Shown here: piece by piece, positions 1 to 64,000 of the stretch | Numbering within the stretch: the stretch's first letter is position 1 | How the letters are laid out: every line of letters begins with the position of its first letter | NCBI GenBank assembly: GCA_964639615.1 | Contig: CAZXHH010000001.1 | Span: 68,092 to 132,091 of the forward strand | Reading direction: 5' to 3' | Source of the DNA: Candidatus Woesearchaeota archaeon | GTDB taxonomy: Archaea > Nanobdellota > Nanobdellia > Pacearchaeales > GW2011-AR1 | DNA length: 64,000 nt | Program-made: the position numbers and the translations under genes | The notes under the pieces: model-generated | What the model was told of the DNA's origin: nothing | Database searches by the model: none | What the model saw: only the letters and a program-made list of their open reading frames with translations

Positions 1-930
1 TTTAAACCTGCAATGTCTGCTCTAACTGTTGTTATTTCCTGATTCAAATTTTCCTGTTCTAATCCTGTAGACTCTTGAATTTTTTTATTAATATTAACAA
101 TTTTTTCTTCTGAAACCTTAATGGATTCTGAAATTTTAAGAATTTCGTGTTTTATTTTTTCAATCTCCTTATTTTTCTTAGCAATTGATTCTTCAATATC
201 TTTTATTGAATTTTTTCTTTTTGTCAAATCAACATGAATAATACTTGCTTTGAATTTTTTAATATCTGCTTCAAGTTTTTTGTACTTCAATGCTTGCTGT
301 CTTTCTTTTTCCAGATTGTTAAGATAAGCTGTTCTTTCTCTTAAAATTGAAAAAACTTCTTTTTGCTTTTCTTCTGTTTTCTCAAGCTCTTTAAGTGATT
401 TCTCTTTTCTGGATTCATAAATAGATATTCCTGAAACCTCTTCAATAATTCTTCTTCTTTCTTCTGTATGCATCTTTACAAAGTTCTGAATTTCCCCCTG
501 AAGAACAATGTTAAATCCATTTGGGTCTACTCCTGCCTGTGCAAGCAAAGAGATAACTTCGTTTCTTGTTTTTGTCTCATTGTTAATCTTGTAAATACTT
601 TGTCCATTTACTCTAACTATTCTTTTAATTGATATTTCATCTACATCCATTGCAAAAACTTTATCTGAATTATCAAATACAATTTCAACCATTGCTTCTC
701 TTGCAGGTGAAGCTGCTTTTGTCCCCTGAAAAATTAAATTTCTTGCTTTTGCTGCTCTCATAGATTTAATGCTTAATCTACCTAAAACAAAACATAATGC
801 ATCTGAAATATTTGATTTACCGCTTCCATTAGGCCCTAGAATTACATTAATACCGGATGTAAAGGGTATATCTGTTTTTCTTGGAAAACTTTTGAAACCA
901 TGCATTGTTAATCTTTTTATATAAGCCATT
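1..930 (-). CDS. smc: SMC chromosome segregation ATPase, N-terminal part (continues beyond window start)
   Basis: Reverse-strand translation from ATG at 930 gives MAYIKRLTMHGFKSFPRK...GPNGSGKSNISDALCFVLG (Walker A) followed by long coiled-coil K/E-rich sequence; no stop before position 1. Confidence 0.75.
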
Positions 931-1008
931 AAAAGATAACCTCACCAATCTCTTTTGTTTTCACCATGATATATTCAGTAAATATAGGTTTTTAAGATTT
1001 TCAGAACT

Positions 1009-1680
1009 TTAAATCAATGTTCTTTGGGCAGTCTTAGCAGCATTTGTCTTCCAAGTTTCCCAGGTTTTTCTAAATATTCCATCGTTTTCATGCAAATGTG
1101 CTTTTTTTTGAAGAAACATCATTGTTGCAGGATCTGAAGGATATCCCGAACCAATTTCATCACCATATATTTTTCTTAGATTATCCATCTCTGTTTCCCT
1201 TGCACATTTAGCAAGAATTGATGCAGCTGAACAAGCAATGTGATTTTTATCTGCTTTATGCTCACAAGATATTTCTAAATTTGATAAATTTTCAACTTTG
1301 GTCCTTAAAAGATTAGCCCACTTAGTTATTTCTACTGATGGGCAATCAATTACTACCTTAATTTTAGAATAACCTTTGTTTATTCTATTGATTATTTCTG
1401 CCATTTTGAATGCCTCTAGATGATTTAGATTTGTACCTGAAAGAAGTGTCTCATCTATTTCTGTTGCCGGTGTGACAATAACCTCAAAAGTTTCTGCTTT
1501 TTCACGAATTATATTTGCTAGAAACTCTCTTCTCTTTTGAGTTAATTCCTTACTATCTTTTATTCCTAATTTTTTGAATTCTTTTTCTGTTGCCTCGTTA
1601 ATTAAACATCCTGCTAGTATCATTGGACCAATAACTGGACCTCTTCCTGCATCATCAATACCAAGAATTAACTCACCCAT
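1009..1680 (-). CDS. rnhB: Ribonuclease HII
   Basis: MGELILGIDDAGRGPVIGPMILAGC N-terminus, typical RNase HII catalytic DxAGRG motif; 223 aa. Confidence 0.85.
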   Translation of the reverse strand: MGELILGIDDAGRGPVIGPMILAGCLINEATEKEFKKLGIKDSKELTQKRREFLANIIREKAETFEVIVTPATEIDETLLSGTNLNHLEAFKMAEIINRINKGYSKIKVVIDCPSVEITKWANLLRTKVENLSNLEISCEHKADKNHIACSAASILAKCARETEMDNLRKIYGDEIGSGYPSDPATMMFLQKKAHLHENDGIFRKTWETWKTNAAKTAQRTLI

Positions 1681-1733
1681 AGATGTTTTAAAATAAGAAC
1701 GTTTTTAAGAATTACTGTAATAAATAAATAAGA

Positions 1734-2567
1734 ATGGAAAATTTTCAAATAACTGTAAAAAAAGCACTTTTTGGGTCAGAAATAGAATTTATTCTAAAAG
1801 ATATTGAAGAAGAGATAGCTAAAGATTTTATAGAAGAGGCTTATCAGGAAGGAATACGTTTACAAAAAATATTCAATATTTATAATAAAAATAGTGATTT
1901 GTCTTTGCTGAATAAAGAAAGAAAAAGAAAAATGCCAGAAGAATTTATTTACGTTTTAAATGAGGCATTAAAAATGTGTAAAGAAACAAATGGAGCCTAT
2001 GATATTTCGCTTGGTGCACAATTTTTAGAAAGAAAAAATGGTAAAGAAATTCCAAAATTAGCTTGTTCCTATAAAGATATTGAAATAATTGGAAATGTTA
2101 TTGAATTAAAAAATAAAGAAGTAATAATTGATTTGGGAAGCATTGCAAAAGGGTATATTACAGACAAGATGGCAGATTTTCTTCAGTCAAAAGGAATATC
2201 TGCTGGGCTTATTGATAGTAGAGGAGATATTAGAATATTTGGAAATGACCAAATAGAGATAGCAATCCAGCATCCAAGAGATAAAGAAAAATTTATTGAA
2301 AAAATAAAACTTTCAAATAAAGGCGTTGCAACCTCTGGAGATTATAAACAATTTAATGAAAATTTTGATAAATCCCATATAATAAATAAAAAAGAGTTTA
2401 TTTCTGTTACCGTTGTTGCCGAGAGTCTGACTGAAGCAGACTTATTTGCAACTGCACTAATGGTTTTACCTAAAAATAAGGCTGAAGAATTGTTAAAAAA
2501 GAACAAGAAAATTCGAGCATTGTCTATCGATAAGGATTTAAAGGTAGTTAGATATAATGATTTTTAA
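1734..2567 (+). CDS. apbE: ApbE-family FAD:protein FMN transferase
   Basis: IDLGSIAKGYITD and VATSGDYKQ motifs match ApbE DLGGIAKGY / TSGxYxR signatures. Confidence 0.7.
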   Translation: MENFQITVKKALFGSEIEFILKDIEEEIAKDFIEEAYQEGIRLQKIFNIYNKNSDLSLLNKERKRKMPEEFIYVLNEALKMCKETNGAYDISLGAQFLERKNGKEIPKLACSYKDIEIIGNVIELKNKEVIIDLGSIAKGYITDKMADFLQSKGISAGLIDSRGDIRIFGNDQIEIAIQHPRDKEKFIEKIKLSNKGVATSGDYKQFNENFDKSHIINKKEFISVTVVAESLTEADLFATALMVLPKNKAEELLKKNKKIRALSIDKDLKVVRYNDF

Positions 2568-3870
2568 AATGAATCTCAAAAAAAGTATATTGATTTTAAT
2601 TACAATTTTAATTGTAGGAATACCTATATTACTAGTTAGTCTTAATAGTTCCGGTAAATTTGCTGATTACGGAACAGCTTCACACACTCTAGGACAAATT
2701 GCTGGATTAACAGGCATGACTCTTTTTGCACTTACATTTATTCTTTCAACAAGAGCAAAATTTATTGAAGATGCTTTTAATGGATTAGATAAAGTATATG
2801 GAGCACACGGGGTTTTAGGAGCTAGTGCATTTATACTAATACTCTTTCATCCACTTCTACTTGTTTTAAGATTTATTCCAGAAAAAATTGACCTTGCTGC
2901 AAAATATCTTTTACCTCACGGAGCCTTATCAATAAATTTCGGAATAATTGCACTTGTAGGAATGATTATTCTTATTTGCTTAACAATTTATTCTAATATA
3001 AAATATAATCGATGGAAATTTTCACACGAATTTCTTGGAGCAGTATTCATTTTAGCTGCACTACATATTTTTTTAGTAAGAGGAACAGCTTCCCAAGATA
3101 ACATCTTTGGAGGATATTACATTTATGCAATTGTTATTTCCTTAATTGGATTAATAGGATTTGTTTATAACTTGTTATTAAGAAACAAGATTGCTCCCCA
3201 CAAAAGCTATCAAATAAAATCTGTCAATAAACTAACAAATTGTATTTATGAAATAATTCTCTCCCACGAGAAAGAGCAATTAAGATATAAATCTGGGCAA
3301 TTTGTTTTTGTTAAATTCAAAAACAAGATAGTTGGAAAAGAACCACATCCTTTTTCATTAGCTTCCTCATCAAATAATCCTTTATTAAGAATAATAGTTA
3401 AGAATCTTGGAGATTTTACAGGAAGTTTAGACAATTTAAGAGTTGGAGATAAAGTAAATGTTGAGGGTCCATATGGAAGATTTAATTATAAGCGCCATGG
3501 AAGAGAACAAATCTGGATTGCAGGTGGGATAGGAATTACTCCTTTTATTGGGATGGTTGAAGATTTAATGAAGAACAAGTCTCCTCAATCTGTTGAATTG
3601 TATTACACTGCAAAAACAAAAGAGGATTTAGTTTGTATTAATGAACTTAAAGAGATTGAATCAAAAACAGCTAATTTCAAAGTTATCCCCTGGGTTTCAA
3701 ATGAGAAAGGATATTTAACAGCTAAAGAAATAACTAAAGGTAAAAACTTGAATAGTAAAGACTTTTTTATATGTGGTCCTGAAAAACTTAAACAAGATAT
3801 TACTTCTGGGCTAATTAATCTTGGAATAAAAAAAGATAAAATAAATCAGGAGGAATTTGGATTCAGATGA
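2557..3870 (+). CDS. NOX/FRE-like oxidoreductase: ferric-reductase-like heme TM domain fused to FAD/NAD(P)-binding domain
   Basis: Six TM helices with paired His (HTLGQIAG...HGVLGAS; HEFLGAVFILAALHIF), FAD motif HPFSLAS, NAD motif GGIGITPF. Confidence 0.65.
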   Translation: MIFKMNLKKSILILITILIVGIPILLVSLNSSGKFADYGTASHTLGQIAGLTGMTLFALTFILSTRAKFIEDAFNGLDKVYGAHGVLGASAFILILFHPLLLVLRFIPEKIDLAAKYLLPHGALSINFGIIALVGMIILICLTIYSNIKYNRWKFSHEFLGAVFILAALHIFLVRGTASQDNIFGGYYIYAIVISLIGLIGFVYNLLLRNKIAPHKSYQIKSVNKLTNCIYEIILSHEKEQLRYKSGQFVFVKFKNKIVGKEPHPFSLASSSNNPLLRIIVKNLGDFTGSLDNLRVGDKVNVEGPYGRFNYKRHGREQIWIAGGIGITPFIGMVEDLMKNKSPQSVELYYTAKTKEDLVCINELKEIESKTANFKVIPWVSNEKGYLTAKEITKGKNLNSKDFFICGPEKLKQDITSGLINLGIKKDKINQEEFGFR

Positions 3871-4139
3871 ACTTAAAGAAAGCTGTTGGAATATCATTAA
3901 TTATCTTTATACTAGTATTTGGTAATATAATTGCATTTGGTTATTTTGGAACCAAATTAACAAAAGTTGAAAATCCTATAAATTCTTCTAGTTCAGAAAA
4001 TACAACTAATTTGGAAAACAAAACAAAAGTAAATTCTAGTGCAAATATTAGCAAAACTGTTATTAATGAAACTAAAAATCAAACAACTGTAACGCCTAAA
4101 CCGACGCCAAGTCCTCCCCCAGTTACAAGAGCTTCATAA
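3867..4139 (+). CDS. Small pilin-like / membrane-anchored peptide with N-glycosylation-sequon-rich Ser/Thr/Pro tail
   Basis: KKAVGISLIIFILVF class III signal-peptide-like N-terminus; 7 N-x-S/T sequons in ~60 aa; TPKPTPSPPP tail. Confidence 0.4.
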   Translation: MNLKKAVGISLIIFILVFGNIIAFGYFGTKLTKVENPINSSSSENTTNLENKTKVNSSANISKTVINETKNQTTVTPKPTPSPPPVTRAS

Positions 4140-4193
4140 TACTTCTAGATATGTTTAAAAATGAAAGTTATCTTTGAAAAGTATTAATTATAT

Positions 4194-4269
4194 AGCGGGG
4201 TGGAGCAGCCTGGAGTGCTCGCCGGGCCCATAACCCGGAGGTCGTGTGGTTCAAATCCCACCCCCGCTA
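4194..4269 (+). tRNA. tRNA-Met (CAT), probably initiator tRNA
   Basis: Hand-folded: acceptor AGCGGGG/CCCCGCT with A1:U72, D-stem GAGC/GCTC, anticodon stem CCGGG/CCCGG with three G:C pairs next to loop CCCATAA (anticodon CAT), T-loop TTCAAAT; no encoded CCA. Confidence 0.65.
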
Positions 4270-4289
4270 TTCTTAAAAGAGAAAACAAG

Positions 4290-4460
4290 ATGAAAATATT
4301 TACAAGAAAATTTGGAATTATTTTGCTGATTGTTGGAATTGCTTTTCAATTTCTAAATATGTTGACTTATGGTTTGTGGGGAATTGACATTGATATTCTT
4401 GGAGCTTTAATTTTCATAATTGGATTAGTGATTATGATAGCTTGTTGGAAGAAAAAGTAA
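4290..4460 (+). CDS. Small membrane protein (start moved to internal Met to avoid tRNA overlap)
   Basis: MKIFTRKFGIILLIVGIAFQFL... two hydrophobic helices; track ORF 4200..4460 N-terminus overlaps the tRNA. Confidence 0.35.
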   Translation: MKIFTRKFGIILLIVGIAFQFLNMLTYGLWGIDIDILGALIFIIGLVIMIACWKKK

Positions 4461-4664
4461 ATAATAGCTTACCAGATTTATTACACACTACAAGAAACCT
4501 TATGTTTTTTACTTACTAACTACATTGTGTGCCATGTGAGAGATTTAAAAAGCTTTCCGTCGCTGACATTAGCTTTAAATAGTTTCAGTTTGAGACTAAA
4601 AAGGCAAGTACAATGGAGAGAACAAAAAATGGCAACCAAAACAAACAAATTAAAAAAAAGAAAG

Positions 4665-5405
4665 ATGCCTGTAATTGCATTAGCCCAAATAAGATATTCT
4701 GGTGAAAATAATGTTCAAAAGATAAAAAAATTCATAAAATTAGCCAAAAGTAAAAAAGCTGAAATTGTTTGCTTCCCTGAAAGTTGTGTGAGCAAGTATG
4801 AAAATCTTTCTTTAACTGACCCTTTAGTAAAAGAAATTAGAAAGGCTTGCAAAGAAAACTCAATCTGGGCAATTGTTACAGATTCTTTTGAATTCAAAGA
4901 AAATTACTACAAAGCTGCATTATTAATTGACAGAGAAGGAAACATTAGAAGACACTATAAAAAAATAAATTTATATGACGATTATACAAAAGAAGGAAAA
5001 AGAGTTTTTGTTTATCAAACTGATTTTGCAAAAATAGGAATTGCAGTTTGCTGGGACATGGCTTTTCCAAAACTTTTTAGAAATATGAAAAAAAAGGGAG
5101 CCGAAATTGTTTTTTGCCCTGCACACTGGTGTTATGAAACTAAAGCTTACAAAACAGATCATAAAAAAAAGGAAACAATTCTCTTGAAATCAATGGTACA
5201 ATCAAGAGCATTTGAAAATTTAAAATTTATTGCAGTATGCAATCCTGTTCTTACAAGAAAGGATATAATCTCTTATTCAGGAATATATTCTCCTCATGAG
5301 GTTCTTGAAGAAATAGAAGATAAAGAAGGATTAATAACTGCTAAAGTTAATTTAAATGAAAGTAAGAAGTTCTCAAAGATTTATCCTGGAAAAGGGAAGT
5401 GGTGA
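4665..5405 (+). CDS. Carbon-nitrogen hydrolase (nitrilase superfamily)
   Basis: MPVIALAQIRY..., catalytic region CFPE, GIAVCWDMAFP (E-K-C triad context); start 4629 (MATK) also possible. Confidence 0.7.
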   Translation: MPVIALAQIRYSGENNVQKIKKFIKLAKSKKAEIVCFPESCVSKYENLSLTDPLVKEIRKACKENSIWAIVTDSFEFKENYYKAALLIDREGNIRRHYKKINLYDDYTKEGKRVFVYQTDFAKIGIAVCWDMAFPKLFRNMKKKGAEIVFCPAHWCYETKAYKTDHKKKETILLKSMVQSRAFENLKFIAVCNPVLTRKDIISYSGIYSPHEVLEEIEDKEGLITAKVNLNESKKFSKIYPGKGKW

Positions 5406-5969
5406 TTACGTTTTTCTTAAAATTTTCTTTTCAAGATTTAGCAGTGTAAAAAATCCAATTAATGCAAAAAGACCTGTTATTATGAATACCCATTCAAAAC
5501 CTATTTTTTCAGCAACCCACGCTCCAATTCCTGCTGTAATAGCTGTTCCTATACTTACAGAAGAAGAGTAAATTGCATATTGGAAGCCTCTTTTTCCTTT
5601 TTCTAAGTTTGAAGTGAAAAAACTAGACCAGGAAGGATAAGCAAATGCTGCTGCTACACCATAAATAAATTCAACTACATAAATATGGTAGATCTTTGTT
5701 GAAAGAATATATCCTATTGGAACTAAAACAAATAAAGCTGTTCCAAATCTCAGCATCCATAATCTGTCTTTTGGATTAAATTTGTAAGCAAATAATATTT
5801 GAAGAAGAGCATGAGTTATCATAAATATTGCGCTTGCAATACCTGCAGCCATAATTGTTCCACCAATAAGATTATCTTTTATGAAAATTGCAAGAATTGG
5901 AGAAACTAATCCAAATCCGCTTAAAACAAAAATATCTGAAATAATCAATAATTTTAGTGTCTTATTCAT
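5406..5969 (-). CDS. MFS-like 6-TM half transporter (possibly truncated)
   Basis: 187 aa, six predicted TM helices resembling an MFS N-domain; convergent and abutting the nitrilase gene. Confidence 0.45.
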   Translation of the reverse strand: MNKTLKLLIISDIFVLSGFGLVSPILAIFIKDNLIGGTIMAAGIASAIFMITHALLQILFAYKFNPKDRLWMLRFGTALFVLVPIGYILSTKIYHIYVVEFIYGVAAAFAYPSWSSFFTSNLEKGKRGFQYAIYSSSVSIGTAITAGIGAWVAEKIGFEWVFIITGLFALIGFFTLLNLEKKILRKT

Positions 5970-6045
5970 CTTTTTTTACCTCAGATAAGATTATAATTTT
6001 AGGATTATAAATCTTTTTGGGACTGAATTTTTTTAGTGAATTATT

Positions 6046-6093
6046 CAGTACTTAAAAATATTTAAATAGTACTGCAATAGTATATCAGTACTT
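6046..6093. promoter_or_regulatory. Three AGTACT palindromes (cAGTACTt / tAGTACTg / cAGTACTt) spaced ~21 and ~19 bp, overlapping a TATA-like tttaaata box upstream of trxA
   Basis: Read directly: ttcagtacttaaaaatatttaaatagtactgcaatagtatatcagtacttatagg; putative operator. Confidence 0.4.
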
Positions 6094-6095
6094 AT

Positions 6096-6102
6096 AGGAG
6101 GT
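6096..6102 (+). promoter_or_regulatory. Shine-Dalgarno AGGAGGT, 6 nt upstream of trxA ATG
   Basis: aggaggttaaaatATG. Confidence 0.6.
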
Positions 6103-6108
6103 TAAAAT

Positions 6109-6429
6109 ATGAAACCAATTCAACTTAATGAAGAAAATTTCGAAAAAGAAGTCTTAAACAGTGAAATTCCTGTAATAATAGACTTTTTTGCTGATTGGTG
6201 CATGCCGTGTAAAATGATGGCTCCAGTATTTGAAAATTTGAGTGAACAATATAAGGGTAAGCTTAAATTTGCAAAAGTAAATACAGACGAACATCATGGA
6301 ATAGCAGCAGAATTTGGAATCCAAGGAATTCCTGCTTTGGTTATAATGTCAAAGAACAAAGAGATAGGAAGAATTGTAGGATTTGCATCTGAGTCAGTAT
6401 TGAAAAATAAAATTGATCAAATTTTATAA
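6109..6429 (+). CDS. trxA: Thioredoxin (atypical CMPC active site)
   Basis: FFADWCMPCKMMAPVFE thioredoxin fold motif; 106 aa. Confidence 0.8.
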   Translation: MKPIQLNEENFEKEVLNSEIPVIIDFFADWCMPCKMMAPVFENLSEQYKGKLKFAKVNTDEHHGIAAEFGIQGIPALVIMSKNKEIGRIVGFASESVLKNKIDQIL

Positions 6430-6430
6430 A

Positions 6431-7351
6431 ATGGAAGAAAAAAATTTATACGATGTTTTAATTATTGGAGCTGGTGCAGCAGGATTAACTGCAGCAATTT
6501 ATTCCAATAGATATGGAATAAAAAATGCTATAATCAGCAAAGATGTAGGAGGTCTTGCAGCAACTGCTCACAAAATTTGTAATTATCCCGGATTTAAGGA
6601 AATTTCTGGTTTTGAATTAATGAATAAAGTAGGGGAACAAGCAAAAGGAATTGGTGTTGAGATAATTAACCAGGAAGTCTTAGAAATTAAGAAGAAAAAA
6701 GACTTATTTATTATTAGAACACAGAAAAACGAATATTATTCTAAAAAAATAATTTTCTCAGCAGGAATGCAAAGAAGAAAATTAAATATTGAAGGTGAAG
6801 AAAAATTATATGGCAGAGGTGTAAGCTATTGTGCGACATGTGATGCTGGATTTTTTAAAAATAAAATTGTTTCTGTTGTAGGCGGAAGCGATGCTGCATT
6901 AAGTGCAGCACTTTTAATTGCAGAATTTGCTTCTAAGGTTTATATTATAAGCAGAAGAGGAGATTTCTCTAAGGCAGAAGCTGCCTGGGTAAAACTTGTA
7001 AACTCAGAAAAAAAGATTGAATCATTATTTAATGAAGAAGTTTTAGAGATAAAAGGGGAAAACAAAGTTGAATTTTTAAAATTAAAATCTGGTAGAAAAC
7101 TCCAAACAGATGGTATTTTTATTGAAGCAGGTTCTGTTCCAATGGTTGATTTGATTAATGATTTAAAGATAAAACTTGAGAACGGATTTATTAAAGTAGA
7201 CCATAATCAGGAGACAAATGTAAAAGGATTCTATGCTGCTGGTGATATAACAAATCATAAACTAAAACAGATAGTAACTGCTGCTGCTCAAGGAGCGACT
7301 GCTGCATACTCTTGTTTTGAAAAGCTTAAAACTGAAAAAGTAAAAAAATGA
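6431..7351 (+). CDS. trxB: Thioredoxin reductase
   Basis: YDVLIIGAGAAGLTAAIY FAD-binding GxGxxG, redox-active CATCDAGFF, second Rossmann motif VVGGSDAAL. Confidence 0.8.
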   Translation: MEEKNLYDVLIIGAGAAGLTAAIYSNRYGIKNAIISKDVGGLAATAHKICNYPGFKEISGFELMNKVGEQAKGIGVEIINQEVLEIKKKKDLFIIRTQKNEYYSKKIIFSAGMQRRKLNIEGEEKLYGRGVSYCATCDAGFFKNKIVSVVGGSDAALSAALLIAEFASKVYIISRRGDFSKAEAAWVKLVNSEKKIESLFNEEVLEIKGENKVEFLKLKSGRKLQTDGIFIEAGSVPMVDLINDLKIKLENGFIKVDHNQETNVKGFYAAGDITNHKLKQIVTAAAQGATAAYSCFEKLKTEKVKK

Positions 7352-7695
7352 TTAATTTTGCGTGTAAGCAATTTGACCTTGAAGAGACAATCAGGTGCAG
7401 TTTTAGTTTAACTAAGGCAGAATTTAAGATTTTTAAATTTCTTATGAAAAATAATACTAAAAGATTTGAGAGTAAAGAACTTGCAAAAGAATTACATTTA
7501 GAACTTTCAACTGTTCAAAGATCAATGAAAAAAATGAGTGAAAATGGAATAATTATTCGTTCAAAAGTTAACTTGGAAAATGCAGGATATACTTATTCTT
7601 ATTGTATCTGTGAAAAATATAAGATAAAAAACAAGGTTAAAGAGATAATTCAGAGTCAAACTAATAAATTTGAAGAAGAAATTGAGAAGTGGTGA
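7348..7695 (+). CDS. Small winged-HTH transcriptional regulator, third gene of trx operon
   Basis: KELAKELHLELSTVQRSMKKMSENGIIIRS helix-turn-helix pattern; overlaps trxB stop. Confidence 0.45.
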   Translation: MINFACKQFDLEETIRCSFSLTKAEFKIFKFLMKNNTKRFESKELAKELHLELSTVQRSMKKMSENGIIIRSKVNLENAGYTYSYCICEKYKIKNKVKEIIQSQTNKFEEEIEKW

Positions 7696-7785
7696 GTATT
7701 TGTCCTAACCTCAAAACAATATATTTATAAGTATTTTTGAGTAGTTTTCTTTGTACATTTTCGTTGTAAAAACGAGATTTTTACT

Positions 7786-7866
7786 GCCCACTTCGCATAG
7801 AGGTATTGCAGGAGATTGCTAATCTCCGCCCTTCGGGGCTCGCAGGTTCGAGTCCTGCAGTGGGCG
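7786..7866 (+). tRNA. tRNA-Ser (GCT)
   Basis: Acceptor GCCCACT/AGTGGGC, anticodon stem GGAGA/TCTCC, loop TTGCTAA, long variable arm GCCCTTCGGGGC, T-arm GCAGG-TTCGAGT-CCTGC; followed by T-run. Confidence 0.85.
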
Positions 7867-7906
7867 TTTTAATAACATATATAAATAATTAATTCCTAGA
7901 TTTTTG

Positions 7907-8065
7907 ATGCCAATGGTTGACTTAGAGGATGATGGCTCAATAGAAAGAGCAAAGAAAAAAGATGGAGTTATGCATAAACATATTTATTGTCAAAAATGTG
8001 GACGTCCTAAACCATGCAGAAATCCTGATTGCACACAGTTACATTGCAATTGCAATACTCTCTAA
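7907..8065 (+). CDS. Unannotated 52-aa Cys-rich zinc-ribbon-like protein
   Basis: MPMVDLEDDGSIERAKKKDGVMHKHIYCQKCGRPKPCRNPDCTQLHCNCNTL translated by hand; below ORF-track size cut-off. Confidence 0.35.
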   Translation: MPMVDLEDDGSIERAKKKDGVMHKHIYCQKCGRPKPCRNPDCTQLHCNCNTL

Positions 8066-8071
8066 TTTTTA

Positions 8072-9445
8072 TTATACAGTATAATTCTTAGCTGAACTAG
8101 GGTTGAAAGAAAATATTTTAAGGAAATCTGCTACTCTTTCTCTCAATAATTTTGAATGCTCAACCCCTTGTCTAACTTCCCTTAATTTTGGTGCAATAAA
8201 TATATTCGGAATTAATCTCAAAACAAAGCTTATGAAAAATACAAGCAAAATTCCAGTTAATCCAAATAACTTTAAGTTTGGCATGCTAAGCAACTGTCCA
8301 CCAAGCAATCCTCCCAAAAATGTTCCAATTGAATTAATAAAACCAAAATATGCAAAGCATAAAATTATTCTTTGCTTTGTAACTGCATCATAAATGAAAT
8401 TACTTGTTGAGAGATTATAAGCTGCCCAGACAAATCCTGAGAAAAACTCAACAATAAAGAGATAACTCACTAATACCCAAATTGGAGCTTTCATTAAAAA
8501 TATAGAAAGTACCCATAAAATTGGTACAAAAGATGTCATAAATCCAGCTACTTTCAGTACTCTAATTGTTCCAATCTTATCTATTTTTTTTCCAATAAAT
8601 GCTAAGAATAATAGTGGAGAAAGTAATTCACTTAATTTAATCAAAGTAAATGAAAGATAAGAAAGATGAAGTTCCTTAATCATATAAACTGAAAAGAAAG
8701 GAGAAGCAATTGCAACAGCGAAGGCAATTATTGAAGTATAAATTACAAATTTTCCAAAATTATTAGAAGGCATCTTTTTGATGAATTGAAAAAAGCTAAA
8801 ATAAGAAGCTTCATCTTTTGTCGCTTTAGGCTCATATTGTCTCTTTAAAAAATAAAAACTAGTGTACCTTCCAATTGAAGCTAATAAGAATAAAATTGCA
8901 AACCCAAAAAATACTTGCCCTTCCTGTTTAAATGAATCTAGAATTAAACCTGCAGTTAACATGCTTAGGATTACAACAAAACCATTTAGCCTACTTCTTT
9001 TTCCAAAATAAGAACCCCTATTTTCCTCTACTAAATCCTGCATCCAGGAAGTCCAAGCAGGTGAAGCAATTGCCCCTGAAATTATAATTATTGAATAACA
9101 GATTATCAATAATATAGAAGCATATACAAAATTTAAATTAAGGAAAAAATATGAAAAACCAACTAAAATTAATGGAATCCAAAAAAATGCCTGAATAAAC
9201 ACAAAAGGCAAGACCATGCTTTTTCTTTGTCTTTTATAATATTCCTTTGTGAGAATTACTCTGAAAAAATTTCCAATAAGTGTTGGTAATGCTTCAAGAA
9301 TTCCAATTAATCTATTAGAAAATCCTAGAGATAAAGCGTATGGAGTAATATATCTTAATCCGACCCCATCCATTAAGCCGTAGAATGCCCCGTCACGTAA
9401 ACTATTCTTTTTTCCCTTTTCTTTCAAAATCTTTTCTTCTTCCAT
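8072..9445 (-). CDS. MFS transporter
   Basis: 457 aa, ~12 TM helices, typical MFS loop between TM2-3 (GLMDGVGLRY). Confidence 0.65.
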   Translation of the reverse strand: MEEEKILKEKGKKNSLRDGAFYGLMDGVGLRYITPYALSLGFSNRLIGILEALPTLIGNFFRVILTKEYYKRQRKSMVLPFVFIQAFFWIPLILVGFSYFFLNLNFVYASILLIICYSIIIISGAIASPAWTSWMQDLVEENRGSYFGKRSRLNGFVVILSMLTAGLILDSFKQEGQVFFGFAILFLLASIGRYTSFYFLKRQYEPKATKDEASYFSFFQFIKKMPSNNFGKFVIYTSIIAFAVAIASPFFSVYMIKELHLSYLSFTLIKLSELLSPLLFLAFIGKKIDKIGTIRVLKVAGFMTSFVPILWVLSIFLMKAPIWVLVSYLFIVEFFSGFVWAAYNLSTSNFIYDAVTKQRIILCFAYFGFINSIGTFLGGLLGGQLLSMPNLKLFGLTGILLVFFISFVLRLIPNIFIAPKLREVRQGVEHSKLLRERVADFLKIFSFNPSSAKNYTV

Positions 9446-9511
9446 ATACTCTTTTCATCTTTCCCTCCTCGGTTGTAGGCAATCAGAATATACTGAAGTT
9501 TATTTAAAAAT

Positions 9512-10342
9512 CTATCTTGTAATATCAGAAGTCTTTTTCCACTGAATATAATTTTTTTCAAGTAGCTCGATTACCTTTTGTCTATCTTCACTTTTACCTA
9601 AACCTTTCCAATCTATAACTGCAAAATCAACTTCTTCATAAGTTTTCTTAACTGCTTCTAAAATCATTTCTTGTGTAATAGGCATATTATACTCTGAAAT
9701 TATATGTGCAAAAGCAACATTTGATTTTTGCTGAAGCGCATTAAAGCTAGGACAATAATGTGGTCCCCCAATACCTATTGCAATCTCTCTATATTTATTC
9801 TCTTCGAATTGTTCAATTGTCTCTTGAATTGTCTTTGCAATAATAAAACCAACTCTTCTATTTCCCCATTCTAATTCAGTTGAACCAATTTCAATAAATA
9901 CACATGGCTTGCTTTCAATTAATGGCCCATGATGAGTTACTTCTAATGTAACAGAATACTCTTCTAAGTTTGCCTCTTTAACTTGGTCATTTAATTTATT
10001 AAAAATAAATTTGTTAAACAAAGCAGAAGATAAACAAACTTTACCTGGCATACCCCCGAAGTCTGCTTTTGAGAAATTCCCTGGAGCATGAACTGAAAGA
10101 GTTTTTCCTCCTTTCTCTGATTTATGCTTTGATGCAAAAATTATGAAGTCATATTGATTTATCCTTCCCATATCTAAATTTTCAGTATAGATTGTCTCTT
10201 CATCAACTAAGTAAAAATCAAAACTTGCTTTATTTTGCCAAGAAGAAAGAACAGGATTATCTTTAAATTGAGATAAGTGCGAACAGATGTTCATTCCTGC
10301 CTTATCCTTCTTACTAGCTATTACTAAATACTTTTTGAACAT
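9512..10342 (-). CDS. dtdA: D-aminoacyl-tRNA deacylase, archaeal type
   Basis: FASKHKSEKGGKTLSVHAPGN, VTHHGP, FIEIGSTELEW, GIGGPHY, IDWKG align with Pyrococcus DtdA conserved blocks. Confidence 0.8.
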   Translation of the reverse strand: MFKKYLVIASKKDKAGMNICSHLSQFKDNPVLSSWQNKASFDFYLVDEETIYTENLDMGRINQYDFIIFASKHKSEKGGKTLSVHAPGNFSKADFGGMPGKVCLSSALFNKFIFNKLNDQVKEANLEEYSVTLEVTHHGPLIESKPCVFIEIGSTELEWGNRRVGFIIAKTIQETIEQFEENKYREIAIGIGGPHYCPSFNALQQKSNVAFAHIISEYNMPITQEMILEAVKKTYEEVDFAVIDWKGLGKSEDRQKVIELLEKNYIQWKKTSDITR

Positions 10343-10434
10343 AAAATATTGGAGATAAAATAATTTAAATGGTTTTTGATGGTAGAGGATAATATTATAA
10401 TTAATTATAAAAACCCTCTTAATCTAAATAAATA

Positions 10435-10695
10435 ATGAAAGAGATGTTTCAGTTCATAATTGCAATTGTTATTTTAATTCTTGGAGTTCCGATTGGAAAT
10501 ATTTTAGCTAAAAATACAAAAGAAGAACTAAAAGACGGTAAAATTTGGTTTTTAATTTTAATTTTCATCTGCTTAATTGGAGTAATTTTAGGTTTAATTT
10601 TCAAAAACGATATTCTTCTTTTTACATTCCTTTTTATTGCTGTTGTTACAAGCAGAAGTTTGAAAATTAAGGAAGATAAAAAAAAGAGAAGATAA
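10435..10695 (+). CDS. Small membrane protein
   Basis: 86 aa, two to three hydrophobic helices, KR-rich C-terminus. Confidence 0.3.
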   Translation: MKEMFQFIIAIVILILGVPIGNILAKNTKEELKDGKIWFLILIFICLIGVILGLIFKNDILLFTFLFIAVVTSRSLKIKEDKKKRR

Positions 10696-10718
10696 AAACT
10701 TAAAAACTAGGATAATTC

Positions 10719-10967
10719 TTGAAACAAATGGAAGAAAAAAATATTGAAAAGGATTTAACTAAGATAATTGAAGAAGTCAATGCTAATTTTTCAGGAAAAC
10801 TGCTCTGTGGATGTTCTCCTGGAGAAGAGCAACTATTGGAAATTTATGAAGATGTTAAATATATTGAATTTATAGGAGCGTTTAGATACAAAGCAAAGTC
10901 AATGAAAGAACTTAAACCTCTTTTTGAGTATATAGAAAAAAATAATTACAAAACTAATCTTGAATAA
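10719..10967 (+). CDS. Hypothetical protein
   Basis: 82 aa ORF with plausible coding composition. Confidence 0.3.
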   Translation: MKQMEEKNIEKDLTKIIEEVNANFSGKLLCGCSPGEEQLLEIYEDVKYIEFIGAFRYKAKSMKELKPLFEYIEKNNYKTNLE

Positions 10968-10997
10968 TTATAAAAACACTTCTTTGTTATTTTATCT

Positions 10998-11771
10998 ATG
11001 ACAATTAGAATAGGTCCTGGAGGATTAGGTCCTGTAAAAGAGGCTGAAGGAAATTTAAAGGAGTATAACAAATTTAATTTTGGAAATTGTGAAGTAGAGT
11101 TCACTTATCAGGTTTATATGAATAAAGAAGAAGCTGAAAAAATAGGAAAGATTGCAAAAGAAAAAAACATAAAATTGAGTATTCATACATCCTATTTTGT
11201 AAATTTAAATTCAGAAGAAAAACAGAAAGTTCACGCAACAATGCAAAGAATTCTAAAATGCTGTGAAATAGGACACTATCTTGGTGCCAAAAGCATTGTC
11301 TTTCATCCAGGATATTATGGAAAATCAAAAGATAAGGAAGAAACATTTCAAAACATTAAAAAAAGAATTATAGAAATGATGGAAACAGTTAAAGAAAAAA
11401 AGTGGGATGTTGAATTATGTCCTGAAACAATGGGCAAAGTAAATGTATTTGGGAGTGTTGAAGAAATATCCAGATTAGTAAAAGAAACAGGATGCAGTTT
11501 TTGTATTGATTTTGCACATGTTTTGGCTCGTGATAAAAAGGTTGATTATGAAAAAATAAAGAAACTATTCCCACAAAAAGAATGGCACTGCCATTTTTCT
11601 GGAATTGAATATACTGAAAAAGGAGAAAGGAATCATATTAATTTAAAGAAAGAACAATGGAAAGAATTATTTGACAATTTACCGAAAGATAAAGAAATCA
11701 CAATTGTCTGTGAAAGTCCAGATCCTGTTGGTAATTGTATTGAAGGTTTGAAAGTTTTGAAATCACAATAA
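10998..11771 (+). CDS. AP endonuclease family 2 / xylose-isomerase-like TIM-barrel protein (endonuclease IV-like)
   Basis: SIHTSYFVNL, VFHPGYY, ELCPETMGKV, CIDFAHVLAR parallel the Nfo metal-ligand blocks. Confidence 0.55.
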   Translation: MTIRIGPGGLGPVKEAEGNLKEYNKFNFGNCEVEFTYQVYMNKEEAEKIGKIAKEKNIKLSIHTSYFVNLNSEEKQKVHATMQRILKCCEIGHYLGAKSIVFHPGYYGKSKDKEETFQNIKKRIIEMMETVKEKKWDVELCPETMGKVNVFGSVEEISRLVKETGCSFCIDFAHVLARDKKVDYEKIKKLFPQKEWHCHFSGIEYTEKGERNHINLKKEQWKELFDNLPKDKEITIVCESPDPVGNCIEGLKVLKSQ

Positions 11772-11802
11772 TTCTTATAAATTAAATAAATCTGCTTAGA
11801 AA

Positions 11803-12216
11803 ATGGAAGAGTCACAATTTGATGTAAATGCACTTGCTAAAAAGTATGCTGAAAATTATGGAATAACTAAGCAAGGGGAAAAAGAATCAGATTATAATTA
11901 TAGAAGCAGAGTTTCTGGAGAGTTAAAGAAACAAGGCCGCCTTATTGAAGCTCATGAAGCTTTTTCTGGTAGAAGATATGATGACCCGAATCAAGGAGAA
12001 TGGGGGCCAATGACAGGACTTCTTGGTGCTGCTGCAAAAGCACTGCAGGGAATTGAATTTTCACCTAGCGATTATGAAGAACAAATTGGAGACGATTTAG
12101 CAGCAGGACAATTAGTGAAACATCATAGAAGAGACAATGGATTAGCTGAAATTATAAGAGTTCTTGGTCCAGATGGTGCAATAAATATGATTGACGTTGT
12201 AAGAAAATTGAAATAA
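11803..12216 (+). CDS. Hypothetical protein, locally elevated GC
   Basis: 137 aa; GC noticeably above neighbours. Confidence 0.35.
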   Translation: MEESQFDVNALAKKYAENYGITKQGEKESDYNYRSRVSGELKKQGRLIEAHEAFSGRRYDDPNQGEWGPMTGLLGAAAKALQGIEFSPSDYEEQIGDDLAAGQLVKHHRRDNGLAEIIRVLGPDGAINMIDVVRKLK

Positions 12217-12228
12217 ATTTTATCTAAA

Positions 12229-12984
12229 TCAAGCTCCAATATTCAATAGAGTCAATCTATACATTATCAAAATACCAAGTAAAATTCCTGCAAGATTTCT
12301 GAATGAAAATTTATTTTCTTGTTGTTTGTGTATTTCTGGAATTAAATCACTGCCTGCAATATATAAGAAACCACCCACTGCAATAGGCATTACAATATAT
12401 GAAAATATCGCTGATTTTTCAGAGAAAATTATTCCAATTATTGCTCCAACAAGTGCAACCAGGGCTGAGAGAAAATTAAATAGAAGTGCTTTCTTTTTTG
12501 TATATCCAGAATATAATAAAACTCCAAAATCTCCTATTTCTTGGGGAATCTCATGAATTATTACAGCTAAAGTTGTTGCTATTCCTAGAGATATGCTTGC
12601 AAAATAAGAAGCAGATATAATTAAACCATCAATTAAATTATGCATTCCATCTCCAATTAAATTCATTGGGCCTAAATGATGCTTATGCACTTCACAATTT
12701 TGGTCATGACAGTGTCTCCATCTTATAAAATTTTCAATAACAAAAAATAAGATTATCCCTCCAAGAACTAAGAATGCTACTGTCAGTGTAAAACCTGTTT
12801 GTGAAATTATCTCTGGTAGCAAATGTAAAAAAGCCCCTCCTAAAAGAGAACCTACTGAAACAGCAACAAGAAATAAAATTAATTTATTCAAAGTTTTCTT
12901 TTTTATAAAAATAAAAAATATTCCTATTAAAGAAATTAATGAGATAATTATAACACTTAATATTATTGCAAATTGCGTATTCAT
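12229..12984 (-). CDS. ZIP family zinc/iron permease
   Basis: HEIPQEIGDFGVLL signature, His-rich loop HCHDQNCEVHKHH. Confidence 0.8.
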   Translation of the reverse strand: MNTQFAIILSVIIISLISLIGIFFIFIKKKTLNKLILFLVAVSVGSLLGGAFLHLLPEIISQTGFTLTVAFLVLGGIILFFVIENFIRWRHCHDQNCEVHKHHLGPMNLIGDGMHNLIDGLIISASYFASISLGIATTLAVIIHEIPQEIGDFGVLLYSGYTKKKALLFNFLSALVALVGAIIGIIFSEKSAIFSYIVMPIAVGGFLYIAGSDLIPEIHKQQENKFSFRNLAGILLGILIMYRLTLLNIGA

Positions 12985-13062
12985 TAAATTAAAAATGATT
13001 TAACACTTTTAATAGTTTAGGGTTATCAATAATAATATAAACCTGATTTTTTTAATTTTATC

Positions 13063-13779
13063 ATGTTATACTTAATAGGGTTAGGATTAGATGAAAAAAG
13101 CCTTTCAAAAGAAGCAATTGAAATAATTAAGAGATGCAAGAAAGTTTATCTTGACAATTATACTGTTGATTTTCCATATACTCATCAGGAATTAATTGAT
13201 GAGATAGGTAAAAAGGTAATTTCTGCAGATAGAGAAAAAGTTGAAAATCTTGAAATTGTAGGCGAAGCAAAAAAAATGGATATTGCTCTTCTTGTTTATG
13301 GAAGCCCTCTAACTGCTACAACTCACATTACACTGATTGAAGAAGCAATTCTTTCTGGAATAAAATATAGAGTCATAAATAATGCTTCAATTTTGGATGC
13401 TGTTGCTGAAACTGGTTTTCAGATTTATAAATTTGGAAAAATCGCTTCAATGCCTGCCTGGAAAAAATCATATGAACCAGATAGTTTTATGGATATTGTC
13501 AAAGAAAATAAATCAATAAAAGCACACACACTTTTACTAATTGATATAGGATTGCATATAAAACAAGCAATTGAGCAGTTAGAAAAAGCTGCAGCAAACA
13601 AAGGTGTCAAATTAGATAGATTAGTGATTTGTCAGTGCATGGGAACAAAAAGACAAAAAATTCTTTACAGAGAGCTTGAAGAAATTAAAGGATATACCGG
13701 TGTGCAAAAACCTTATTGCATTATAATTCCAGGAGAACTTCATTTCGTGGAAAAAAATATGCTCGAAGCATACAAATGA
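13063..13779 (+). CDS. dph5: Diphthine synthase
   Basis: MLYLIGLGL...GSPLTATTH...QIYKFGK...HTLLLIDIG...IIIPGELHFVE collinear with archaeal DphB. Confidence 0.85.
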   Translation: MLYLIGLGLDEKSLSKEAIEIIKRCKKVYLDNYTVDFPYTHQELIDEIGKKVISADREKVENLEIVGEAKKMDIALLVYGSPLTATTHITLIEEAILSGIKYRVINNASILDAVAETGFQIYKFGKIASMPAWKKSYEPDSFMDIVKENKSIKAHTLLLIDIGLHIKQAIEQLEKAAANKGVKLDRLVICQCMGTKRQKILYRELEEIKGYTGVQKPYCIIIPGELHFVEKNMLEAYK

Positions 13780-13798
13780 AATTAGTTTCGCAAAGAAT

Positions 13799-14596
13799 AT
13801 GAAAAAAAATTTAATTGTTGGACTTACATTTATTTTATTCTCAATACTTTTATCTTTTGCTAATGTATTTTTGATTACTGGAGCTGTTATTGGAACAAAT
13901 ATTTCACATTCTCTTATTACTATCTTAACTCTCGCTTTTTTTCTTTTAGGATTATTGTTTATTAGCAGATTTGGAAAAGGACTTGCAGCACTTGTTCTAG
14001 CTGGAACATTAATTGGAGGGCATGCAATTCATTCGCACAGAGAAAAACAATATTTAGAAGATACAAAAATAACTGCTTCATGGAAAACTGATTTAGGAAA
14101 ATTCCAGAGAACATATAGATGGGATGATGAACTTGATAAAGCTGAAAGAAAATACAAAATACCGAAAGGATTATTGAAAGGGCTTGCAATGAGAGAAAGT
14201 TACGGAGATCCATTGAGGCTAAATGAAGGAGAAGATGGTGGTGCTGGATTGTTTATGTTTCAACCACGGACAGCCAGAGCATATGGATTAAAAACTTATG
14301 GAAAATCTAACAAATCTAGTAAAGACTTGAAACATGGTGAACAATTAAAAGACCTGGTTAAGAAATATAAGAATGATTATAGAAAATTAGCAGAGATAGA
14401 TGAAAGATTTGATACTGAAAAATCTGCAGAAGCTGCTGCTAAATATCTAAGAGAAGATTATGAAAGATATGGTTCTTGGGATGATGCTCTCTCGGCGTAT
14501 AATCAAGGAACACCTGCACCTAGGTCTGATACTACTGAACACGTTAAGGCAGTTAAAAGATATCAGAAATACTACAAAAAGAGAGATAAGCATTAA
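13799..14596 (+). CDS. Membrane-anchored lytic transglycosylase (SLT domain)
   Basis: Three N-terminal TM helices then LAMRESYGDP...GAGLFMFQP...AYNQG, matching SLT catalytic E-S ... GLMQ ... AYN motifs. Confidence 0.6.
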   Translation: MKKNLIVGLTFILFSILLSFANVFLITGAVIGTNISHSLITILTLAFFLLGLLFISRFGKGLAALVLAGTLIGGHAIHSHREKQYLEDTKITASWKTDLGKFQRTYRWDDELDKAERKYKIPKGLLKGLAMRESYGDPLRLNEGEDGGAGLFMFQPRTARAYGLKTYGKSNKSSKDLKHGEQLKDLVKKYKNDYRKLAEIDERFDTEKSAEAAAKYLREDYERYGSWDDALSAYNQGTPAPRSDTTEHVKAVKRYQKYYKKRDKH

Positions 14597-14844
14597 TTCA
14601 TATTAAATTCTAAATTCCTTGCAATCATTCTTGGAGGAGATATTTTTCTGAACATCTCATTATAAAGATTTTCTTTTATTCTATACTTTTTTTGTTCTGG
14701 AGGATCAGCATATTCCTTTCCTTCCACTCCTCCATAAATAAATGAAGAATATCTATCATTCAAAATATTCACTAACCTTTTGTTAAAATCTCTTCTATCC
14801 TCAAGAGGGAGTTTTGCTATATTTATATATAATTCATCTTCCAT
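14593..14844 (-). CDS. Hypothetical protein
   Basis: 83 aa ORF. Confidence 0.3.
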   Translation of the reverse strand: MEDELYINIAKLPLEDRRDFNKRLVNILNDRYSSFIYGGVEGKEYADPPEQKKYRIKENLYNEMFRKISPPRMIARNLEFNMN

Positions 14845-14923
14845 AAAAGATAAGAAAAATGAGCATTTTTAAGTGTTTCTTTCTTTCAAAAATATTAAAA
14901 ACTAGTATTTCTATAAAATTCCT

Positions 14924-17770
14924 ATGGCAAGTATAAAAGAAACTGAAGAAGAAATTCTTAATTTCTGGAAAAAGGACAAAACATTTGAGAAATCATTAAA
15001 GAAAACAGAAAAACAAAAACCATATATATTTTATGATGGACCCCCATTTGCAACAGGGCTTCCACATTATGGACATATTCTTGGCTCTGTTACAAAAGAT
15101 GTATTTGGAAGATTCTGGACTATGAAAGGAAAGTATGTAAGAAGAGTGTGGGGCTGGGATTGCCATGGATTGCCTATTGAAAATATAGCGGAAAAAGGTT
15201 TGGGAATTAATTCTAAAGACGAAATTGAAAAAATGGGTGTTAAGAAGTTTAATGATTATTGTAGAAGCAAGGTACTTGAATATGCTGGAGCGTGGGAAAA
15301 AGTCATTGAAAGAATTGGAAGATGGGCAGATATGAAAAATTCTTACAAAACAATGGATAACGAGTATATTGAAAGTGTTTGGTGGGCATTCAAAAAATTA
15401 TGGGAGAAAGAATATATTTACGAAGGTGAAAAAATTTTAATGTACTGCCCAAGATGCATGACTCCTCTTGCAAAAGCAGAAATTGCAATGGATAATTCTT
15501 ACAAAAATATAAAAGAAGATTCTGTTGTAATAAAATTCAAGTTGAAGAATGAAAAAATAAAAGAGGATAAAATTTATGCTCTTGCTTGGACAACTACTCC
15601 TTGGACACTTCCTTCAAATCTAGCATTGACAGTAAATCCAAAATTAACTTATTTATATATTAAAGACAATTCAGATAAAAATGTTTATTTGCTTGCAAAA
15701 GAAGTAGTAAAAAATTTCTACAAAGACAAAAGAGAATACGAAATAATAAAGGAAGTAAAAGGAAAAGAATTGGAAGGAAAAGAATACGAACCGTTATTTG
15801 ATTATTTTAAGGATACAAAAAATGCATTTAAGATTATACTCGGAGATTTTGTAACAGCTGAAGACGGAACCGGAATAGTTCATACTGCTCCTGCTTTTGG
15901 AGAGGAAGATTATGAAGTCTGTAAAAAATATAATATTCCAATAGTACAACCTGTTGATGAAAAAGGAAAGTTTACAAAAGAAGTAAAAGATTTTGCAGGA
16001 AAATTTGTCCATAGCACAAATAAAGAAATAATTGAATTCTTAAAAGAAAAGAAAAAGATTGTTCTTGTGAAAAATATTGAACACGAATACCCTTTCTGTT
16101 ATAGATGCGATACAAAATTAATTTATCGAGCAATACCTGCTTGGTTTGTAAATATTCAAAAGATTAAACCAAGAGTTCTTGAACTAAGCAAAAAAATTAA
16201 TTGGTATCCTAAATTCCTAAAAGAAGGAAGAGTAAAGTATACTATTGAAACTGCTCCTGACTGGAATATTTCAAGAAATAGATATTGGGCAACAGCTATG
16301 CCGATTTGGGTTTCAAAAGATGGAGAGAAACTAGTAATAGGCAGCATTGAAGAATTAAAAAAATATTCTAAGGGAATAAAAGGAGAAATAGATTTACATA
16401 AGGATTATCTTGATAAAGTTATTTTGAAGAAAGATGGGAAGGAATTTAAAAGAATTCCAGAAGTTCTTGATTGCTGGTTCGAATCTGGTGCAATGACTTT
16501 CGCACAATTTCACTATCCATTTGAAAATAAAAAATTCTTTGAAGATAATTTCCCTGCACAATTTGTTGCTGAATATATTGCTCAAATAAGAGCCTGGTTT
16601 TATTATATGTTAATCTTATCTGCAATTTTATTTGATGAAATGCCCTTTGAAAATGTTGTAACAACAGGAACAATTCTTGGTAAAGATGGGCAAAAGATGA
16701 GCAAAAGCAAAGGAAATTTTACTGACCCCATGATATTAATAGATAAATATGGTGTTGATGCATTAAGATTTTATTTAATGTCAAATCCAGTCATGAATGC
16801 TGAAAATCTGAACTTCTTAGACAAAGGTGTTGATGATGCATACAACAAAGTAATTTCTCTTTTGTATAACACATTAAAATTTTATGAAAATTATAAAGAA
16901 GATAAAATTTCAAAACCAAATTCAAAAAATATAACTGATAAATGGATTCTTTCAAGATTAGTGCAAACAGGAATATCCGTTGAAAAAAATCTTGAAGAAT
17001 ATAATACAATAAAGGCATCAAGCGAAATACTTCAATTTGTGAATGATGTTTCAACAGGTTATATAAGATTAAACAGAGATAGATTTGAAAACGATAAAAA
17101 TGCCAGAATTACTTTAGGTTATCTATTAGAGAATTTATCCAAGATAGTTGCTCCTCTAATTCCATTTGTTTCTGAAAAAATATACCAATCATTAGATAAA
17201 AAAAATTTATCTGTGCACCTACAAGATTATCCAAAATTCAAAGAGGATGATGTAGATACAAACCTTCTTCAAGAAATTACTCAGGCTAGAGAAATAATTT
17301 CAAAAGGATTAGCTGAAAGAGATAAATCACAAATTGGATTAAAATGGCCTCTTCAAAAAGCAAAAATTTATGGAAAGGATGTTGATTTAAATGACGAATT
17401 AATTGAAATATTAAAATCTCAACTTAATGTTAAAGAAATAGAAGTTGAAGATGAAGGAGAATTAAAAGTTGAATTAGATACAAAAATCACTCCAGAACTT
17501 GAAGCAGAAGGATATGCTCGTGAATTGTCAAGACAAGTTCAAGAATTTAGAAAAAAATTAGGATTAAATAAGAAGGAGACTATTCAACTTTATATTCAAT
17601 CAGAAAGCAATTTGAAAGAATTAATTTCAAATCAGATTGAATTTATAAAATCTAGAACAAATTCCAAAACAATTAATTTTGTTACAACCCTGGAGAAGGA
17701 AAACTTTAAAAATGAGATAGACTTCTCTATTAAAGATAAAAGGGGTAAAATAGGAATAGTTAAAAAATAA
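14924..17770 (+). CDS. ileS: Isoleucyl-tRNA synthetase
   Basis: PPFATGLPHYGHIL (HIGH), KMSKSKGN, WDCHGLP; 948 aa. Confidence 0.9.
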   Translation: MASIKETEEEILNFWKKDKTFEKSLKKTEKQKPYIFYDGPPFATGLPHYGHILGSVTKDVFGRFWTMKGKYVRRVWGWDCHGLPIENIAEKGLGINSKDEIEKMGVKKFNDYCRSKVLEYAGAWEKVIERIGRWADMKNSYKTMDNEYIESVWWAFKKLWEKEYIYEGEKILMYCPRCMTPLAKAEIAMDNSYKNIKEDSVVIKFKLKNEKIKEDKIYALAWTTTPWTLPSNLALTVNPKLTYLYIKDNSDKNVYLLAKEVVKNFYKDKREYEIIKEVKGKELEGKEYEPLFDYFKDTKNAFKIILGDFVTAEDGTGIVHTAPAFGEEDYEVCKKYNIPIVQPVDEKGKFTKEVKDFAGKFVHSTNKEIIEFLKEKKKIVLVKNIEHEYPFCYRCDTKLIYRAIPAWFVNIQKIKPRVLELSKKINWYPKFLKEGRVKYTIETAPDWNISRNRYWATAMPIWVSKDGEKLVIGSIEELKKYSKGIKGEIDLHKDYLDKVILKKDGKEFKRIPEVLDCWFESGAMTFAQFHYPFENKKFFEDNFPAQFVAEYIAQIRAWFYYMLILSAILFDEMPFENVVTTGTILGKDGQKMSKSKGNFTDPMILIDKYGVDALRFYLMSNPVMNAENLNFLDKGVDDAYNKVISLLYNTLKFYENYKEDKISKPNSKNITDKWILSRLVQTGISVEKNLEEYNTIKASSEILQFVNDVSTGYIRLNRDRFENDKNARITLGYLLENLSKIVAPLIPFVSEKIYQSLDKKNLSVHLQDYPKFKEDDVDTNLLQEITQAREIISKGLAERDKSQIGLKWPLQKAKIYGKDVDLNDELIEILKSQLNVKEIEVEDEGELKVELDTKITPELEAEGYARELSRQVQEFRKKLGLNKKETIQLYIQSESNLKELISNQIEFIKSRTNSKTINFVTTLEKENFKNEIDFSIKDKRGKIGIVKK

Positions 17771-17853
17771 CTACCTATCAGTAATCCAATAAGTTTACTC
17801 TTTTATCATAATAAAGTTTAAAAGGCAAAAGCACTAAGGTAATTACAAGTAAA

Positions 17854-18660
17854 ATGATAGTAAAAGATGAATTTTTAAGCAGATTAAGGAAGATTTTCGA
17901 TTTAAATCTATATGAAGTTAAAGTTTGGACAGCTCTTTTATCGAGAGGAACTTCAACTGCAGGAGAATTAAGTAATATTTCTGATGTTCCTCGTTCAAGA
18001 ACATACGACATTTTGGAAAGTCTTGAAAAAAAAGGATTTATTGTAATGAAATTAGGCAAGCCAATTAAATTTGTTGCATTAAAACCTGAAGAAGTTGTTG
18101 AAAGAGTTAAAAGAAATCTTATAAAATATGCTCAGGAAAGAACAAAAAGATTGGAAACTTTGAAAGACGATGAGGTTTTAGAAGAACTTAACGGATTATT
18201 TACAAAAGGAATTAAATTTGTTGAACCAAGTGAACTATCTGGAAGCCTTAAAGGAAGACAAAATATTTACAATCACATGGATATGATGATTCGTGATGCT
18301 GAAAAATCAGTAACTATTGTTACAACAGCTGAAGGACTTAATAGAAAACTTGAAGCATTAATGCCTGTGTTAGAAAAAACAAAAAAGAGAGGAGTGAAAG
18401 TTAGAATTGCTGGTCCAGTAAATAATAATAATCTTAAAGTTGTAAGAGAATTAAAAAAAGTTGCTGAAGTAAAAAATATGGAAAATATAAGAGCAAGATT
18501 TGTAATTATTGATGGTAATCAAGTAATGTTTATGCTTTTAGATGATGAAAAGTTCCATCCAAATTATGATATAGGAATTTGGATTAACACAGAATTCTTT
18601 GCTCAAGCGTTGGAACAAATGTTTGATCTTGCATGGAAAGATATGAAACAGGTGAAGTAA
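17854..18660 (+). CDS. TrmB-family transcriptional regulator
   Basis: N-terminal wHTH LYEVKVWTALLSRGTSTAGELSNISDVPRSRTYDILESLEKKGFI plus C-terminal TrmB-like domain. Confidence 0.6.
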   Translation: MIVKDEFLSRLRKIFDLNLYEVKVWTALLSRGTSTAGELSNISDVPRSRTYDILESLEKKGFIVMKLGKPIKFVALKPEEVVERVKRNLIKYAQERTKRLETLKDDEVLEELNGLFTKGIKFVEPSELSGSLKGRQNIYNHMDMMIRDAEKSVTIVTTAEGLNRKLEALMPVLEKTKKRGVKVRIAGPVNNNNLKVVRELKKVAEVKNMENIRARFVIIDGNQVMFMLLDDEKFHPNYDIGIWINTEFFAQALEQMFDLAWKDMKQVK

Positions 18661-18771
18661 AGGTATATATTCCAAACATATAAAAACCAAAATATATTTT
18701 ATACAATATAATTATTAGATAAAATTGAAAGGAGGTATAAAATGGCTAAATAAAGTGTTACAAAAAAAGCG

Positions 18772-18987
18772 ATGAATGGTGAAACATGTGAAAATAGTAA
18801 TTGTCATTGCAGAAATGGTATGATAAGAATTGGAGCAATGGCTTTTATCCTATTCTTAGTTACTGTCTGGCCAAAAGTTGGAAACTGGCTTACAAGTGTT
18901 CCATGGTGGGTTTACCTTATAATCTGGATAGTGTTTTGCGGTGCATCAATGGGAATGAAGAACAAATGTATGTGCTGTAAAAAATAA
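18772..18987 (+). CDS. Small Cys-rich membrane protein
   Basis: 71 aa; N-terminal CxxC-like Cys cluster, two TM helices, C-terminal CMCC. Confidence 0.3.
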   Translation: MNGETCENSNCHCRNGMIRIGAMAFILFLVTVWPKVGNWLTSVPWWVYLIIWIVFCGASMGMKNKCMCCKK

Positions 18988-19070
18988 TTAAATTATTTTT
19001 TTAATTACGATTTCTAATTTTTTATTTATTTTAAAAACATTTATAAAATCAGAAAAAATCAGATATTCTC

Positions 19071-19400
19071 ATGGGATTTTATAGAGATGAAGAAAAAAGA
19101 GAATACATACGTGAAATTAAGAGAGATAGAAAATTAGGTAGAAATCTTTTTATCGGAGGATTAGCAGGACTTTCGCTATTGGGCTTAGAATATCTTACTG
19201 GAATTTCTCCAGAGATTACCAATGTCCCTGTTGACCAAATGAATTTTTATCAAGATTTACATTTAGGAGTATTATTATTATCTTCTTTAGCGGCCGGGGG
19301 CGGAGCATCAATTTATGGAATAACTTACCTTGTTGGCCCAAAGATGAATAAAACAAAATCAAAAGAAAATAATCTTGAAAAAACATCAAAAAAAGATTAA
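19071..19400 (+). CDS. Small membrane protein
   Basis: 109 aa with two hydrophobic helices. Confidence 0.3.
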   Translation: MGFYRDEEKREYIREIKRDRKLGRNLFIGGLAGLSLLGLEYLTGISPEITNVPVDQMNFYQDLHLGVLLLSSLAAGGGASIYGITYLVGPKMNKTKSKENNLEKTSKKD

Positions 19401-20225
19401 TTTTTCTAATTCTTTTATACTTTTTACTCTAGAAATCTCATCTCTTAGCTTTGCAGAACCTTTTATCCCTTTTGTAAAATTGCTAAACTGAAGTTTTATT
19501 TGCCTAAAAGGAAGTTTGTATTTTTTGGCAAGAGTAAAGTATTCTTCAAAAGACTTTTCAAAATGGGTATTTGTTAGTTTGGAAAATATTTCTGGTCTTC
19601 CTATTGCCTCTCTTCCAATCATAACATAATCAAATTTCTTTAATAGTTCTTTACAGTTCTTCTCATTAACATTTCCGGAATAAATTACAGGTAAGAAAGT
19701 TTTTGATTTTATTTCTTCTGCAAATTTTAAATCTGGTTCTCCTGAATAACCCTGAGACTGCGTTCTTGGATGAATGCACACTGCATCACAATATTTTTCT
19801 GCAAGTTTCAATATTTCAAAAGAAATATCTGATTTTCTCATTTTAAGAGTTAGAGGTTTTTTTGTATTTTTTCTCATAACTTTCAATATTTTTTCTACTA
19901 TTGCTAAATCTTTCAAAAAACTTCCAAACCCGTGTCTTCTTGCATTTTTTGCTGGACATCCCAAATTTAAATCCCAGAAAGTTACCTGAGAATCATATTT
20001 TTCCATAAATTCTTTTATCCCATTGGTATTTGTACAGAAAAGCTGTAGAGCTGGTTTATCGTCTAAAAAAATTTCTTTTTTGTTAAGAGGATTAATCATC
20101 CCAGTATAAGTTAAACCACAACCTGCTTTTTTACAAATAAGTCTAAAAGCAATATCATTTATCTCTTCCATTGGAGCAAGAAATATTCTGTTCTTTAAAT
20201 TTAAACTTTCAAATTTATTTTCCAT
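19386..20225 (-). CDS. tRNA-dihydrouridine synthase
   Basis: FLAPMEEINDIAFRLICKKAGCGLTYTGMI Dus-family TIM-barrel N-terminus; conserved catalytic Cys context. Confidence 0.65.
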   Translation of the reverse strand: MENKFESLNLKNRIFLAPMEEINDIAFRLICKKAGCGLTYTGMINPLNKKEIFLDDKPALQLFCTNTNGIKEFMEKYDSQVTFWDLNLGCPAKNARRHGFGSFLKDLAIVEKILKVMRKNTKKPLTLKMRKSDISFEILKLAEKYCDAVCIHPRTQSQGYSGEPDLKFAEEIKSKTFLPVIYSGNVNEKNCKELLKKFDYVMIGREAIGRPEIFSKLTNTHFEKSFEEYFTLAKKYKLPFRQIKLQFSNFTKGIKGSAKLRDEISRVKSIKELEKLIFF

Positions 20226-20232
20226 AAAATCA

Positions 20233-20439
20233 TTAAAATAATTTAAACAAACTAATTACTGCTCCAATAATTGTTGTTACGATTACAATCCAGCCAAAAA
20301 CAACCATAACTGCATGAGGAATAAATCCAATCTGTAAAACTCCGTCAATCATTCCAAATGCAACAGCCAGAGAAACAATAATTCCTGTTAACCAAATAAT
20401 AAAATTCAAAAAGTTACTAAAGAAATTTATTTTTGCCAT
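20233..20439 (-). CDS. Small two-TM membrane protein
   Basis: 68 aa; immediately downstream of argS. Confidence 0.3.
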   Translation of the reverse strand: MAKINFFSNFLNFIIWLTGIIVSLAVAFGMIDGVLQIGFIPHAVMVVFGWIVIVTTIIGAVISLFKLF

Positions 20440-22154
20440 TACATCTGCTCCAAAGGTTCAATTCCTAAAAGATTTAATGAATTTGCTAAAACTTGCTTAA
20501 AACAAATTACTAAATCCGCCCTAAACTTTTCTTTGTCTGAATGCAAAACTGGACAAGCATGATAAAATTCATTAAATGTCTTAGCTAATGAATAAGCATA
20601 GTTTGCTAATATAGATGGATTTAATTCACTAAATGATTTTGCAAGAATCTCTTTAAAATCTGCTAATTTTTTTAACAGGGCAATTTCTTTTTCTTCTAAT
20701 TCTTCAATAGAATATTCTTTGTCTGCACTTTCTGAACTCTTTTTCTTTTTTAATTTCTTTAAGATGCTTGAGGCCCTTGCATAACTATAAAGAATATATG
20801 GGCCAGTATCCCCTTCAAAATCTATTGATTCTTTAGGATTGAATATCATATCTTTCTTTGTATCTACCTTAAGAAGAATATATTTTATTGCTGCAAGAGC
20901 AATTTTAAGACTTCTCTCTTCAAGTTGCTTTTTATTAAGTTTATATCTTGATTTTAACTCCTCTTTTACTAGATTCTGAACCTCATCAATTAGATTGTCT
21001 GCATCAACTACTGTCCCTTCTCTTGATTTCATTCTTCCTTCTGGTAAATTAACCATTCCGTAAGAAAGATGTTTCATCCCTTCAGTTTTTAATCCCAATT
21101 TTTTCAGAATGGTAAACAAAACATCAAAATGATAGTTCTGTTCATTTCCAACAACGTAAATAGATTTGTCAAGTTTATGTTTGTTATACTTCAATTGAGC
21201 TAAATATAAATCCTGGGTAATGTAAATTGAAGTGCCGTCTTCCCTTAACAAAACTTTTTCTCCAAATCCTTCTTTTTTCAAATCAGCAATAACAAATCCA
21301 TCTTTTTTTGTAAATATATTATCTTTAAGTCCTTTTTCTACAATTTCTTTTCCCTTTTCATAAATTTGACTTTCAAAATATTCTACATCATGATAAATTC
21401 CAAATCTCTTGTAAGTCTGCTTAAATCCATCTAATGCCCATTTATTCATTTTTTTCCAAAGTGCAATAACTTTTTTGTCTCCTGCTTCCCATTCCTGAAG
21501 CATTCTATGAGATTCTTGTTCCATTTGAAAATCTGTTTTCTCTTTTTGATTAAACAAAACATAATAATCTCCTACAAAATGGTCTGATTTCTGCTTTTTA
21601 GTTGGTTTCTTGTTCTTACCATATTTATCATAAGCGGCCATTGATTTACAAATGTGTATTCCTCTATCATTATTTAGATTTGCACGAATTACTTTCTCTC
21701 CATAAAATTCTGAAATTCTTGATACACTCTCTCCAATAGTCATATTTCTCAAATGTCCTAAATGTAGTGGCTTGTTTGTGTTTGGAGAAGGAAATTCTAC
21801 CATTGTTTTTATTCCAGATTGTTTTATTCTGCCATACCTATCTGCATCAAATTTAATTTGTTCTATTAGTTTCTTGGCTAATTCTTTTCTGTCAACAAAG
21901 AAGTTTATGTAAGGCCCACTTGTCTGTATATCATCGAAACCTTTTGGGATATCTTTGATATGTCCTCTTATATTAAGTGCAACTTCTGATGGAGGAGATT
22001 TTAACTTTGAAGCAAGGAAAAAGCAAGGAAAAGCATAATCTCCTTTATCTGGAGTAGGAGGAACCTCAATAAATTTCTTAATTTCTTCCTCTTTTAATTG
22101 CAATCCTTCTTCTTTTATAGCTTTAATAAGAATTTTCAAAATCACATCTTCCAT
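20439..22154 (-). CDS. argS: Arginyl-tRNA synthetase
   Basis: PNTNKPLHLGHLRN class I motif, C-terminal DALR anticodon-binding region; 571 aa. Confidence 0.9.
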   Translation of the reverse strand: MEDVILKILIKAIKEEGLQLKEEEIKKFIEVPPTPDKGDYAFPCFFLASKLKSPPSEVALNIRGHIKDIPKGFDDIQTSGPYINFFVDRKELAKKLIEQIKFDADRYGRIKQSGIKTMVEFPSPNTNKPLHLGHLRNMTIGESVSRISEFYGEKVIRANLNNDRGIHICKSMAAYDKYGKNKKPTKKQKSDHFVGDYYVLFNQKEKTDFQMEQESHRMLQEWEAGDKKVIALWKKMNKWALDGFKQTYKRFGIYHDVEYFESQIYEKGKEIVEKGLKDNIFTKKDGFVIADLKKEGFGEKVLLREDGTSIYITQDLYLAQLKYNKHKLDKSIYVVGNEQNYHFDVLFTILKKLGLKTEGMKHLSYGMVNLPEGRMKSREGTVVDADNLIDEVQNLVKEELKSRYKLNKKQLEERSLKIALAAIKYILLKVDTKKDMIFNPKESIDFEGDTGPYILYSYARASSILKKLKKKKSSESADKEYSIEELEEKEIALLKKLADFKEILAKSFSELNPSILANYAYSLAKTFNEFYHACPVLHSDKEKFRADLVICFKQVLANSLNLLGIEPLEQM

Positions 22155-22204
22155 TAAATATTAAATAAAAAAAGATTAATAAATGTTATTCTCCATATAA
22201 ATTA

Positions 22205-22447
22205 ATGCCAAATCAAAAAGAGGCTTTAGATAGACTAAATAAAGAGAAAGATTATGAGGATAAAATAGCAAATGATTTGTTAAACTATTATCTTGTTTCT
22301 ATTGACAAAATATTTGATTTAACTTCAACTCAAAGAAATAAAATAAGAGAAGGATTATCAACTATCGCGCACGATTCCCAGATGCACAGCGAGATGTTTA
22401 ATCTTTTGATAAATTACGTATTGAACAATGGAGAAACTGAATACTAA
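22205..22447 (+). CDS. Ferritin-like half domain (ExxH), possibly N-terminal part of a split gene
   Basis: SQMHSEMFNLL ExxH motif; overlaps the next ORF by 20 nt in another frame. Confidence 0.35.
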   Translation: MPNQKEALDRLNKEKDYEDKIANDLLNYYLVSIDKIFDLTSTQRNKIREGLSTIAHDSQMHSEMFNLLINYVLNNGETEY

Positions 22448-22643
22448 AAAACAACTTCTTGAAGGCCTGAAAGACTTACTTGCAGTTGAAATTCTTGCAA
22501 GAAAAAGTTATGAAAAAGATATTATGACATTTAATAATTTTAAGATAGTGGATACTATTGAGAAGATAAAGATAGATGAAGACAGACATATTAATATGCT
22601 AAAAGAGATGATAAAACTCCTTGAAAAGAAGAAAGAGGAGTAA
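22428..22643 (+). CDS. Ferritin-like half domain (ExxH), possibly C-terminal part of a split gene
   Basis: EDRHINMLKEM ExxH motif. Confidence 0.35.
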   Translation: MEKLNTKKQLLEGLKDLLAVEILARKSYEKDIMTFNNFKIVDTIEKIKIDEDRHINMLKEMIKLLEKKKEE

Positions 22644-22680
22644 TCAAAACATTTATAATTGATTTTTTTCTAGATTTTTT

Positions 22681-22929
22681 ATGGCAGAAATAAATAAAGA
22701 CAATCTTGAAAAAGCACTTGGAGATAAAGCTGAAAAGAAGGGACAACCAATGCCAAAAGAAATGGAAATTGGATTCCATCAAGGTTCTTTGAATACACTT
22801 CTTAATGAAAGAAATGAGATGATAAGAATGGTTCAGCAGATTGAAAGAGTTATGCAAATGCATGTGAAAAGACTTGAAGAACTAGGTGTTAAAATAAAGG
22901 TTGAAAAACCAGAAGAAAAGAAAAAATAA
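22681..22929 (+). CDS. Hypothetical coiled-coil protein
   Basis: 82 aa ORF. Confidence 0.3.
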   Translation: MAEINKDNLEKALGDKAEKKGQPMPKEMEIGFHQGSLNTLLNERNEMIRMVQQIERVMQMHVKRLEELGVKIKVEKPEEKKK

Positions 22930-22984
22930 GCTTCTTTTTATTCTAAATAGCAAGAGTTATAAATAATTAATATTTAACTTAAAA

Positions 22985-24118
22985 ATGGATAGTGAAAAGA
23001 GATTTAATCTTATCAAAAGAAATACAGAAGAAGTTATGACTGACGAGGACTTGAAAGCTCTTCTTGAAAGCGGAATAAAAATAAAACATTATATTGGTTT
23101 TGAAATTTCTGGAAAAATTCATCTTGGAACAGGATTAATGTGCATGTCTAAAGTAAAAGACTTTATGGATGCAGGAGTGGATTGTTCTATATTTTTAGCA
23201 GACTGGCATACCTGGATAAACGACAAATTAGGCGGAGACAGAGATGTAATCAAAAGAGTTGCTGTTGAATATTTTAAAGAAGGTATGGAAGCTAGTTTAA
23301 AATGCCTTGGTGGGGACCCAAAAAAATTGAAATTTGTTCTTGGAAGTGATTTATATCATCACAATGATGATTACTGGGTTACAATGGTTGATATTAGCAA
23401 AAACATTAATCTTGCAAGAATGATGAGGAGTATTACAATCTTAGGTAGAAAAGAAGGAGAAGGGGTTGATTTTGCTAAATTAATTTACCCTTCAATGCAA
23501 GTTGCGGATATTTTTGCACAAGGAATTAATCTTCCTCATGCTGGTCTAGACCAGAGAAAAGCTCAAGTTATTGCGAGAGAAGTTGCTTTAAAATTAAAGG
23601 AAAATGCTTTATTAGATAAAGAAGGTAAAAAAATCAAACCTGTTGCAGTTCATCACCATTTACTTTTAGGATTAGGAAAACCTTCAATCTGGCCTGTTAC
23701 AAAAGAACAGCTTCCAGAATTATTATCTGAATTAAAAATGAGTAAATCTAAACCAGACAACTGCGTATTTATTCATGATTCTCCTGAAGAGATTAAAAGA
23801 AAAATTAATCAGGCATTTTGTTTGGAAGGTGAAACTGAATTTAATCCAATTCTAGACTGGACAAAATATTTAATTTTTAGAGATGAAAAATGTAAATTGG
23901 AAATTAAAAGACCTGAAAAGTTCGGTGGAAATAAAACTTATACTTCTTACAAGGCTCTTGAAGAAGATTTTAAAGAGAAAAAATTGCATCCAATGGATTT
24001 GAAAAATGCTGTAGTGGAAGCATTGATAGTACTTCTTGAACCTGCTAGGAAACATTTTGAAAAACCAAAGCAAAAAAAGATGCTTGAAGAACTTGATGAA
24101 ATTCTAAAGAAGAAATAA
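22985..24118 (+). CDS. tyrS: Tyrosyl-tRNA synthetase, archaeal type
   Basis: NLIKRNTEEV...IGFEISGKIHLG, KMSKSKPDN, IKRPEKFGG, LHPMDLKNAV closely parallel M. jannaschii TyrRS. Confidence 0.9.
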   Translation: MDSEKRFNLIKRNTEEVMTDEDLKALLESGIKIKHYIGFEISGKIHLGTGLMCMSKVKDFMDAGVDCSIFLADWHTWINDKLGGDRDVIKRVAVEYFKEGMEASLKCLGGDPKKLKFVLGSDLYHHNDDYWVTMVDISKNINLARMMRSITILGRKEGEGVDFAKLIYPSMQVADIFAQGINLPHAGLDQRKAQVIAREVALKLKENALLDKEGKKIKPVAVHHHLLLGLGKPSIWPVTKEQLPELLSELKMSKSKPDNCVFIHDSPEEIKRKINQAFCLEGETEFNPILDWTKYLIFRDEKCKLEIKRPEKFGGNKTYTSYKALEEDFKEKKLHPMDLKNAVVEALIVLLEPARKHFEKPKQKKMLEELDEILKKK

Positions 24119-24132
24119 ATTTTATTTAATGT

Positions 24133-24342
24133 CTAATCATCATACTCGGGGATTACTTTTTTATAAAAAATGCTTAAAATCCAACGAGTAATTACTCCAA
24201 AGACAATTATTCCTATAAAAAACATAATCCAACTCATTACATTATCCAAATCTGAATATAAAAGTTCTATACCTAAACCTATTATTCCTCCGAATAATGC
24301 TCCAATTAATAAATAAATCATTTCTTTAGTTGGTTTCTTCAT
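24133..24342 (-). CDS. Small two-TM membrane protein
   Basis: 69 aa. Confidence 0.3.
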   Translation of the reverse strand: MKKPTKEMIYLLIGALFGGIIGLGIELLYSDLDNVMSWIMFFIGIIVFGVITRWILSIFYKKVIPEYDD

Positions 24343-25547
24343 TTTATTTCTAAATAAGATTTAATCTCTAAATTACAAATTTCATCTGTGCAACCAAAAC
24401 TAGCATATTTGTAAGGATTAAAAGTTTTTTCAGAATTTGCAGATATCTTAAATGTTTCTACCTCGGTTATATCTACTCCAAGAATAGAAGAATATAGTCG
24501 ATACATCACATTAACAGAAATATCCTTATCTTGATTATTTGCTATCCTAATCCTTGAGCCATTATTTTGAACGATTAAAAGATTATTCTGGTAGTCTTGA
24601 ACTCCTCTTTGGTATTGTTCTAAAGATATCTCTTTTAATTCATTGCTTTTATAATCAAACCACCTACCTGCTCCACAATCACAATCAATAATCTTAACTC
24701 TTATATCAATAGAATAAGAATTTAAAATCCAGGGAGAACAAACCTTCGTGCAAAAGTCTCTAACTATTGGAGAACTATCTCCTTGTGCATACCAATCTAT
24801 TCCATTAAAACTTTGGATAATCGTCTCTAGATTATTTTCTGAATTTTCTTCTTTTTTATTATCTGGATAAAATAGAATTATTCCAAGAATTATTAAAATA
24901 ATTCCAAGAATACCCCCAATTATCCTTCTCTTTTTTTTCTTTCTTCTCTCTGTATCTCTTCTTTCTTTTTCCTCTCTTCTCATTTGTTCTTCTTTAAACA
25001 ATCTTTTTCTTTTCTCTTCTTCTTTTCTTTCAATCTTTCTTTTTTCTTCTTGTAATTTTTCATATTTTTCTTTTTCTTCTTTTCTTTTTTCTTCTTGAAG
25101 AGATATTTTTCTTTCTTCAACTAATCTCTTTTCTTGCTTAGCTTTTGTTTCCCAATATAATTTTTCTCTTCTTTCTTTTGTTAGCGTGGCCTCTTGAAGA
25201 ATAATTTCTCTTTTCTCTGGAAAAGTTAGTTTCTTATTTCCTTCTGCTCTTTTGTTTATTAAAAAAATATCAATTTGTTTAGAATTTTCAAATTTCCTTT
25301 TTTTTCTAATTTGTTCCCCATGTATCCAATCATGCTCTTCTTTTGTGCAAATATAAAGATTTTTTATGGAATTATTGAATGTCTCCCCATCAATATGGTG
25401 AACAATATAAGCACCAAATGGTTTTTGATATTTGTCTCTGTCTTTATCATAGATATATTTTTTTGCTACTTCTCTACTTTGCAGATTTCCTTCTTCTGTA
25501 AGTATGTATTCATTGTTAGGATTATTTCTAAATCTCTCTAACGGCAT
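24339..25547 (-). CDS. HNH nuclease domain - K/E-rich single helix - TM - Cys-containing ectodomain protein
   Basis: YIVHHIDGETFNNSIKNLYICTKEEHDWIH (HNH motif); ~90-aa EEKRKEEKEK... charged segment; TM IIGGILGIILIILGIILF; C-terminal 190 aa with 6 Cys. Confidence 0.5.
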   Translation of the reverse strand: MPLERFRNNPNNEYILTEEGNLQSREVAKKYIYDKDRDKYQKPFGAYIVHHIDGETFNNSIKNLYICTKEEHDWIHGEQIRKKRKFENSKQIDIFLINKRAEGNKKLTFPEKREIILQEATLTKERREKLYWETKAKQEKRLVEERKISLQEEKRKEEKEKYEKLQEEKRKIERKEEEKRKRLFKEEQMRREEKERRDTERRKKKKRRIIGGILGIILIILGIILFYPDNKKEENSENNLETIIQSFNGIDWYAQGDSSPIVRDFCTKVCSPWILNSYSIDIRVKIIDCDCGAGRWFDYKSNELKEISLEQYQRGVQDYQNNLLIVQNNGSRIRIANNQDKDISVNVMYRLYSSILGVDITEVETFKISANSEKTFNPYKYASFGCTDEICNLEIKSYLEIK

Positions 25548-25643
25548 TAATTTCTAAAGTATTCAAATCTTTAAACCTTTTCATTAAAATCCCAGAAAGA
25601 ACGACCTCTAACTCAATTATATTTTGAATAGGCTAATCTAAAC

Positions 25644-26033
25644 TTAACTTTTAAATTCCCAAGCTCCTTTAATAATTATTTTGGGATTATCTATACTTAA
25701 TGCTTCTTTAAAACCTCTAACAAAAAAGTCAAGAGTTGTATACATTGACCAAGAACCATTTTCTATTTTTAGGATAAATGTTTGTTCATTCATTTGTTCA
25801 AACTTATGTATTGAATCAGAAGATACTTCTCTTGAAAGATTATTATAAAGCATAAAAACTTTTCTTGAATTTTCAACATTATTTGGAAATCTAATTCTTA
25901 TTTGAGCTTTTGCAGGCTTTACACTGATTTGTTCTCGTGTTATAACTATGCTTTGCTTTTCACGTTCTTTTTCGTAAGTTTGTGCTTCACTCAATTTTAA
26001 ACTTCCATCAGGATTAAATTGTAAAAAGCCCAT
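25644..26033 (-). CDS. Hypothetical protein
   Basis: 129 aa ORF. Confidence 0.3.
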   Translation of the reverse strand: MGFLQFNPDGSLKLSEAQTYEKEREKQSIVITREQISVKPAKAQIRIRFPNNVENSRKVFMLYNNLSREVSSDSIHKFEQMNEQTFILKIENGSWSMYTTLDFFVRGFKEALSIDNPKIIIKGAWEFKS

Positions 26034-26068
26034 TTTAATTTTAAGAAAAAGTGTCTTTTAAATCTATT

Positions 26069-26080
26069 ATGCGGGTGAAA
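26069..26080. repeat. 12-bp direct duplicate (atgcgggtgaaa) of the tRNA-Leu 3' end, 55 bp from the tRNA
   Basis: Identical 12-mer at 26069-26080 and 26135-26146. Confidence 0.5.
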
Positions 26081-26135
26081 AGAAACTTACCTTTGAATTT
26101 GGAAATTTCTAATTCTCCCTCCTACTTATTTGAAA

Positions 26136-26218
26136 TGCGGGTGAAAGGGTTCGGACCTTCGCAGGCATTAAGCCACTGGATCTTAAGTCCAGCCCGTTTG
26201 ACCACTCCGGCACACCCG
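26136..26218 (-). tRNA. tRNA-Leu (TAA)
   Basis: Reverse strand: acceptor GCGGGTG/CACCCGC, anticodon stem CTGGA/TCCAG, loop CTTAAGA, long variable arm, T-arm GAAGG-TCCGAAC-CCTTT. Confidence 0.8.
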
Positions 26219-26320
26219 CATACTCAAAAAGAATTCAAGAATTGGTTATAAATCTTACTACTAAAAACAATATTTATAAAGAAGAAATTCATTAGCTTAT
26301 CATCTTTGAAAGGAGGAAAA

Positions 26321-26755
26321 ATGTCTAAAAAAGATTTTGATACTGGTTCAAAAGTTCCATGGCAAGTTAAGACAATAGCAATTTTACACTATATTGCTAC
26401 AGGGTTGTGTATACTTATTGGGTTGTTTATGTTGTTAGGAGCAAAGGGGATAGTTTCTTCATTGGTTGCTTCTAGTCCTGATTTAGAAGGAATACTAACT
26501 TCTGGAATGATTGTTGCTATAGGAATAGTATTTTTCGCAGCTGGAGTTTTGGCTTTCTTTATAGGTAGGGGTCTTTGGAAATTAAGACTTTGGGCAAAAA
26601 TTGTTGCAATAATCTTTGCAATACTCGGCTTTTTATCTGCATTAGTTTCTGTATTTGTCGCATTTAGATGGACACTAATAATAAACCTGATAGTTTATGG
26701 TTTAATTAGCGGTTATTTGCTATTTGATAAAGAAGCTAGAAAAATATTCAAATAA
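26321..26755 (+). CDS. Membrane protein (4 TM)
   Basis: ATG at 26321 preceded by AGGAGG (26311-26316); hydrophobic helices. Confidence 0.4.
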   Translation: MSKKDFDTGSKVPWQVKTIAILHYIATGLCILIGLFMLLGAKGIVSSLVASSPDLEGILTSGMIVAIGIVFFAAGVLAFFIGRGLWKLRLWAKIVAIIFAILGFLSALVSVFVAFRWTLIINLIVYGLISGYLLFDKEARKIFK

Positions 26756-26778
26756 ATTTTTTTATTTTTTATTTTTAT

Positions 26779-27780
26779 TTAGTCAAACATTTCTGAAATA
26801 GAAATTCCTTTCTGAGCTCTGTAAATTGCTTCAGCAAAAGTTGGAGTCATATCAATAATCTCAACTTTATCCTTTCCTTCTTTAGGAATATCGTGGGTAT
26901 TGCTCGCCATAACTAAATCAAAGTTTTTAGCTACACAATCTACTCCTTCTGTAAATAATCCGTGTGTTGAATATATCATTACCTTTTTTGCACCATTTTC
27001 CCTTAGCTTTTTAGAAGATTCAATAAATGTTCCTCCAGAATCACAAATATCATCTAAAATTAAAACATCTTTATTCTCAACATCCCCTAAAAACCACATG
27101 TTTCCAATTTCCCCGGGTTTTGAACGAAGTTTATGAGTAAATGCAAAATTATAATTATGTTCTGAAGAATTAGTTTTATTTGCATCAATCATTCTCTTAA
27201 GGAAAGACATTGCTCTTCCAACGCCCCCAGCATCAGGAGAAGCTATTACTAAATTTTCTAAATCAGAAGAATGATTCTTTTTAATATAATCTACAACTGT
27301 TGGAAAACTATAAAGATTATCTATAGGTATTGACGCTGGATAAAACCCTTGAATTTGAGGAGAGTGCATATCCATTGTAATTATTCTTTCTGTTTTTGGA
27401 GAAGTTAATGCTTTTGCTAAAGCTCTTGCAGATATTGGAACTCTAGATTTATCTTTTCTATCTTGCCTTGACCAATCCATATTTGGCAGAACATAACTTA
27501 AACTATTTACAGAAGCACTTAGAAGTAAATCTTGCATTAATTCTAACTCAACCCACCATCTACAAGGGTCTTTGTTTGAAGATTGAATATAATAAATATC
27601 TTTTCTTCTTACATTTTCTGGAACATGCGGTAAAAATTCATCATTACGAAAATTTGTATTTTCTATTGGGCTAAGAGTAAATTCCTTAAAATGATATTTA
27701 TCATGAAGATAATTTTGAATTTTTGCTCCAAAAGTCCAAGCAGGGGTTTTAGGATCTGCAAGAAGCACCACATTTTCCAT
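26779..27780 (-). CDS. prs: Ribose-phosphate pyrophosphokinase (PRPP synthetase)
   Basis: DIYYIQS, PNMDWSRQDRKDKSRVPISA, ITMDMHSPQIQGFY, LILDDICDSGGT PRPP-binding loop. Confidence 0.8.
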   Translation of the reverse strand: MENVVLLADPKTPAWTFGAKIQNYLHDKYHFKEFTLSPIENTNFRNDEFLPHVPENVRRKDIYYIQSSNKDPCRWWVELELMQDLLLSASVNSLSYVLPNMDWSRQDRKDKSRVPISARALAKALTSPKTERIITMDMHSPQIQGFYPASIPIDNLYSFPTVVDYIKKNHSSDLENLVIASPDAGGVGRAMSFLKRMIDANKTNSSEHNYNFAFTHKLRSKPGEIGNMWFLGDVENKDVLILDDICDSGGTFIESSKKLRENGAKKVMIYSTHGLFTEGVDCVAKNFDLVMASNTHDIPKEGKDKVEIIDMTPTFAEAIYRAQKGISISEMFD

Positions 27781-27829
27781 AAAAATAAATCACAGAAATG
27801 CATTTATATTAATTGCTGTATTAAAATAT

Positions 27830-28615
27830 ATGAAAAAGAGAGAATATAAAATTATTCTGACAATTTTAATTCTTATATTTTTTACAATAAATTACAACAA
27901 TCTTGATAGCTTTGTAACAAAAAACTTTGATAATCAAGAAACAATTGTTGTTGAAAGAGTTATTGATGGGGATACGCTTGTTGATAGCGAAGGAATTCAT
28001 TACAGATTATTGGGAATTAATACTCCAGAAAAAGGAGAGCCTCTTTATTTAGATGCAAAAAAATTTCTTGAAGAAAAAACAATAAATCAAACAATAATTG
28101 TAGAAAAAACTAAAAAGGATAGATATGATAGAGAACTTGCATATTTTTATCTTGGAAAAGCAAATATTAATGAAGAAATTGTAAACAAAGGGTATGCAAA
28201 TTATTATTTTCCTGAAGGAAAGGATAGGTATTACTCAACTTTTTTGGATGCTTGGCTGAATTGCATAGATTCTAACATAAACTTGTGTGAAAAATCAGAA
28301 GATAAATGCTCTTCATGTATCCAATTAACAAAGTGGGATTTTGAAAACCAAGAGATTAGTTTTTACAATAAATGCTCTTTTGACTGTAATTTAAATGGTT
28401 GGACATTAAAAGACGAGGGAAGAAAAAAATTTGTTTTTGAAAACTATATATTAAAGGGCTTAAATTATGTTAATGTTATTGTTGAGAATAAAACTAATTC
28501 TGCAAATAATCTTTATTGGAAAAATGAAGAATATGTCTGGACCTCTTCAGGAGATAGTTTCTTTTTAAGAGATGGAGAAGGAAAGTTAGTGCTTTGGGGG
28601 ACTGAGAATTATTAA
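27830..28615 (+). CDS. Secreted staphylococcal-nuclease (SNase)-like nuclease with C-terminal lamin-tail-like domain
   Basis: Signal/TM N-terminus; VIDGDTLVDSEGIHYRLLGINTPE thermonuclease motif; C-terminal NGWTLKDEGRKKFVF LTD-like. Confidence 0.65.
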   Translation: MKKREYKIILTILILIFFTINYNNLDSFVTKNFDNQETIVVERVIDGDTLVDSEGIHYRLLGINTPEKGEPLYLDAKKFLEEKTINQTIIVEKTKKDRYDRELAYFYLGKANINEEIVNKGYANYYFPEGKDRYYSTFLDAWLNCIDSNINLCEKSEDKCSSCIQLTKWDFENQEISFYNKCSFDCNLNGWTLKDEGRKKFVFENYILKGLNYVNVIVENKTNSANNLYWKNEEYVWTSSGDSFFLRDGEGKLVLWGTENY

Positions 28616-28733
28616 ATAGCTAAGATAATCTAGGGTTATCAATTAACTCTTAAATCGTTTAATAATAATATGAATAATCGATTAATGGAGAGTTGCCCAA
28701 ATAACTATTTCTATGAATATTGCATCAAAGAAA

Positions 28734-29228
28734 TTACATCAATTCGCTACAATCTTCTGGAGGAATAATATAAATACTACCATATCCATTATCAACTATT
28801 GCTTTATTAACAAATAAATTATCTCCCCAATCGTTTACATAAACAAATCTCAATAATCTTCCGTAAGCATCTTTGTCTTTTAAAGAAGAATTAAAACTAA
28901 CTTCTTTGTATAAAATAAGTTCTCTAAGAAATGCTTTTGATTCTTCATAACCTTGTTCTTTTTTTTCTGGAGCATCTACACAGAGCAATCTAACTTTAAG
29001 CATTTTGTCTGTTGTTTCATCATAATATTCAAAAGTATCTCCATCAATTATTTTTACAACAGTATTATTATTTAGCTGTGATTTATTGTAAGCTTTTGGA
29101 AGAGAAGAAATAAATGCCACAATTAACAGAATAAACACAATAAAAACCATCCAATAAACTATCTTATCCCATTCTTTTTTAATTTTCAGCTCATCATTTG
29201 GAAATTGTGATTGATCCTCTTTTTCCAT
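28734..29228 (-). CDS. Membrane-anchored SNase-like nuclease
   Basis: N-terminal TM; VKIIDGDTFEYY...VRLLCVDAPEKKEQGY...YGRLLRFVYVND SNase motifs. Confidence 0.65.
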   Translation of the reverse strand: MEKEDQSQFPNDELKIKKEWDKIVYWMVFIVFILLIVAFISSLPKAYNKSQLNNNTVVKIIDGDTFEYYDETTDKMLKVRLLCVDAPEKKEQGYEESKAFLRELILYKEVSFNSSLKDKDAYGRLLRFVYVNDWGDNLFVNKAIVDNGYGSIYIIPPEDCSELM

Positions 29229-29353
29229 ATTTATCCTATCGCACCTGTTCCTTTAAATCTTTTGTTTTTATTAAACTCTCAATTCAAAGTAATAACAAAA
29301 AACATTTTATTTAGGACAATAATCTTTTAAAACAGGAAACGTCATCAAAGGCA

Positions 29354-32300
29354 ATGGAGAAAAGGGAAAAGTGCTGGAAGTTATTTCTAATTAACATACT
29401 AATTTTAACACTAAGCTTTTCTTTTATTAGTGCTTCTACTTCACTAACAAGCATTAATGTTAATCCTTCAATTACAAATTCTAATCCAGTTCTAACTGTA
29501 ACGCTTAGTGAGAGTAATTCTTCATACCTAATTTCTGGTGCAGAATATTTTATTGATAGTGCTGGTGTAAGTGGAACAGGAAATAGTTTAACTGCTTCAG
29601 ATGGAGCATATGATGAACTAACTGAAGATACAAGTGCTAGTATAGATCTAACAGGTTTAAGTCAGGGCAGCCACACAGTTTATGCTCACGGATTAAATAA
29701 CAATTCTGAATGGGGTGCTTTTTCTACAGTCAGTTTTACAAAAGATACAATTATCCCTACACTAACCTCAATGCAGATTACTGGAGCATATGGTGCTACA
29801 AATAAAATTTCTCCTCAAAATGCAGATGGAAAGTATGATTCTGTTAGAATTATTATGAATTCAAGTGAATCTGTTGATTGGGGAAAAACATCAGTATTAA
29901 ATTCTACAGGACAGGAAATAAAATATTTCAATGGCCCTTCTGGTTATATTAATTCAAATATAGAAACTTGGGATGGAAAAAATAGTTCTGGAAATTATGT
30001 CCTTGATGGAGTTTACACAATTTATACAAATATAACAGACCAAGCAGGAAACTCAAATTTAATCTATGTGGGTTCAGTGATTATAGATAATACTGCTCCA
30101 ATTGGGACAATCACAAAAGGAACTCCTATAATAAGTAACAATGATTTAACACAAGAAATAACAATAAATTATAATGAAGTTATGGATACTTCTTATAGAC
30201 CACTGATTAACTTTACAAATAATATTGGAGAGATTAGAAGTACTGGAGGAAGTTGGAGTACAAATCAAATTTGGACAGAGAATTTCCTTGTTGAAGATGC
30301 AGATGAAGAAACAACAAACGTAATTATTTCTAGTTCATTAGCTAAAGACCTTGTTGAAAACTCAGAAGCTACTTCTATTTCAGCTTCTTTTTCTATTGAT
30401 ACAAAAGCTCCTGTTATCTCTAGTTTGCAAATTAATGCTTCAGATATAGAAATAAATAATGATAATGATGTAACAATTTCAGCAGACATTAGCGAAGGAA
30501 TGTCTACCCCAATAAATGTCTGGCTTGAAGGAAACTGGACTGGGACTTCTGCAAATAACACTTTAAGTTCTTCTTCAGGACATTATAGTTATACTATAAG
30601 CAAAACTCAACTTTCAAATCAGGAATATGTGGGATGGAGAATTTTTACAAGAGATTCTAGAGGAAATATTAGAAGTACAAGCATAAATGGTTTTTTAGTT
30701 AAAAATAGAGCTCCTTTATTTATTCCTTCTATAAATAATATGTCTTGGATTGAAGATGGAGGTTCAAAGACAATTAACTTATCTGATTATTTTTATGATT
30801 TAGATAAAGACATTCTTAATTATACTGCAACAGTTGTTTCTAACAGAGGACCAACATCAGATCCAAATCCTCTTGGGGGAATAACAGTTACAATAAACAA
30901 TGCAACAAAAATTGCAACAATTTCATCAACCTCAGATTGGAATGGTGATGGAACAATTATATTTTATGCTTGGGACTTTGTTGGAGGATACAATAGGAGC
31001 AATACAGTTTATGTAACAGTTATTGCTGATGATAATGAAGCTCCAACACTAACAAGTTCTTTGAGCCCAGTAAACTTCAGTGAAGATACAACTTTCTCTT
31101 TGCAATTATTCTGTGATCCAAATGACCCTGCACAAGTTTGCTTAAATTATAGATATGATGCATCATATATTGATTATAATTCAAATCTAACTGTATCTGT
31201 AAATCCTTCAACAGGACAGGTTACATTAAGTCCAAAATTAAATTGGAATGGGTTAACTTATGTTAAATTTCTTGCTGATGATAATGGAGTTCCTTTAGAA
31301 ACAGGAAGTTTAGTTGTTAGAGTAAATGTAACTCCTGTAAATGATAATCCTATATTAGACGCTCCTGATATAAGCATGATAGAAAATTCTGCTGCACCTT
31401 CTCCAATTAATTTGCTTTCTTATACAACGGATGTAGATAACCAATTAACTTCTATGGTTTATAATTTGGTTAGTCAATCAAATACAAGTTTAATTAATTG
31501 TAGCTTAAATGTAAATACAATAAACTGTGGAGCACCTGCATATAACAAATATGGAATTTCAGATTTAATAGTTAGTGTAATAGATGGAAGTGGTGGCAGT
31601 GATAGTCAAAAGATTACTATTGAAGTAAAAAAGAATCATGCTCCAACAATAAGATCATATTTTCCTGTTGAAAATCCTTTGATAAGAACTGGAAGGCCCC
31701 AGACTTTTGTACTTGTTGCTCAAGATGTTGATAATTTAACAGCTTTAAATTATGTCTGGAAAGTAGATGGAACAATTGTTCAGAATGGAATAGATAATAA
31801 TTATATATTTACACCTTCAGCTGAAAGCAATTATATTGTTAGTGCTGAAGTAAGTGACGAAGTTCCAAACACAGTAACAAAAAGCTGGACAGTTAAGGCA
31901 ACTACTTATCCAATTACAACAGAGTTTAATGGTGATGAAACAACAAATCTTTCAAATCCTTCTTTAGATTTAACAAATGTAAGTTTAGTTTTAGAAAATT
32001 CATACGGTAAAATTGAATTTTTATCTCCTGTTGATTTAACAAAGGCTTGGGACTTGGACAATAATGTTGAAATTTCTTCAAACGGATTAGTTGCTGTTAA
32101 TACTCAGTTATATCCTGCCTTAAATAAACCTGCAAGAATTACACTTTATGGATTGAGCTATAGTTCTTTACCTAAAGTTTATTATTCTTCGAGCTTCACA
32201 ACTTCTCCATTGACTGTTCAACAAGAATGTTCTTCACCTAGATGTAATTTACTCAATTATACTGCATTCCCTACATCTGCTGGAGAGGTTACATTTACTG

Positions 32301-33376
32301 TCTCTCAATTCAGTTCATATGCTGTTAAAGGAAGTGGAATTAATTATGATATTAACAAACTTGATTTAGACAAATGTGAAAACGGAGTCCAAGGAAATCT
32401 AACTGTTGAAATAAAAAATCCTGATGAGGATGAATCTTTTGGACCTGGAGCAGAAATTAAGATTAAATTAAAAGTATCAAACGATAATTCTTTTGATGAT
32501 AAATTCATAGCCAAAGGAATTTTATATAATTTAGATGAAGAAGATGAAGAGGAAACAGAAGAAAGTGATTCTGTTGAAATAGAAACAGAAGATTCAGAAA
32601 CAATTGAATTCTCATTAATTGTCCCAGAAGATATGGATGAAGAAGATGATTATGTTCTATTTGTTAAAGTCTATCAAAAAGGAGAAGAGGAAAATCAATG
32701 CAATTATCAAATAATTGATTTATCTCTTGAAAGAGAAGAACACAAAGTTATAATTAATGATATTGTTTCTGATTTAGAAATTAATACTGGGGAAAAATTA
32801 AACCTTGATATTGATTTAGAAAATATTGGAAGTTCAGACGAAGATGAAGCATATATCAAAATAACAAATAGCGAATTAAAATTAAATGAAAAAACAGATA
32901 CATTTGAAATTGAGAAATATGGTGACGATAATGAATTGACAATAAGCCATAGCATTTTAATTCCACAAAACGCAGCAGGAAAAGAATACACTTTAAGAGT
33001 AGAGGTATTTTATGAAGATGGAAGCACTTTCCAAAATTATATAATAAATGTAAATAATAAATCAATTATAAGTTATGTACCTACAGAAAACTTAATTTAC
33101 TTATCTTCTTCGCAGTCTTCAGGATCTGGAAGTTCTAGTCCTAAAACAATTACTGCATCAAAAACAACTATAACAGGAAAAATAACTGAAAAAGCAGAAG
33201 TTGAAGAAGAGGCTGCTCTTAATGTAAATCTAGATACAGAAGATAAAATAGCTTCTGAATTTAGTACAAATAAGAGTTCAGTAAAAGTAAATTATAATTA
33301 TCTTCCGATAGTGCTTGGTATCGGTATATTGATTTTTGTTTTTGCAATAGTATATCTTTTAATAAAGAAAAGATAA
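29354..33376 (+). CDS. Giant (1340 aa) surface protein: signal peptide, Ig/cadherin-like repeats, acidic segment, Ser/Thr linker, C-terminal TM anchor (S-layer/adhesin candidate)
   Basis: N-terminal signal peptide; PVNDNPILDAPD cadherin-like motif; dozens of N-x-S/T sequons; DEEDEEETEESD acidic run; SSSQSSGSGSSSPKT linker; LPIVLGIGILIFVFAIVYLLIKKR anchor. Confidence 0.6.
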   Translation: MEKREKCWKLFLINILILTLSFSFISASTSLTSINVNPSITNSNPVLTVTLSESNSSYLISGAEYFIDSAGVSGTGNSLTASDGAYDELTEDTSASIDLTGLSQGSHTVYAHGLNNNSEWGAFSTVSFTKDTIIPTLTSMQITGAYGATNKISPQNADGKYDSVRIIMNSSESVDWGKTSVLNSTGQEIKYFNGPSGYINSNIETWDGKNSSGNYVLDGVYTIYTNITDQAGNSNLIYVGSVIIDNTAPIGTITKGTPIISNNDLTQEITINYNEVMDTSYRPLINFTNNIGEIRSTGGSWSTNQIWTENFLVEDADEETTNVIISSSLAKDLVENSEATSISASFSIDTKAPVISSLQINASDIEINNDNDVTISADISEGMSTPINVWLEGNWTGTSANNTLSSSSGHYSYTISKTQLSNQEYVGWRIFTRDSRGNIRSTSINGFLVKNRAPLFIPSINNMSWIEDGGSKTINLSDYFYDLDKDILNYTATVVSNRGPTSDPNPLGGITVTINNATKIATISSTSDWNGDGTIIFYAWDFVGGYNRSNTVYVTVIADDNEAPTLTSSLSPVNFSEDTTFSLQLFCDPNDPAQVCLNYRYDASYIDYNSNLTVSVNPSTGQVTLSPKLNWNGLTYVKFLADDNGVPLETGSLVVRVNVTPVNDNPILDAPDISMIENSAAPSPINLLSYTTDVDNQLTSMVYNLVSQSNTSLINCSLNVNTINCGAPAYNKYGISDLIVSVIDGSGGSDSQKITIEVKKNHAPTIRSYFPVENPLIRTGRPQTFVLVAQDVDNLTALNYVWKVDGTIVQNGIDNNYIFTPSAESNYIVSAEVSDEVPNTVTKSWTVKATTYPITTEFNGDETTNLSNPSLDLTNVSLVLENSYGKIEFLSPVDLTKAWDLDNNVEISSNGLVAVNTQLYPALNKPARITLYGLSYSSLPKVYYSSSFTTSPLTVQQECSSPRCNLLNYTAFPTSAGEVTFTVSQFSSYAVKGSGINYDINKLDLDKCENGVQGNLTVEIKNPDEDESFGPGAEIKIKLKVSNDNSFDDKFIAKGILYNLDEEDEEETEESDSVEIETEDSETIEFSLIVPEDMDEEDDYVLFVKVYQKGEEENQCNYQIIDLSLEREEHKVIINDIVSDLEINTGEKLNLDIDLENIGSSDEDEAYIKITNSELKLNEKTDTFEIEKYGDDNELTISHSILIPQNAAGKEYTLRVEVFYEDGSTFQNYIINVNNKSIISYVPTENLIYLSSSQSSGSGSSSPKTITASKTTITGKITEKAEVEEEAALNVNLDTEDKIASEFSTNKSSVKVNYNYLPIVLGIGILIFVFAIVYLLIKKR

Positions 33377-33407
33377 AATTAATATAGTTCTGGGAGTTCT
33401 ATAATTC

Positions 33408-33620
33408 ATGTTTAAAGATAACCCTTTTCTTCCAAATAAAGAATACATGCCTGATTGGGAATTTAAAATGCTCTACGACAGTTATGTAGAACAGAATAAA
33501 TATATTAAACTTACAAATAACACAAATAATGTTGTTCAATCTGAACTTGAAAAGATAGATCATCTCGAGGCTGAAGCATCTTTTCAAAAATTACTTCTAA
33601 AAAAGAAAAGACTTAATTAG
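33408..33620 (+). CDS. Hypothetical protein
   Basis: 70 aa ORF. Confidence 0.25.
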   Translation: MFKDNPFLPNKEYMPDWEFKMLYDSYVEQNKYIKLTNNTNNVVQSELEKIDHLEAEASFQKLLLKKKRLN

Positions 33621-33662
33621 GCATAGATTTAAAAGCAAAAAAATTTTTATTTTTCGATAAAA

Positions 33663-34031
33663 ATGAAAAATAAAAAACCAAAATTTTGGGGAAAACTTGC
33701 AAGCATCGATTTAGTTGGATGCAATGACAATGTTAGTAATCCCCGGGAGATTCGGCGGTTTTGCATAGAAATCTGTAAAAAAATTCACATGAAAAGATTT
33801 GGTCCAACTCATTTGAAAAGATTTGGTGTTGGAAAATTAGAAGGATATTCTTTTATGCAGTTTATTGAAACTTCTTCTATAACTGCACATTTTGAAGAAC
33901 AACAAAATCCAAAAAAAGCATTTATTGATATTTTCAGCTGTAAAGATTTTGATGAAAAAGACGCAGCTAACTTTTGTAAAAAATTCTTTGGAGCTAACAA
34001 GGCCAAATTAAGAGTGTTGATAAGAGAATAA
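33663..34031 (+). CDS. speH: S-adenosylmethionine decarboxylase proenzyme (pyruvoyl-dependent)
   Basis: LVGCN..., FIETSSITAHFEE (self-cleavage Ser context), FIDIFSCKDFD match archaeal/bacterial SpeH. Confidence 0.65.
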   Translation: MKNKKPKFWGKLASIDLVGCNDNVSNPREIRRFCIEICKKIHMKRFGPTHLKRFGVGKLEGYSFMQFIETSSITAHFEEQQNPKKAFIDIFSCKDFDEKDAANFCKKFFGANKAKLRVLIRE

Positions 34032-34086
34032 AATAAAAATTATTCTAAACCAAAAGAGATTTAAACAACAATTCTATTAAATTTTT

Positions 34087-34345
34087 GTAGACTAAGTCGG
34101 CGGGTTAGCCCTCCGCTGCTTGCAAATGGGCTTCATGGCAGACTACGAGTGGGGCGTGATAAGTGCGTTGAGGAATCTTTTTTCCAACGTTGACGCTTTG
34201 TCCGTTTTGATTTCGTAGATGCGAAATGGGTCAGGCCTTGATCGGAGCAGCCCTAAACACCTATTGGAATGCTTAGCGGGTTGCAGAGCCGAGAAGGAAG
34301 AAAGGCTAGTTTCTTAATGTTCTTAGTAGCTAACCACTTGTCTAC
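34087..34345 (+). ncRNA. Candidate SRP RNA (7S RNA)
   Basis: ~260-nt GC-rich (~50%) ORF-free island in a ~30% GC genome; GGTCAGGCC...CGGAGCAGCC resembles the SRP RNA domain IV consensus GUCAGGUCCGGAAGGAAGCAGC; terminal GTAGAC/GTCTAC can pair. Confidence 0.5.
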
Positions 34346-34429
34346 ACTATTAATTTTTTATAAATATACTTCCAAAAACATCTATTTTACGACGATAATA
34401 CTTATAAATAATAAATAAAATATATTTTT

Positions 34430-35026
34430 ATGGAAAGTACTTATCTTATAAAACATCCTTCTCATGCACTTGTTGTTGAAGCAATTCAGACTCTCCCAGG
34501 AGAAATTGAAAGCATAAATTTGGAATTATTTGCTGATGGAGTTCAATTTCCAGAATATCCTGAAAATGAAGCAACAACACAGGGGTATTTGAATACATGC
34601 AAATATCAGAACATAATCCCATTTTCTAGCAAAAGAATAAGATGGAGCTTTAATGTCGAAGAACATATTCCTAAAAATACTGAAGCTATGCAGATGTATT
34701 TTTCTGGAGGAAGAACAAATAGGATATCTTTTGAAATATCTCAGGATTGGCAGTTTAAAGAAATTGATAAATTCAAAGAAATATTATTTCCTTCTCTTTT
34801 AAAAAATAACTACAAAATTTCATCTGGAGAAATTATTATGTCTGGCCATAAAACAGGTTCGCATCAAACTGAAGGATATGCTCCCGACTTAGCATTAAAG
34901 ATAAATTATGGTGAAAAAGGATTGGGGATTCTTGTAGACGATAATTATAGAACTGCTAAAGAAGAAAAACCAAAATATGAAAAGTGGTTTGAAGATTTAA
35001 AGACAAAATACAAAATAAGAGATTAA
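34430..35026 (+). CDS. Hypothetical protein
   Basis: 198 aa ORF, no recognisable motif. Confidence 0.35.
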   Translation: MESTYLIKHPSHALVVEAIQTLPGEIESINLELFADGVQFPEYPENEATTQGYLNTCKYQNIIPFSSKRIRWSFNVEEHIPKNTEAMQMYFSGGRTNRISFEISQDWQFKEIDKFKEILFPSLLKNNYKISSGEIIMSGHKTGSHQTEGYAPDLALKINYGEKGLGILVDDNYRTAKEEKPKYEKWFEDLKTKYKIRD

Positions 35027-35027
35027 A

Positions 35028-35363
35028 ATGGGAAGAAACAGATTGTATCAACAAGGACTTCTAGGAATAATCGAGAAACTTAAGGATAAAGAAGTTAAGT
35101 TTCATGTTAATGAATCTTGCGTCGGAGAAGTTTGTTTAATAAATAATTGTAACAGAGATGCAACACATAAGGTAGAAGAAGTTATTATAGAAGGAGACCC
35201 AAATCCATTAAGACATCCGTTAACAAATTACATATGCTGCAATCATTATAAGAAAGTTTTTGGCGCACTTGCTAAATTGCAATGTGAAAATCAAAAGCAC
35301 GATTTATATTATAAAGCAATAAAAAAAGATTATGAAACATTCTCTGATACAAGGGAAGAATAA
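35028..35363 (+). CDS. Hypothetical Cys-rich protein (7 Cys), translationally coupled to upstream gene
   Basis: CVGEVCLINNCN...YICCNHY...CEN; start 2 nt after upstream stop. Confidence 0.35.
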   Translation: MGRNRLYQQGLLGIIEKLKDKEVKFHVNESCVGEVCLINNCNRDATHKVEEVIIEGDPNPLRHPLTNYICCNHYKKVFGALAKLQCENQKHDLYYKAIKKDYETFSDTREE

Positions 35364-35421
35364 TCCCCTAGATATTTCTTAAATAAAAACATTAATAAAT
35401 TGATTTCTATTCTCTATAAAT

Positions 35422-36552
35422 ATGGGTGAAAAAGAGAAAGATGTTGTTGTTAATCCTTACCAAGTTGAAGGAGAAGTTAATTACGACAGACTTGTTAAAG
35501 AATTTGGATTAGAAAAAATTAACGAAGATATTCTAAAGAAAATTAAAAAGCAGACCGGGGAGCTTCATCCCATGCTGAGAAGAGGAATTATGTTTGCCCA
35601 TAGAGATTTAAATTGGATTTTAAATGAGTATGAAAAAGGGAATAAATTTTTCTTATATACTGGATGTGGACCTTCTGGACCAATCCATTTAGGACATTTA
35701 CAAATGTGGTATTTTACAAAATGGTTACAAGATAAATTTGATTGTGAATTGTATTTTCAGTTTACTGATGATGAAAAATTCCTATACAAAGAGAAATCTT
35801 ATGAAGAAATACAAAAATGGACTGAAGAAAATATGTTAGATGTTGCTGCAATTGGATTCAATCCAAAAAAAACACATTTTATCGTAGACACAAAACATGC
35901 TGGAATCATGTATCCTGAAGCTATAAAAATAGCAAAGAAAATAACTTTCTCAACAATTAAATCTAGTTTTGGTTTTACAGACAGCAACAATATTGGAAGT
36001 ATATTTTACACTTCTATGCAAGCTGTACCTGCAATTCTTCCTTCTGTTCTTAAAGGGAAAAATATTCCTTGTTTGATTCCATTGGGTGTTGATCAAGACC
36101 CCCACTTTAGAATTGCAAGAGATGTTTATCCTAAACTAGGATTTTTCAAACCTGCAATTATGCATAAGGTTATGTTCCCTTCTTTAGAAGGAATGAATGC
36201 TGTAATGAGTAGTTCAAAAGGTGCTGCATTAATCACTGCAAACGATACTCCGGCTGAAGTAAAAAATAAAATAAACAAATATGCTTTTTCTGGAGGAAGA
36301 GATACAATTGAAGAGCACAGAAAATTAGGGGGAAATCCAGAAATAGATGTTTCATTCCAATATTTGAAGCACTTTTTTGAAGAAGATGATAAAAAATTAG
36401 AAGAAATTGAAAAAGAGTACAAATCAGGAAAATTATCAACAGGGGAATTAAAAAAATATGCCATTGAAAAGATAAATAAATTTTTAGCTCAACATCAAGA
36501 GAGAAGAAAGAATGCTAAAAAATTAATTCCACAATATATGTTAAAAGTATAA
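35422..36552 (+). CDS. trpS: Tryptophanyl-tRNA synthetase, archaeal/eukaryal type
   Basis: GCGPSGPIHLGHL (HIGH), KMSSSKGAALI (KMSKS), 376 aa. Confidence 0.85.
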   Translation: MGEKEKDVVVNPYQVEGEVNYDRLVKEFGLEKINEDILKKIKKQTGELHPMLRRGIMFAHRDLNWILNEYEKGNKFFLYTGCGPSGPIHLGHLQMWYFTKWLQDKFDCELYFQFTDDEKFLYKEKSYEEIQKWTEENMLDVAAIGFNPKKTHFIVDTKHAGIMYPEAIKIAKKITFSTIKSSFGFTDSNNIGSIFYTSMQAVPAILPSVLKGKNIPCLIPLGVDQDPHFRIARDVYPKLGFFKPAIMHKVMFPSLEGMNAVMSSSKGAALITANDTPAEVKNKINKYAFSGGRDTIEEHRKLGGNPEIDVSFQYLKHFFEEDDKKLEEIEKEYKSGKLSTGELKKYAIEKINKFLAQHQERRKNAKKLIPQYMLKV

Positions 36553-36553
36553 G

Positions 36554-37021
36554 ATGATAAAAAGAGGGGATAAAAAAGCACAGTTTTACTTTATGGCTAC
36601 AATAATAATAGTAGCTTTGCTAATAAGCATTGTTGTTACAATTAATTATTCTTTAAGAACCAAATCTTATGAAGCAGAAGAAATTGCAAAAGATTTAACA
36701 ATTGAAACAGAAAAAGTTTTGGATTATGATACAATTCATTCAACAAATGAATTAGAAGATTTTGCAAAAGTTTATTCTAGATATGTTGGACAAGATAAAG
36801 AGATTTATTTTATTTTTGTAGATAATGATGGAAGTTCTGAAGCTTTTAGATATGTTGGAGAAAATAAAGTGGATTTTACCTCTAGTTTAGCAGTTGAAGG
36901 AAACGAAATTCAATTTATTATGGATAATAATACCTACAAATTTAATCTTAAGGAAGGAAAGAATTTGTATTTTCTTTTAATTTATGAATCTAAAGGGGAA
37001 AAATATGTATTTTCAGGATAA
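36554..37021 (+). CDS. Pilin-like protein (class III signal peptide)
   Basis: MIKRGDKKAQFYFMATIIIVALLISIVV N-terminus; first gene of pilus cluster. Confidence 0.5.
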   Translation: MIKRGDKKAQFYFMATIIIVALLISIVVTINYSLRTKSYEAEEIAKDLTIETEKVLDYDTIHSTNELEDFAKVYSRYVGQDKEIYFIFVDNDGSSEAFRYVGENKVDFTSSLAVEGNEIQFIMDNNTYKFNLKEGKNLYFLLIYESKGEKYVFSG

Positions 37022-38492
37022 AAGAAAAAGAGGAATAAGTATTGTAGTGGGGTATGTTTTATTAGTAACCTTTGCAATTGTAATCGGAGTAATAGTTTAT
37101 CAATGGATGAAAAGCTATGTCCCTCAGGAAGAAATTAATTGTCCTGATGGTTCCTCAATTTTTTTAGAAGATTATTCATATAATTGCGATACAGAAATTT
37201 TAACTTTGTATTTGAAGAATAATGGAAGATTCAGTCTTGGAGGATATTTTATTTATGTTACTAATAAAGAAGAAGCAAAATTAGCCACAATAGATATTTC
37301 AAAAAATAATACAGACCCTAATGCGATATTAGTTCCTACAGGAATTAAATTCGGAGGAATTGGTTCTTTAAATTATCTTGAAGCTGGACAGGAAGAAGTA
37401 GATTATTTTAATTTAACAGGCATAAATCAAATTTATTCTATTGAAATTTTACCTATAAGATGGCAGGAAGAAAAGAATAAACAAATTTTAGCAACTTGTA
37501 AAACAGTAAAAGTAAGAGAAGAAGTTAAATGTAAGGGAGTTGCTGGCTCATCTTCGCAATGTGTTTTCCCTGTTATAAGTCCTTGTACAGGATTAGAATG
37601 TGGAACTATTGCAAATGGAAGTTGTGGAGACATAATATGTGCACCAAATAATTGTGATGCGGGAGAACATTGTGGTGGAGGAATTTGTGTATTAGATACT
37701 TGTACTGGTGCTCCTGTTCCAAATGACAAAGATTCTCTTTGCGGAATTTATGAATGTGGATTTGTTGCAAATGGAAGCTGTGGAAATGTTTTCTGTGGAG
37801 ATAATAATGGTGCTTGCATTGCTCCTGAAACATGTGATGCTGCAACACATACATGTGAATGTGCTACAGAAAGTGATGCAACATTCTGTACAAGATTAGG
37901 AGCAGAGTGTGGAACTTTAACAGGAACAGATAATTGTGGTGTATTAAGATTAAATGTAAATTGCGGAGGATGTGATGCAGATGAAACTTGTAATAATAAT
38001 ATATGTGAGTGTGTTCCTGAAACTAATGTTCAATTCTGTACAAGATTGGGAGTGCAATGTGGAAGTTTATCTGGAACAGATAATTGTGGAAATTCTAGAA
38101 CAGTAAGCGAATGTGGGCCTTGCTCAGGAGTACAAGTTTGTAATAGTGGTATTTGTGTAACTCCTTCTACATGTAATGGAACTTGGGTAAAGTCTCCTCC
38201 AGAAACTGTTGAATGCGATGGAACTCCATTACCTCCTCATTGTCTTGCTGGATGTAGCTGTGAAGCAGGATATGATTCAAGCGGTGGTGGAGGATGTTGG
38301 ATTTCTGGAACAGGTGCAAGTTGCCAAGCTCATTGTATTTCATTAGGATACACTCAAATTCCTGTTGGAAGTTGTAGACAAAATCAAGCTCAATGTAATA
38401 GCTTCTGTCCTGGAATTATTCCTGGAGTTCTTGAAACAGGAGGAAATCAGTGGTGTACAGCTCCTACAATAAATTGTTGTTGTTGTCAATAA
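37005..38492 (+). CDS. Pilin-like protein with ~330-aa cysteine-rich tandem-repeat C-terminal domain
   Basis: MYFQDKRKRGISIVVGYVLLVTFAIVIGVIVY class III SP; >60 Cys; repeated modules CGxxANGSCGxxxC and FCTRLGxxCGxLxGTDNCG (150-nt DNA repeat 37884/38034); ends NCCCCQ. Confidence 0.55.
   Translation: MYFQDKRKRGISIVVGYVLLVTFAIVIGVIVYQWMKSYVPQEEINCPDGSSIFLEDYSYNCDTEILTLYLKNNGRFSLGGYFIYVTNKEEAKLATIDISKNNTDPNAILVPTGIKFGGIGSLNYLEAGQEEVDYFNLTGINQIYSIEILPIRWQEEKNKQILATCKTVKVREEVKCKGVAGSSSQCVFPVISPCTGLECGTIANGSCGDIICAPNNCDAGEHCGGGICVLDTCTGAPVPNDKDSLCGIYECGFVANGSCGNVFCGDNNGACIAPETCDAATHTCECATESDATFCTRLGAECGTLTGTDNCGVLRLNVNCGGCDADETCNNNICECVPETNVQFCTRLGVQCGSLSGTDNCGNSRTVSECGPCSGVQVCNSGICVTPSTCNGTWVKSPPETVECDGTPLPPHCLAGCSCEAGYDSSGGGGCWISGTGASCQAHCISLGYTQIPVGSCRQNQAQCNSFCPGIIPGVLETGGNQWCTAPTINCCCCQ
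37884..38160 (+). repeat. In-frame ~150-nt tandem coding repeat (FCTRLG...CGxxTGTDNCG modules)
   Basis: ttctgtacaagattaggagcagagtgtggaactttaacaggaacagataattgtgg (37884) vs ttctgtacaagattgggagtgcaatgtggaagtttatctggaacagataattgtgg (38034). Confidence 0.7.
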
Positions 38493-38497
38493 TTAAA

Positions 38498-39019
38498 ATG
38501 AAATCAAAAAAAGCTATTAGTGCAATTGTAGAATATGTTTTGCTTGTTACATTTGCTCTCGTAACTGGAGTTATTGTTTATTCTTTCATGAAAACATATG
38601 TTCCGCAAGAAGAATTAAACTGTCCTGATGGTTCCTCTCTTCAAATAAGCGAATATAATTACGATTGTGCAACAAACATGCTTTCAATTAAATTCACAAA
38701 TTCCGGAAGATTTAGTTTAGGCGGATATTTTATTTATACTACAAATAAACCAAATCAAGAATTAGCAACAATAGATTTAACAAAAAATAATACAGATATT
38801 AATTCGAGATTATCTCCAAATGGAATAAAATTTGGATTAATAGGAGTGGATAATTCTCTTGAGCCAAATCAAGAAGAAACAGATACATATAATTTAACAG
38901 GAATTTCTCAAGCATATTCAATACAAATTGTACCTATAAGATGGCAGGAAAAAAAGAACACTCAAATATTAGTCAGCTGTAAAAACGAAAAAATCAAAAA
39001 AACAATAGAATGTGCTTAA
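38498..39019 (+). CDS. Pilin-like paralog of the N-terminal domain of 37005..38492 (no Cys-rich extension)
   Basis: MKSKKAISAIVEYVLLVTFALVTGVIVY...YVPQEELNCPDGSS...GRFSLGGYFIY...LATID..KNNTD...PIRWQEKKN collinear with upstream gene residues 1-170. Confidence 0.55.
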   Translation: MKSKKAISAIVEYVLLVTFALVTGVIVYSFMKTYVPQEELNCPDGSSLQISEYNYDCATNMLSIKFTNSGRFSLGGYFIYTTNKPNQELATIDLTKNNTDINSRLSPNGIKFGLIGVDNSLEPNQEETDTYNLTGISQAYSIQIVPIRWQEKKNTQILVSCKNEKIKKTIECA

Positions 39020-39056
39020 TCAAAGAATTTAAAAATAATAGAGAATATAAAATAAA

Positions 39057-39539
39057 ATGAAAAAGAGGGCAAAGGGATTATCTCCTGTAATTGCAACTGT
39101 TCTTCTGGTTGCCATGGTTATCTCAATTGCGCTTATAGTATTTTTCTGGATTAAAGGTATGACTGAGGAAGCTGTTACAAAATTTGGAGATCAAAATATT
39201 CAATTAGTATGTGGCCAAGTTGCATTTGAAGCAAGCTACGACCAGGACACACTTTATATTACTAATCCTGGAAGTGTTCCAATATTTGGAATGAATGTTA
39301 AAGTTATTGGGGATGGAGAACATTCCACATTAGATTTAAGAGAAGATTCAATTACCTGGCCAGAAGCAGGTTTAAATCAGGGAGGAGTTTTTTCTAGTGA
39401 CCCTGCATCAGATTCTGAGTTAGTATTTAGTGAAGGGCAGGATATAGTTCTTGTTCCTGTACTTATTGGAGAAACGTCAACTGGAAGAAAAACTTATGTT
39501 TGTGATGAGAATCAATATGGACAAGAAATTACAATATAA
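39057..39539 (+). CDS. Archaeal type IV pilin (class III signal peptide)
   Basis: MKKRAKGLSPVIATVLLVAMVISIALIVFFW canonical archaeal prepilin N-terminus. Confidence 0.65.
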   Translation: MKKRAKGLSPVIATVLLVAMVISIALIVFFWIKGMTEEAVTKFGDQNIQLVCGQVAFEASYDQDTLYITNPGSVPIFGMNVKVIGDGEHSTLDLREDSITWPEAGLNQGGVFSSDPASDSELVFSEGQDIVLVPVLIGETSTGRKTYVCDENQYGQEITI

Positions 39540-40053
39540 GAATAAAGGGCTCTCAACTGTTATTGCTACTGTTTTACTTATTGCTTTAGTTATGGCAACT
39601 TCGACAATTGTCTGGGTCTCAACGAATAAATTAATAGACAGCAAAACCAAAGGAACTCAAGAATGTTTTAAAATAGCCTCTTCTGAAAACGTTGTTTTAA
39701 ATGAAGAGTATACTTGTTTTAACCCTACAACTGATGAAGTTCAATTTTCTTTAGATATTGGAGATGTTGAAATAGATGGTGTTGTTATTTCAATTTTAGT
39801 CGGAGGAAATTCAAAAGTTTTCACTTTGACAAATACTCTCCAAGTAATTAGCGATATAAGGCCTTACAAAGGGGTGGTTGGAGATGCAGTTAAACTTCCT
39901 GGAAAAAATGAGGGAAAAACATATATTGCGAGTGGATTTACAGAATCCGAAGTAATACAATGGATAAAAATTGCTCCTATAATCGATGATAAACAGTGTG
40001 ATATGACTGATGAAGTTTACAAAGTTGTTGATTGTAATCTGCTAGTAAATTAA
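39517..40053 (+). CDS. Archaeal type IV pilin (class III signal peptide)
   Basis: MDKKLQYKNKGLSTVIATVLLIALVMATSTIVWV; start overlaps upstream gene end by 23 nt. Confidence 0.6.
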   Translation: MDKKLQYKNKGLSTVIATVLLIALVMATSTIVWVSTNKLIDSKTKGTQECFKIASSENVVLNEEYTCFNPTTDEVQFSLDIGDVEIDGVVISILVGGNSKVFTLTNTLQVISDIRPYKGVVGDAVKLPGKNEGKTYIASGFTESEVIQWIKIAPIIDDKQCDMTDEVYKVVDCNLLVN

Positions 40054-40092
40054 GATGAAAAATATTATAAAGCAAATCTTATTTAATTTAAT

Positions 40093-40641
40093 ATGAAAAA
40101 AGGTGATTTGAAGAAATCTTTAGTTGGTTGCAAAGGGCAAGTTTGGATTGAAACTGTAATTTACCTTCTTATAGCACTGGTTATGATTAGTTTAGTATTA
40201 GCGTTTGTAAAACCTAAAATTGAAGAACTTCGAGATCAAGCAATAATTGACCAATCAATTGAAATACTAAAAAATATTGACAATTCTATACTTACAATGG
40301 GTGAAGCTGGAAACAAAAGAGTTCTTGAAATTGGAATTAAAAAAGGTACGCTTACAATTGATTCTATAAATGATAATATAATTTTTGAAATTGACAGCAG
40401 ATACTTATATACTGAAGTAGGTCAAACAGTTAATTTAGGAAATATTCAAGCAACTACAGAAGATAAAGGGAAGAACAATCTTGTAACATTAAAAAGAGAT
40501 TTTAGTGAAGAATATAATTTAACTTACAAGGGAGAAGAGAATGCTAAAACCTTTCCCAAATCATCAACTCCTTACACAATCTCTTTGACTAATAAGGGAG
40601 AGTTTTCAAATAAAATAAAGATTGATTTTGATATCCAATAA
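40093..40641 (+). CDS. Pilin-like protein (class III signal peptide)
   Basis: MKKGDLKKSLVGCKGQVWIETVIYLLIALVMISLVLAFV. Confidence 0.5.
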   Translation: MKKGDLKKSLVGCKGQVWIETVIYLLIALVMISLVLAFVKPKIEELRDQAIIDQSIEILKNIDNSILTMGEAGNKRVLEIGIKKGTLTIDSINDNIIFEIDSRYLYTEVGQTVNLGNIQATTEDKGKNNLVTLKRDFSEEYNLTYKGEENAKTFPKSSTPYTISLTNKGEFSNKIKIDFDIQ

Positions 40642-40642
40642 A

Positions 40643-42199
40643 ATGCCAGTAAAAAGTACAGCAATAAAAGACTATCCAAGACCAAAAATAAACTTTAATC
40701 CAGTTGTTCCTCCATTAAAGAGAATTAAAGATAAAACTAAAGTTGATGTAAGATATTGCTTAATCTCTCCTTATACTTTCGTGCATATTCATTGGGATCC
40801 TAAGGTTTATGAAATTGTATATGATATTGAAGAGCCAATTTTAACAGATGAAGAAGAAAAACAGAAAAATGAAATTATGCTTGCAATGAATAATATCATT
40901 GATTTTGAAACAGTTGTTGAAAAAGAAAGAGAAAAACTTCTTGAATATATTGATAAAAGATTCAAAATACTTGCAATAGAACTTGGAATGGAATTATCTT
41001 ATGAAACTTACAAAAAAATATTTTATTACTTATGTAGAGATTTTATGGGTTTTAATGAAGCAGAACCTCTTTTAAGAGATTATTTTGTGGAAGATATTGA
41101 ATGTAATGGTGCAAATTCTCCAATATATATTGTTCACAGAATTTATAGAAATATGAAAACTAGCTTAGTATTTAATGATATGGATAGACTTCAAAGTTTT
41201 GTTGAAAAACTTGCACAAAGATGTGGAAAATATATTTCGTATGCGAAGCCAATTTTAGATGGAAGTCTTCCAGATGGTTCCAGAGTTAATGCTACATATA
41301 CGAAGGATATTACAAGTAAAGGTCCAACATTCACAATCAGAAAGTTCACAAAAACTCCGTGGACTCCTCCTCAATTAATTGCTTTTGGAACATTAAGTCC
41401 TGAAATTCTTGCATATTTGTGGTTATTAGTTCAGTATAAAATGAATATCTTAATTACAGGTGGAACCTCTGCAGGAAAAACAACTCTTCTTAATGCTATT
41501 GCTTTCTTTATCCCTCCTGAATCAAGAGTGGTTTCAATTGAAGATACACGTGAATTAAATCTTCCAAGAGACAACTGGCTACCTAGTGTTGCGAGAAGTT
41601 CTACAGGTGTTGGTACAACAGGAGAAATTAGCTTGTTTGATTTATTGAGAAGTTCATTCAGACAAAACCCAGATTATGTAATTGTGGGAGAAGTTAGAGG
41701 TGCAGAGGCATCAGTATTATTCCAGGGAATGGCTTCAGGACACTCATCAATCAGTACAATTCACGCAGATTCTGTTGATACATTAATTAAAAGATTAGAA
41801 ACTCCTCCAATTGAACTTTCACCTACGCTTCTTAATGTTCTTGATTGTGTATGTATTATGACTCATGCAATAGTAAATAAAGAAGAAACCAGAAAATTAA
41901 AAGAAGTTGTTGAAATAATGAACGTAACTCTTGACGGTATTGCTCTTACAAATACTCCATTTATGTGGAATGCGCTTGAAAATGAATTCTATTCTAAGAA
42001 AAATAGTAAAATTTACGAAAAAATTAGAAAAAGATATGGTATTAAGGTTGAAGACTTAGAAATTGAATTTAGAAAAAGAGTTCAATTATTATATAATTTA
42101 TATCAAAGAAAAATATTCAAATTTGAAGAAGTTCAGGATATAGTAAATGAATACTACAAAAAACCTCAGGAAATTTTGAAAAAATACGGGGTAGAATAA
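40643..42199 (+). CDS. Type IV pilus / archaellum-family assembly ATPase (PilB/FlaI/TadA superfamily)
   Basis: Walker A GGTSAGKTT, Asp box, Walker B DYVIVGEVRG, His box HSSISTIHA; 518 aa. Confidence 0.85.
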   Translation: MPVKSTAIKDYPRPKINFNPVVPPLKRIKDKTKVDVRYCLISPYTFVHIHWDPKVYEIVYDIEEPILTDEEEKQKNEIMLAMNNIIDFETVVEKEREKLLEYIDKRFKILAIELGMELSYETYKKIFYYLCRDFMGFNEAEPLLRDYFVEDIECNGANSPIYIVHRIYRNMKTSLVFNDMDRLQSFVEKLAQRCGKYISYAKPILDGSLPDGSRVNATYTKDITSKGPTFTIRKFTKTPWTPPQLIAFGTLSPEILAYLWLLVQYKMNILITGGTSAGKTTLLNAIAFFIPPESRVVSIEDTRELNLPRDNWLPSVARSSTGVGTTGEISLFDLLRSSFRQNPDYVIVGEVRGAEASVLFQGMASGHSSISTIHADSVDTLIKRLETPPIELSPTLLNVLDCVCIMTHAIVNKEETRKLKEVVEIMNVTLDGIALTNTPFMWNALENEFYSKKNSKIYEKIRKRYGIKVEDLEIEFRKRVQLLYNLYQRKIFKFEEVQDIVNEYYKKPQEILKKYGVE

Positions 42200-42236
42200 T
42201 CAAAATATTTAATAAGACAAAATTACTTTTTCTAAG

Positions 42237-42419
42237 ATGGATAAAGAGGTTGAAAAAGAAGAGGGTCCAGCTAGTTTTTTGAAACAACTTGTAGCAACTT
42301 TAGAAGATGCAAGTTTGAAATTAGAACAAGCTTACAAAAACGACAAAGCTGAACAAGTTAGTGCAATAAAGCAATTTATTCTAAGAATACAGACTAAAAT
42401 TGACGAGGAATTAAAATAA
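42237..42419 (+). CDS. Small helical protein between ATPase and platform genes
   Basis: 60 aa ORF, stop overlaps start of next gene. Confidence 0.3.
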   Translation: MDKEVEKEEGPASFLKQLVATLEDASLKLEQAYKNDKAEQVSAIKQFILRIQTKIDEELK

Positions 42420-43757
42420 ATGGCAAAAAAAGATATGAGAATAATAGCTGAATTAAAGGAAGTCATTTCAAAAGAGAAAAAGATAGTTTCTGAACTTACT
42501 TCTATTCAAAAATATTATAATGAAGCGAGCGAAGGGGAAAAAGGTATGCTAGATTCTCAAATTAAATCCATGAAGGATAATTTGAAACAAACAAATTCTC
42601 AAATTCCAGTTATTTTAGATAAAATACTTACTGCAAAAAAATTAAATCCGGATTGGGAATCTACAGCAGAAAGAGCAGAAGACAAGTGGGCAGATAAAAA
42701 TAAACTTACAAATAAAAATGCTGCTGCAAAACCAAAACAACAAATTCTTCCTTATACTGAAAGAGGATATTCTCTAAGGGAATTGAAACCAACTGTTCTA
42801 GAAAAACAAACAATTAAAAGAATGAAAGAAAAAGACATCAAAAAAGAAGAAATAAAAGAACAGCAAGCTAATGTTTATGTTAAATTTGCTAACAAACTAT
42901 TCTCTAACTACTCTGAGCAGATGGTTAAAGATAAAACATTTGAATTAGAGAGGGATTTAATAAAAGCAAATCTCCCATATACTGAAAGAAGTTATATCTC
43001 AATGATTTTTCTTACTACACTAATAGCAATCGTTGCTAGTATAATTATTGCTCTTTTTTTCCTATTTTTCAATTTAAGTGCATCAATGCCAATAATATCT
43101 AAAGCAACAGATATTGCTCCAAGAATTTGGAAAGTTCTTCTTATTGTTTTATTCGCCCCAATTTTAACTTTTATTTTTATGTATACTTATCCTGGATTGG
43201 AAAGAGGAGCATCAGAATCAAGAATAAATGAAGAATTGCCTTTTGCAACAATTCACATGTCTGCTATTTCTGGTTCTATGATTGACCCTAGCAAGATATT
43301 TGATATTATAATTACAACTCATGAATATCCTTATCTTGAAAAGGAATTCAAAAAACTCCTTAATGAAATAAATCTCTATGGATATGATTTAGTAAGTGCT
43401 TTAAGAACAAGTTCATTTAATTCTCCAAGTAAAAAACTTGCGGAACTATTTAATGGTCTTGCAACAACAATAAATTCTGGAGGAGATTTGCCAGCTTTCT
43501 TTGATAAAAGATCACAGACATTATTATTTGAAAACAGACTTGAACAAGAAAAAAAGACAAAGGCCGCAGAAACTTTTATGGATATGTACATTAGCTTAGT
43601 TGTTGCTGCACCAATGATTTTAATGATTTTACTTATGATGATGAAGATTAGTGGACTTGGAATTTCAATGAGTACTCAAATGATCACAGTTGTTATGGTA
43701 ATGGCTGTTGCAGGTATAAATGCAGTCTTCCTTACCTTCCTTCAATTAAAAAGATAA
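42420..43757 (+). CDS. TadC/FlaJ-like membrane platform protein (T2SSF domain)
   Basis: Long cytoplasmic coiled N-region then TM helices and LATTINSGGDLPAFFDKRSQTL T2SSF-like motif. Confidence 0.6.
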   Translation: MAKKDMRIIAELKEVISKEKKIVSELTSIQKYYNEASEGEKGMLDSQIKSMKDNLKQTNSQIPVILDKILTAKKLNPDWESTAERAEDKWADKNKLTNKNAAAKPKQQILPYTERGYSLRELKPTVLEKQTIKRMKEKDIKKEEIKEQQANVYVKFANKLFSNYSEQMVKDKTFELERDLIKANLPYTERSYISMIFLTTLIAIVASIIIALFFLFFNLSASMPIISKATDIAPRIWKVLLIVLFAPILTFIFMYTYPGLERGASESRINEELPFATIHMSAISGSMIDPSKIFDIIITTHEYPYLEKEFKKLLNEINLYGYDLVSALRTSSFNSPSKKLAELFNGLATTINSGGDLPAFFDKRSQTLLFENRLEQEKKTKAAETFMDMYISLVVAAPMILMILLMMMKISGLGISMSTQMITVVMVMAVAGINAVFLTFLQLKR

Positions 43758-43823
43758 AATGAACAATAAACATTGTATATGTCCTCATAAATTCCGGATA
43801 CAAAATCCAGGAGATTTTGCATA

Positions 43824-44693
43824 ATGGAGATAAAAAACGCACATATAATTGGAATAGTAGTAGGAGTTATAATCGTAGGTTTGTCTTTTTTACTTAGGGG
43901 AACTGATTACTTCTTTTTAACTATAGGAGTAGGAGTTCTTTCTGGAGCCTTGCCTTTTGTAATTAGTTTGATTGCTGAGACAAAGGCTGAAAATGAAAAG
44001 GAAGAGATGTTCTTAGAATTTACAAGAAATCTTGTTGAAAGTGTAAAAACAGGAACTCCTATTAGTAGAAGCATTATTAATCTTAAAGGAAAATCATTCG
44101 GTGTTTTAGGCCCGCATATTAAAAAACTTGCAAATCAGATTTCTTTAGGTATACCAATAAATTCTGCACTTCAAGTTTTTGCTAAAGATGTAGATAATCA
44201 GACTGTATCAAGAACAATAATCTTAATTGGACAAGCTGAAAGAGCAGGAGGAGAGATTGGAGAAATTCTTGAGGCAGTTGCAGAAGCTGTAAGTATTTCA
44301 GATAAGATTAAGAAAGAAAGAAAGGCTGCAATTTCAACACTAGTAGTCCAGGGCTATATTATTTTCTTTGTGTTCATGATGATTATTCTTATAATGCAAT
44401 TTCAAATTCTTCCAATGGTTTCTGGTATTGCAGATTTAGGAGCAATTGGGGGAGGAAATTTTGGTGGAGTCGCAATAAGTGGAAATGCAGGTATTGAAGA
44501 AGATGAAATGTCTAAATCTTTCCTATATCTTCTTTTAATTCAGGGTTTTTTTACAGGATTAACTGTGGGTAAATTAGGTGAAGGCTCAATAAAAGCTGGA
44601 ATAAAACACTCTTTTGCTTTAATGGTAATTTCTTTTACAGTTTCTTCACTAGCGAATATAATTTTTGGTGGAGCAGCTGCAGCAGCAGCTTAA
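43824..44693 (+). CDS. Second TadC/FlaJ-like membrane platform protein (T2SSF domain)
   Basis: TM helices flanking LANQISLGIPINSALQVFAKD...GQAERAGGEIGEILEAVAE T2SSF-like segment. Confidence 0.55.
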   Translation: MEIKNAHIIGIVVGVIIVGLSFLLRGTDYFFLTIGVGVLSGALPFVISLIAETKAENEKEEMFLEFTRNLVESVKTGTPISRSIINLKGKSFGVLGPHIKKLANQISLGIPINSALQVFAKDVDNQTVSRTIILIGQAERAGGEIGEILEAVAEAVSISDKIKKERKAAISTLVVQGYIIFFVFMMIILIMQFQILPMVSGIADLGAIGGGNFGGVAISGNAGIEEDEMSKSFLYLLLIQGFFTGLTVGKLGEGSIKAGIKHSFALMVISFTVSSLANIIFGGAAAAAA

Positions 44694-44848
44694 ATATAAT
44701 TAACTTCTCTGAAACTTAATAAATAAAGAAAAAGGATTATTCATCATAATATTTTATTATTAGTTAATTAGCAAGACAATTCTAAAACATTGTTCAACTG
44801 ATAAATGATGAAAATGAATTTTATCACTAACTAAATTTCTCTCAAAGA

Positions 44849-45787
44849 TTAATCACCCTCATCAAATATATCTTTAGCTAAAGCGTAAATTTCCTTTGAA
44901 GACCTTATTATAGCCGAGTGTGCTTTAACTCTCTTTTTTAATGGAACATCTATTGTTTTAGTTTCTATTACTACTACGCTCTTTGCATCTGGTCCTTTTT
45001 TTATCTTCCCGTCAACAATAATCTTCTCAGAAGAAAGTAATTCATCTATTGAACCATCATTTATATCTGACACGACTCCTTTTACTATCTTTTCATTAAA
45101 AGAGGTTATCCCACTATTGTAAAATTTAAATCCTTCTTTTTTTAGAATATTTACTATTTTTCTTGCAATAGGATCGTAAACTTTCAATTTTCCGTGAGAG
45201 TAAATATATTGTTTTTTAGCACTCTCATCCTCATGAAAATCTAAAACTAATAATGGGGGATAATTTTCAGAATGTTGGATGATATATGAAGAAAGTTCTT
45301 CTGATTCTTTATTTATTGCTTTAGCTGCCTGAGCTTTTCCTGTCTTTTCATCTATAAGAACATGCTCTGATGCACTTACACTTGGAACATCTAACTGGTT
45401 TAATTTTAAATTTCTTCTTTTCAGTGTTGGATATCTCCAATCTCTCCTATATCCAGAAGGATTGCATAATGGGAGAAGGACTATTGGAATTCTTTTAGCC
45501 AATTTATTTAGGTATCTTATGTTCTTTGCAATGGCATTAACTCCTGCGGGCTCTTCACCATGTACTCCAGATATAATCCACAAGGCAGGCCCTTTGTTTC
45601 TTGTTCTAAATGATAGAAGAGGTAAAAACTTCCGTTTATTCTCTTTCATATCTACTCTTTGAGAGCATAAAATTTCTTTTATCCACCTAGAGTCTTTAAG
45701 CCTAGAGAGTCTTCTATAAACTTCTATTATAGACATTCTTCCATCTTTTTTATAAGTTGGAACATTAGGAAAATTAATTTCTACCAT
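44849..45787 (-). CDS. Zinc carboxypeptidase-like protein (M14 / AstE-AspA family)
   Basis: ALWIISGVHGEEPAGVNAI HxxE zinc motif; second His in DFHEDE. Confidence 0.45.
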   Translation of the reverse strand: MVEINFPNVPTYKKDGRMSIIEVYRRLSRLKDSRWIKEILCSQRVDMKENKRKFLPLLSFRTRNKGPALWIISGVHGEEPAGVNAIAKNIRYLNKLAKRIPIVLLPLCNPSGYRRDWRYPTLKRRNLKLNQLDVPSVSASEHVLIDEKTGKAQAAKAINKESEELSSYIIQHSENYPPLLVLDFHEDESAKKQYIYSHGKLKVYDPIARKIVNILKKEGFKFYNSGITSFNEKIVKGVVSDINDGSIDELLSSEKIIVDGKIKKGPDAKSVVVIETKTIDVPLKKRVKAHSAIIRSSKEIYALAKDIFDEGD

Positions 45788-45943
45788 CTTAAAATGTTAA
45801 ATTTAATTAATATAAGATAGCCGAAGAGATTAATAAAGGTTTTTACGACGTTATTTTTAAAAATATCCTATTTTTTACCCATATTTTTGAATCAAATTTA
45901 AAACAATCCTAACATTTTTAAATGAAAGAAGTATTATATTTAT

Positions 45944-46252
45944 ATGAGAAAGGTGGCTGGAGAATTTAAAGAATTCTTAAAAGAGTATAAAGTTATCCCT
46001 TTGGCAATAGCTTTTATTATGGGTGTTGCTGCAACTGCACTTATTCAATCTTTTGTAAATAATCTTATAATGCCAATTATTACTCCATTTATACCTGGAG
46101 GAGCTTGGCAAACTGCAACATTTGCATTAGGAAGAGTTGTAATAAGCTGGGGAGCACTTCTAGCAGCAATTATAAATTTTATAATAATAGCATTAGTTGT
46201 TTTCTTAATTGCAAAATATCTCTTTAAGGAAGAAAAAGTTACTAAGAAGTAA
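45944..46252 (+). CDS. mscL: Large-conductance mechanosensitive channel
   Basis: FKEFLKEYKVIPLAIAFIMGVAATALIQSFVNNLIMPIITPFIPGG typical MscL TM1-loop; 102 aa. Confidence 0.75.
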   Translation: MRKVAGEFKEFLKEYKVIPLAIAFIMGVAATALIQSFVNNLIMPIITPFIPGGAWQTATFALGRVVISWGALLAAIINFIIIALVVFLIAKYLFKEEKVTKK

Positions 46253-46264
46253 TTATTTTATAAA

Positions 46265-47215
46265 ATGATTATTTTAAATTTAATTTTATCTTTAATTTTT
46301 ATTTTTATACTTGTAAAGTCTGCAGATTATGCAATAAAATATTCTTCAAAAATAGCAAAAGCATTAAAGTTTCCAGAATTTATTGTTAGTTTTTTTATAA
46401 TTGCAATAATTTCTGTTCTTCCAGAAGCAACAATTTCTATAATGTCTGCTATTGAAGGAGTTCCAGAAATTGGAATGGGAACTCTCCTTGGTTCAAATAT
46501 TGCAGATTTAACTCTTGTTTTTGGAATAGTTGCTCTTTTTTCTTCTGGTGGAATAAAAGTTAAAAGTAAGATATTAAGAAATGATTTTATTTATCTCATA
46601 TTACTTTTATGCCCTTTATTGCTTGGATTTGATGGCAGACTCTCAAGAATAGATGGTTCAATTTTAGTTATTTTGGGTATATTCTTCTATTTTAAAATAT
46701 ATAAAGAAAGGAAAAAATTTCATAAAAAATTTACTCAGGAAAAAAAAGGCCCTTTTATAAAAAGTCTCTTGCTTCTTATATTAAGTATCCTTGTTTTGCT
46801 AGTAAGTGCATTTTTTACTGTAAAATATGCACAAAATTTTGCTTATGATATAAATATACCTTCAATACTTGTTGGAATAACTTTTCTTGCTTTAGGAACA
46901 TGTCTTCCAGAATTAATTTTCTCAATAAAAGCTGTAAGAAAAAATCATGATGAACTTGCACTTGGAGATATATTGGGCACTGTTATTACAGATATAACAA
47001 TCATTCTTGGAATAGTTGCTTTAATAAATCCTTTCAATTATAATCCTCCTAGTCTTTATGTAATAGGCGGAGCAATGTTTTTAGCAGGAGTCTTTGCAGT
47101 AGGTTTTATGAGATCAGATCATTCAATAAATAAAAAAGAAGGAGTAATTCTCATTATCTTCTATATCTTATTTGTATTTACAGAATTTTTTGCAAATCAT
47201 ATAATAAATCTATAA
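46265..47215 (+). CDS. Na+/Ca2+ exchanger (CaCA family)
   Basis: Two alpha-repeats GTLLGSNIADLTLVFG and GDILGTVITDITIILG. Confidence 0.75.
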   Translation: MIILNLILSLIFIFILVKSADYAIKYSSKIAKALKFPEFIVSFFIIAIISVLPEATISIMSAIEGVPEIGMGTLLGSNIADLTLVFGIVALFSSGGIKVKSKILRNDFIYLILLLCPLLLGFDGRLSRIDGSILVILGIFFYFKIYKERKKFHKKFTQEKKGPFIKSLLLLILSILVLLVSAFFTVKYAQNFAYDINIPSILVGITFLALGTCLPELIFSIKAVRKNHDELALGDILGTVITDITIILGIVALINPFNYNPPSLYVIGGAMFLAGVFAVGFMRSDHSINKKEGVILIIFYILFVFTEFFANHIINL

Positions 47216-49801
47216 TTTAGAATCTAAATATTCTGGAGGATTAAATATTCCTTTTTTATCATATTTTACATAATGAGTATATTTTATAATCTCAAACCAA
47301 AGTATGCTTATTGTTGCTGCTCCAAATGAAAAAAGTATTTCTTTAAGAGTTAATGGATTAAATTTGAAAAGTTGATTAAAAAAAGGAAGATAAATTGATA
47401 ATGCTAAGAAAAATAATGCACCAAATGCAACAAACCAAAAGGCAGTATTCTTTTCAAAGAGAGTCTTATAAATAGGCTTTGAAGTGGACCTGTTAGTTAA
47501 GATTAAAAGAATATTAGAAAATATTAAAGTTGAAAATCCCATTGCACGAGCAGTATTTTCATTATCTGTGTGTTGAATAGTTAAATAAAATACAATAGTC
47601 ATTGCAAGAAGCATTCCAAATCCTTGTAAAATACTATAAATTAATGTTCTTCTATTAAATATTTTTTCTCTTGGACTTCTTGGTTTTCTTTTCATTATAT
47701 TCTCTTCTGCTTTTTCAGCTTCAAATACAATAGAACAAGTAGGATCTATAATTAATTCCAAGAATAAAATATGCATTGGCAAAAGGATAAGAGGCCATTT
47801 AAATATTAATGCTAAAATTGTTATTCCCATTATTGGAATATGCATTGAAAAAACATAAGACATTGCTTTTCTGATATTATCAAAGACTCTTCTTCCCATT
47901 TTTACACCATTAACAATAGATGTAAAGTTATCATCTAACAAAACAATTGAAGAAGCTTCTCTTGCAACATCTGTTCCTCTTTCTCCCATTGAAACTCCAA
48001 TATTTGCAGACTTTAAGGCAGGAGCATCATTAACTCCATCTCCAGTCATAGCTACAATCTCTCCGTTAGCCTTAAGTGCATTTACTAATCTTAATTTTTG
48101 TTGTGGAACAACTCTAACAAAAATATTAATATCCTTAATTTTATTTTTTAATTGAATATCACTAAGTTTCTCAAGTTCATCTCCTGTAATATATTTATCT
48201 GGATTTTTTAATCCTATTTCTAATGCAATATTCTGAGCAGTTCCAGAATAATCTCCTGTAATCATTATAACTCTTATTCCTGCTTCATAACATTCTTTTA
48301 TTGCTTGAGGAACAGTTTCTCTTATTGGATCTTCAAAACCAATTAATCCAACAAATTCAAAATTAAAATCCCGTTGTTCTTTAGGAAGTGCACCTTTTGA
48401 AAAAGCCTTTGCAACTGCAATTACTCTTAATCCTTCTTTTGAAAATCTTGTTACTTCTTTTAAAATTTCTTTTGAACTCTTAGAATTTAAATGACATAAA
48501 TTAATAATTGCTTCTGGAGCTCCCTTTGTTGCAATAATATTTTCATCTTTTCCTGGCTTTGTCCAAGCATGAGAAATTGCCATTAATTTATCAGACAAAG
48601 GATATTCTTGTAAAAGATGCCAATTTTTATGTATAAATTTGCTTTCATTTCCTCTAGATAATTCCTTCAATGCTTTTTCCATTGGATCAAATGGCTCTTT
48701 TTGACTTGCAAGTATTCCATATTCAACTATTTCATTGAATTTCTCAGGTATTTTTTTATTTTCTTCAACAAAGCAAGTTTCATTTTTCCAGTATAATTTT
48801 GTTACAGCCATTTTATTTTGTGTAAGTGTTCCGGTCTTATCTGTACATAAAATTGTTGCTGAACCTAATTCGGAAATTGCCTGTTGTCTTCGTATTAAAA
48901 CATTTTTTTTAGACATTCTCCAAGCACCAAAACCTAAAAAAAGTGTGAGAACAACTGGAAATTCTTCTGGAATTACTGACATTGCAAGTGTTATTCCATT
49001 AAGAACTGCTTCAATCCAATTATCTCTCAAAAGAGCATAAACTATTATAATAATTGCACAAGCCATAATTCCATATATAGCAAAATATTTTACTAAAAAA
49101 CTTGTTTCTTTTTGAAGATTAGTTTTCTCAGATTTTATTGTCTCTAATGATTTTCCAATTTTTCCCATCTCTGTTTCTGCTCCAGTTTCTTTTACAATTC
49201 CAATTGCTGTACCTCTTACAACCAATGTTCCAGAATATACAAAAGGAATATCTTCTCCTCCTGGTTTTTGCATCAATATTTTAAAATTAGTTGTTGATTT
49301 TTTTCTTACAGCAATAGACTCTCCTGTAAGGAGGCTTTCGTCAACAGAAAAATTAGTACAAGCAACAAGAATTGCATCCGCTGGAACTCTATCTCCTTCT
49401 GAAAGTATTATAACATCTCCTTGAACAACCTCTTTACCTGGAATTCTTTTTTTCTCTCCATCTCTAATAACAAGTGCTCTTGGACTTGATAAATCTCTTA
49501 ATGCATCTAATGCCTTTTCTGTCTTATTTTCCTGATAAATTGTTATAAAAATTATAATAACAACAAATCCCAAAAGTAAAAAAGATTCTTTTACATCTCC
49601 TATTAAAATATAAATTAACCAACAAATCCATAACAAAATAAACATTGGTTCTTTAAGAACATCTAAAATTATCTTAAAAGTAGTTTTTCTCTTTTCTTTA
49701 GGAAGTTCATTATATCCTTTTTCCTTAAGCTTTAAACTAGCTTCTCTTTCACTTAATCCAGAGAGATTCATAGATTTTAGTGTCTCTGTGGTGCTCTGCA
49801 T
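47210..49801 (-). CDS. P-type cation-transporting ATPase (P2-type, Ca2+-ATPase-like)
   Basis: CTDKTGTLT, MITGD, GDGVNDAPAL, TGES; 863 aa, 10 TM. Confidence 0.9.
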   Translation of the reverse strand: MQSTTETLKSMNLSGLSEREASLKLKEKGYNELPKEKRKTTFKIILDVLKEPMFILLWICWLIYILIGDVKESFLLLGFVVIIIFITIYQENKTEKALDALRDLSSPRALVIRDGEKKRIPGKEVVQGDVIILSEGDRVPADAILVACTNFSVDESLLTGESIAVRKKSTTNFKILMQKPGGEDIPFVYSGTLVVRGTAIGIVKETGAETEMGKIGKSLETIKSEKTNLQKETSFLVKYFAIYGIMACAIIIIVYALLRDNWIEAVLNGITLAMSVIPEEFPVVLTLFLGFGAWRMSKKNVLIRRQQAISELGSATILCTDKTGTLTQNKMAVTKLYWKNETCFVEENKKIPEKFNEIVEYGILASQKEPFDPMEKALKELSRGNESKFIHKNWHLLQEYPLSDKLMAISHAWTKPGKDENIIATKGAPEAIINLCHLNSKSSKEILKEVTRFSKEGLRVIAVAKAFSKGALPKEQRDFNFEFVGLIGFEDPIRETVPQAIKECYEAGIRVIMITGDYSGTAQNIALEIGLKNPDKYITGDELEKLSDIQLKNKIKDINIFVRVVPQQKLRLVNALKANGEIVAMTGDGVNDAPALKSANIGVSMGERGTDVAREASSIVLLDDNFTSIVNGVKMGRRVFDNIRKAMSYVFSMHIPIMGITILALIFKWPLILLPMHILFLELIIDPTCSIVFEAEKAEENIMKRKPRSPREKIFNRRTLIYSILQGFGMLLAMTIVFYLTIQHTDNENTARAMGFSTLIFSNILLILTNRSTSKPIYKTLFEKNTAFWFVAFGALFFLALSIYLPFFNQLFKFNPLTLKEILFSFGAATISILWFEIIKYTHYVKYDKKGIFNPPEYLDSKL

Positions 49802-49856
49802 TTTTCCTCTTTATTAATAAAATAAAAGAGGTTTATAAAAGTAGAGAAGTAAAAAA

Positions 49857-50351
49857 TTAAACTTTCTTTGTTTTCTTTATACAAACTTTACAACCCTTAA
49901 ATTTCTTTTTTATAAAATCCCTCTTATTATTTGAATGTAAAGCATATTTTCTCTTGATTAATTTACCTAATCTACAATTTCTTGTATGGTAAGTTTTTGT
50001 TTCTGTAGAACCAACAAAATCATATTTTGGAATGTTCAATTTTTTTGGTTTTATCTTTCTTTCAATATAAACAGGTTTTTCCACATATACTGGTTTATCG
50101 ACATAAACTGGTTTGTCTAAATAAACAGGTTTTGGAATTTCTTTAATTATCTCTTGTTTTACGAATCTAGTTTTTTGCTCTTGTCTTAAGATCATAAATG
50201 CAATAAGCAAATAAAAGAAAGTTAACATCCACCCCATTATTAAAACCCCTGTAATATTTAGTTTGAAGAAGATTCCTACTAAGATTACTAAGAGAATTAT
50301 CATTAATCCTAAAACAATTACAATATTTGTTCTTCTTCCTAACTTAACCAT
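49857..50351 (-). CDS. Membrane protein with KPVY tandem repeats and C-terminal Cys cluster
   Basis: Two TM helices; PKPVYLDKPVYVDKPVYVEKPVYIE; C-terminal YHTRNCRLG...GCKVC. Confidence 0.35.
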   Translation of the reverse strand: MVKLGRRTNIVIVLGLMIILLVILVGIFFKLNITGVLIMGWMLTFFYLLIAFMILRQEQKTRFVKQEIIKEIPKPVYLDKPVYVDKPVYVEKPVYIERKIKPKKLNIPKYDFVGSTETKTYHTRNCRLGKLIKRKYALHSNNKRDFIKKKFKGCKVCIKKTKKV

Positions 50352-50426
50352 TATTTTTAGAAAAGATTGTGGTATTTAAACCTTGTGTTTTGTTACTATT
50401 TTATAGTTAAGTCATTTTACTATTTT

Positions 50427-50933
50427 TCATATGCCTGCATTTTTTCTGGCTAATTTAAGCCTATCGAATTTTTTCCAATATCTTCTTCCAACGATATACC
50501 CTTTGCATGAACTAGAACCGCAAAGACATGGATGCTCTTGATAATCATTTAAATCGTACCCATAATCATAATTTAGTTCTTCTCCTTTTTTTATCTCTTT
50601 TATAGAAATTATCCAAATATGGTTGTCAATTATCTTATATTTACAATTTGGACTACAAGAGTGATTGATAAATCTTGCAGGATTCCACGGAACGTTTCCG
50701 TCAATATCTTGTTTTTTATTTAATTCAAATATGAAAACTGCTCCTGAACCTGTTTCTTTTGATTTTTTATATTGTTCTTCTGCTATTCTTTCTCCTTCCT
50801 TTGAGGATACTATTTTCCCAACATATTCTATTATTTTGGTTCCTTTAGGAATATCTTTTCTAGCAAAAACTCCTTTTCCATGAACTTTGGAATTTCTTAC
50901 AATGTAAAATAAATCTACATTTTTGGTTTTCAT
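50427..50933 (-). CDS. SET-domain protein-lysine methyltransferase
   Basis: RFINHSCSPNC and EELNYDYG SET motifs plus post-SET CLCGSSSC. Confidence 0.75.
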   Translation of the reverse strand: MKTKNVDLFYIVRNSKVHGKGVFARKDIPKGTKIIEYVGKIVSSKEGERIAEEQYKKSKETGSGAVFIFELNKKQDIDGNVPWNPARFINHSCSPNCKYKIIDNHIWIISIKEIKKGEELNYDYGYDLNDYQEHPCLCGSSSCKGYIVGRRYWKKFDRLKLARKNAGI

Positions 50934-50970
50934 CAGTAAGAAAATTAAAAATGGTTTAAAATCGTTTGGT

Positions 50971-51042
50971 ATGCCCCCACGAAGATTCGAACTCCGATTA
51001 CAACCTCCGCAAGGTCGCGTTCTATCCGTTGAACTATGGGGG
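50971..51042 (-). tRNA. tRNA-Arg (GCG)
   Basis: Reverse strand: acceptor GCCCCCA/TGGGGGC, D-stem GTTC/GAAC, anticodon stem CGACC/GGTTG, loop TTGCGGA, T-loop TTCGAAT. Confidence 0.8.
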
Positions 51043-51085
51043 CGACAATGATAAATAATTTAAATGGTTCCCGGTTAAAAAAGAT

Positions 51086-52279
51086 ATGTTAATCGGTTTA
51101 GTAGGAAAACCTTCTGTAGGAAAAAGCACATTTTTCAAAGCTTCTACTTTAGCAGAAGTTGAAATAGCATCTTACCCATTTACAACAATAAAACCCAATC
51201 ATGGAGTTGGATACGTAAGAGTTGAATGCATTGATAAAGAGTTTAATTCGCAATGTCATCCAAATCATGGTTTTTGTATAAACCATCAGAGATTTGTTCC
51301 AATAGATTTGATGGATGTTGCAGGTTTAGTTCCTGGTGCAAGTGAAGGAAAAGGTTTGGGAAATCAGTTTTTAGATGATTTAAGAGGAGCAGATATTTTT
51401 ATTCATATAGTAGATTGTGCAGGAGAGACAAATGCTGAAGGAAAATTACTTGAAAAAGGGCAGGAATATGATATAAGTAATGATGTAAAATTCTTAGAAG
51501 AAGAACTAGACAAATGGTTTTTCAATATTTTATCTAGAGCTTGGAAAAGTTTTGCAAGAACAGCAGAAATGTCTAAAGCAAAATTTTCAGAAGCTGTTGC
51601 AAAGCAATTTTCTGGGTTGAAAGTTAAAGAAGATCAAGTTAAAGATGTTTTATTAAAGACTAATCTTCCAGAAAGAGCTTCAGAATGGAATGAAGAGCAA
51701 TTAATGAAGTTTGCTTCTGCATTAAGAAAAGAAAGTAAACCTATGATTATAGCTGCAAATAAGATTGATAGTCCAAATGGAGAGAAAAATTATCTTAAAA
51801 TAAAAGAGACTTTCAGAGAGTATTTAGTTATCCCTTGTAGTTCTGATTCTGAGTTAGCACTTAGACAAGCTGCAAAAGCAGGATTAATTGAATATATACC
51901 TGGAGATAAAAATTTCAAGATTTTAAAAGAATTAAATGAAAAGCAAAAACAAGCTCTTGAAAAAATTAAAACAGGAATCTTAGATAAATACGAATTTGGA
52001 ACAGGAATTCAACAAGTTTTGAATACTGCTGTTTTTGATTATTTGAAATATATTGCAATATTTCCGGCATCTGCAAGTAAATTAGCAGACAGCAAAGGAC
52101 ATGTTCTTCCTGATTGTTTCTTAATGCCTCCTGGAACAACTGCTCAAGATTTTGCATATTATTTACATACAGACTTTGGAAAGAATTTCATCAAGGCAAT
52201 TGATGCGCGTAGCAAGATGGCTTGGGGAAAAGATCACAAGCTAAAACACAGAGATGGTTTAGAAATTGTTACAAGGTAA
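51086..52279 (+). CDS. ychF: YchF/Ola1-family GTPase with C-terminal TGS domain
   Basis: GLVGKPSVGKSTFF G1 motif, DVAGLV G3, NKID G4; 397 aa. Confidence 0.8.
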   Translation: MLIGLVGKPSVGKSTFFKASTLAEVEIASYPFTTIKPNHGVGYVRVECIDKEFNSQCHPNHGFCINHQRFVPIDLMDVAGLVPGASEGKGLGNQFLDDLRGADIFIHIVDCAGETNAEGKLLEKGQEYDISNDVKFLEEELDKWFFNILSRAWKSFARTAEMSKAKFSEAVAKQFSGLKVKEDQVKDVLLKTNLPERASEWNEEQLMKFASALRKESKPMIIAANKIDSPNGEKNYLKIKETFREYLVIPCSSDSELALRQAAKAGLIEYIPGDKNFKILKELNEKQKQALEKIKTGILDKYEFGTGIQQVLNTAVFDYLKYIAIFPASASKLADSKGHVLPDCFLMPPGTTAQDFAYYLHTDFGKNFIKAIDARSKMAWGKDHKLKHRDGLEIVTR

Positions 52280-52281
52280 AA

Positions 52282-52986
52282 ATGAAACTTTCAATAATAA
52301 TTCCAGCATATAATGAGGAAAAAAGAATCCTTAAAACTCTTAACGAGTATTACAATTTTTTTAATAAAAAAATCCCAAATCAATTTGAATTGATTATTAT
52401 CCCAAATAATTGTAATGATAACACATTAAAAATATCAACAGAATTTTCTAAGTCTAAAAAAAATGTAATTGTAAAAAACTTTCCTTACTACACTGGTAAA
52501 GGGGGGGCAATAATAAATGGTTTCAAAGTTGCAAATGGTGAATTAATTGGGTTTACAGATGCAGATAACAGCATAACCCCAGAAAATTTTTACAAACTGT
52601 ATACTTCAATAAATAGTTTTAGTGGAATTATTGCATCGAGAAAAATAAAAGGAGCAAAAATAATACCTAAAAGGGAATTATCTAAAAATATATCTAGTTT
52701 TTTCTTTATGATCTCCGTAAAGATTTTATTTAATTTACATTACGAAGATACTCAGTGTGGTGCAAAATTATTCAAAAAGGAAACTGCAAAATTTCTTTCT
52801 AAAAAAGTTACAGAAAAAGGATGGGATTTTGATGTAAACATGTTATATCTATGCAAGAAAAAAGGATTTAAAATTAAGGAATGTCCAATTATTTGGAGCG
52901 ATTGTGAAGGCTCAAAGTTATCTAATATCGATGGGATAAAGTCCATATTTAATCTATTAAGATATAGATTTAAGGCTTCTTCTTAA
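52282..52986 (+). CDS. Family 2 glycosyltransferase (Dpm1-like)
   Basis: MKLSIIIPAYNEEKRI..., DAD motif FTDADNS. Confidence 0.7.
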   Translation: MKLSIIIPAYNEEKRILKTLNEYYNFFNKKIPNQFELIIIPNNCNDNTLKISTEFSKSKKNVIVKNFPYYTGKGGAIINGFKVANGELIGFTDADNSITPENFYKLYTSINSFSGIIASRKIKGAKIIPKRELSKNISSFFFMISVKILFNLHYEDTQCGAKLFKKETAKFLSKKVTEKGWDFDVNMLYLCKKKGFKIKECPIIWSDCEGSKLSNIDGIKSIFNLLRYRFKASS

Positions 52987-53380
52987 ACGTCCAAAACAAA
53001 GAACCAAAAAAGTTTAAAATTATGCTTGCTCCTGTTCCGCATAAAAAAGCAATATTTCTCCCAAGAAGAGAATTCCCTGTTTGGGATATTACTAAGGAAA
53101 AAATTGCTAAATTAATCAGTGCTGTAATACCATAAACAATAAGCCACTTTGGTAATTGAGACTTGATGCTTCCTTCTTTAGCGCAGAATGTTACATTCCT
53201 ATTCATTGTAAAATTCCAAATCATTGAAACCACAATTCCCAGTACCCTTGAAATTTGGGGCATTAAAAAACTGTTTCCAAGAAAATAAGCAAATGTATTA
53301 AACACAACAAAATCTATAAAAGTTGCAATTCCCCCAACAAAACAGAATGTAATAAATTTAGGTATCCGTTTTATATTCAT
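52970..53380 (-). CDS. GtrA-family membrane protein
   Basis: FITFCFVGGIATFIDFVVFN GtrA N-terminal signature, 4 TM, 136 aa. Confidence 0.6.
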   Translation of the reverse strand: MNIKRIPKFITFCFVGGIATFIDFVVFNTFAYFLGNSFLMPQISRVLGIVVSMIWNFTMNRNVTFCAKEGSIKSQLPKWLIVYGITALINLAIFSLVISQTGNSLLGRNIAFLCGTGASIILNFFGSLFWTFKKKP

Positions 53381-53456
53381 TTTTCATAAAAGGTTGATCT
53401 ATTCTTAAAGTTTGCCAAAAGATATCTATAAATACAGATACTTTATTATCTGTATC

Positions 53457-55310
53457 ATGAACAAAGAGAAGAAATTCTTAATTCTAAGTTCCCTTATTAT
53501 ATTTATAATCTGTTTAATTCTATTTTATAGACCTCTTATTAGCAATCAGCCCTTGGGATTAGATACACTTGGGCATTTGAGCAAAGTTTCGTATCTTAAA
53601 ACGTATCCATTTGCAAACTGGGACATGTCTTGGTATTCTGGAACATTGTCCTTAAAACTGTACTCTCCCCTGTTTTATTACCTCGTTGCAATTTTTCCAA
53701 ATATTTTCTTCGGAGCAAATTTTCTGAGTTTACTAAGTATCTTTCTTACTTGCATTGGCATCTATATTTTTATAAGATATAAAACAAAAAATGAAAAAAT
53801 AGCTTTATTTTCTGGACTTCTATATTTGACTACCCTAAGCATTTCATATTATTGGATTGTTACTGGAAATCTTCCCTACTTCTTTGCATTATGGACTATT
53901 CCTTTTTCATTATACCTTCTTGAAAAATCGCTTTTAGAAAAAAAGAAAAAATATTTTATATTTTACTCGCTCTTTTTTTTGCTAGGAATTTTGATTCATG
54001 TAGTAGTGGGATTTTTAATCGGTTTGTTTATGGTGATTAGAATCTTATTTGATGGAATAAATATAAAAAATATAAAGAAGATCTTCATTTATGGAGCAAT
54101 TCCAGTATTGCTAGCATCATTTTGGTTTATTCCTTTTTTGGCGTATTCAATCCATAACGGAGGATATCTTGGACATGTGCCTACACCAATGCAATTATGG
54201 GGTTTTGATAAAGAAGGTTCTTGGGGATTACAAGTAGCAGGTATTGGAGTTATTTTTTCTTTATTTATTATTTCTTTATTCTTCTTAAAAAAGTACTGGA
54301 AAGAAAAAGATGTAAAATTATATCTCCTTTTTACGGCAATATTAATTTTTCTGCTTTTTGGGGGTTTAAGAAATCATTACCCATATGGTGTTGACCCTGT
54401 TAGGTTTATTCTTCCACTTTCAATTATTCTATGCGTTTTTTTAGGACTTGCCATATCTAAAATGAAATTTTTTGAAAATGGATATTTAACATTTATTTTA
54501 ATTATAGTGCTGCTAATTGGAATTTTTTGGAATATGCAAATAATTAATAAAAATTTTGATAAACTATCCTATTACAAAGAAGATAGCAGATATGGAATCT
54601 TCAAGGAAATAATCTCCGATAAAAAAATTCCTCTAAAAAATGAATTTGAAAATTACAGATTTGGCACTTCAAAATATGTTTTTGGTGAAAATTTAAATTA
54701 TTTTTTCCCCGAGTTACCACAAACTTTTGGATATCAGGATGCAGGCATGCTTAATGCCCCAAGATACTATGATATGAGATGGCATATTTGGCTCTCTGAT
54801 GACATAAACGGTGCAATATACTGGCTTGATTGGTTTGGTATTAAATATTTTGAATCAGAAAATACAGATTTTATAGATAAATTCCTAAATGATTCTCGTT
54901 TTAGAGTGATTATGAAGAACTCAATAAGATATGATTTTACTTTATTTGAATACTTAGATGCAAAACCAATTATATCTTTAGTAGACTACGCAAATGAAAC
55001 TTCTTTTGGCTCAGAAAAATTATTTACATGGAAAAGAGATAATCCGGATGAAGTGATAGTTGAATATAATTCATTGGATGAAAACGATGCTGTTTTATTT
55101 AAGGAATTTTATCATAAAACTTGGAAAGCAAAAGAATTAATATCTAGAGAAAAATTAGAGATACATAAAACTGCAACAGGGTTTATGTATGTAAATCCCA
55201 ATCTAACTTCAAAAGGAGTCGTATTCTATCAATCAAAGACATTTACAGATTATTTAGGGTTGTTATTAACGCTAGTTGGAATAATTCTTTTGATAGCTAT
55301 AAAAAAATAA
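53457..55310 (+). CDS. Large polytopic membrane glycosyltransferase-like protein (possible oligosaccharyltransferase/PMT-like)
   Basis: >10 TM helices in first ~380 aa then soluble domain with WLDWFG (reminiscent of STT3/AglB WWDYG); C-terminal TM. Confidence 0.4.
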   Translation: MNKEKKFLILSSLIIFIICLILFYRPLISNQPLGLDTLGHLSKVSYLKTYPFANWDMSWYSGTLSLKLYSPLFYYLVAIFPNIFFGANFLSLLSIFLTCIGIYIFIRYKTKNEKIALFSGLLYLTTLSISYYWIVTGNLPYFFALWTIPFSLYLLEKSLLEKKKKYFIFYSLFFLLGILIHVVVGFLIGLFMVIRILFDGINIKNIKKIFIYGAIPVLLASFWFIPFLAYSIHNGGYLGHVPTPMQLWGFDKEGSWGLQVAGIGVIFSLFIISLFFLKKYWKEKDVKLYLLFTAILIFLLFGGLRNHYPYGVDPVRFILPLSIILCVFLGLAISKMKFFENGYLTFILIIVLLIGIFWNMQIINKNFDKLSYYKEDSRYGIFKEIISDKKIPLKNEFENYRFGTSKYVFGENLNYFFPELPQTFGYQDAGMLNAPRYYDMRWHIWLSDDINGAIYWLDWFGIKYFESENTDFIDKFLNDSRFRVIMKNSIRYDFTLFEYLDAKPIISLVDYANETSFGSEKLFTWKRDNPDEVIVEYNSLDENDAVLFKEFYHKTWKAKELISREKLEIHKTATGFMYVNPNLTSKGVVFYQSKTFTDYLGLLLTLVGIILLIAIKK

Positions 55311-55312
55311 AA

Positions 55313-55525
55313 ATGAAACTTTCAATTAAACTTCATCCGAATTCTTCTCAGGAAAAAATTGAAGAAATTGAAAAAGACAAATCCTATGAAGTTTGGATAA
55401 AAGAAAAACCAATTGATGGAAAAGCTAACCTCCAACTTATAAAAATTCTAAAAAAATACTTTCACAAAGAAGTTGAACTCATTTCTGGACTTACTTCAAA
55501 AAATAAAGTGATTGAAATTAAATAA
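55313..55525 (+). CDS. DUF167 (YggU-like) protein
   Basis: GKANLQLIKILKKYFHKEVELISGLTSKNKVIEI matches DUF167 G-x-AN...SG.TS..K pattern. Confidence 0.5.
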   Translation: MKLSIKLHPNSSQEKIEEIEKDKSYEVWIKEKPIDGKANLQLIKILKKYFHKEVELISGLTSKNKVIEIK

Positions 55526-55559
55526 AAATTCTTAAAAAGGATAACTAATATAAAAATAT

Positions 55560-55778
55560 ATGAAAATTACAATAAAGGTGAGATTTAATTCAAGTTATCC
55601 TAAGTTTGAAAAAGTTTCTAATGATAAATACATTTTGTATATTCCAGATCCAAGAACAAATCAAAGTGAAGACTTCATAAAAGAACTCCTTGAGAGAAAA
55701 TTAGGTGTAATGAAAAAGAATATTTCTCTATTAAGTGTAAACGAACAAGGAGATTGGTCTTTTCACATTGACGGATAA
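55560..55778 (+). CDS. Hypothetical small protein
   Basis: 72 aa ORF. Confidence 0.3.
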   Translation: MKITIKVRFNSSYPKFEKVSNDKYILYIPDPRTNQSEDFIKELLERKLGVMKKNISLLSVNEQGDWSFHIDG

Positions 55779-55978
55779 GAATTATACATGACCGGTCCTT
55801 CTATTGTGTAAGAGTGATACTCTCTAATTATTTTAAAAGGTTTCACAGGAAATTGTTTTATTAGCTTCAAAATATCTTTACTCTCTTCTGGCTTTTTCTC
55901 TTCACATTTACTTTTATCTTCTAAGGTCATAAGAAATTTACCCGCCAACTATATAAATAGATTATTGTTTTTTAAAAT

Positions 55979-56383
55979 ATGAAATACGAAGAGGCTCCTG
56001 ATTTACAAATAATCGCAGAAGACATATCTAAAACCTTATTCCCTCATATTATAATGGAAAGAGTGAAATGCTATAGAAGTTATGGAAGTTCTACAAGAGG
56101 AACAATTGCCAGATGTCATGCTTTGGGAAAATTAATGCAAAAAGCAATAGGTGTTGAAGCTTATTATGCTCTTGAATTTTTATCTGCAAGATTTGATAAA
56201 TTGACTAAAGAGGATCAAATAAAAACAATAATTCATGAATTAATGCATATACCTCAGACATTTGGTGGAGGATTCAGACATCACGACCATGTTACTGAAA
56301 AAAATGTAAATCTTATGTATAAGACATATATTGCAAAGAAGGAAGGAAGAGAAATATATGAAAGAAAAGGATGGTTTAGCTAA
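55979..56383 (+). CDS. Putative zinc metallopeptidase (HExxH)
   Basis: IIHELMHIP HExxH motif; 134 aa. Confidence 0.4.
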   Translation: MKYEEAPDLQIIAEDISKTLFPHIIMERVKCYRSYGSSTRGTIARCHALGKLMQKAIGVEAYYALEFLSARFDKLTKEDQIKTIIHELMHIPQTFGGGFRHHDHVTEKNVNLMYKTYIAKKEGREIYERKGWFS

Positions 56384-56384
56384 G

Positions 56385-56726
56385 ATGAATCTAATAATAA
56401 AAGAAAATTCTAAAAAAATTCTTGTAAAAAATATCAAAAGACTTTCAGAATTTCAAAAAGGAATAGGATTAATGTTTCATCGAAGAGAAAAATGCCCTGC
56501 AATGCTCTTTGAGTTCAATGAATTGACAAATTTGAAAATTCATTCTTGGTTTGTTTTTTTTCCATTCGTCGCTGTTTGGACAGATAAAAACAATAAAATT
56601 ATTGAAAAAAGAATTATCAAACCGTTCAGAATTTTTATTGGTCCTAAAAAATCTTTCTATAAACTTGTTGAAATACCTATAAACAGCGAATATAAAAAAG
56701 AAATTTCTTTATTATTAAAAAAATAG
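56385..56726 (+). CDS. DUF192-family protein
   Basis: GLMFHRREKCPAMLFEF...AVWTDKNNKII resembles DUF192 GLMFR...MLFxF...WMxNT pattern. Confidence 0.45.
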   Translation: MNLIIKENSKKILVKNIKRLSEFQKGIGLMFHRREKCPAMLFEFNELTNLKIHSWFVFFPFVAVWTDKNNKIIEKRIIKPFRIFIGPKKSFYKLVEIPINSEYKKEISLLLKK

Positions 56727-56818
56727 TAACTATTCTCTAGGAACTCTTTCTCGACGAGGAAAGATTTAAAAAGAATATTAACTATAATAAATCATATTCA
56801 CAAAAAAGGAGGTTAAAA

Positions 56819-56947
56819 ATGGGAACAGTTTTGGTTAAGAACGTTGTTAAAAGAAAGCCAGGATATCTTTACTATGTAGACGGAAAAGGAAACGTATGTG
56901 AAGCTAAGATGGCTAGAGGCGGAAAGAAGAAGAAAAAGAAAAAGTAA
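56819..56947 (+). CDS. Unannotated 42-aa basic protein with poly-Lys tail
   Basis: AGGAGGT 7 nt upstream; MGTVLVKNVVKRKPGYLYYVDGKGNVCEAKMARGGKKKKKKK. Confidence 0.35.
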   Translation: MGTVLVKNVVKRKPGYLYYVDGKGNVCEAKMARGGKKKKKKK

Positions 56948-57068
56948 GGTGACTTATTATTTTTTTATTTTCTTTTAAATTTAATATTTTTTATTTACTC
57001 TTATTCTATTTTACTTTTATTTTATATTCAACAAAAAGCTATATATAACCTATTTTGCGATTAATTTG

Positions 57069-58070
57069 ATGACAATCGTTTTAGGAATTGAATCAACTGC
57101 ACATACATTTGGAATTGGTATTGTTAAAGATGGAAAAATATTAGTAAATATAAGAGATATGTATACTACTGAAAAAGGTGGAATAATTCCTTCTGAATCT
57201 GCAAAGCATCATGCAAAAGTCTCTCATGAATTATATTCTAAAGCTCTTGAAACTTCTGGGATTAAAGAAGATGAAATTAATGCAATTTCATTTTCACAGG
57301 GACCAGGACTTGCTCCTTGTCTTCTTGAAGGAATGAGATTTGCAAAAGAACTTGCAATTAGATTAAAAAAACCTCTTGTAGGAGTTAATCATTGCGTTGC
57401 ACATTTAGAAGTTGGTGCAATAACAGGTGCAAAAGATCCTGTTATGCTTTATGCATCTGGTGCAAACACTCAAGTAATTGCTTATGCATCTGGAAAATAC
57501 AGAGTATTTGGAGAGACATTAGATGTTGGTGTTGGAAATTTTATAGATAATTTCGCGAGGTATGCAGGAATAGGATTTCCCGGAGGACCTATAATTGAAA
57601 AACTTTCAAAGGAGGGTAAAAATTTGATTGAACTTCCTTATAAAGTAAAGGGGATGGATGTTGCACTTTCTGGAATTCTTACAAATTTAAAACAAAAAGT
57701 AGAATCAAAAAAATATTCCATTGAAGATTTATCTTTTTCTCTTCAGGAAACTGTTTTTGCAATGCTTGTCGAGACAGCTGAAAGGGCTCTTGCACATACA
57801 GGAAAAAATGAACTTTTGCTTGGGGGAGGAGTAGCTTGCAATTCGAGACTTCAAGAAATGTGCAGAATTATGTGTGAAGAACGTGAAGAGAAAACAAATT
57901 TCTTTTGCCCTGAAAGAGGCGTCCTAGTAGATAATGGAGCAATGATTGCATATTTAGGAGAAATTATGTTTAATACAAAAAAGATTCCTTTTTCTAAAGA
58001 AGAAATTGAGAAAATTGACATAAGATCTTCTGAAAGAACAGATGATATAAATGCATATTGGAAAAAGTAA
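57069..58070 (+). CDS. kae1: tRNA N6-adenosine threonylcarbamoyltransferase Kae1
   Basis: TIVLGIESTAHTFGIGIV, HCVAHLE metal-binding His pair, ASGANTQ; 333 aa. Confidence 0.85.
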   Translation: MTIVLGIESTAHTFGIGIVKDGKILVNIRDMYTTEKGGIIPSESAKHHAKVSHELYSKALETSGIKEDEINAISFSQGPGLAPCLLEGMRFAKELAIRLKKPLVGVNHCVAHLEVGAITGAKDPVMLYASGANTQVIAYASGKYRVFGETLDVGVGNFIDNFARYAGIGFPGGPIIEKLSKEGKNLIELPYKVKGMDVALSGILTNLKQKVESKKYSIEDLSFSLQETVFAMLVETAERALAHTGKNELLLGGGVACNSRLQEMCRIMCEEREEKTNFFCPERGVLVDNGAMIAYLGEIMFNTKKIPFSKEEIEKIDIRSSERTDDINAYWKK

Positions 58071-58100
58071 TTTTAAAAAGATAATTCCTATTAATATAGA

Positions 58101-58823
58101 ATGAATAAAAGGGGTTCTCAGGTTGAAATGGTAATTTCATTTATGATATTCATAACTTTCTTATTTTTTGTTTTTGCAGCTGCAAAAAATCCATTTGGAA
58201 TAAAAAATGATAAGGAAGGTCTGTTAGAATATGTGGATTTGCAAATTCAAGAACTAGCTTCAGCAGATTTAGAGACAGTTACTATTAATCTTTTAACTCC
58301 AACGGTGCAAAACTGTATTGAATTGGATGATGCAATTTTAGATTTAAATATTAATTCTGGATTTTCCAAAGGAAGTACTGGATTAAACTACAATATTTAT
58401 ATCTCCTCTAGTGATCCGAATGATTTGAGGATTATGAGAACAGGAATTTCTGATAATTTTATAAAAATTTATTCTTCCCCTGTCTTTGAATCGCTTCAGA
58501 TAAATTCTGATGCTTGCCAGATATTAATTCCGGATGTAAATTATGAAATCGGTTTTACAAAAACTCAAAGATATATTTTTCAGGATGAAGTTCTAAGTTT
58601 AATTTCTCAATATCCTTCTAGTTATGAAACACTAAAGACAAATTTGAAAATTCCAAAAGGAACTAATTTCGGATATGGTCTTAAATTGGCAAATGGAACT
58701 ATATTTGAAACTCATGGAGAGGAAGATTCTTCTAATAGCATATACATAAGTGAAAATCCTGTATTTTATGTTGATGATAAAGGAAATATTTTGGCTGGAT
58801 ATCTGAGGGCAAAAATATGGTAA
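58101..58823 (+). CDS. Pilin-like secreted protein (class III signal peptide-like)
   Basis: MNKRGSQVEMVISFMIFITFLFFVFAAA. Confidence 0.4.
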   Translation: MNKRGSQVEMVISFMIFITFLFFVFAAAKNPFGIKNDKEGLLEYVDLQIQELASADLETVTINLLTPTVQNCIELDDAILDLNINSGFSKGSTGLNYNIYISSSDPNDLRIMRTGISDNFIKIYSSPVFESLQINSDACQILIPDVNYEIGFTKTQRYIFQDEVLSLISQYPSSYETLKTNLKIPKGTNFGYGLKLANGTIFETHGEEDSSNSIYISENPVFYVDDKGNILAGYLRAKIW

Positions 58824-59272
58824 AAGACTTTCTTAAACAAAAAAAAGCATGGATTAAACTAATGGAAGTTTTCCTATCTATAGTTCTTATTATAGGAATT
58901 GTTTTAGTGCTTCCAAATGTGAATAATTTTTCAGGAGAAAAAGCTCAAAGAGAAGAGATATTCTCTAAAGAAGTTGCAATACTAAGAGATGTTCAACTAA
59001 ATGATACACTTAGAACAGAAATTTTTTCTGCTGGACTTCCTCCAATAGAGTGGCAGGGATTTGAAACTTCTCTTCCATTAACGCAAGCAAGAATCATTGC
59101 TTTAACTCCCTCGAATTATAAATGTGAAGCAAAAATATGTGATTTGACTAGCTCTTGTATTTTAGAAATAAATTCAAAGAATAGTGTATATGCCCAGGCA
59201 GTAGTCTTCTCTGCAGATAGTACAACTTACTCTCCCAGACAATTAAAATTATTCTGTAGTCAAAAGGAATAA
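58817..59272 (+). CDS. Pilin-like secreted protein
   Basis: KKAWIKLMEVFLSIVLIIGIVLVL; overlaps upstream gene stop. Confidence 0.4.
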   Translation: MVKDFLKQKKAWIKLMEVFLSIVLIIGIVLVLPNVNNFSGEKAQREEIFSKEVAILRDVQLNDTLRTEIFSAGLPPIEWQGFETSLPLTQARIIALTPSNYKCEAKICDLTSSCILEINSKNSVYAQAVVFSADSTTYSPRQLKLFCSQKE

Positions 59273-59400
59273 TTTTAATTGAATTTTATATGAAAACAAT
59301 TGTTATCAAATAATCCCCATCAATCGATTATCATAACCCTTAATTAATTATTCAGATTAATAAATATCTTCGTTAACTAAACTCTCTTTAACACAAAAAA

Positions 59401-60540
59401 TCATCCTTTCCAATTTATTAATGGGACAATATGTCTTAGAACTTTAACACTGCTTTTTTGCATTCCAATTACTTTATGAATATCTTTGTATGCTCTTGGA
59501 GCTTCATCTATAATTTTTTCTGAAACTGTTCCTTTAATTCCACTCATACTTTTTTTAAATTCTTCAATAGAAATTTTTTCTCTTGCTTCTTTTCTGCTAA
59601 GAGCTCTTCCTGCTCCATGAGAAGAGGAATTTAAAAATTTTGAATTACCTAATCCCTCAACTAAAAAAGACCCGTCTCTCATATTTCCTGGTATAACTCC
59701 TCTTTCTCCTTTTTTTGCTGGAGTGGCTCCTTTTCTATGTATAAAAAATCCTTTTTCATAAATTGCATGATTATGATTTTTGTTTACCCACAATTCTGTT
59801 TTAATTTTCTCTCCTAAAATTTGCTCTAAAACTTCAATTACTTTGTAGCTCATTTCTAATCTATTCAGCAAAGCATATTCTAATGCAAAATTTAAAACAT
59901 TAAGATACTCTTTTCCTAATTTAGAATTTGCTTCTAAAGGATATGTTTTTTCATAATCTTTTTTGCTGTTAGAAGCTGAAATCATATATCTTTCTGCTAA
60001 ATCGTGACCTAAACCTCTGCTTCCAGAATGAATAATTAACCAAACTTCTTTTTTTGAAAACCCCAATTCTATAAAATGATTTCCTCCCCCTAAAGTTCCC
60101 AAATGTTTTGTAGCTGAATTTTTAATAAAACTTAGAATATCTTTATTGTATTCTCCTTTTTCAAATTCTTCAATTAATTCCTTGAGCTTTTTCTTTGTCT
60201 TTTCTGATATTTTGTTTTTATCTGCAGTATTTCCAAGTCCCATTGGTATTTTTTTTAGGACTTCTGTGTAAATTTTATCTGTATTTTTCTTGACTTTTTC
60301 AAGAATATCCTTCCCTTTTATCCTAACAGCAATCATACCGCAACCAATATCAAATCCTACCCAAGAAGGCACAATATAATCTTTAGTCTCCAAAACAGCA
60401 CCTATTGGTGCCACATATCCTTTATGGGCATCTGGCATTAAAGCTGCAGCTGTGACAAATTTCTCTGAGTAACATTCTTTAAACTGACGTAAAGTTTCCT
60501 CATCTGCATTTAAAGAGTAATCAAAGATTTTCTTTTCCAT
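59401..60540 (-). CDS. rtcB: RtcB-family RNA ligase (short form)
   Basis: PDAHKGYVAPIG, GGGNHF, HNHA, IPGNMRDGSF, HGAGR conserved RtcB motifs. Confidence 0.75.
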   Translation of the reverse strand: MEKKIFDYSLNADEETLRQFKECYSEKFVTAAALMPDAHKGYVAPIGAVLETKDYIVPSWVGFDIGCGMIAVRIKGKDILEKVKKNTDKIYTEVLKKIPMGLGNTADKNKISEKTKKKLKELIEEFEKGEYNKDILSFIKNSATKHLGTLGGGNHFIELGFSKKEVWLIIHSGSRGLGHDLAERYMISASNSKKDYEKTYPLEANSKLGKEYLNVLNFALEYALLNRLEMSYKVIEVLEQILGEKIKTELWVNKNHNHAIYEKGFFIHRKGATPAKKGERGVIPGNMRDGSFLVEGLGNSKFLNSSSHGAGRALSRKEAREKISIEEFKKSMSGIKGTVSEKIIDEAPRAYKDIHKVIGMQKSSVKVLRHIVPLINWKG

Positions 60541-60655
60541 AAATAGAACTTGCTTTCAAAACTTATAAAATGTTCGAATTACTGTAAAAATGGCTAAAAA
60601 TGGGTATTTAAGGGTATACAGAAACCTTTAAATATAACTACTACATAGTTACAAT

Positions 60656-62398
60656 ATGGTAAAAGCAGGTAAAACTTTAGGAAATTTCTTTCGTGCAGGA
60701 GCATTCTTTTTAGCTAGTGCTTTAATTCCAGCTTGTACTAGCTGTGAAAAAGAGAATTTTCCTCCTGTAGCAGGTATAGAAGTAAGCCCAAAATCAGGTG
60801 AAATCCCTCTTGAAGTGAGAGTAAAAGTCACAGGAACAGATGTAGATGGTGTAGGAGACATAAAATCATATAATCTATTTGTGAACAATGAGAAAATAAA
60901 AAGAAGTTATCCAATTGATACTACAATTACATTTACAGAATCTGGAATTGTAAATGTATATGGGCAAGTAGTTGATTCAAAAAATCAAAGTGATATGACA
61001 GAAACAAATTCTATTGAAGTTTATGGAAAGCATTTTATAGACCAATCTGCTAGCTTAACCGACGATGTAAATATAAAATATGATGCAACTCTTTTTAGAG
61101 TTCCCGAAGCAGAATTAAAAATAAAAAAAGATGGAACAGATTTTATAACAAAAAAAATAACAGATGTTAATCAAACTGGAAAGGATTATGAAAAAACTTT
61201 CACTTCATCTGATGGATTAACAAAAGGAGATTATGAATTTACATTAAAATCTGAAGATTTGGAAAAGAAATCTTCTGTTAATATTCCTAATTATAAACCA
61301 ACTGTAAGCCAAACCTCTCCTGTAAATTTTGATGAAGAAACAGATACAACAGCCTTGCTAAAATCTGATTTTAAAGATAAAAATCTTGAAGATATTAGTA
61401 ATATTAATTATACAAAAGTCACATCTATAGACGGAAAAACAAAAGCTACACTATTGCCTGGAAATAAATTGAAAATAGAAGGACTTCCAAATCAAACTGG
61501 AGCTTATCAAATTGAAATTGAATTTGGAAGTGAAACAGGAGGACTTGAAAAAACAGTTTTAACAGGGAATATAATTGAAGATAAAAGAATAGAAATTAAT
61601 CCTTTTGTTCAACCAAATGACAGCACATTGAATTGGTATGGTTCTGGAGATGTTGATAATAATAATATAGTAAATTCTCAAGATGCAACAAAAATAACTG
61701 AATTAATAAATGGAACTTATTCAAATCCTTCTGATTTAAGATTAAAAGATAGAGCAGATGTTAATGGAGATGGTGTTGTAAATAATCAAGATAAACAACT
61801 TCTTGAAAATAAATTAAATGGTATAATACCTTATCTGCCAGGAGAGTGGAATAAACTGCAAACTCGTGCAGAAAGAGAAGATTGGCTTAAGAAGATGCTT
61901 AAGATTGATGAAGTTAGTGAAATTTCACCATTTCCTGGATGGGATTGCACGCAATATGCTACACAAACTTTTATTAATTTTCATGGAGTTGGAAATCCAA
62001 CAGATATAACAAGATTTTTAGAAGCTTATCCTTATGATTTTTCAAAAAACGGAAGATTTAATTTGCCGTTGTATAAATTAAGCATAATTGAATTTGATTT
62101 AAATGATAAAATAATTTCTGGACATGCAATGAACACAATAGCATTGGGAAATAATATATTAAATTGGAATGATTTATGTAATGTTGAACCTCAATTTAAT
62201 CAAATAAATGTTCAACCAGGAGAAGCTTATCTAATTGGAATAAATTCAAGTTTATATATAAAAGGTACACCTACAAAACTAAAAGTTGGGGAAGATGTTA
62301 ATTTAAGCGAATTTATTAAATATTTAATCAAAAATAAAATTCTTAGCGATGGAATAATTTTAAATAATCCAAATCTAAAAATAATAACTCAAAGATAA
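60656..62398 (+). CDS. Secreted lipoprotein-like protein: beta-sandwich (PKD-like) repeats, two dockerin-like Ca-binding repeats, C-terminal transglutaminase-like Cys peptidase domain
   Basis: Signal LASALIPACTSC; DVDNNNIVNSQD and DVNGDGVVNNQD dockerin-type loops; GWDCTQYA (Cys), SGHAMN (His), NWNDLC (Asp) in transglutaminase-like order. Confidence 0.5.
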   Translation: MVKAGKTLGNFFRAGAFFLASALIPACTSCEKENFPPVAGIEVSPKSGEIPLEVRVKVTGTDVDGVGDIKSYNLFVNNEKIKRSYPIDTTITFTESGIVNVYGQVVDSKNQSDMTETNSIEVYGKHFIDQSASLTDDVNIKYDATLFRVPEAELKIKKDGTDFITKKITDVNQTGKDYEKTFTSSDGLTKGDYEFTLKSEDLEKKSSVNIPNYKPTVSQTSPVNFDEETDTTALLKSDFKDKNLEDISNINYTKVTSIDGKTKATLLPGNKLKIEGLPNQTGAYQIEIEFGSETGGLEKTVLTGNIIEDKRIEINPFVQPNDSTLNWYGSGDVDNNNIVNSQDATKITELINGTYSNPSDLRLKDRADVNGDGVVNNQDKQLLENKLNGIIPYLPGEWNKLQTRAEREDWLKKMLKIDEVSEISPFPGWDCTQYATQTFINFHGVGNPTDITRFLEAYPYDFSKNGRFNLPLYKLSIIEFDLNDKIISGHAMNTIALGNNILNWNDLCNVEPQFNQINVQPGEAYLIGINSSLYIKGTPTKLKVGEDVNLSEFIKYLIKNKILSDGIILNNPNLKIITQR

Positions 62399-62455
62399 TT
62401 TCAATTTAATAATAATAGAAAAACATTTATAAAACTCAATATATTGTATTAGTTA

Positions 62456-64000
62456 ATGGTTAAGAGAGGTGTAAGTAATATTTTTTTATTTGTATTTTCA
62501 ATATTCTCATTTATTTTTATTTTAAATTTTGCAACTAGTGCTTGCACTGGAACTCTAAATTGTGGTTTCATAACAGATTCAACGCAGTGCAATACAGAAT
62601 ATGGTGGTGTCTGTCATTGGGACGGTTCTAGTTGTGTAAGTAATTCTGGAGCTACTTGTGCTGATGTTACATCTACATGTGGAACTGTTGGATGCAGCGG
62701 GGGAGGATGTACAAGTGGGGCCTGTTGTGATACTTCAACTGGTCTTTTCAGACCTTCTTATTTTGCTTGTGCTACATTAAATTCTTTTTATTCATGTGCT
62801 GATGGAAATACAATAAAAATCGAGGGAACAACACAATATTGCACTGGAAGTTCTGCTACATGCGATGGTGCAAAAGTTTGGGAAGTATTTGGAACTTATC
62901 CAGATACTTGCACTAGTTATGGGGGATGTGATCAAACTCTTTTTTATCCTAATGCTTGTGTTTGTGCTAGTACTATGATAGAACCCCCTTCAATTTCTTC
63001 TTGTTCAAGCTGTTCTTCAATTGGCAGTCCTGGATGTATAGGTCTTTGTTCTGATAGTGACGGAGGCCAAAATTATCTTCAACAAGGAATAACTTCAGAT
63101 CCTTATTCAACTGTTACGGATTCATGTAGTGGTGGACAATTAGCAGAATACTGGTGCGCTACACCATATGAATCTACTGGAAATTTCTTTTCTTGTTCTA
63201 CACTCTTTGGCTCTTCTCAATATTCTTGTTTAAATGGAGCTTGCATTTGCACTCCTAATTGTGTTGGAAAAAATTGTGGTAGTGATGGATGTGGGGGATT
63301 TTGTGGGGCTAGTGGAAATTGCCCCCCAGGACAAACCTGTACTTCTGGAGTTTGTGGGGCTCCTCCTTGCGTTCCTGCTTGTTATGATGGAAAAGTTTGT
63401 GGGGATGATGGATGTGGAGGAGAGTGTCTTCCAGGATGTTCTTCTGGATATACTTGCAATGCACTTGGACAGTGTGTTTGCTCTGAAACCTGTTCTTCAT
63501 TAGGATATGAATGTGATTTACAAAGTGTTTGTGGTTCTATGGCGTATTGCGGAAGTTGTGGGTCTGGAGAAGAGTGCAATGGAGGATTATGCGTTCCTGA
63601 AACTACTTTCTGCGGTGATGGAAGTTGTAATGGTGTTGAAACTTGTACAACTTGCGCTTCTGATTGTGGGTCTTGCGCAGCAATAGACACTTATTGGGTA
63701 ATAGATAGTTATGAAAAAAATACAGGGGATATTGTAAAAATAAGAAGTGGAAGTTCTATTGTTATGTATGTCCAAGATGATTTTGGATATTCTGCTGGAT
63801 ATAATAATGTAAGATTTAATATTTTTAAAGAAGGAAGTAGCACACCTCTTAATTCAAATCCAATTACAGGGTTTGTAGATAGTTATGGTAGAATTGGCTC
63901 AAATTGGTATTATGTTGATTCATCTTTTTTAACTGCTCTTGGTTCAGGAGGGAATGTTTATTTTGTTATGTCAATTCCTGGAACTTCAATTTCAATAACA
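62456..64000 (+). CDS. Secreted cysteine-rich repeat protein, 3' end beyond window
   Basis: Hand translation from ATG 62456: signal peptide IFLFVFSIFSFIFILNFATSA, then >60 Cys in 515 aa with repeated NCGSDGCGGFCG / VCGDDGCGGEC modules; no stop before window end (not in ORF track). Confidence 0.55.
   Translation, partial: MVKRGVSNIFLFVFSIFSFIFILNFATSACTGTLNCGFITDSTQCNTEYGGVCHWDGSSCVSNSGATCADVTSTCGTVGCSGGGCTSGACCDTSTGLFRPSYFACATLNSFYSCADGNTIKIEGTTQYCTGSSATCDGAKVWEVFGTYPDTCTSYGGCDQTLFYPNACVCASTMIEPPSISSCSSCSSIGSPGCIGLCSDSDGGQNYLQQGITSDPYSTVTDSCSGGQLAEYWCATPYESTGNFFSCSTLFGSSQYSCLNGACICTPNCVGKNCGSDGCGGFCGASGNCPPGQTCTSGVCGAPPCVPACYDGKVCGDDGCGGECLPGCSSGYTCNALGQCVCSETCSSLGYECDLQSVCGSMAYCGSCGSGEECNGGLCVPETTFCGDGSCNGVETCTTCASDCGSCAAIDTYWVIDSYEKNTGDIVKIRSGSSIVMYVQDDFGYSAGYNNVRFNIFKEGSSTPLNSNPITGFVDSYGRIGSNWYYVDSSFLTALGSGGNVYFVMSIPGTSISIT

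What the first reader, a model, noticed from the sequence alone, without database searches (positions are those of the whole stretch)
29354..33376. 1340-aa cadherin-like, heavily sequon-decorated surface protein with acidic insert and C-terminal TM anchor
The protein has a signal peptide, multiple beta-sandwich repeats with a cadherin-type PVNDNP motif, dozens of N-x-S/T sequons, and a DEEDEEETEESD acidic block. A Ser/Thr-rich stalk and a single C-terminal TM helix with a basic tail complete it. It is a candidate S-layer protein or major adhesin, adjacent to the two nuclease genes and near the N-glycosylation genes.
Basis: partly seen in the sequence, partly recalled or inferred. Interest (0 to 1): 0.55.

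Follow-up and report, generated by a model that had tools for sequence, protein, structure and literature searches.

The report
Archaeal adhesin with nucleoporin-type autocleavage domain
A large surface protein of a tiny DPANN archaeon has, between its sticky outer part and its membrane anchor, a domain related to the self-cutting domain of the eukaryotic nuclear-pore protein Nup98, which suggests a built-in breakable joint and gives that domain a large set of prokaryotic relatives.

Summary
The 1340-aa ORF (29354-33376, +) is real. It has a signal peptide, about 820 aa of beta-sandwich domains, a Ser/Thr-rich linker, one C-terminal TM helix and an IKKR tail. The 27 sequons equal the composition expectation (26.4 +/- 4.3). 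The acidic block is a conserved part of a stalk domain, not an insert.

Residues ~851-986 are homologous to the Nup98-96 autopeptidase S59 domain (Pfam PF04096). The domain alone scores 29.1 bits against a cutoff of 28.4, and 47 of 49 relatives match. The top 22 PDB sequence hits are all Nup98/Nup116/Nup145. hhalign against human Nup98 gives 95.5% probability. Nup98's HF|S cleavage site aligns with Q985-F986|S987. Across 82 relatives P1 is Phe in 79 and P1' is Ser/Thr in 80.

S59, a two-domain stalk and the TM anchor form a cassette that carries variable adhesion domains in many DPANN archaeal proteins. The stalk is shared with NCBIfam's putative S-layer family NF033506, but the protein is not a member.

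Best reading: a membrane-anchored adhesin that cleaves itself at F986|S987, leaving a ~104-kDa ectodomain held non-covalently on a ~40-kDa anchor. Cleavage is inferred, and the fold test was inconclusive.

The parts
29354..33376 (+). Whole gene, 1340 aa plus stop codon
   Evidence: ORF list and translation. A syntenic ortholog with 61% identity lies in Nanoarchaeota MAG contig JBBTAN010000107.
29354..29440 (+). Signal peptide (aa 1-~29): MEKREKCWK, hydrophobic core, ISAS
   Evidence: Kyte-Doolittle windows above 1.6 at aa 7-31; sequence. 61 of 82 family members have an equivalent N-terminal hydrophobic segment. No dedicated signal-peptide predictor was available.
29441..31903 (+). Variable ectodomain (aa ~30-850): about eight beta-sandwich domains. 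These include an FlgD-Ig-like domain (aa 157-223), three tandem-95/cadherin-like repeats (aa ~456-765, PVNDNP at aa 661-666 = nt 31334-31351) and a PKD-like domain (aa 777-834).
   Evidence: Weak Pfam/NCBIfam hits, all below the curated cutoffs. Relatives have Big_9, Cadherin_4/5 and PKD domains above cutoff. Domain boundaries were read from the sequence by eye and were not modelled.
31904..32311 (+). Nup98-type (peptidase S59-like) autoproteolytic domain, aa ~851-986
   Evidence: PF04096: 27.0 bits in the full protein and 29.1 bits for the domain alone, against cutoff 28.4; 47 of 49 relatives match. The family profile against PDB sequences gives 22 top hits that are all Nup98/Nup116/Nup145 APDs, best E 7.5e-7. 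hhalign against human Nup98 APD: 95.5% probability, E 1.5e-8. AF2 model of aa 848-1003: pLDDT 95.2, pTM 0.89.
32228..32245 (+). Conserved Cys pair C959...C964 in a loop of the S59-like domain. It is absent from Nup98. A disulfide is my inference.
   Evidence: Invariant columns C112 and C117 in the 49-sequence alignment; 99% and 90% conserved among 82 members.
32309..32314 (+). Predicted scissile bond F986|S987, in the context V-S-Q-F|S-S-Y-A-V
   Evidence: Aligned to Nup98 H-F|S-K-Y by HMMER and hhalign. F-S-S is invariant in close relatives. Among 82 members P1 is F in 79, P1' is S/T in 80 and P3' is F/Y in 82. In the AF2 model the site lies in the turn between strands aa 974-983 and 988-993.
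32366..33064 (+). Membrane-proximal stalk (aa ~1005-1237): two tandem CARDB/MG-like beta-sandwich domains, homologous to the core of NF033506 'putative S-layer protein'
   Evidence: NF033506 E 1.4e-24, 86.8 bits, profile positions 105-454. AF2 pLDDT mostly 65-96 over this part, with its first ~25 residues lower. Foldseek matches to tandem beta-sandwiches (transglutaminase barrels, RbmA) at E ~1e-10 but TM 0.2-0.3. 4049 cluster representatives match the S59+stalk module profile, and many of them match only the stalk part.
32534..32569 (+). Acidic block DEEDEEETEESD (aa 1061-1072), a conserved element of stalk domain 1
   Evidence: The pattern [GA][IY]L[YF]N[VIL]DE[DE] was conserved enough to serve as a genome search key.
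33065..33286 (+). Low-complexity linker (aa 1238-1311), Ser/Thr-rich in aa 1245-1276
   Evidence: 32% S+T overall and 47% in the core. Poorly conserved among relatives.
33287..33373 (+). C-terminal TM helix (aa ~1312-1336) and basic tail IKKR
   Evidence: Hydropathy up to 3.16. 76 of 82 family members end in a TM helix and 68 of 82 have at least two K/R in the last six residues. The 'FWIIGD' signature of NF033506 members is absent.

Best explanation
The gene encodes a type-I membrane-anchored surface adhesin of a DPANN (Nanoarchaeota/Woesearchaeota-type) archaeon. It is exported by the Sec pathway and held in the membrane by its C-terminal helix.

A Nup98-type (S59-like) domain lies between the variable beta-sandwich ectodomain and a conserved two-domain stalk. 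As the domain folds, the hydroxyl of Ser987 attacks the Phe986 carbonyl (N-O acyl shift followed by ester hydrolysis) and cuts the chain between F986 and S987.

The new N-terminal strand (SSYAVKG) stays hydrogen-bonded in the sheet of the S59 domain. The ~104-kDa adhesive fragment therefore remains non-covalently docked on the ~40-kDa stalk-plus-anchor fragment. This creates a joint that can be pulled apart or shed without tearing the membrane, for example when the episymbiont detaches from a host cell or a surface.

The stalk is homologous to the core of the lineage's putative S-layer protein and probably places the joint at or within the S-layer.

Shown here: topology features, homology to S59, conservation of the F-S/T site, the cassette architecture and its DPANN distribution. 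Inferred: that cleavage occurs, that the fragments stay associated, the force-release role, and the interaction with the S-layer.
For: - Homology to S59: PF04096 is the best Pfam hit and is above cutoff for the isolated domain. 47 of 49 relatives match, and none match GPS/GAIN or ZU5.
- Reciprocal check: the family profile retrieves only Nup98/Nup116/Nup145 APDs as its top 22 PDB sequences, over the full domain. hhalign gives 95.5% probability.
- The cleavage site aligns exactly with Nup98 HF|S.
- Site conservation among 82 diverse members: P1 F 79, P1' S/T 80, P3' F/Y 82. A conserved hydroxyl nucleophile is not required for a purely structural hairpin.
- Gln at P2 is tolerated in Nup98. H862Q and H862A only slightly affect autocleavage, and CARD8/NLRP1 cleave at SF|S (PMC3210808).
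- The confident AF2 model puts the site in a beta-turn between two paired strands.
- The architecture SP - variable adhesion domains - autoproteolytic domain - anchor is uniform. The C-terminal fragment is 241-478 aa (median 340) and 76 of 82 have a TM anchor, while the N-terminal fragment ranges from 200 to 2034 aa. The cargo is made of adhesion-type domains.
- The same logic has been shown experimentally for bacterial MAIN/GAIN domains, which cut at HF|S (bioRxiv 10.64898/2026.05.12.724683).
- Organism labels are all DPANN apart from one bin labelled Paceibacterota.
Against: - No experiment shows cleavage.
- The P2 His of Nup98 is Gln here, and is only 35 of 82 His across the family.
- The full-length protein scores just below Pfam's cutoff (27.0 against 28.4).
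- Yeast Nup116 and Nup100 show that an S59 fold can serve as a non-cleaving binding domain (established knowledge).
- The force-release role and the S-layer docking are analogies, not observations.
Confidence: 0.6

Rival explanations
1. Uncleaved adhesin. The S59-like domain is a purely structural or binding module, as the APD fold is in yeast Nup116/Nup100. The F-S-S-[FY] motif is kept for folding of the last hairpin, and the protein works as one covalent chain.
For: The P2 His is replaced by Gln in the window protein and by Gly in its closest relatives P0001, P0016, P0017 and P0018. Only 35 of 82 family members have His. No fold-level confirmation was obtained.
Against: P1' Ser/Thr is kept in 80 of 82 members, and S-to-T is the main substitution, which is the pattern expected for a nucleophile. 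Nup98 H862Q and H862A still cleave, and CARD8/NLRP1 cleave at SF|S without a P2 His.
Confidence: 0.22
2. It is the cell's S-layer subunit: a lattice-forming, N-glycosylated envelope protein.
For: Partial homology (E 1.4e-24) to NCBIfam NF033506 'putative S-layer protein'. Acidic, N/S/T-rich composition, with signal peptide and C-terminal anchor.
Against: The score is below the family cutoff (86.8 against 110) and covers only the two-domain core. True members are ~650 aa, lack S59 and share a 'FWIIGD' C-terminal signature that is absent here. The N-terminal part is hypervariable among relatives, which is typical of adhesins and not of lattice subunits. Sequons are not enriched. The 'S-layer' label of NF033506 is itself only putative.
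Confidence: 0.06
3. The domain is really a member of the recently described MAIN (microbial GAIN_B-like) family, and the Pfam S59 match reflects a shared superfamily. It would then be a member of an already described kind of microbial autoproteolytic tether.
For: Same architecture and the same H-F|S-type site as B. subtilis YfkN MAIN. The top Foldseek hit, though not significant, is a GAIN-containing CELSR1 chain (E 0.06, TM 0.27).
Against: No GPS/GAIN/ZU5 Pfam hit in any of 49 domain segments. No GAIN or ZU5 chain among PDB sequence hits up to E = 10, whereas 22 S59 chains appear. The MAIN paper's supplementary tables, as far as they are held, contain no PF04096 or Nucleoporin2 entry and no Nanoarchaeota or Woesearchaeota.
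Confidence: 0.1

Closest known systems
Nup98-Nup96 / Nup145 autoproteolytic domain (MEROPS S59, Pfam PF04096)
   Same: Statistically supported sequence homology over the whole ~140-aa domain. The scissile x-F|S-x-[YF] site sits at the same aligned position. The predicted site lies in a turn followed by a strand that pairs with the domain, as the Nup96 N-terminus does with Nup98 (the latter from established knowledge).
   Different: Extracellular and archaeal, not a nucleoporin: there are no FG repeats and no Nup96 partner. P2 is Gln, and H/G/S across the family. There is an extra conserved Cys-x4-Cys loop. The central region differs enough that Foldseek did not retrieve Nup98 structures.
MAIN domains (microbial GAIN_B-like; B. 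subtilis YfkN), Brogan & Rudner, bioRxiv 10.64898/2026.05.12.724683
   Same: It works like one: signal peptide, then adhesion or enzyme cargo, then an autoproteolytic beta-sandwich, then a surface anchor. MAIN cleavage at H-F|S in a beta-turn, with the fragments remaining associated, was shown experimentally. A shear-release role is proposed.
   Different: A different sequence family by every test run here. The anchor is a TM helix following a two-domain stalk, not sortase, SLH or cell-wall binding. The lineage (DPANN MAGs) is not in their RefSeq-based survey, as far as the supplements held show.
ZU5/FIIND autoprocessing domains (PIDD, CARD8, NLRP1)
   Same: [H/S]-F|S site with a buried P1 Phe acting as a strain anchor. 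P2 His is dispensable (PMC3210808).
   Different: These are cytoplasmic eukaryotic signalling proteins. No ZU5 sequence match was found.
NCBIfam NF033506 PACE-CTERM-PROT 'putative S-layer protein' of Pacearchaeota-type archaea
   Same: The two-domain stalk (aa ~1005-1237) is homologous to the family's core at profile positions ~212-457.
   Different: Below cutoff, and lacks the family's N-terminal domains, its third Ig domain and its 'FWIIGD' C-terminal signature. NF033506 members lack the S59 domain.
SEA/SEAL domains and C. difficile CwpV
   Same: Enzyme-independent N-O acyl-shift autoproteolysis of surface proteins whose products stay associated.
   Different: Unrelated folds and motifs (G|SVVV for SEA; Thr-413-mediated cleavage in CwpV). 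No sequence similarity was detected.

Membership tests
Peptidase S59 / Pfam PF04096 (Nup98-96 autopeptidase) | Significant match to the family profile at or above the curated cutoff | tested here: met
   The domain alone scores 29.1 bits (cutoff 28.4), E 1.3e-6, covering profile positions 28-147 of 148, and 47 of 49 relatives match with best E 7.4e-13. The full-length protein is just under the cutoff at 27.0 bits. In the reciprocal search the top 22 PDB sequence hits are all S59 domains. hhalign gives 95.5% probability.
Peptidase S59 / Pfam PF04096 (Nup98-96 autopeptidase) | H-F|S catalytic motif at the C-terminal end of the domain (Ser nucleophile, buried Phe, His at P2) | tested here: inconclusive
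   F986 and S987 are present and aligned to Nup98 F863/S864. P1 F is found in 79 of 82 and P1' S/T in 80 of 82 family members. P2 is Gln, not His. Nup98 H862Q still cleaves, so the substitution does not exclude activity.
Peptidase S59 / Pfam PF04096 (Nup98-96 autopeptidase) | Nup98 APD three-dimensional fold | tested here: inconclusive
Peptidase S59 / Pfam PF04096 (Nup98-96 autopeptidase) | Demonstrated intramolecular autoproteolysis | not testable with these tools
   Requires protein expression with an S987A control, or proteomics.
MAIN / GAIN_B autoproteolytic domains | GAIN_B-like fold or GPS-type sequence match | tested here: not met
   No GPS/GAIN Pfam hit in 49 segments. No GAIN chain among PDB sequence hits at E <= 10. 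The only structural hint is a non-significant CELSR1 GAIN hit (E 0.06, TM 0.27).
MAIN / GAIN_B autoproteolytic domains | Architecture: signal peptide - adhesion/enzymatic domains - autoproteolytic domain - surface anchor | tested here: met
   definition taken.
NCBIfam NF033506 PACE-CTERM-PROT (putative S-layer protein) | Whole-protein score at or above the curated cutoff (110 bits), with near full-length coverage | tested here: not met
   86.8 bits, profile positions 105-454 of 627. True members score 207-264 bits over positions ~2-620.
NCBIfam NF033506 PACE-CTERM-PROT (putative S-layer protein) | Conserved C-terminal TM signature (FWIIGD...) | tested here: not met
   The window C-terminus is ...NYNYLPIVLGIGILIFVFAIVYLLIKKR. 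Most of the ~40 members listed carry xFWI[IL]GD[IV]VL or a close variant.
Bacterial cadherin-like / tandem-95 repeat domains (PF17803, PF17892, NF012211) | Profile match at or above the curated cutoff | tested here: not met
   Cadherin_4 17.9 against 25.1, Cadherin_5 14.4 against 26.5, and tandem-95 46.8 against 90. The motif xVNDNP is present once. Relatives pass the cutoffs, so the similarity is probably real but divergent.
N-glycosylated archaeal S-layer glycoprotein | Sequon enrichment beyond composition | tested here: not met
   27 observed against 26.4 +/- 4.3 expected.

The most novel reading that the evidence does not exclude
The Nup98/Nup145 autopeptidase (S59) domain, regarded as a eukaryotic nucleoporin invention, has a large and diversified family of homologs in DPANN archaeal cell-surface proteins. 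There it works as a third, independent class of self-cleaving tether (beside SEA/SEAL and GAIN/MAIN), joining exchangeable adhesins to a conserved S-layer-related stalk and anchor. This would give the nucleoporin domain a prokaryotic extracellular ancestry and make both its origin and a role in DPANN host attachment and detachment directly testable.
Probability: 0.45. Interest if true: 0.78.

Novelty: new variant of a known kind. Interest (0 to 1): 0.62.

Why it matters
There are three reasons.

1. Autoproteolytic, non-covalently held joints in surface proteins have only recently been recognised in microbes (SEAL and MAIN domains). An S59-type version in DPANN archaea would extend the principle to a different domain family and to organisms whose lifestyle depends on attaching to and releasing from host cells.

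2. A 2005 survey found prokaryotic homologs only for WD-repeat nucleoporins (PMC1257468). None of the papers retrieved for this Pfam family, or for Nup98 together with DPANN, concerns prokaryotes. A large archaeal family homologous to the Nup98 autopeptidase domain therefore bears on where nuclear-pore parts came from.

3. On the practical side, these proteins are deposited as 'hypothetical' or 'PKD domain-containing'. The S59-stalk-TM cassette is a usable marker for finding the adhesin repertoires of DPANN genomes.

Tried and rejected
- **Sequon enrichment:** rejected by a shuffle test.
- **Membership in the NF033506 S-layer family:** rejected on score, coverage and the missing C-terminal signature.
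- **GAIN/MAIN or ZU5 identity by sequence:** no support.
- **Word-indexed homolog searches:** the C-terminal module found only two fragments, and the domain profile found nothing. The exhaustive profile search was what exposed the family.
- **Other look-ups:** The search for related loci with the 49-sequence alignment failed for lack of a conserved stretch. An exact look-up of the window protein found no record.
- **Functional link to the adjacent nucleases:** only the SNase-LTD gene is syntenic in the closest relative. The second nuclease is specific to the window. I treat the adjacency as shared locus ancestry, not as a system.
- **Other copies in the window:** no second S59 or stalk-type gene.
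- **Stalk fold search:** only generic tandem beta-sandwich matches.


Full report
**1. Observation**

The ORF at 29354-33376 (+) is real: ATG start, 1340 codons. The window is ~30% G+C throughout. The protein is rich in S (12.0%), N (9.6%), T (9.2%) and I (9.0%).

Hydropathy shows only two strongly hydrophobic segments. One is N-terminal (windows starting at aa 7-13). The other is C-terminal (aa ~1312-1336) and is followed by IKKR.

PVNDNP occurs once, at aa 661-666. DEEDEEETEESD is at aa 1061-1072. A linker with 47% S+T spans aa 1245-1276. The two upstream genes are both SNase-family nucleases, and one also has a lamin-tail domain.

Two parts of the description do not hold:
- The 27 N-x-S/T sequons equal what 2000 composition-preserving shuffles give (26.4 +/- 4.3).
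- The acidic block is not an insert. It lies in one of the best-conserved stretches of the family.

**2. What the domains are**

Pfam gave only sub-threshold hits for the N-terminal 850 residues: FlgD_ig, Cadherin_4/5 and PKD_3. NCBIfam added a sub-threshold tandem-95 repeat.

The best Pfam hit of the whole protein was unexpected: PF04096, the Nup98-96 autopeptidase S59, at aa 879-990. It covers profile positions 29-147 of 148 at 27.0 bits, against a cutoff of 28.4. NCBIfam also gave a clear but partial match (E 1.4e-24, 86.8 bits, cutoff 110) of aa 903-1222 to NF033506 'PACE-CTERM-PROT, putative S-layer protein'.

**3. Testing the S59 lead**

- *Close relatives.* These (P0001-P0004, P0016, P0017) show an invariant F-S-S followed by G-S-G at the end of the domain. 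The residue before Phe is H, G or, in the window protein, Q.
- *Family size.* An exhaustive profile search with the C-terminal module (aa 860-1237) found 4049 cluster representatives at E <= 1e-3, of which 472 are at E <= 1e-30.
Among them P1 is Phe in 79, P1' is Ser (70) or Thr (10), and P3' is Phe or Tyr in all 82. P2 is His in 35, Gly in 25 and Ser in 15.
- *Pfam on domain segments.* 49 domain-only segments were scanned individually. 47 match PF04096 (best E 7.4e-13), and the window's own segment scores 29.1 bits, above the cutoff. None matches GPS/GAIN or ZU5.
- *Reciprocal check.* A profile of these 49 segments, searched against all PDB sequences, returns Nup98, Nup116 and Nup145 autoproteolytic domains as its top 22 hits (best E 7.5e-7, full-domain alignment). 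'vFevehF|Ssfk' is aligned to human 'vFKVSHF|SKYG'.
- *hhalign.* Against the human Nup98 APD sequence printed, it gives 95.5% probability and E 1.5e-8 over 109 columns, with the same site registration.

The homology to S59 is therefore well supported at the sequence level.

**4. Structure**

With 7 sequences AF2 could not fold the S59 part (pLDDT below 50), but it modelled the two downstream beta-sandwiches with moderate to high confidence.

With the 49-sequence alignment, the model of aa 848-1003 is confident (pLDDT 95.2, pTM 0.89). It places S984-Q985-F986-S987 in the turn between strands aa 974-983 and aa 988-993. That geometry lets the fragments stay hydrogen-bonded after cleavage.

The stalk model matches generic tandem beta-sandwiches.

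**5. Is Gln at P2 compatible with cleavage?**

PMC3210808, citing Hodel et al. 2002, states three things:
- Nup98 H862Q and H862A only slightly affect autocleavage.
- Replacing the P1 Phe with His abolishes it.
- CARD8 and NLRP1 cleave at S-F|S.

The window protein's Q-F|S thus equals a tested, active Nup98 variant. This is evidence by analogy, not a test of this protein.

**6. Architecture and distribution**

Across the 82 S59-bearing members:

| Feature | Result |
|---|---|
| Predicted C-terminal fragment | 241-478 aa, median 340 |
| C-terminal TM helix | 76 of 82 |
| Basic tail | 68 of 82 |
| N-terminal fragment | 200-2034 aa |

The cargo includes Big_9, Cadherin_4/5, PKD, He_PIG, LTD and beta-helix domains. 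S59, stalk and TM thus form a conserved cassette that carries exchangeable adhesion modules.

The ~650-aa hits are full NF033506 members. They have no S59 domain and share a 'FWIIGD' C-terminal TM signature that the window protein lacks.

All organism labels I could obtain are DPANN (Nanoarchaeota, Woesearchaeota, Pacearchaeota), apart from one bin labelled Paceibacterota. Depositors call these proteins 'hypothetical' or 'PKD domain-containing'.

**7. Context**

The window is an ordinary DPANN chromosomal segment. It holds aminoacyl-tRNA synthetases, Kae1/TsaD, RtcB, TrmB, a type-IV-pilus-like ATPase with platform and pilin-like genes, cation transporters and a dockerin protein.

The closest relative's locus (L001) keeps the order PRPP synthase, SNase-LTD, surface protein, tRNA synthetase. 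It lacks the second nuclease and genes 33663-35363. I see no evidence of a functional unit with the nucleases. The window has no second S59 or stalk gene.

**8. Mechanism proposed**

1. Sec export and signal-peptide removal.
2. Retention in the membrane by the C-terminal helix.
3. Folding of the S59-like domain strains the F986-S987 bond.
4. The Ser987 hydroxyl attacks (N-O acyl shift) and the ester is hydrolysed.
5. The ~104-kDa ectodomain (aa ~30-986) stays docked on the ~40-kDa fragment (aa 987-1340) through the retained beta-strand (for sizes).
6. The joint can separate under load or be shed.

The stalk's homology to the putative S-layer protein suggests that it sits in or on the S-layer.

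Steps 1 and 2 follow from sequence features. Steps 3 and 4 are inferred from homology and site conservation. Steps 5 and 6 rest on the AF2 hairpin and on analogy with Nup98-Nup96 and with MAIN/GAIN and SEA/SEAL domains.

**9. Comparison with what is known**

The protein works like a MAIN-domain surface protein (Brogan & Rudner 2026 preprint). By every sequence test, however, its domain belongs to the S59 family and not to GAIN/GPS or ZU5. As far as the MAIN paper's supplements are held, they contain no PF04096 entry and no DPANN taxa.

No paper in the searchable library links this Pfam family or Nup98 to prokaryotes or DPANN. A 2005 survey found no prokaryotic homolog of Nup98. Precomputed Pfam tables already tag some relatives with PF04096, so the match exists in databases but appears undiscussed. 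I cannot exclude a description in literature outside the library.

**10. Verdict**

The real point of interest is an S59-type autoproteolytic joint in a DPANN adhesin cassette. I classify it as a new variant of a known kind (self-cleaving surface tethers). Confidence is about 0.6 that the protein actually cleaves and works as proposed.

Noticed in passing
window 27830-28615 (+) and 28734-29228 (-): Two SNase-family nucleases, each with an N-terminal hydrophobic segment (signal or anchor). The first also carries a lamin-tail domain (LTD). They are probably extracellular or membrane-bound nucleases. Only the SNase-LTD gene is syntenic in the closest relative (L001). LTD also occurs as cargo on S59-cassette proteins (P0074, P0140).
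   Followed up: partly
window 36984-38492, 38450-39019 and 40622-44693 (+): A type-IV-pilus/archaellum-like cluster: a T2SSE ATPase (40622-42199) and two T2SSF platform proteins (42420-43757, 43824-44693). Upstream are two proteins with pilin-type N-termini (KRGISIVVGYVLLVTFAIV..., KKAISAIVEYVLLVTFALV...). Both pilin-like proteins align to the same L001 gene region, which suggests a local duplication.
   Followed up: partly
window 32228-32245 (aa C959...C964): A nearly invariant Cys-x(2-4)-Cys pair lies inside the archaeal S59-like domain and is absent from Nup98. It may be an extracellular disulfide near the cleavage site, reminiscent of the disulfides of the GPS motif in GAIN domains.
   Followed up: partly
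L002 3089-4663 and L004 7573-9153: In two related MAGs a ~525-aa protein containing only the stalk-type domains is encoded immediately downstream of the S59-cassette gene. It could be a partner or an S-layer-related paralog. There is no equivalent in the window.
   Followed up: partly
L012 3142-7002 (DAOTCN010000001.1, labelled Candidatus Paceibacterota bacterium): A 1287-aa ORF (stop to stop) with the stalk-type domains (profile positions 144-371) sits on a 389-kb contig binned as a CPR bacterium. It is either a mis-binned DPANN contig or a transfer between co-occurring ultra-small lineages.
   Followed up: no
window 60656-62398 (+): A 580-aa protein with a dockerin type I domain (aa 331-388) and a lipoprotein-like N-terminus (…FLASALIPACTSC…). 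It is another candidate surface protein.
   Followed up: no
window 46265-47215 (+) and 47210-49801 (-): A Na+/Ca2+ exchanger and a P-type cation ATPase lie next to each other. They may be relevant to Ca2+ handling, given the acidic surface proteins. This is speculative.
   Followed up: no
window 24339-25547 (-): A 402-aa protein with an N-terminal HNH_3 endonuclease motif (aa 44-71) followed by a region with weak EssA/Imm17-like hits. Its function is unclear.
   Followed up: no
window 53412-55310 (+): A 632-aa polytopic membrane protein with PTPS_related/EpsG-like (GT-C-type) matches. No STT3/AglB was found among the ORFs scanned.
   Followed up: partly
window 4192-4272 (+): ARAGORN calls tRNA-Met as 81 nt with the anticodon at position 38, whereas Rfam matches 4194-4269. 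It may have an atypical or extended structure.
   Followed up: no

Follow-up and report, generated by a model that had tools for sequence, protein, structure and literature searches.

A probable adhesive type IV pilus operon with a modular pilin and a two-gene platform in a Woesearchaeota/Pacearchaeota-group archaeon (DPANN)

Archaeal type IV pili of the euryarchaeal type, among them the Haloferax adhesion pili and the system of the A. fulgidus ATPase GspE2, are encoded in operons of several FlaFind-type pilin genes, with an ATPase gene followed by one or more genes for a TadC/FlaJ-like platform (clade 2 and related loci; Makarova et al. 2016). The archaellum (FlaB/F/G/H/I/J) uses a homologous ATPase and platform, and its pilin-like subunits carry a class III signal. 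In the bacterial Tad (type IVc) system the platform consists of two single-T2SSF proteins, and the gene for the C-half-like TadB precedes that for TadC. The Epd pilus of Methanococcus maripaludis likewise has a two-gene platform; this arrangement has been explained as the fission of a two-domain ancestor, and in Epd and Tad loci the platform genes stand before the ATPase gene (PMC6668835). The type IV pili of Streptococcus sanguinis contain five pilins. In the modular minor pilins PilB and PilC the pilin part is joined to a binding module at the C-terminus, in one case a ConA-like lectin, and these modular pilins have been modelled at the tip (PMC9934059).

Here we describe a related locus at positions 36554-44693 of the window, that is, of the whole 64-kb stretch of DNA that was analysed. 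All ten genes named in a preliminary description are present and co-oriented: six prepilin-like genes (g1-g6), an ATPase gene (g7), a gene for a 60-aa protein (g8) and two genes for single-T2SSF proteins (g9, g10; Table 1). Related operons with identical gene order were found in genomes of Woesearchaeota, Pacearchaeota and Nanoarchaeota, and these relatives support a DPANN affiliation. The platform gene occurs in 403 species genomes, and where enough upstream sequence was available the full order g1-g2(/g3)-g4-g5-g6-ATPase-g8-g9-g10 was retained in 40 of 50 loci. The operon, which is complete, is therefore ordinary for its lineage. Judged from its genes, it probably encodes a type IV pilus that does not serve motility, is likely to be adhesive and belongs to an archaeon of the DPANN, within the Woesearchaeota/Pacearchaeota group.

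Table 1. Genes and promoter-like elements of the pilus locus, in window coordinates (a slash marks the cleavage point in class III signals).
Feature	Position	Strand	Length	Description
Element before g1	36516-36528	+		Weaker TATA-like TAAAAAATTAATT, within the 3' end of trpS
g1	36554-37021	+	155 aa	Prepilin-like; K-[RK]-[GA]/Q-F-Y-L; single N-terminal TM helix
g2	37005-38492 (ORF from 36984)	+	495 aa	Modular pilin; class III signal KRG/ISIVV
g3	38498-39019 (ORF from 38450)	+	173 aa	Short g2 paralogue; KKA/ISAIV; 4 conserved Cys
Element before g4	39025-39036	+		BRE/TATA-like GAATTTAAAAAT; centre ~27 nt before g4 ATG
g4	39057-39539	+	160 aa	Canonical archaeal type IV pilin; AKG/LSPVIATVLL
g5	39517-40053 (ORF from 39451)	+	178 aa	Pilin; NKG/LSTVIATVLL; 4 conserved Cys
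Element before g6	40057-40072	+		BRE/TATA-like GAAAAATATTATAAAG; ~26 nt before g6 ATG
g6	40093-40641	+	182 aa	Distinct pilin family; CKG/QVWIE; abuts ATPase gene
g7	40643-42199	+	518 aa	PilB/FlaI/GspE-family hexameric assembly ATPase; start as called on identical public contig, alternative TTG start 40622
Element before g8	42201-42215	+		BRE/TATA-like CAAAATATTTAATAA; ~26 nt before g8 ATG
g8	42237-42419	+	60 aa	Conserved soluble protein
g9	42420-43757	+	445 aa	N-terminal half of FlaJ/PilC platform; TM helices; one T2SSF
g10	43824-44693	+	289 aa	C-terminal half of FlaJ/PilC platform; one T2SSF

The pilin-like N-termini noticed earlier were found in all six genes g1-g6, each with a short basic leader, [KR][GA] and one N-terminal hydrophobic helix of ~20-30 residues. 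Of the 11-61 orthologues per family, 93-100% have G or A at -1 and 76-100% have K or R at -2, and since both positions are conserved the cleavage motif is not due to chance; every family keeps [KR][KR][GA] followed by the hydrophobic helix. A strict FlaFind-style pattern is matched by g2, g3 and g5 and missed by g1, g4 and g6. When all ORFs of the window were scanned from each of their possible starts, no second prepilin-like cluster emerged, the remaining hits being one lone 90-aa ORF and inner segments of polytopic membrane proteins. The count of six pilins thus stands for the genes, but these represent five conserved orthologous families and one recent duplicate (g2/g3, with pilin domains 62% identical), a fixed set without free multiplication. 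Unlike in the euryarchaeal-type operons, the five families are lineage-specific, and none is assigned to Pfam except, weakly, g4.

As judged from its profile matches, g4 is the strongest candidate for the major subunit of the filament. It passes TIGR02537 (33.6 bits, cutoff 20), matches Pilin_N with 20.7 bits and UpsA at 2.8e-8, and its family profile recovers the solved archaeal pilins 8FK7 (4.5e-9), Iho670 (5KYH; 1.3e-4), 8REY and Natrinema PilA2. The start of g5 overlaps the g4 end by 23 nt, and the two are distant paralogues over their full length (hhalign probability 99%, E 2e-18, 137 columns). The g1 and g4 profiles align only in the signal and helix (hhalign 53%); G or A at -1 and Gln at +1 were each found in 50/50 g1 orthologues, and in a single-sequence AF2 model of low confidence (pLDDT 63.6) beta strands come after a helix. 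This protein is a probable minor pilin. In g6, Gln+1 and Glu+5 are invariant (61/61 orthologues), a combination that we take to be like the Epd/UPF0333-type signal. The g6 family comprises 894 clusters at 50% identity and has no Pfam model, and some members are labelled PulG or UPF0333 by JGI. Its AF2 model, built from a 39-sequence alignment (pLDDT 86.4, pTM 0.70), has the shape of a pilin, with a 55-residue N-terminal helix (13-68) and then an all-beta domain; the g6 profile showed no similarity to the g4 profile or to PDB pilins, and Foldseek returned no significant PDB match for the model.

The platform is encoded in two pieces, as had been proposed. A T2SSF domain is present in g9 (3.2e-14, residues 279-404) and another in g10 (1e-14); of the 555 positions of the FlaJ model, g9 aligns to 36-236 and g10 to 267-548. 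Both genes lie in the same frame, 66 nt apart; TAA stops occur three times in the gap and a separate ribosome-binding site (GGAG) precedes g10, so the split is real and not a sequencing artefact. Separate ORFs for the two halves were present in 79/79 related loci. More than 1600 homologues of g9 were detected, and the best 120 are mostly ~440-460 aa long (a few 326-400 aa) with a single T2SSF domain. The order ATPase, N-half, C-half differs from that of Epd and Tad loci, and two features set the locus apart from the euryarchaeal-type operons: a ~190-aa, K/E-rich N-terminal extension of g9, which would form a cytoplasmic coiled coil, and the additional conserved gene g8. The latter is found in 66/81 loci, and its product, for which neither a family match nor a TM segment was predicted, is presumably helical and cytoplasmic. 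Its stop and the g9 start typically overlap by 4 nt, g8 being translationally coupled to g9; possibly g8 is an adaptor between ATPase and platform.

Promoter-like motifs, at about -26 to -31, were recognised before g1, g4, g6 and g8 only. The g4 element stands at a fixed offset in 33/56 orthologous loci, compared with 3/50 for g2 and 1/68 for g7, and is predicted to be the promoter from which g4 and g5 are transcribed together without a leader. A predicted promoter of the g6-ATPase transcript follows the consensus AAAATATTATAAA, with conserved fixed offset. The element before g8 is near-identical in more than 25 loci, in an intergenic gap of typically 36-38 nt, and is predicted to drive a leaderless g8-g9-g10 transcript. 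For g1 the family consensus AAAATTAATAAA occurs at ~-31 in 24/49 loci; the window copy is a partial match and is only tentatively regarded as a g1 promoter element.

As described for arCOG02911 in the euryarchaeal-type pili, one pilin family of the locus is duplication-prone and variable in length. Its base form, represented by g3, has ~175 aa and 4 Cys. The family profile is homologous to that of g4 (hhalign 98%), g2/g3 being like g5 a full-length homologue of g4, and it also matches 8FK7, a solved archaeal pilin (4.6e-5). In g2 a pilin domain of ~170 aa is followed by a C-terminal module of 320 aa that is rich in Cys (52 residues). This module has no Pfam match, and its relatives in the database number only 24; most are secreted proteins of bacteria and have the same ~45-aa repeat. 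The pairing of a long with a short copy is confined to the closest relatives. About 20 loci carry extended forms of 350-894 aa, with Laminin_G_3 in locus L013, GH141_M in L035 and DUF4215 in L021 and L069; in L016 a second pilin-Laminin_G_3 fusion is inserted. The earlier proposal of an adhesive pilus thus gains support from evidence of another kind, because orthologous and inserted pilins bear ConA-like lectin, GH141-type or Cys-rich modules. A precedent is PilC of S. sanguinis, a modular lectin pilin located at the tip (PMC9934059), and by its architecture g2 is a candidate tip adhesin. The Laminin_G_3 fusions of L013 and L016 are the closest counterparts; however, the streptococcal system is bacterial, its proteins are unrelated beyond the pilin principle, and the module of g2 itself is a Cys-rich repeat and no recognised lectin. 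By contrast, we cannot follow the earlier view that pilin multiplicity and a split platform mark a specialised organelle of an episymbiont, since free-living archaea are already known to have two tadC-like genes and multi-pilin operons (PMC4858521, PMC6668835). Saccharibacteria (CPR) offer a parallel, as ultrasmall, probably host-dependent organisms in which a type IV pilus is conserved; their episymbiosis pili are bacterial T4aP with experimental evidence (PMC9894109, PMC11623550), whereas a link of the present pilus to host attachment would be one of analogy.

The assignment of g7 to the PilB/FlaI family was borne out by a T2SSE match (9.7e-33) and by all four catalytic boxes (Walker A GGTSAGKTT, Asp box, Walker B, His box). 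That the operon encodes an archaellum, as the public FlaI and FlaJ labels imply, is extremely unlikely. Among NCBIfam models, FlaI does match the ATPase best (1e-113), JGI names the orthologues 'flagellar protein FlaI' and 'FlaJ', and such genes have been scored as motility genes in studies of Woesearchaeota (PMC11606122). However, the score against the FlaI model (381 bits) lies under the equivalog cutoff of 550 bits, the nearest solved structure is A. fulgidus GspE2 (2OAP, 358 bits) and not Sulfolobus FlaI (283), and the platform is split, unlike FlaJ models. Neither the operon nor the window ORFs of at least 100 aa include FlaF/G/H, FlaC/D/E, an archaellin, KaiC/FlaH or a MinD-like gene. 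This reading is largely refuted, in agreement with the preliminary description; its Tad-like label, on the other hand, is weak, as g7 is far nearer to GspE2 and FlaI than to CpaF (164 bits), no second ATPase of the TadZ/FlaH type lies nearby, and the pilins (155-182 aa) are not Flp-sized.

One ATPase and five pilin families are also what Com pili possess, and the pilus might serve mainly in the uptake of extracellular DNA or nucleotides, in a competence-like manner, with secreted nucleases processing DNA for a nucleotide-auxotrophic cell. Genes for two secreted nucleases of the SNase type, one of which has a lamin-tail domain, lie 8 kb upstream (27830-28615 and 28734-29228), and in 8 more distant loci an orthologue of the SNase-LTD gene, on the strand of g1, precedes it by 0.7-4.5 kb. 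This linkage could nevertheless be mere inherited gene order in one subclade; the window showed no DNA-binding pilin, no ComEC-like channel and no DprA, and the lectin-type and carbohydrate-active pilin modules point to binding of glycans or surfaces, which makes DNA uptake a rather unlikely main function. Very unlikely is a short pseudopilus acting in secretion or surface assembly, comparable to type II secretion systems or to the bindosome of Sulfolobus. The five pilin-like families are reminiscent of type II systems, which have one major and four minor subunits (PMC9934059), g6 has Glu+5 and a PulG-like JGI annotation, and a weak BasE match (201 bits) was obtained, but BasE and BasF scores are far under the respective cutoffs (1000 and 1300 bits). 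Furthermore, no substrate-binding protein occurs among the pilin-like proteins, neither an outer membrane nor a secretin would have to be crossed, and the bulky C-terminal modules of the g2 family suit display at a filament tip better than a piston.

For an adhesive type IV pilus, assembly might proceed as follows. The six prepilins of five families would enter the membrane via the N-terminal helix and be cut after [KR][KR][GA] by a prepilin peptidase whose gene would lie in another part of the genome; this processing is assumed, because neither the window nor the flanks of related loci yielded such a peptidase. Polymerisation would be powered by the single hexameric ATPase g7 working through g9 and g10, two polypeptides that would jointly act as one FlaJ/PilC, with g8 and the long g9 extension as probable cytoplasmic partners. 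The filament would most likely consist of g4, perhaps with its paralogue g5, whereas g1, g2/g3 and g6 are probably low-abundance pilins for priming of assembly and capping of the filament. At the tip, the g2-family pilin may present a variable C-terminal binding module, composed of Cys-rich repeats in the window and of a ConA-like lectin or GH141-type domain in relatives. The genes appear to form four leaderless transcription units, g1-g3, g4-g5, g6-g7 and g8-g10.

The type IV pilus machine itself is of a known kind, and databases often mislabel such loci as flagellum. A further point of use is the occurrence of one pilin with swappable binding modules. What is new here is this modularity of the g2-family pilin, whose modules differ between species and are lectin-like, GH141-type or Cys-rich.

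The operon g1-g10 adds a new and well-conserved member to the family of archaeal type IV pili. All ten genes are on the forward strand with intergenic gaps of at most 66 nt, and the bounds given in the preliminary description stand, since a tRNA synthetase gene precedes it and a convergent gene for an M14/AstE-like peptidase follows g10. The position of the tRNA synthetase directly before g1 is common to the nine closest relatives; a second synthetase of the class I Trp/Tyr family is encoded elsewhere in the window. GC content is about 30% throughout, and archaeal housekeeping genes and four tRNAs are present. The type of machine proposed from the first inspection, a type IV pilus, was borne out by the presence of an assembly ATPase (g7), a split platform (g9 and g10) and subunits with class III signals (g1-g6).

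A relative is encoded in 403 of the matched stretches of a one-genome-per-species collection, nearly all of them in records titled Woesearchaeota, Pacearchaeota, Nanoarchaeota or Diapherotrites/Iainarchaeum. From this collection 80 related loci were recovered and their ORFs were assigned to g1-g10 by phmmer. Fifty loci reach 6.5 kb or more upstream of g9; the full set of nine families, in unchanged order, is present in 32 of them, and in eight others only g8 was not detected. Flanking genes are shared with the nearest relatives only, and g1-g10 is therefore the conserved unit. Four genes (see table) are preceded at a fixed offset by an A-rich BRE/TATA-like motif, whose centre lies about 26 nt ahead of the ATG; the motif is rare upstream of g2 (3/50), g5 (6/58), g7 (1/68), g9 (1/78) and g10 (8/79). 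From the geometry that is usual in archaeal promoters, the operon is predicted to consist of four leaderless transcription units. Rearrangements in relatives fall mostly at these promoter-motif junctions: the g8-g10 unit of locus L034 is detached and inverted relative to g1-g7, and several loci contain foreign genes at the g7/g8 or the g5/g6 junction, although some insertions separate g4 from g5. The product of one inserted gene, between the ATPase gene and g8 (L026:6073-9762), is 1229 aa long and combines RCC1 repeats with a Laminin_G_3 domain. Two complete pilus operons (L016 and L063) were found on two contigs of one bin, the MAG JBDRGM01, which has either two loci in its genome or a mixed bin.

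Features of the window, family motifs around the prepilin cleavage point (marked by a slash; +1 is the first residue after it) and loci with a BRE/TATA-like motif
Feature	Position	Strand	Detail
Pilus operon g1-g10	36554-44693	+	ten genes
Class I Trp/Tyr-type tRNA synthetase	35422-36552	+	upstream neighbour, ends 1 nt before g1
g2 C-terminal module	37530-38492	+	320 extra residues, 48 of the protein's 52 cysteines
Isolated 90-aa ORF	3867-4139	+	N-terminus KKA/VGISLIIFILVF
SLT-domain lytic transglycosylase	13799-14596	+	9e-17
Second class I Trp/Tyr-family tRNA synthetase	22985-24118	+	
SNase-type nuclease	27830-28615	+	
SNase-type nuclease	28734-29228	-	
1340-aa surface protein	29354-33376	+	
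Phage metallopeptidase-like small protein	55979-56383	+	6.9e-20
580-aa dockerin protein	60656-62398	+	type I dockerin, 1.2e-7
g1 family motif			K[RK][GA]/QFYL; Gln+1 in 50/50
g2/g3 family motif			K[KR][GA]/[VIL]SxxIGYVLL
g4 family motif			K[KR][GA]/[LVI]SPVIATVLL
g5 family motif			K[KR][GA]/LSxV
g6 family motif			[KR][RK][GA]/Q[VI]W[VI]E; Gln+1 and Glu+5 in 61/61
BRE/TATA-like motif, g1			24/49 loci
BRE/TATA-like motif, g4			33/56 loci
BRE/TATA-like motif, g6			19/60 loci
BRE/TATA-like motif, g8			35/63 loci

With starts chosen beside the signal, each of g1-g6 encodes a short basic leader, a [KR][GA] pair and one N-terminal hydrophobic helix, that is, the class III (prepilin) signal of type IV filament subunits with a predicted cleavage site. 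When every ORF of the window was scanned from each alternative start, this pattern was clustered solely at g1-g6. A strict FlaFind pattern matches g2, g3 and g5 only; the pilin call for g1-g6 rests instead on conservation across orthologues, which keep G or A at -1 together with a family-specific motif. Moreover, g4 scores 33.6 bits, above the cutoff of 20, with TIGR02537, the curated model of archaellin/pilin N-termini, and the solved archaeal pilins matched by its family profile include 8FK7 (4.5e-9) and Iho670 (1.3e-4); the g2/g3 family profile also matches a solved archaeal pilin. By hhalign, g5 (99%) and g2/g3 (98%) are homologous to g4 over their full length, while g1 has only the signal and helix in common with it (53%); the AF2 model of g1, made with no alignment supplied, reached a pLDDT of 63.6. 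The g6 family comprises 894 clusters at 50% identity and has no Pfam model. The AF2 model of g6 (pLDDT 86.4) has the shape of a pilin, with a helix of 55 residues leading into a beta domain; a Foldseek search with it gave no significant PDB match, and the g6 profile found nothing informative among PDB sequences. Since g2 and g3 are 62% identical across 171 residues and the pair is confined to the closest relatives, the conserved content is five pilin families plus one recent duplicate.

A gene for the prepilin peptidase (A24; FlaK, PibD or EppA) is usually unlinked to the pilus locus. None was found by Pfam scans of the window ORFs of at least 100 aa, nor did one emerge when multi-TM ORFs of the window, and of 81 loci with their flanks, were searched for the GxGD motif; locus L018 encodes one GGGD protein with eight TM segments, which is not conserved. 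A further ORF of 90 aa, far from the operon, has a class III-like N-terminus and was considered as a stand-alone short pilin. This is unlikely, given that it matches no pilin family and that it shares 4 nt with the end of a gene for a ferric-reductase-like protein; because of that overlap it is probably a small membrane subunit.

The g2 family has a base form of about 175 aa with four conserved cysteines, and g3 and most orthologues are of that size, but versions of 350-894 aa were found in about 20 loci. In the window, g2 carries a cysteine-rich C-terminal module with no Pfam match and only 24 database relatives. One of these is a 98%-identical pilin and the rest are mostly secreted or lipoprotein-like proteins of high-GC bacteria, among them one from Lujinxingia vulgaris (Bradymonadales), which are built from the same Cys-rich repeat of about 45 aa (E[ST]D..FC.R.G..CG..T..DNCG..R.V.CG.C). 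Because the repeat is otherwise at home in such high-GC bacterial lipoprotein-like proteins, its distribution suggests inter-domain transfer. Other orthologues at the g2 position carry a Laminin_G_3/ConA-like module (L013), GH141_M, which is the GH141 insertion domain (L035), or DUF4215 Cys-rich repeats (L021 and L069), and the L016 operon has two extra extended pilins inserted, one of 354 aa with Laminin_G_3 and one of 530 aa. The family thus has a class III signal, a pilin domain and a C-terminal domain that varies between orthologues, as is characteristic of modular type IV pilins. The principle of such pilins has been shown by experiment for PilB and PilC of S. sanguinis, where a ConA-like module acts as a lectin and models place the modular pilins at the tip of the filament (PMC9934059), and the g2 family likewise joins a pilin moiety to a grafted C-terminal module. 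From this analogy we infer a role in adhesion, with the g2-family pilin at the tip.

Adhesion had also been proposed in the preliminary description, and it is plausible, though through the modular pilins and not on the grounds offered there; the step from the number of pilins and the split platform to an episymbiont is not supported. Several clades of archaeal type IV pili have two tadC-like genes per locus, and their operons contain multiple pilins, including a duplication-prone minor pilin of variable length (PMC4858521). Both features are ordinary for archaeal pili, those of free-living species included, and therefore say nothing about episymbiosis. The split itself is genuine. Each of g9 and g10 has one T2SSF domain and is colinear with the first or second half of FlaJ models, respectively, so that the two domains of a platform are present on two polypeptides. 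Since the two genes are in the same reading frame, a frameshift or read-through stop was considered and was rejected: three TAA codons and a GGAG ribosome-binding site lie between them, and they are separate ORFs in 79/79 related loci, the longest g9 relative having at most 497 aa. More than 1600 homologues of g9 were found, of which the best 120 are mostly about 440-460 aa long, with a few shorter ones (326-400 aa), and have a single T2SSF domain. The g9 and g10 profiles retrieved nothing informative from PDB sequences. The 60-aa protein g8, which matches no family, is encoded in 66/81 loci, typically with a 4-nt overlap between its stop and the start of g9.

In public annotation the ATPase and the platform are routinely labelled FlaI and FlaJ, and genome studies of Woesearchaeota have scored these genes as "flagellar motility" (PMC11606122). 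The ATPase g7 matches T2SSE (9.7e-33), its Walker A, Asp, Walker B and His boxes are all located as expected for a secretion ATPase, and its best curated model is indeed FlaI (NF058587), at 380.8 bits, which does not reach the equivalog cutoff of 550. An archaellum would have FlaH, FlaF, FlaG and archaellin (FlaA/B) beside FlaI and FlaJ, whereas neither the operon nor the window ORFs of at least 100 aa yielded any archaellin, FlaF, FlaG, FlaH/KaiC, FlaC/D/E or MinD-like family. The score and the gene content of operon and window contradict the archaellum reading, in agreement with the view taken at first inspection. Cutoffs and gene content also speak against a secretion system or a bindosome like that of Sulfolobus (Bas), as the BasE model gives 201 bits (cutoff 1000), the BasF model 17 bits (cutoff 1300) and g1-g6 contain no substrate-binding domains. 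The label "Tad-like" given earlier fits in one respect: a platform encoded by two single-T2SSF genes, as here, is a defining feature of the Tad/Epd-like clade, in which the TadB/TadC pair is read as a gene fission (PMC6668835). However, the scores of g7 do not point to a grouping with TadA/CpaF and EpdL rather than with other archaeal ATPases: against solved structures it reaches 358 bits with A. fulgidus GspE2 (2OAP), 283 with Sulfolobus FlaI and 164 with CpaF, and against the TadA-family model 150 bits (cutoff 373). The order here is ATPase, g8, N-half and C-half, whereas the platform genes precede the ATPase in Tad/Epd; moreover, no second, TadZ/FlaH-like ATPase was found in the window, and the pilins are 155-182 aa long (taking the g2 pilin domain apart from its module) rather than short and Flp-like. 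With the gene order different and the ATPase far from CpaF, the label is weak.

There is one hint of a role of the pilus in DNA uptake. Encoded 8 kb upstream of the operon are two nucleases of the SNase type, both with a single predicted TM segment and probably secreted or membrane-anchored; one of them has a lamin-tail domain (SNase-LTD). In eight more distant loci (L020, L024, L037, L039, L041, L046, L068 and L075) an orthologue of the latter precedes g1 by 0.7-4.5 kb and has the same orientation. This linkage may tie the pilus to DNA scavenging, but the neighbourhood could as well be mere inherited gene order.

Several other observations concern the ATPase family and the window. ATPase orthologues of about 1000 aa in three loci (L002:1262-4441, L057:5158-8172 and L069:6682-9681) contain inteins with LAGLIDADG homing endonucleases at two sites, one following roughly residue 234 (L002), the other following roughly residue 300 and close to the Asp box (L057 and L069); g7 has no intein. 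The 1340-aa surface protein has an N-terminal signal, an acidic region, a C-terminal membrane anchor, weak Ig-like, cadherin-like and Rib-like matches and a borderline match to a Nup98-type autopeptidase (S59; 27.0 bits, cutoff 28.4), and is a possible S-layer protein or adhesin. An SLT-domain lytic transglycosylase with two predicted TM segments is encoded in this archaeal genome; belonging to a class of peptidoglycan-cleaving enzymes, it could act on bacterial cell walls. The window also encodes a 580-aa protein with a type I dockerin domain, which is not usual in an archaeon with a small genome, and a small protein matching a putative phage metallopeptidase family.

A more far-reaching reading, which we consider less likely than not, sees the operon as a host- or surface-recognition organelle common to Woesearchaeota, Pacearchaeota and Nanoarchaeota, in which swapped tip modules would change partner specificity. 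The modules exchanged would then include ConA-like lectins, GH141-type domains and the Cys-rich repeats shared with Bradymonadales-like bacterial lipoproteins, and their carrier would be the tip pilin of the g2 family, and occasionally inserted extra pilins, on a five-family pilus. If true, this organelle would be an archaeal counterpart of the pilus of Saccharibacteria episymbiosis, and the host range of uncultured DPANN could be read directly from their genomes.

The main value of our work lies in the correction and refinement of existing annotation, and the useful features of the operon are its corrected gene labels and the modular pilin. A preprint maintained that DPANN lack type IV pili and took pili as grounds for assigning imaged cells to CPR bacteria (10.1101/2020.05.14.094862). 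New here are the full conserved anatomy, with its five pilin families that had no annotation, its small putative partner protein and its four promoter-like elements, and one pilin family with exchangeable candidate binding modules; no description of this pilin set or of its module swapping was met in the literature surveyed. These exchangeable modules are concrete candidates for the means by which these archaea, uncultured and probably dependent on hosts, adhere to partners or to surfaces.

Follow-up and report, generated by a model that had tools for sequence, protein, structure and literature searches.

The gene at 37005..38492 (+), referred to here as gene A, probably encodes a modular type IV pilin, a minor subunit with which a DPANN archaeon displays a binding module. 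It is located in a window of 64,000 nt from a Candidatus Woesearchaeota archaeon (contig CAZXHH010000001.1). The N-terminal 176 aa of the encoded protein are an archaeal pilin module, in which a signal of class III shape precedes a core helix and a beta-sandwich; this module is homologous to the neighboring Pilin_N pilin. A linker (aa 177-185) connects it to six further modules with 8, 8, 8, 8, 6 and 10 cysteines, the last of which is a terminal cap domain. A pilus subunit had been predicted at this locus, and this reading is supported by the signal shape, the fold predicted by AlphaFold2 (AF2), profile homology, and an operon with ATPase and platform genes.

Gene A is a single unbroken ORF (36984/37005..38492, +) with a 495-aa product when read from the ATG at 37005. 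This start agrees with the homologs and creates a 17-nt overlap with the upstream gene, of the same length as in three syntenic loci. The N-terminus, MYFQDKRKRG followed by ISIVVGYVLLVTFAIVIGVIVY, combines basic residues, a glycine and a hydrophobic helix. The class III leader peptide is predicted to cover M1-G10 (37005..37034, +), with a putative cleavage site after KRKRG. Archaeal prepilin signals take this form, on which the class III motif call is based for gene A as well as for its downstream paralog, gene B. The leader is followed by the hydrophobic N-terminal alpha-helix (aa 11-38; 37035..37118, +), which is modeled by AF2, has a near-identical counterpart in gene B and is presumed to be the filament-core assembly interface. 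The beta-sandwich pilin domain (aa 39-176; 37119..37532, +), delimited by AF2, hhalign and a PDB profile search, contains four conserved cysteines (C46, C61, C165 and C176). The extension comprises residues 177-495 (319 aa), contains 48 Cys and 46 Gly, and ends in CCCCQ. The prepilin N-terminus proposed for this gene is present in its class III shape. A cysteine-rich ectodomain with repeated modules and a CCCC run is found as well, although the whole protein has 52 cysteines instead of more than 60 and the extension has 319 aa instead of about 330.

The assignment of the N-terminal module to the pilins is based on structure prediction and profile comparison. In the AF2 model of gene A, a helix spans residues 8-38 (pLDDT 90-97) and the strands of the beta-sandwich lie within residues 52-173 (pLDDT about 80-92). 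This combination of a class III signal shape with an N-terminal helix and a beta-sandwich is shared with the archaeal Pilin_N, UpsA and arch_flag_Nterm pilins. An hhalign comparison of the gene A family with the TIGR02537-positive family of the pilin gene at 39057 yielded a probability of 95.7% (E 9.6e-9, 108 columns). When the gene A family profile was searched against the PDB, the solved archaeal pilus subunit 8fk7_A was retrieved at E 5.4e-5; further archaeal pilins rank below it, over the significance threshold. Pfam reports no PF07790 (Pilin_N) match on gene A itself, NCBIfam pilin models stay below threshold (NF046073, 13.8 bits vs. a cutoff of 130), a phmmer search against PDB sequences returned noise only, and a Foldseek search of the PDB with the full-length model found only generic Ig-like sandwiches (E of at least 2e-3). 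There is also no N_methyl match (IPR012902 / PF07963) on gene A, which is explained by its archaeal-type signal.

The operon of gene A encodes six pilin-like proteins, one T2SSE ATPase and two T2SSF platform proteins, and its gene order is kept in three other genomes (loci L001, L003 and L004). The first gene (36554..37021, +) encodes a conserved 155-aa operon partner with a pilin-like N-terminus, KKAQFYFMATIIIVALL, and overlaps the start of gene A by the 17 nt mentioned above. Its orthologs in the three syntenic loci are 43-58% identical and occupy the same position with the same overlap. Downstream of genes A and B lies the Pilin_N / arch_flag_Nterm pilin of 160 aa (39057..39539, +; TIGR02537 33.6 bits, cutoff 20; PF07790 20.7 bits). 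No other pilin of the operon is as well conserved (orthologs in L001, L003 and L004 are 58-71% identical), and this one is a candidate for the major subunit. Two further pilin-like proteins are encoded at 39517..40053 (+), with the N-terminus KNKGLSTVIATVLLIALV and a start codon inferred from the L031 gene call, and at 40093..40641 (+), with a bacterial-style N-terminus (KG followed by QVWIE). These are followed by the type IV pilus assembly ATPase of the T2SSE family (40622..42199, +; Pfam PF00437, E 9.7e-33) and the two T2SSF / TadC-like platform proteins (42420..43757, +, Pfam PF00482, E 3.2e-14; 43824..44693, +, Pfam PF00482, E 1e-14). A 1340-aa anchored surface protein adjoins the operon in all syntenic loci. 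Archaeal 'system 1' type IV filament loci carry two platform genes along with a single ATPase gene (bioRxiv 10.64898/2026.04.22.720090; Makarova et al. 2016, PMC4858521). The locus studied here resembles them in having several pilin genes beside one T2SSE ATPase and a split platform protein, in a DPANN archaeon. A Cys-module pilin, in contrast, is reported for none of the 'system 1' loci described in these sources.

Gene A might instead encode a cell-surface protein whose pilin-like N-terminus serves only as a membrane or pseudopilus anchor, with the ectodomain in an envelope coat and not on an extended pilus. Some archaeal class III proteins are indeed not filament subunits. The sub-threshold Pfam and NCBIfam pilin models are compatible with this view, as are the lack of a prepilin peptidase (Peptidase_A24) among the ORFs of at least 110 aa in the 64-kb window, the awkward fit of a large appendage into filament packing, and the anchored surface protein next to the operon. 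However, gene A overlaps or abuts pilin genes and lies upstream of the ATPase and platform genes at every locus, its core helix is near-identical to that of gene B and homologous to that of the Pilin_N neighbor, and the same cap domain is found on bona fide N_methyl pilins in bacterial type IV pilus operons. A function as a mere surface anchor is therefore considered unlikely.

Gene B (38498..39019, +) encodes a 173-aa protein that consists of the pilin module only, with four cysteines. NCBI lists this protein on a contig of 358,663 bp, of which the 64-kb window covers only a part. EYVLL replaces GYVLL, and the N-terminus, KSKKA followed by ISAIVEYVLLVTFALVTGVIVY, has the class III signal shape. 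The sequence blocks reported to be shared by the two genes (YVPQEE-NCPDGSS, GRFSLGGYFIY and PIRWQE) were all found, and residues 6-176 of A are 62% identical to B over 171 aa (about 72% at the DNA level). A and B form a family of their own (GYVLL...YVPQE...PIRWQ) that falls below the curated PF07790 and NF046073 thresholds. About 60 short homologs were found. The original prediction of a recent duplication does not hold at this level of identity. A and B are not sisters in the family tree, pairs of a long and a short pilin also occur in distant genomes, and the syntenic locus L001 carries the long form without a short paralog. Similarly, gene B had been regarded as the plain structural version, but it is the Pilin_N-type gene at 39057 that is best conserved and present in all loci; B is therefore not clearly the shaft subunit.

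The same observation weighs on the idea that gene A itself encodes the major shaft subunit of a bottle-brush pilus, with a stalk on every subunit and B diluting or replacing it. Such a pilus would suit the position of gene A as the operon's first canonical pilin gene, the occurrence of the long form without a short paralog in L001, and the two tandem long forms of L004. Nevertheless, this arrangement is quite improbable given the conserved 160-aa pilin and the wide differences among the C-terminal modules of close relatives, which are typical of accessory and not of core subunits. Modular pilins of bacteria, moreover, are minor subunits (PMC8179133). For gene A, a low-abundance or tip position would be the more natural one, since a shaft could hardly accommodate a 319-aa appendage on all of its subunits.

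The appendage begins with two type-1 Cys modules (aa 186-232 and 233-284; 37560..37856, +) with 8 Cys each and the motif CG..ANGSCG...C. Two type-2 modules follow (aa 285-334 and 335-384; 37857..38156, +), also with 8 Cys each, and share the motif FCTRLGxxCGxxxGTDNCG. They correspond to the 150-nt tandem repeat that had been noticed in the DNA and was recovered here (37849-37939 vs. 37999-38089, 150 nt apart, 79% identical). A second repeat pair (37596-37656 vs. 37752-37812) has a spacing of 156 nt and is 75% identical. Tandem Repeats Finder reported no array in gene A because the copies of both pairs are too diverged. At the protein level, the two FCTRLG units have 27 of 51 residues in common and the two ANGSCG units 23 aligned residues. 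C-terminal subdomain 1 (aa 385-436; 38157..38312, +) has 6 Cys and the motif CNGTW...VECDG...GGC; alignments A1 and A4 show that most of the long homologs retain it, and it is modeled with a pLDDT of about 53-79. With an MSA of the bacterial repeats described below, AF2 folds the type-2 modules into compact domains of a helix and a hairpin (pLDDT 94-98). The type-1 modules are poorly covered in the hybrid alignment A3.

Type-1 modules are found in many DPANN homologs. Within the pilin family, a type-2 HMM detects two copies only in A and in homolog P0001 and one copy each in P0010, P0012 and P0071. Outside the family, it detects 1-12 copies in bacterial proteins, many of them with lipoprotein-like N-termini and two with Myxococcales or Myxococcaceae names. 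Over two-unit windows, the type-2 units of A share 40-58% identity with these uncurated Myxococcota repeats (FCxRLGxxCG...DNCG). Unlike gene A, however, the bacterial repeat proteins are mostly not pilins. In their extracellular tandem units of about 50 aa with 8 Cys, the modules resemble the DUF4215 / Myxococcus cysteine-rich repeat proteins (PF13948). Nonetheless, neither gene A nor its three separately searched Cys segments match PF13948 even at E<=10; some homologs in the pilin family do match, among them P0038 (E 1.2e-9). Neither Pfam nor NCBIfam has a match to any of the three Cys segments, nor to the bacterial proteins with type-2 repeats. No curated family or solved fold fits the Cys extension. 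An EGF-, granulin- or anaphylatoxin-like nature had been suggested for the Cys region, but no profile or fold match to these or any other known disulfide-rich fold was obtained for the modules. Recent acquisition of the Cys modules from high-GC bacteria was considered and rejected. Their codon usage is native, with a GC3 of about 0.1 and a strong preference for TGT, and thus gives no sign of recent transfer.

The cysteines point to disulfides and not to metal ligands, as far as their number and spacing can be read. Every Cys module of gene A has an even count, the total is even in 54 of 59 long family members, and the terminal run of the cap tracks the cysteines further upstream: caps ending in CC have 6 (8 of 9), those ending in CCC have 8 (151 of 157) and those ending in CCCC have 10 (5 of 6). 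If all cysteines were paired, the appendage would contain 24 disulfides. The region had been described as either disulfide-knotted or metal-binding; it is disulfide-rich, while the even counts per module and the covariation of the terminal run argue against metal binding. In metallothionein-like proteins, cysteines are free ligands, so that pairing is not required. A metallothionein-like or redox-active region that binds metals or transfers electrons would suit the high Cys content (~15% of the ectodomain), the CCCC run at its end and an organism that, judging by the sources of its relatives, probably comes from low-oxygen groundwater or sediment. This is very improbable in view of the even counts, the one-for-one gain of terminal and upstream cysteines, the compact fold of the type-2 units, and a spacing that is that of extracellular disulfide-rich repeats without His or Asp ligand patterns.

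There is virtually no chance that gene A is an assembly or frameshift artefact in which a pilin gene was fused with an independent Cys-rich ORF, as the continuous ORF with the identical junction recurs in Logan assemblies of other runs (L033, SRR10083294, 0 mismatches to window positions 37498-40019; L031/P0001, SRR16308653, P0001 being 96% identical to gene A over its full length) and dozens of homologs that are 30-50% identical have this fusion as well.

The architecture of gene A recurs in about 30 homologs or more. The pilin module with varying C-terminal modules was found in dozens of Nanoarchaeota, Pacearchaeota and Woesearchaeota genomes. Alternative modules on the same type of carrier are Laminin_G_3, a lectin fold (homologs P0031, P0035 and P0037), DUF1554, a beta-helix and a non-Cys module. 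A comparison of relatives for variation in repeat number had been suggested, and homologs P0003 and P0004 are identical except for the presence or absence of one 51-aa type-1 module. Between two strains, DNA identity is 89% in the pilin module but 99.7-100% in the remainder of A, in gene B and in the gene after it, with a breakpoint at about 37601. These sequence comparisons indicate that the stalk varies among strains via module gain and loss as well as recombination. A literature search found no paper on this pilin family, its modules or its cap. In this sense the type had rightly been called undescribed; the modular-pilin principle, however, is known in bacteria, and the architecture is common in DPANN metagenomes.

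The terminal cap domain (aa 437-495; 38313..38492 including the stop codon, +) has 10 Cys and ends in CCCCQ. It comprises about 55 aa with the pattern C-x3-C...C-x6-C...C...CCC, and AF2 models it with only moderate confidence (pLDDT 65-83 in model 1 and lower in model 2). A C-terminal profile search retrieved 201 cluster representatives at E<=1e-3. The Cys-run end is present in 121 of the 145 new cap-profile representatives examined, and the cap is nearly always located at the extreme C-terminus. Among the best 150 matches, 66 have bacterial and 26 archaeal class III N-termini. The Pfam N_methyl model (PF07963) scores above its cutoff on the cap proteins P0154, P0165 and P0200. Using a degenerate DNA pattern for CTGGxxADTCCC, genome matches were found in Woesebacteria, Daviesbacteria, WWE3, Paceibacterota, Woesearchaeota, Nanoarchaeota and Altiarchaeota. 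Pilins of CPR bacteria carry 1-3 copies of the cap behind Pro/Thr linkers and are encoded in type IV pilus operons; in L005 and L028, the cap genes directly follow T2SSE and T2SSF. The cap is also found at the C-terminus of a GH5 cellulase (P0229), in a position typical of a carbohydrate-binding module. The recently described CPR 'Pam' pilus is unrelated; its assembly proceeds via donor-strand exchange and involves chaperones.

We infer from its C-terminal position, the 1-3 copies on CPR pilins and the GH5 context that the cap may be the working part of the protein, a module that binds a ligand on host cells or on surfaces, perhaps a glycan. As it is common to the DPANN pilin and to CPR pilins, it may be a shared attachment device. 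A more far-reaching, tentative proposal is that the cap is an undescribed pilus-tip binding domain, exchanged between CPR bacteria and DPANN archaea as the two radiations of ultrasmall episymbionts, that serves both as a common device for grasping host cells or glycans, with the Cys stalk tuning reach and specificity; we regard this as possible but doubtful.

Taken as a modular pilin, the gene A product would be cut by a prepilin peptidase after Gly10, and the processed helix would insert into the filament made by the operon machinery, probably at the tip or as a rare subunit. The appendage would form a rigid stalk that holds the cap at its distal end, where the cap could attach to such a ligand. 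The architecture and genomic context thus suggest an adhesin role. Among characterized systems, a close parallel is offered by the modular pilins of Streptococcus sanguinis (Raynaud et al. 2021, PMC8179133), in which the extra module is of the vWA (PilB) or lectin (PilC) type. As in the bacterial modular pilins described there, a small N-terminal pilin module is followed by a short linker and a C-terminal effector module, many different modules are grafted onto one carrier (including Laminin_G_3 in the gene A homologs), and adhesion from the filament is the proposed role. The survey of modular pilins in that study used the bacterial IPR012902 N-methylation motif as its defining feature and leaves archaea unmentioned (PMC8179133). 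The carrier of gene A, in contrast, is an archaeal class III pilin, and its modules are uncurated disulfide-rich mini-domains in series instead of one globular domain. The large tip-located minor pilins and tip adhesins of bacterial type IV pili (CofB, TcpB, GspK and PilY1) are similar in that an additional domain is displayed distally on the filament by a carrier that is pilin-like or associated with the tip, but they have no sequence or fold relation to gene A. Beta-rich or propeller folds make up the additional domains there, in place of disulfide mini-domains.

A central open question is how DPANN archaea and CPR bacteria locate their hosts and stay attached to them, with pili as the prime candidates. 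The locus supplies testable candidates, namely a pilin with a defined distal domain that recurs in both radiations. The type-1, type-2 and cap modules are three uncurated domain families that deserve profile models. If the cap is the ligand-binding part, it would be usable as an expressed probe for hosts or receptors, and archaea as well as a new class of disulfide mini-domains would join the modular-pilin concept.

The gene under study (gene A) is a single ORF of 495 aa at window positions 37005..38492 (+). The ATG at 37005 is its likely start codon, since the 17-nt overlap with the upstream gene for a 155-aa protein, which terminates at 37021, is identical in three syntenic loci of other genomes. 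The N-terminus reads MYFQDKRKRG followed by ISIVVGYVLLVTFAIVIGVIVY. A leader (aa 1-10), a hydrophobic helix (aa 11-38), a beta-sandwich pilin domain with 4 Cys (aa 39-176) and a linker (aa 177-185) are followed by two copies of each of two kinds of Cys module, with 8 Cys per copy: type 1 (aa 186-232 and 233-284, motif CG..ANGSCG) and type 2 (aa 285-334 and 335-384, motif FCTRLGxxCG...DNCG). A CNGTW...GGC subdomain with 6 Cys (aa 385-436) and a terminal cap with 10 Cys (aa 437-495) complete the protein. All units have an even number of Cys. The C-terminal extension (aa 177-495) contains 48 Cys and 46 Gly and ends in CCCCQ; the whole protein contains 52 Cys, not the more than 60 of the original prediction. 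The 150-nt DNA repeat described there was recovered (37849-37939 and 37999-38089, 79% identity), together with a second pair at 156-nt spacing (37596-37656 and 37752-37812, 75% identity). Neither pair was detected by TRF.

AlphaFold2 with a 41-sequence family alignment gave a confident helix (8-38) and beta-sandwich for the N-terminal part (pLDDT 80-97) and moderate values for the type-1 modules and the C-terminal domain (pLDDT about 65-83). In a second model, restricted to aa 177-495 and with bacterial repeat units added to the alignment, both type-2 units reached pLDDT 94-98, each with a short helix and two hairpins.

The signal of A has the archaeal class III shape, and we take KRKRG plus the hydrophobic stretch to be the corresponding motif. 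A pilin profile built from 58 short family members matched the family of the Pilin_N-type gene at 39057..39539 (+) in the same operon (95.7% probability, E 9.6e-9), over 108 columns that extend past the helix. The product of 39057..39539 itself scores 33.6 bits against NCBIfam TIGR02537 (archaellin/type IV pilin N-terminal domain; cutoff 20). The 58-member profile also matched 8fk7_A, a solved archaeal filament subunit (E 5.4e-5), and the E values of the remaining archaeal pilins it matched were all above significance. A itself stays below the curated thresholds of Pfam Pilin_N and NCBIfam UpsA, and no Peptidase_A24 was found among the window ORFs of 110 aa or more; that A is an envelope-anchored protein which never enters a filament is nevertheless an unlikely reading.

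The operon, as read, begins with a tRNA-synt_1b gene (35422..36552), taken as TrpRS, and continues with the 155-aa protein, A, its paralog (gene B), three more pilin-like genes and the genes for a T2SSE ATPase and two T2SSF platform proteins. Three other loci, from a Nanoarchaeota MAG (L001), GCA_040961015.1 (L003) and a JGI metagenome contig (L004), show the same gene order. This layout, a single ATPase plus a split platform protein, characterizes 'system 1' of archaeal type IV filaments, which is present in DPANN (bioRxiv 10.64898/2026.04.22.720090). Signal shape, fold, profile matches and pilus operon thus bear out the predicted pilus subunit with a Cys-rich domain: A is a pilin-like subunit whose disulfide-rich display domain falls outside all curated families. 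A class III peptidase is predicted to cut after Gly10, and the helix would then enter the filament built by the adjacent machinery. A would be a minor subunit, probably located at the tip, with the disulfide modules as a stiff stalk and a cap that may bind a ligand, possibly a glycan, on a host cell or surface.

Another pilin-like gene of the window (40093-40641) has a predicted mature N-terminus QVWIE and a weak GspG match (E 0.09). Glu at position 5 is a hallmark of bacterial pilins, found here within an archaeal operon. Just upstream of the pilus operon, a 198-aa ORF without family match (34430-35026) shares only 61% DNA identity with the same position in L031 (run SRR16308653), where the flanking genes share 94-99%; the gene is either hypervariable or has been replaced. 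Further upstream, a 1340-aa surface protein (29354-33376) has Ig-, cadherin- and PKD-like matches, a low-complexity stretch of acidic character and a transmembrane anchor at its C-terminus; in L001, L003 and L004 the pilus operon is likewise preceded by a similar giant gene. Two staphylococcal-nuclease-like proteins, one fused to a Lamin Tail Domain, are encoded at 27830-28615 and 28734-29228; in L001, an SNase gene with this domain likewise adjoins the giant protein gene. The window also encodes an SLT lytic transglycosylase domain (13799-14596, E 9e-17) within an otherwise archaeal genome, whose product could act on bacterial peptidoglycan, a 580-aa Dockerin_1 protein (60656-62398), and a ferric-reductase/NOX-like membrane flavoprotein (2557-3870) beside an ApbE flavin transferase (1734-2567).

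Gene B (38498..39019 (+), 173 aa) shares 62% identity with residues 6-176 of A, and the longest DNA match between the two genes has 72% identity. A low-resolution neighbour-joining tree built from 127 pilin modules intersperses long and short forms and does not place A and B as sisters, so that B is not the recent duplicate originally assumed. About 60 short homologs were found. L003 carries a long and a short gene, L004 two long and one short, and L001 a long gene only, whose product P0002 is the closest non-strain full-length homolog of A (43% identity). Where the short paralog is expected, L001 (9302-9717) has about 320 nt of non-coding sequence, and a masked N run then hides the beginning of the following pilin gene. 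Among the pilins, conservation across loci is highest for the product of 39057..39539 (58-71% identity), which is more likely the shaft subunit; A and B would then be accessory pilins. A role of A as a decorated shaft subunit is correspondingly improbable.

The Cys of A follow the pattern expected for paired disulfides. Among the long family members, 54 of 59 carry an even total of Cys; among the short forms, the count is exactly 4 in 55 of 62. In the cap, the terminal run predicts the number of Cys in the last ~60 residues: 6 for CC (8/9), 8 for CCC (151/157) and 10 for CCCC (5/6). The extra partner Cys lies in QCN[SN][FY]C in the window protein and in the four other CCCC members of the first search set. 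Judging from these counts, every terminal-run Cys appears to have a partner, which argues, indirectly, against free thiolate ligands or lipidation. Given the even totals and the tracking of cap Cys by the terminal run, the metal-binding option is not retained on present evidence, and a metal-binding or redox role of the Cys region is very improbable.

An artefactual fusion can be dismissed, as window 37498-40019 is matched exactly by a Logan assembly of a different run (L033, SRR10083294), a further run yields P0001, a full-length allele with 96% identity, and roughly 30 or more homologs share the architecture at 30-50% identity. The proposed fusion of pilin and Cys-rich region is hence real, and its reproduced junction speaks against a separate Cys-rich ORF created by a sequencing frameshift.

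Among relatives, the A-type N-terminal module carries varied C-termini. Cys modules and cap form the C-terminus of most members; others bear Laminin_G_3 lectin-like domains (P0031, P0035, P0037), DUF1554 (P0043) or a non-Cys domain (P0021), and the 713-aa P0046 has a precomputed PF22842 match, taken as a beta-helix. Repeat number varies as well, since P0003 (430 aa) and P0004 (379 aa) show zero mismatches and differ solely by one 51-aa type-1 module. Between the window and L031, the pilin module and linker (37030-37601) share 89% DNA identity, with changes mostly at third codon positions, whereas the type-2 modules, the C-terminus, gene B and gene 39057 share 99.7-100%. A is thus a mosaic between two near-identical strains, with a recombination breakpoint near the module boundary, and its carrier and cargo differ in recent history. 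The family fits the idea of one carrier with many modules established for bacterial modular pilins (Raynaud et al. 2021, PMC8179133), a survey that used the bacterial N-methylation motif to define its set and does not mention archaea. Of the supposedly undescribed architecture, the lack of a curated family match holds, whereas A belongs to a widespread DPANN family that fits this known concept. A literature search found no published description of the family.

Type-1 modules are widespread in the DPANN family. The type-2 unit HMM, in contrast, finds two copies only in A and P0001 and single copies in P0010, P0012 and P0071 within the pilin family; outside it, bacterial proteins carry 1-12 copies, many with lipoprotein-like N-termini, and two carriers bear the names Myxococcales and Myxococcaceae. 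P0074, a bacterial protein of 609 aa from an ENA contig, combines a TadE-like N-terminus (AATLEYVVLILIV) with four downstream type-2 Cys repeats, so the unit may also be carried by bacterial Tad-type pseudopilins. Codon usage of the Cys modules is wholly native (GC3 about 0.1), and any transfer would therefore be old.

The profile of the C-terminal domain was searched against 1.84 billion cluster representatives and matched 201 proteins at E<=1e-3. The cap pattern in the terminal ~55 aa is C-x3-C-x9-11-C-x6-C-x13-15-C-x8-9-CCC, and the Cys run lies <=12 residues from the C-terminus in 121 of 145 new representatives examined. Among the best 150 of the 201 matches, 66 have a bacterial prepilin signal (x-F-[ST]-L-I-E) and 26 archaeal class III signals, and several others are truncated versions of these same signal-bearing proteins. 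The Pfam N_methyl cutoff is passed by P0154, P0165 and P0200. Bacterial carriers have 1-3 caps, with Pro/Thr-rich linkers between or before them in several examined. P0229 is a GH5 cellulase with the cap at its C-terminus, the usual place of carbohydrate-binding modules in such enzymes.

A degenerate DNA pattern for CTGGxxADTCCC identified 26 loci in species-representative genomes, including Woesebacteria, Daviesbacteria, WWE3, Paceibacterota and other Patescibacteria on the bacterial side and Woesearchaeota, Nanoarchaeia, Nanoarchaeota, Altiarchaeota and one Methanobacteriota MAG on the archaeal side. In the CPR loci L005 and L028, cap pilins lie immediately 3' of T2SSE and T2SSF amid other pilin-like genes, which match N_methyl in L028. 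In each of the CPR loci L005, L010, L014, L015 and L028, one or two cap pilins directly follow the PilB-like and PilC-like genes. Several of these MAGs are labelled Gammaproteobacteria or Pseudomonadales; these labels look wrong given 37-40% GC and CPR-like pilus operons. DPANN and CPR caps share 43-51% identity over ~51 aa with a CPR reference cap (P0189). The literature search found no published description of the cap domain. An earlier study noted an enrichment of CPR genomes in divergent pilins, and likewise in disulfide enzymes of the MdbA/VKOR type that might fold them, which fits the picture. Bacterial and archaeal pilins alike carry the cap, and its sharing between CPR and DPANN pilins is what most deserves follow-up.
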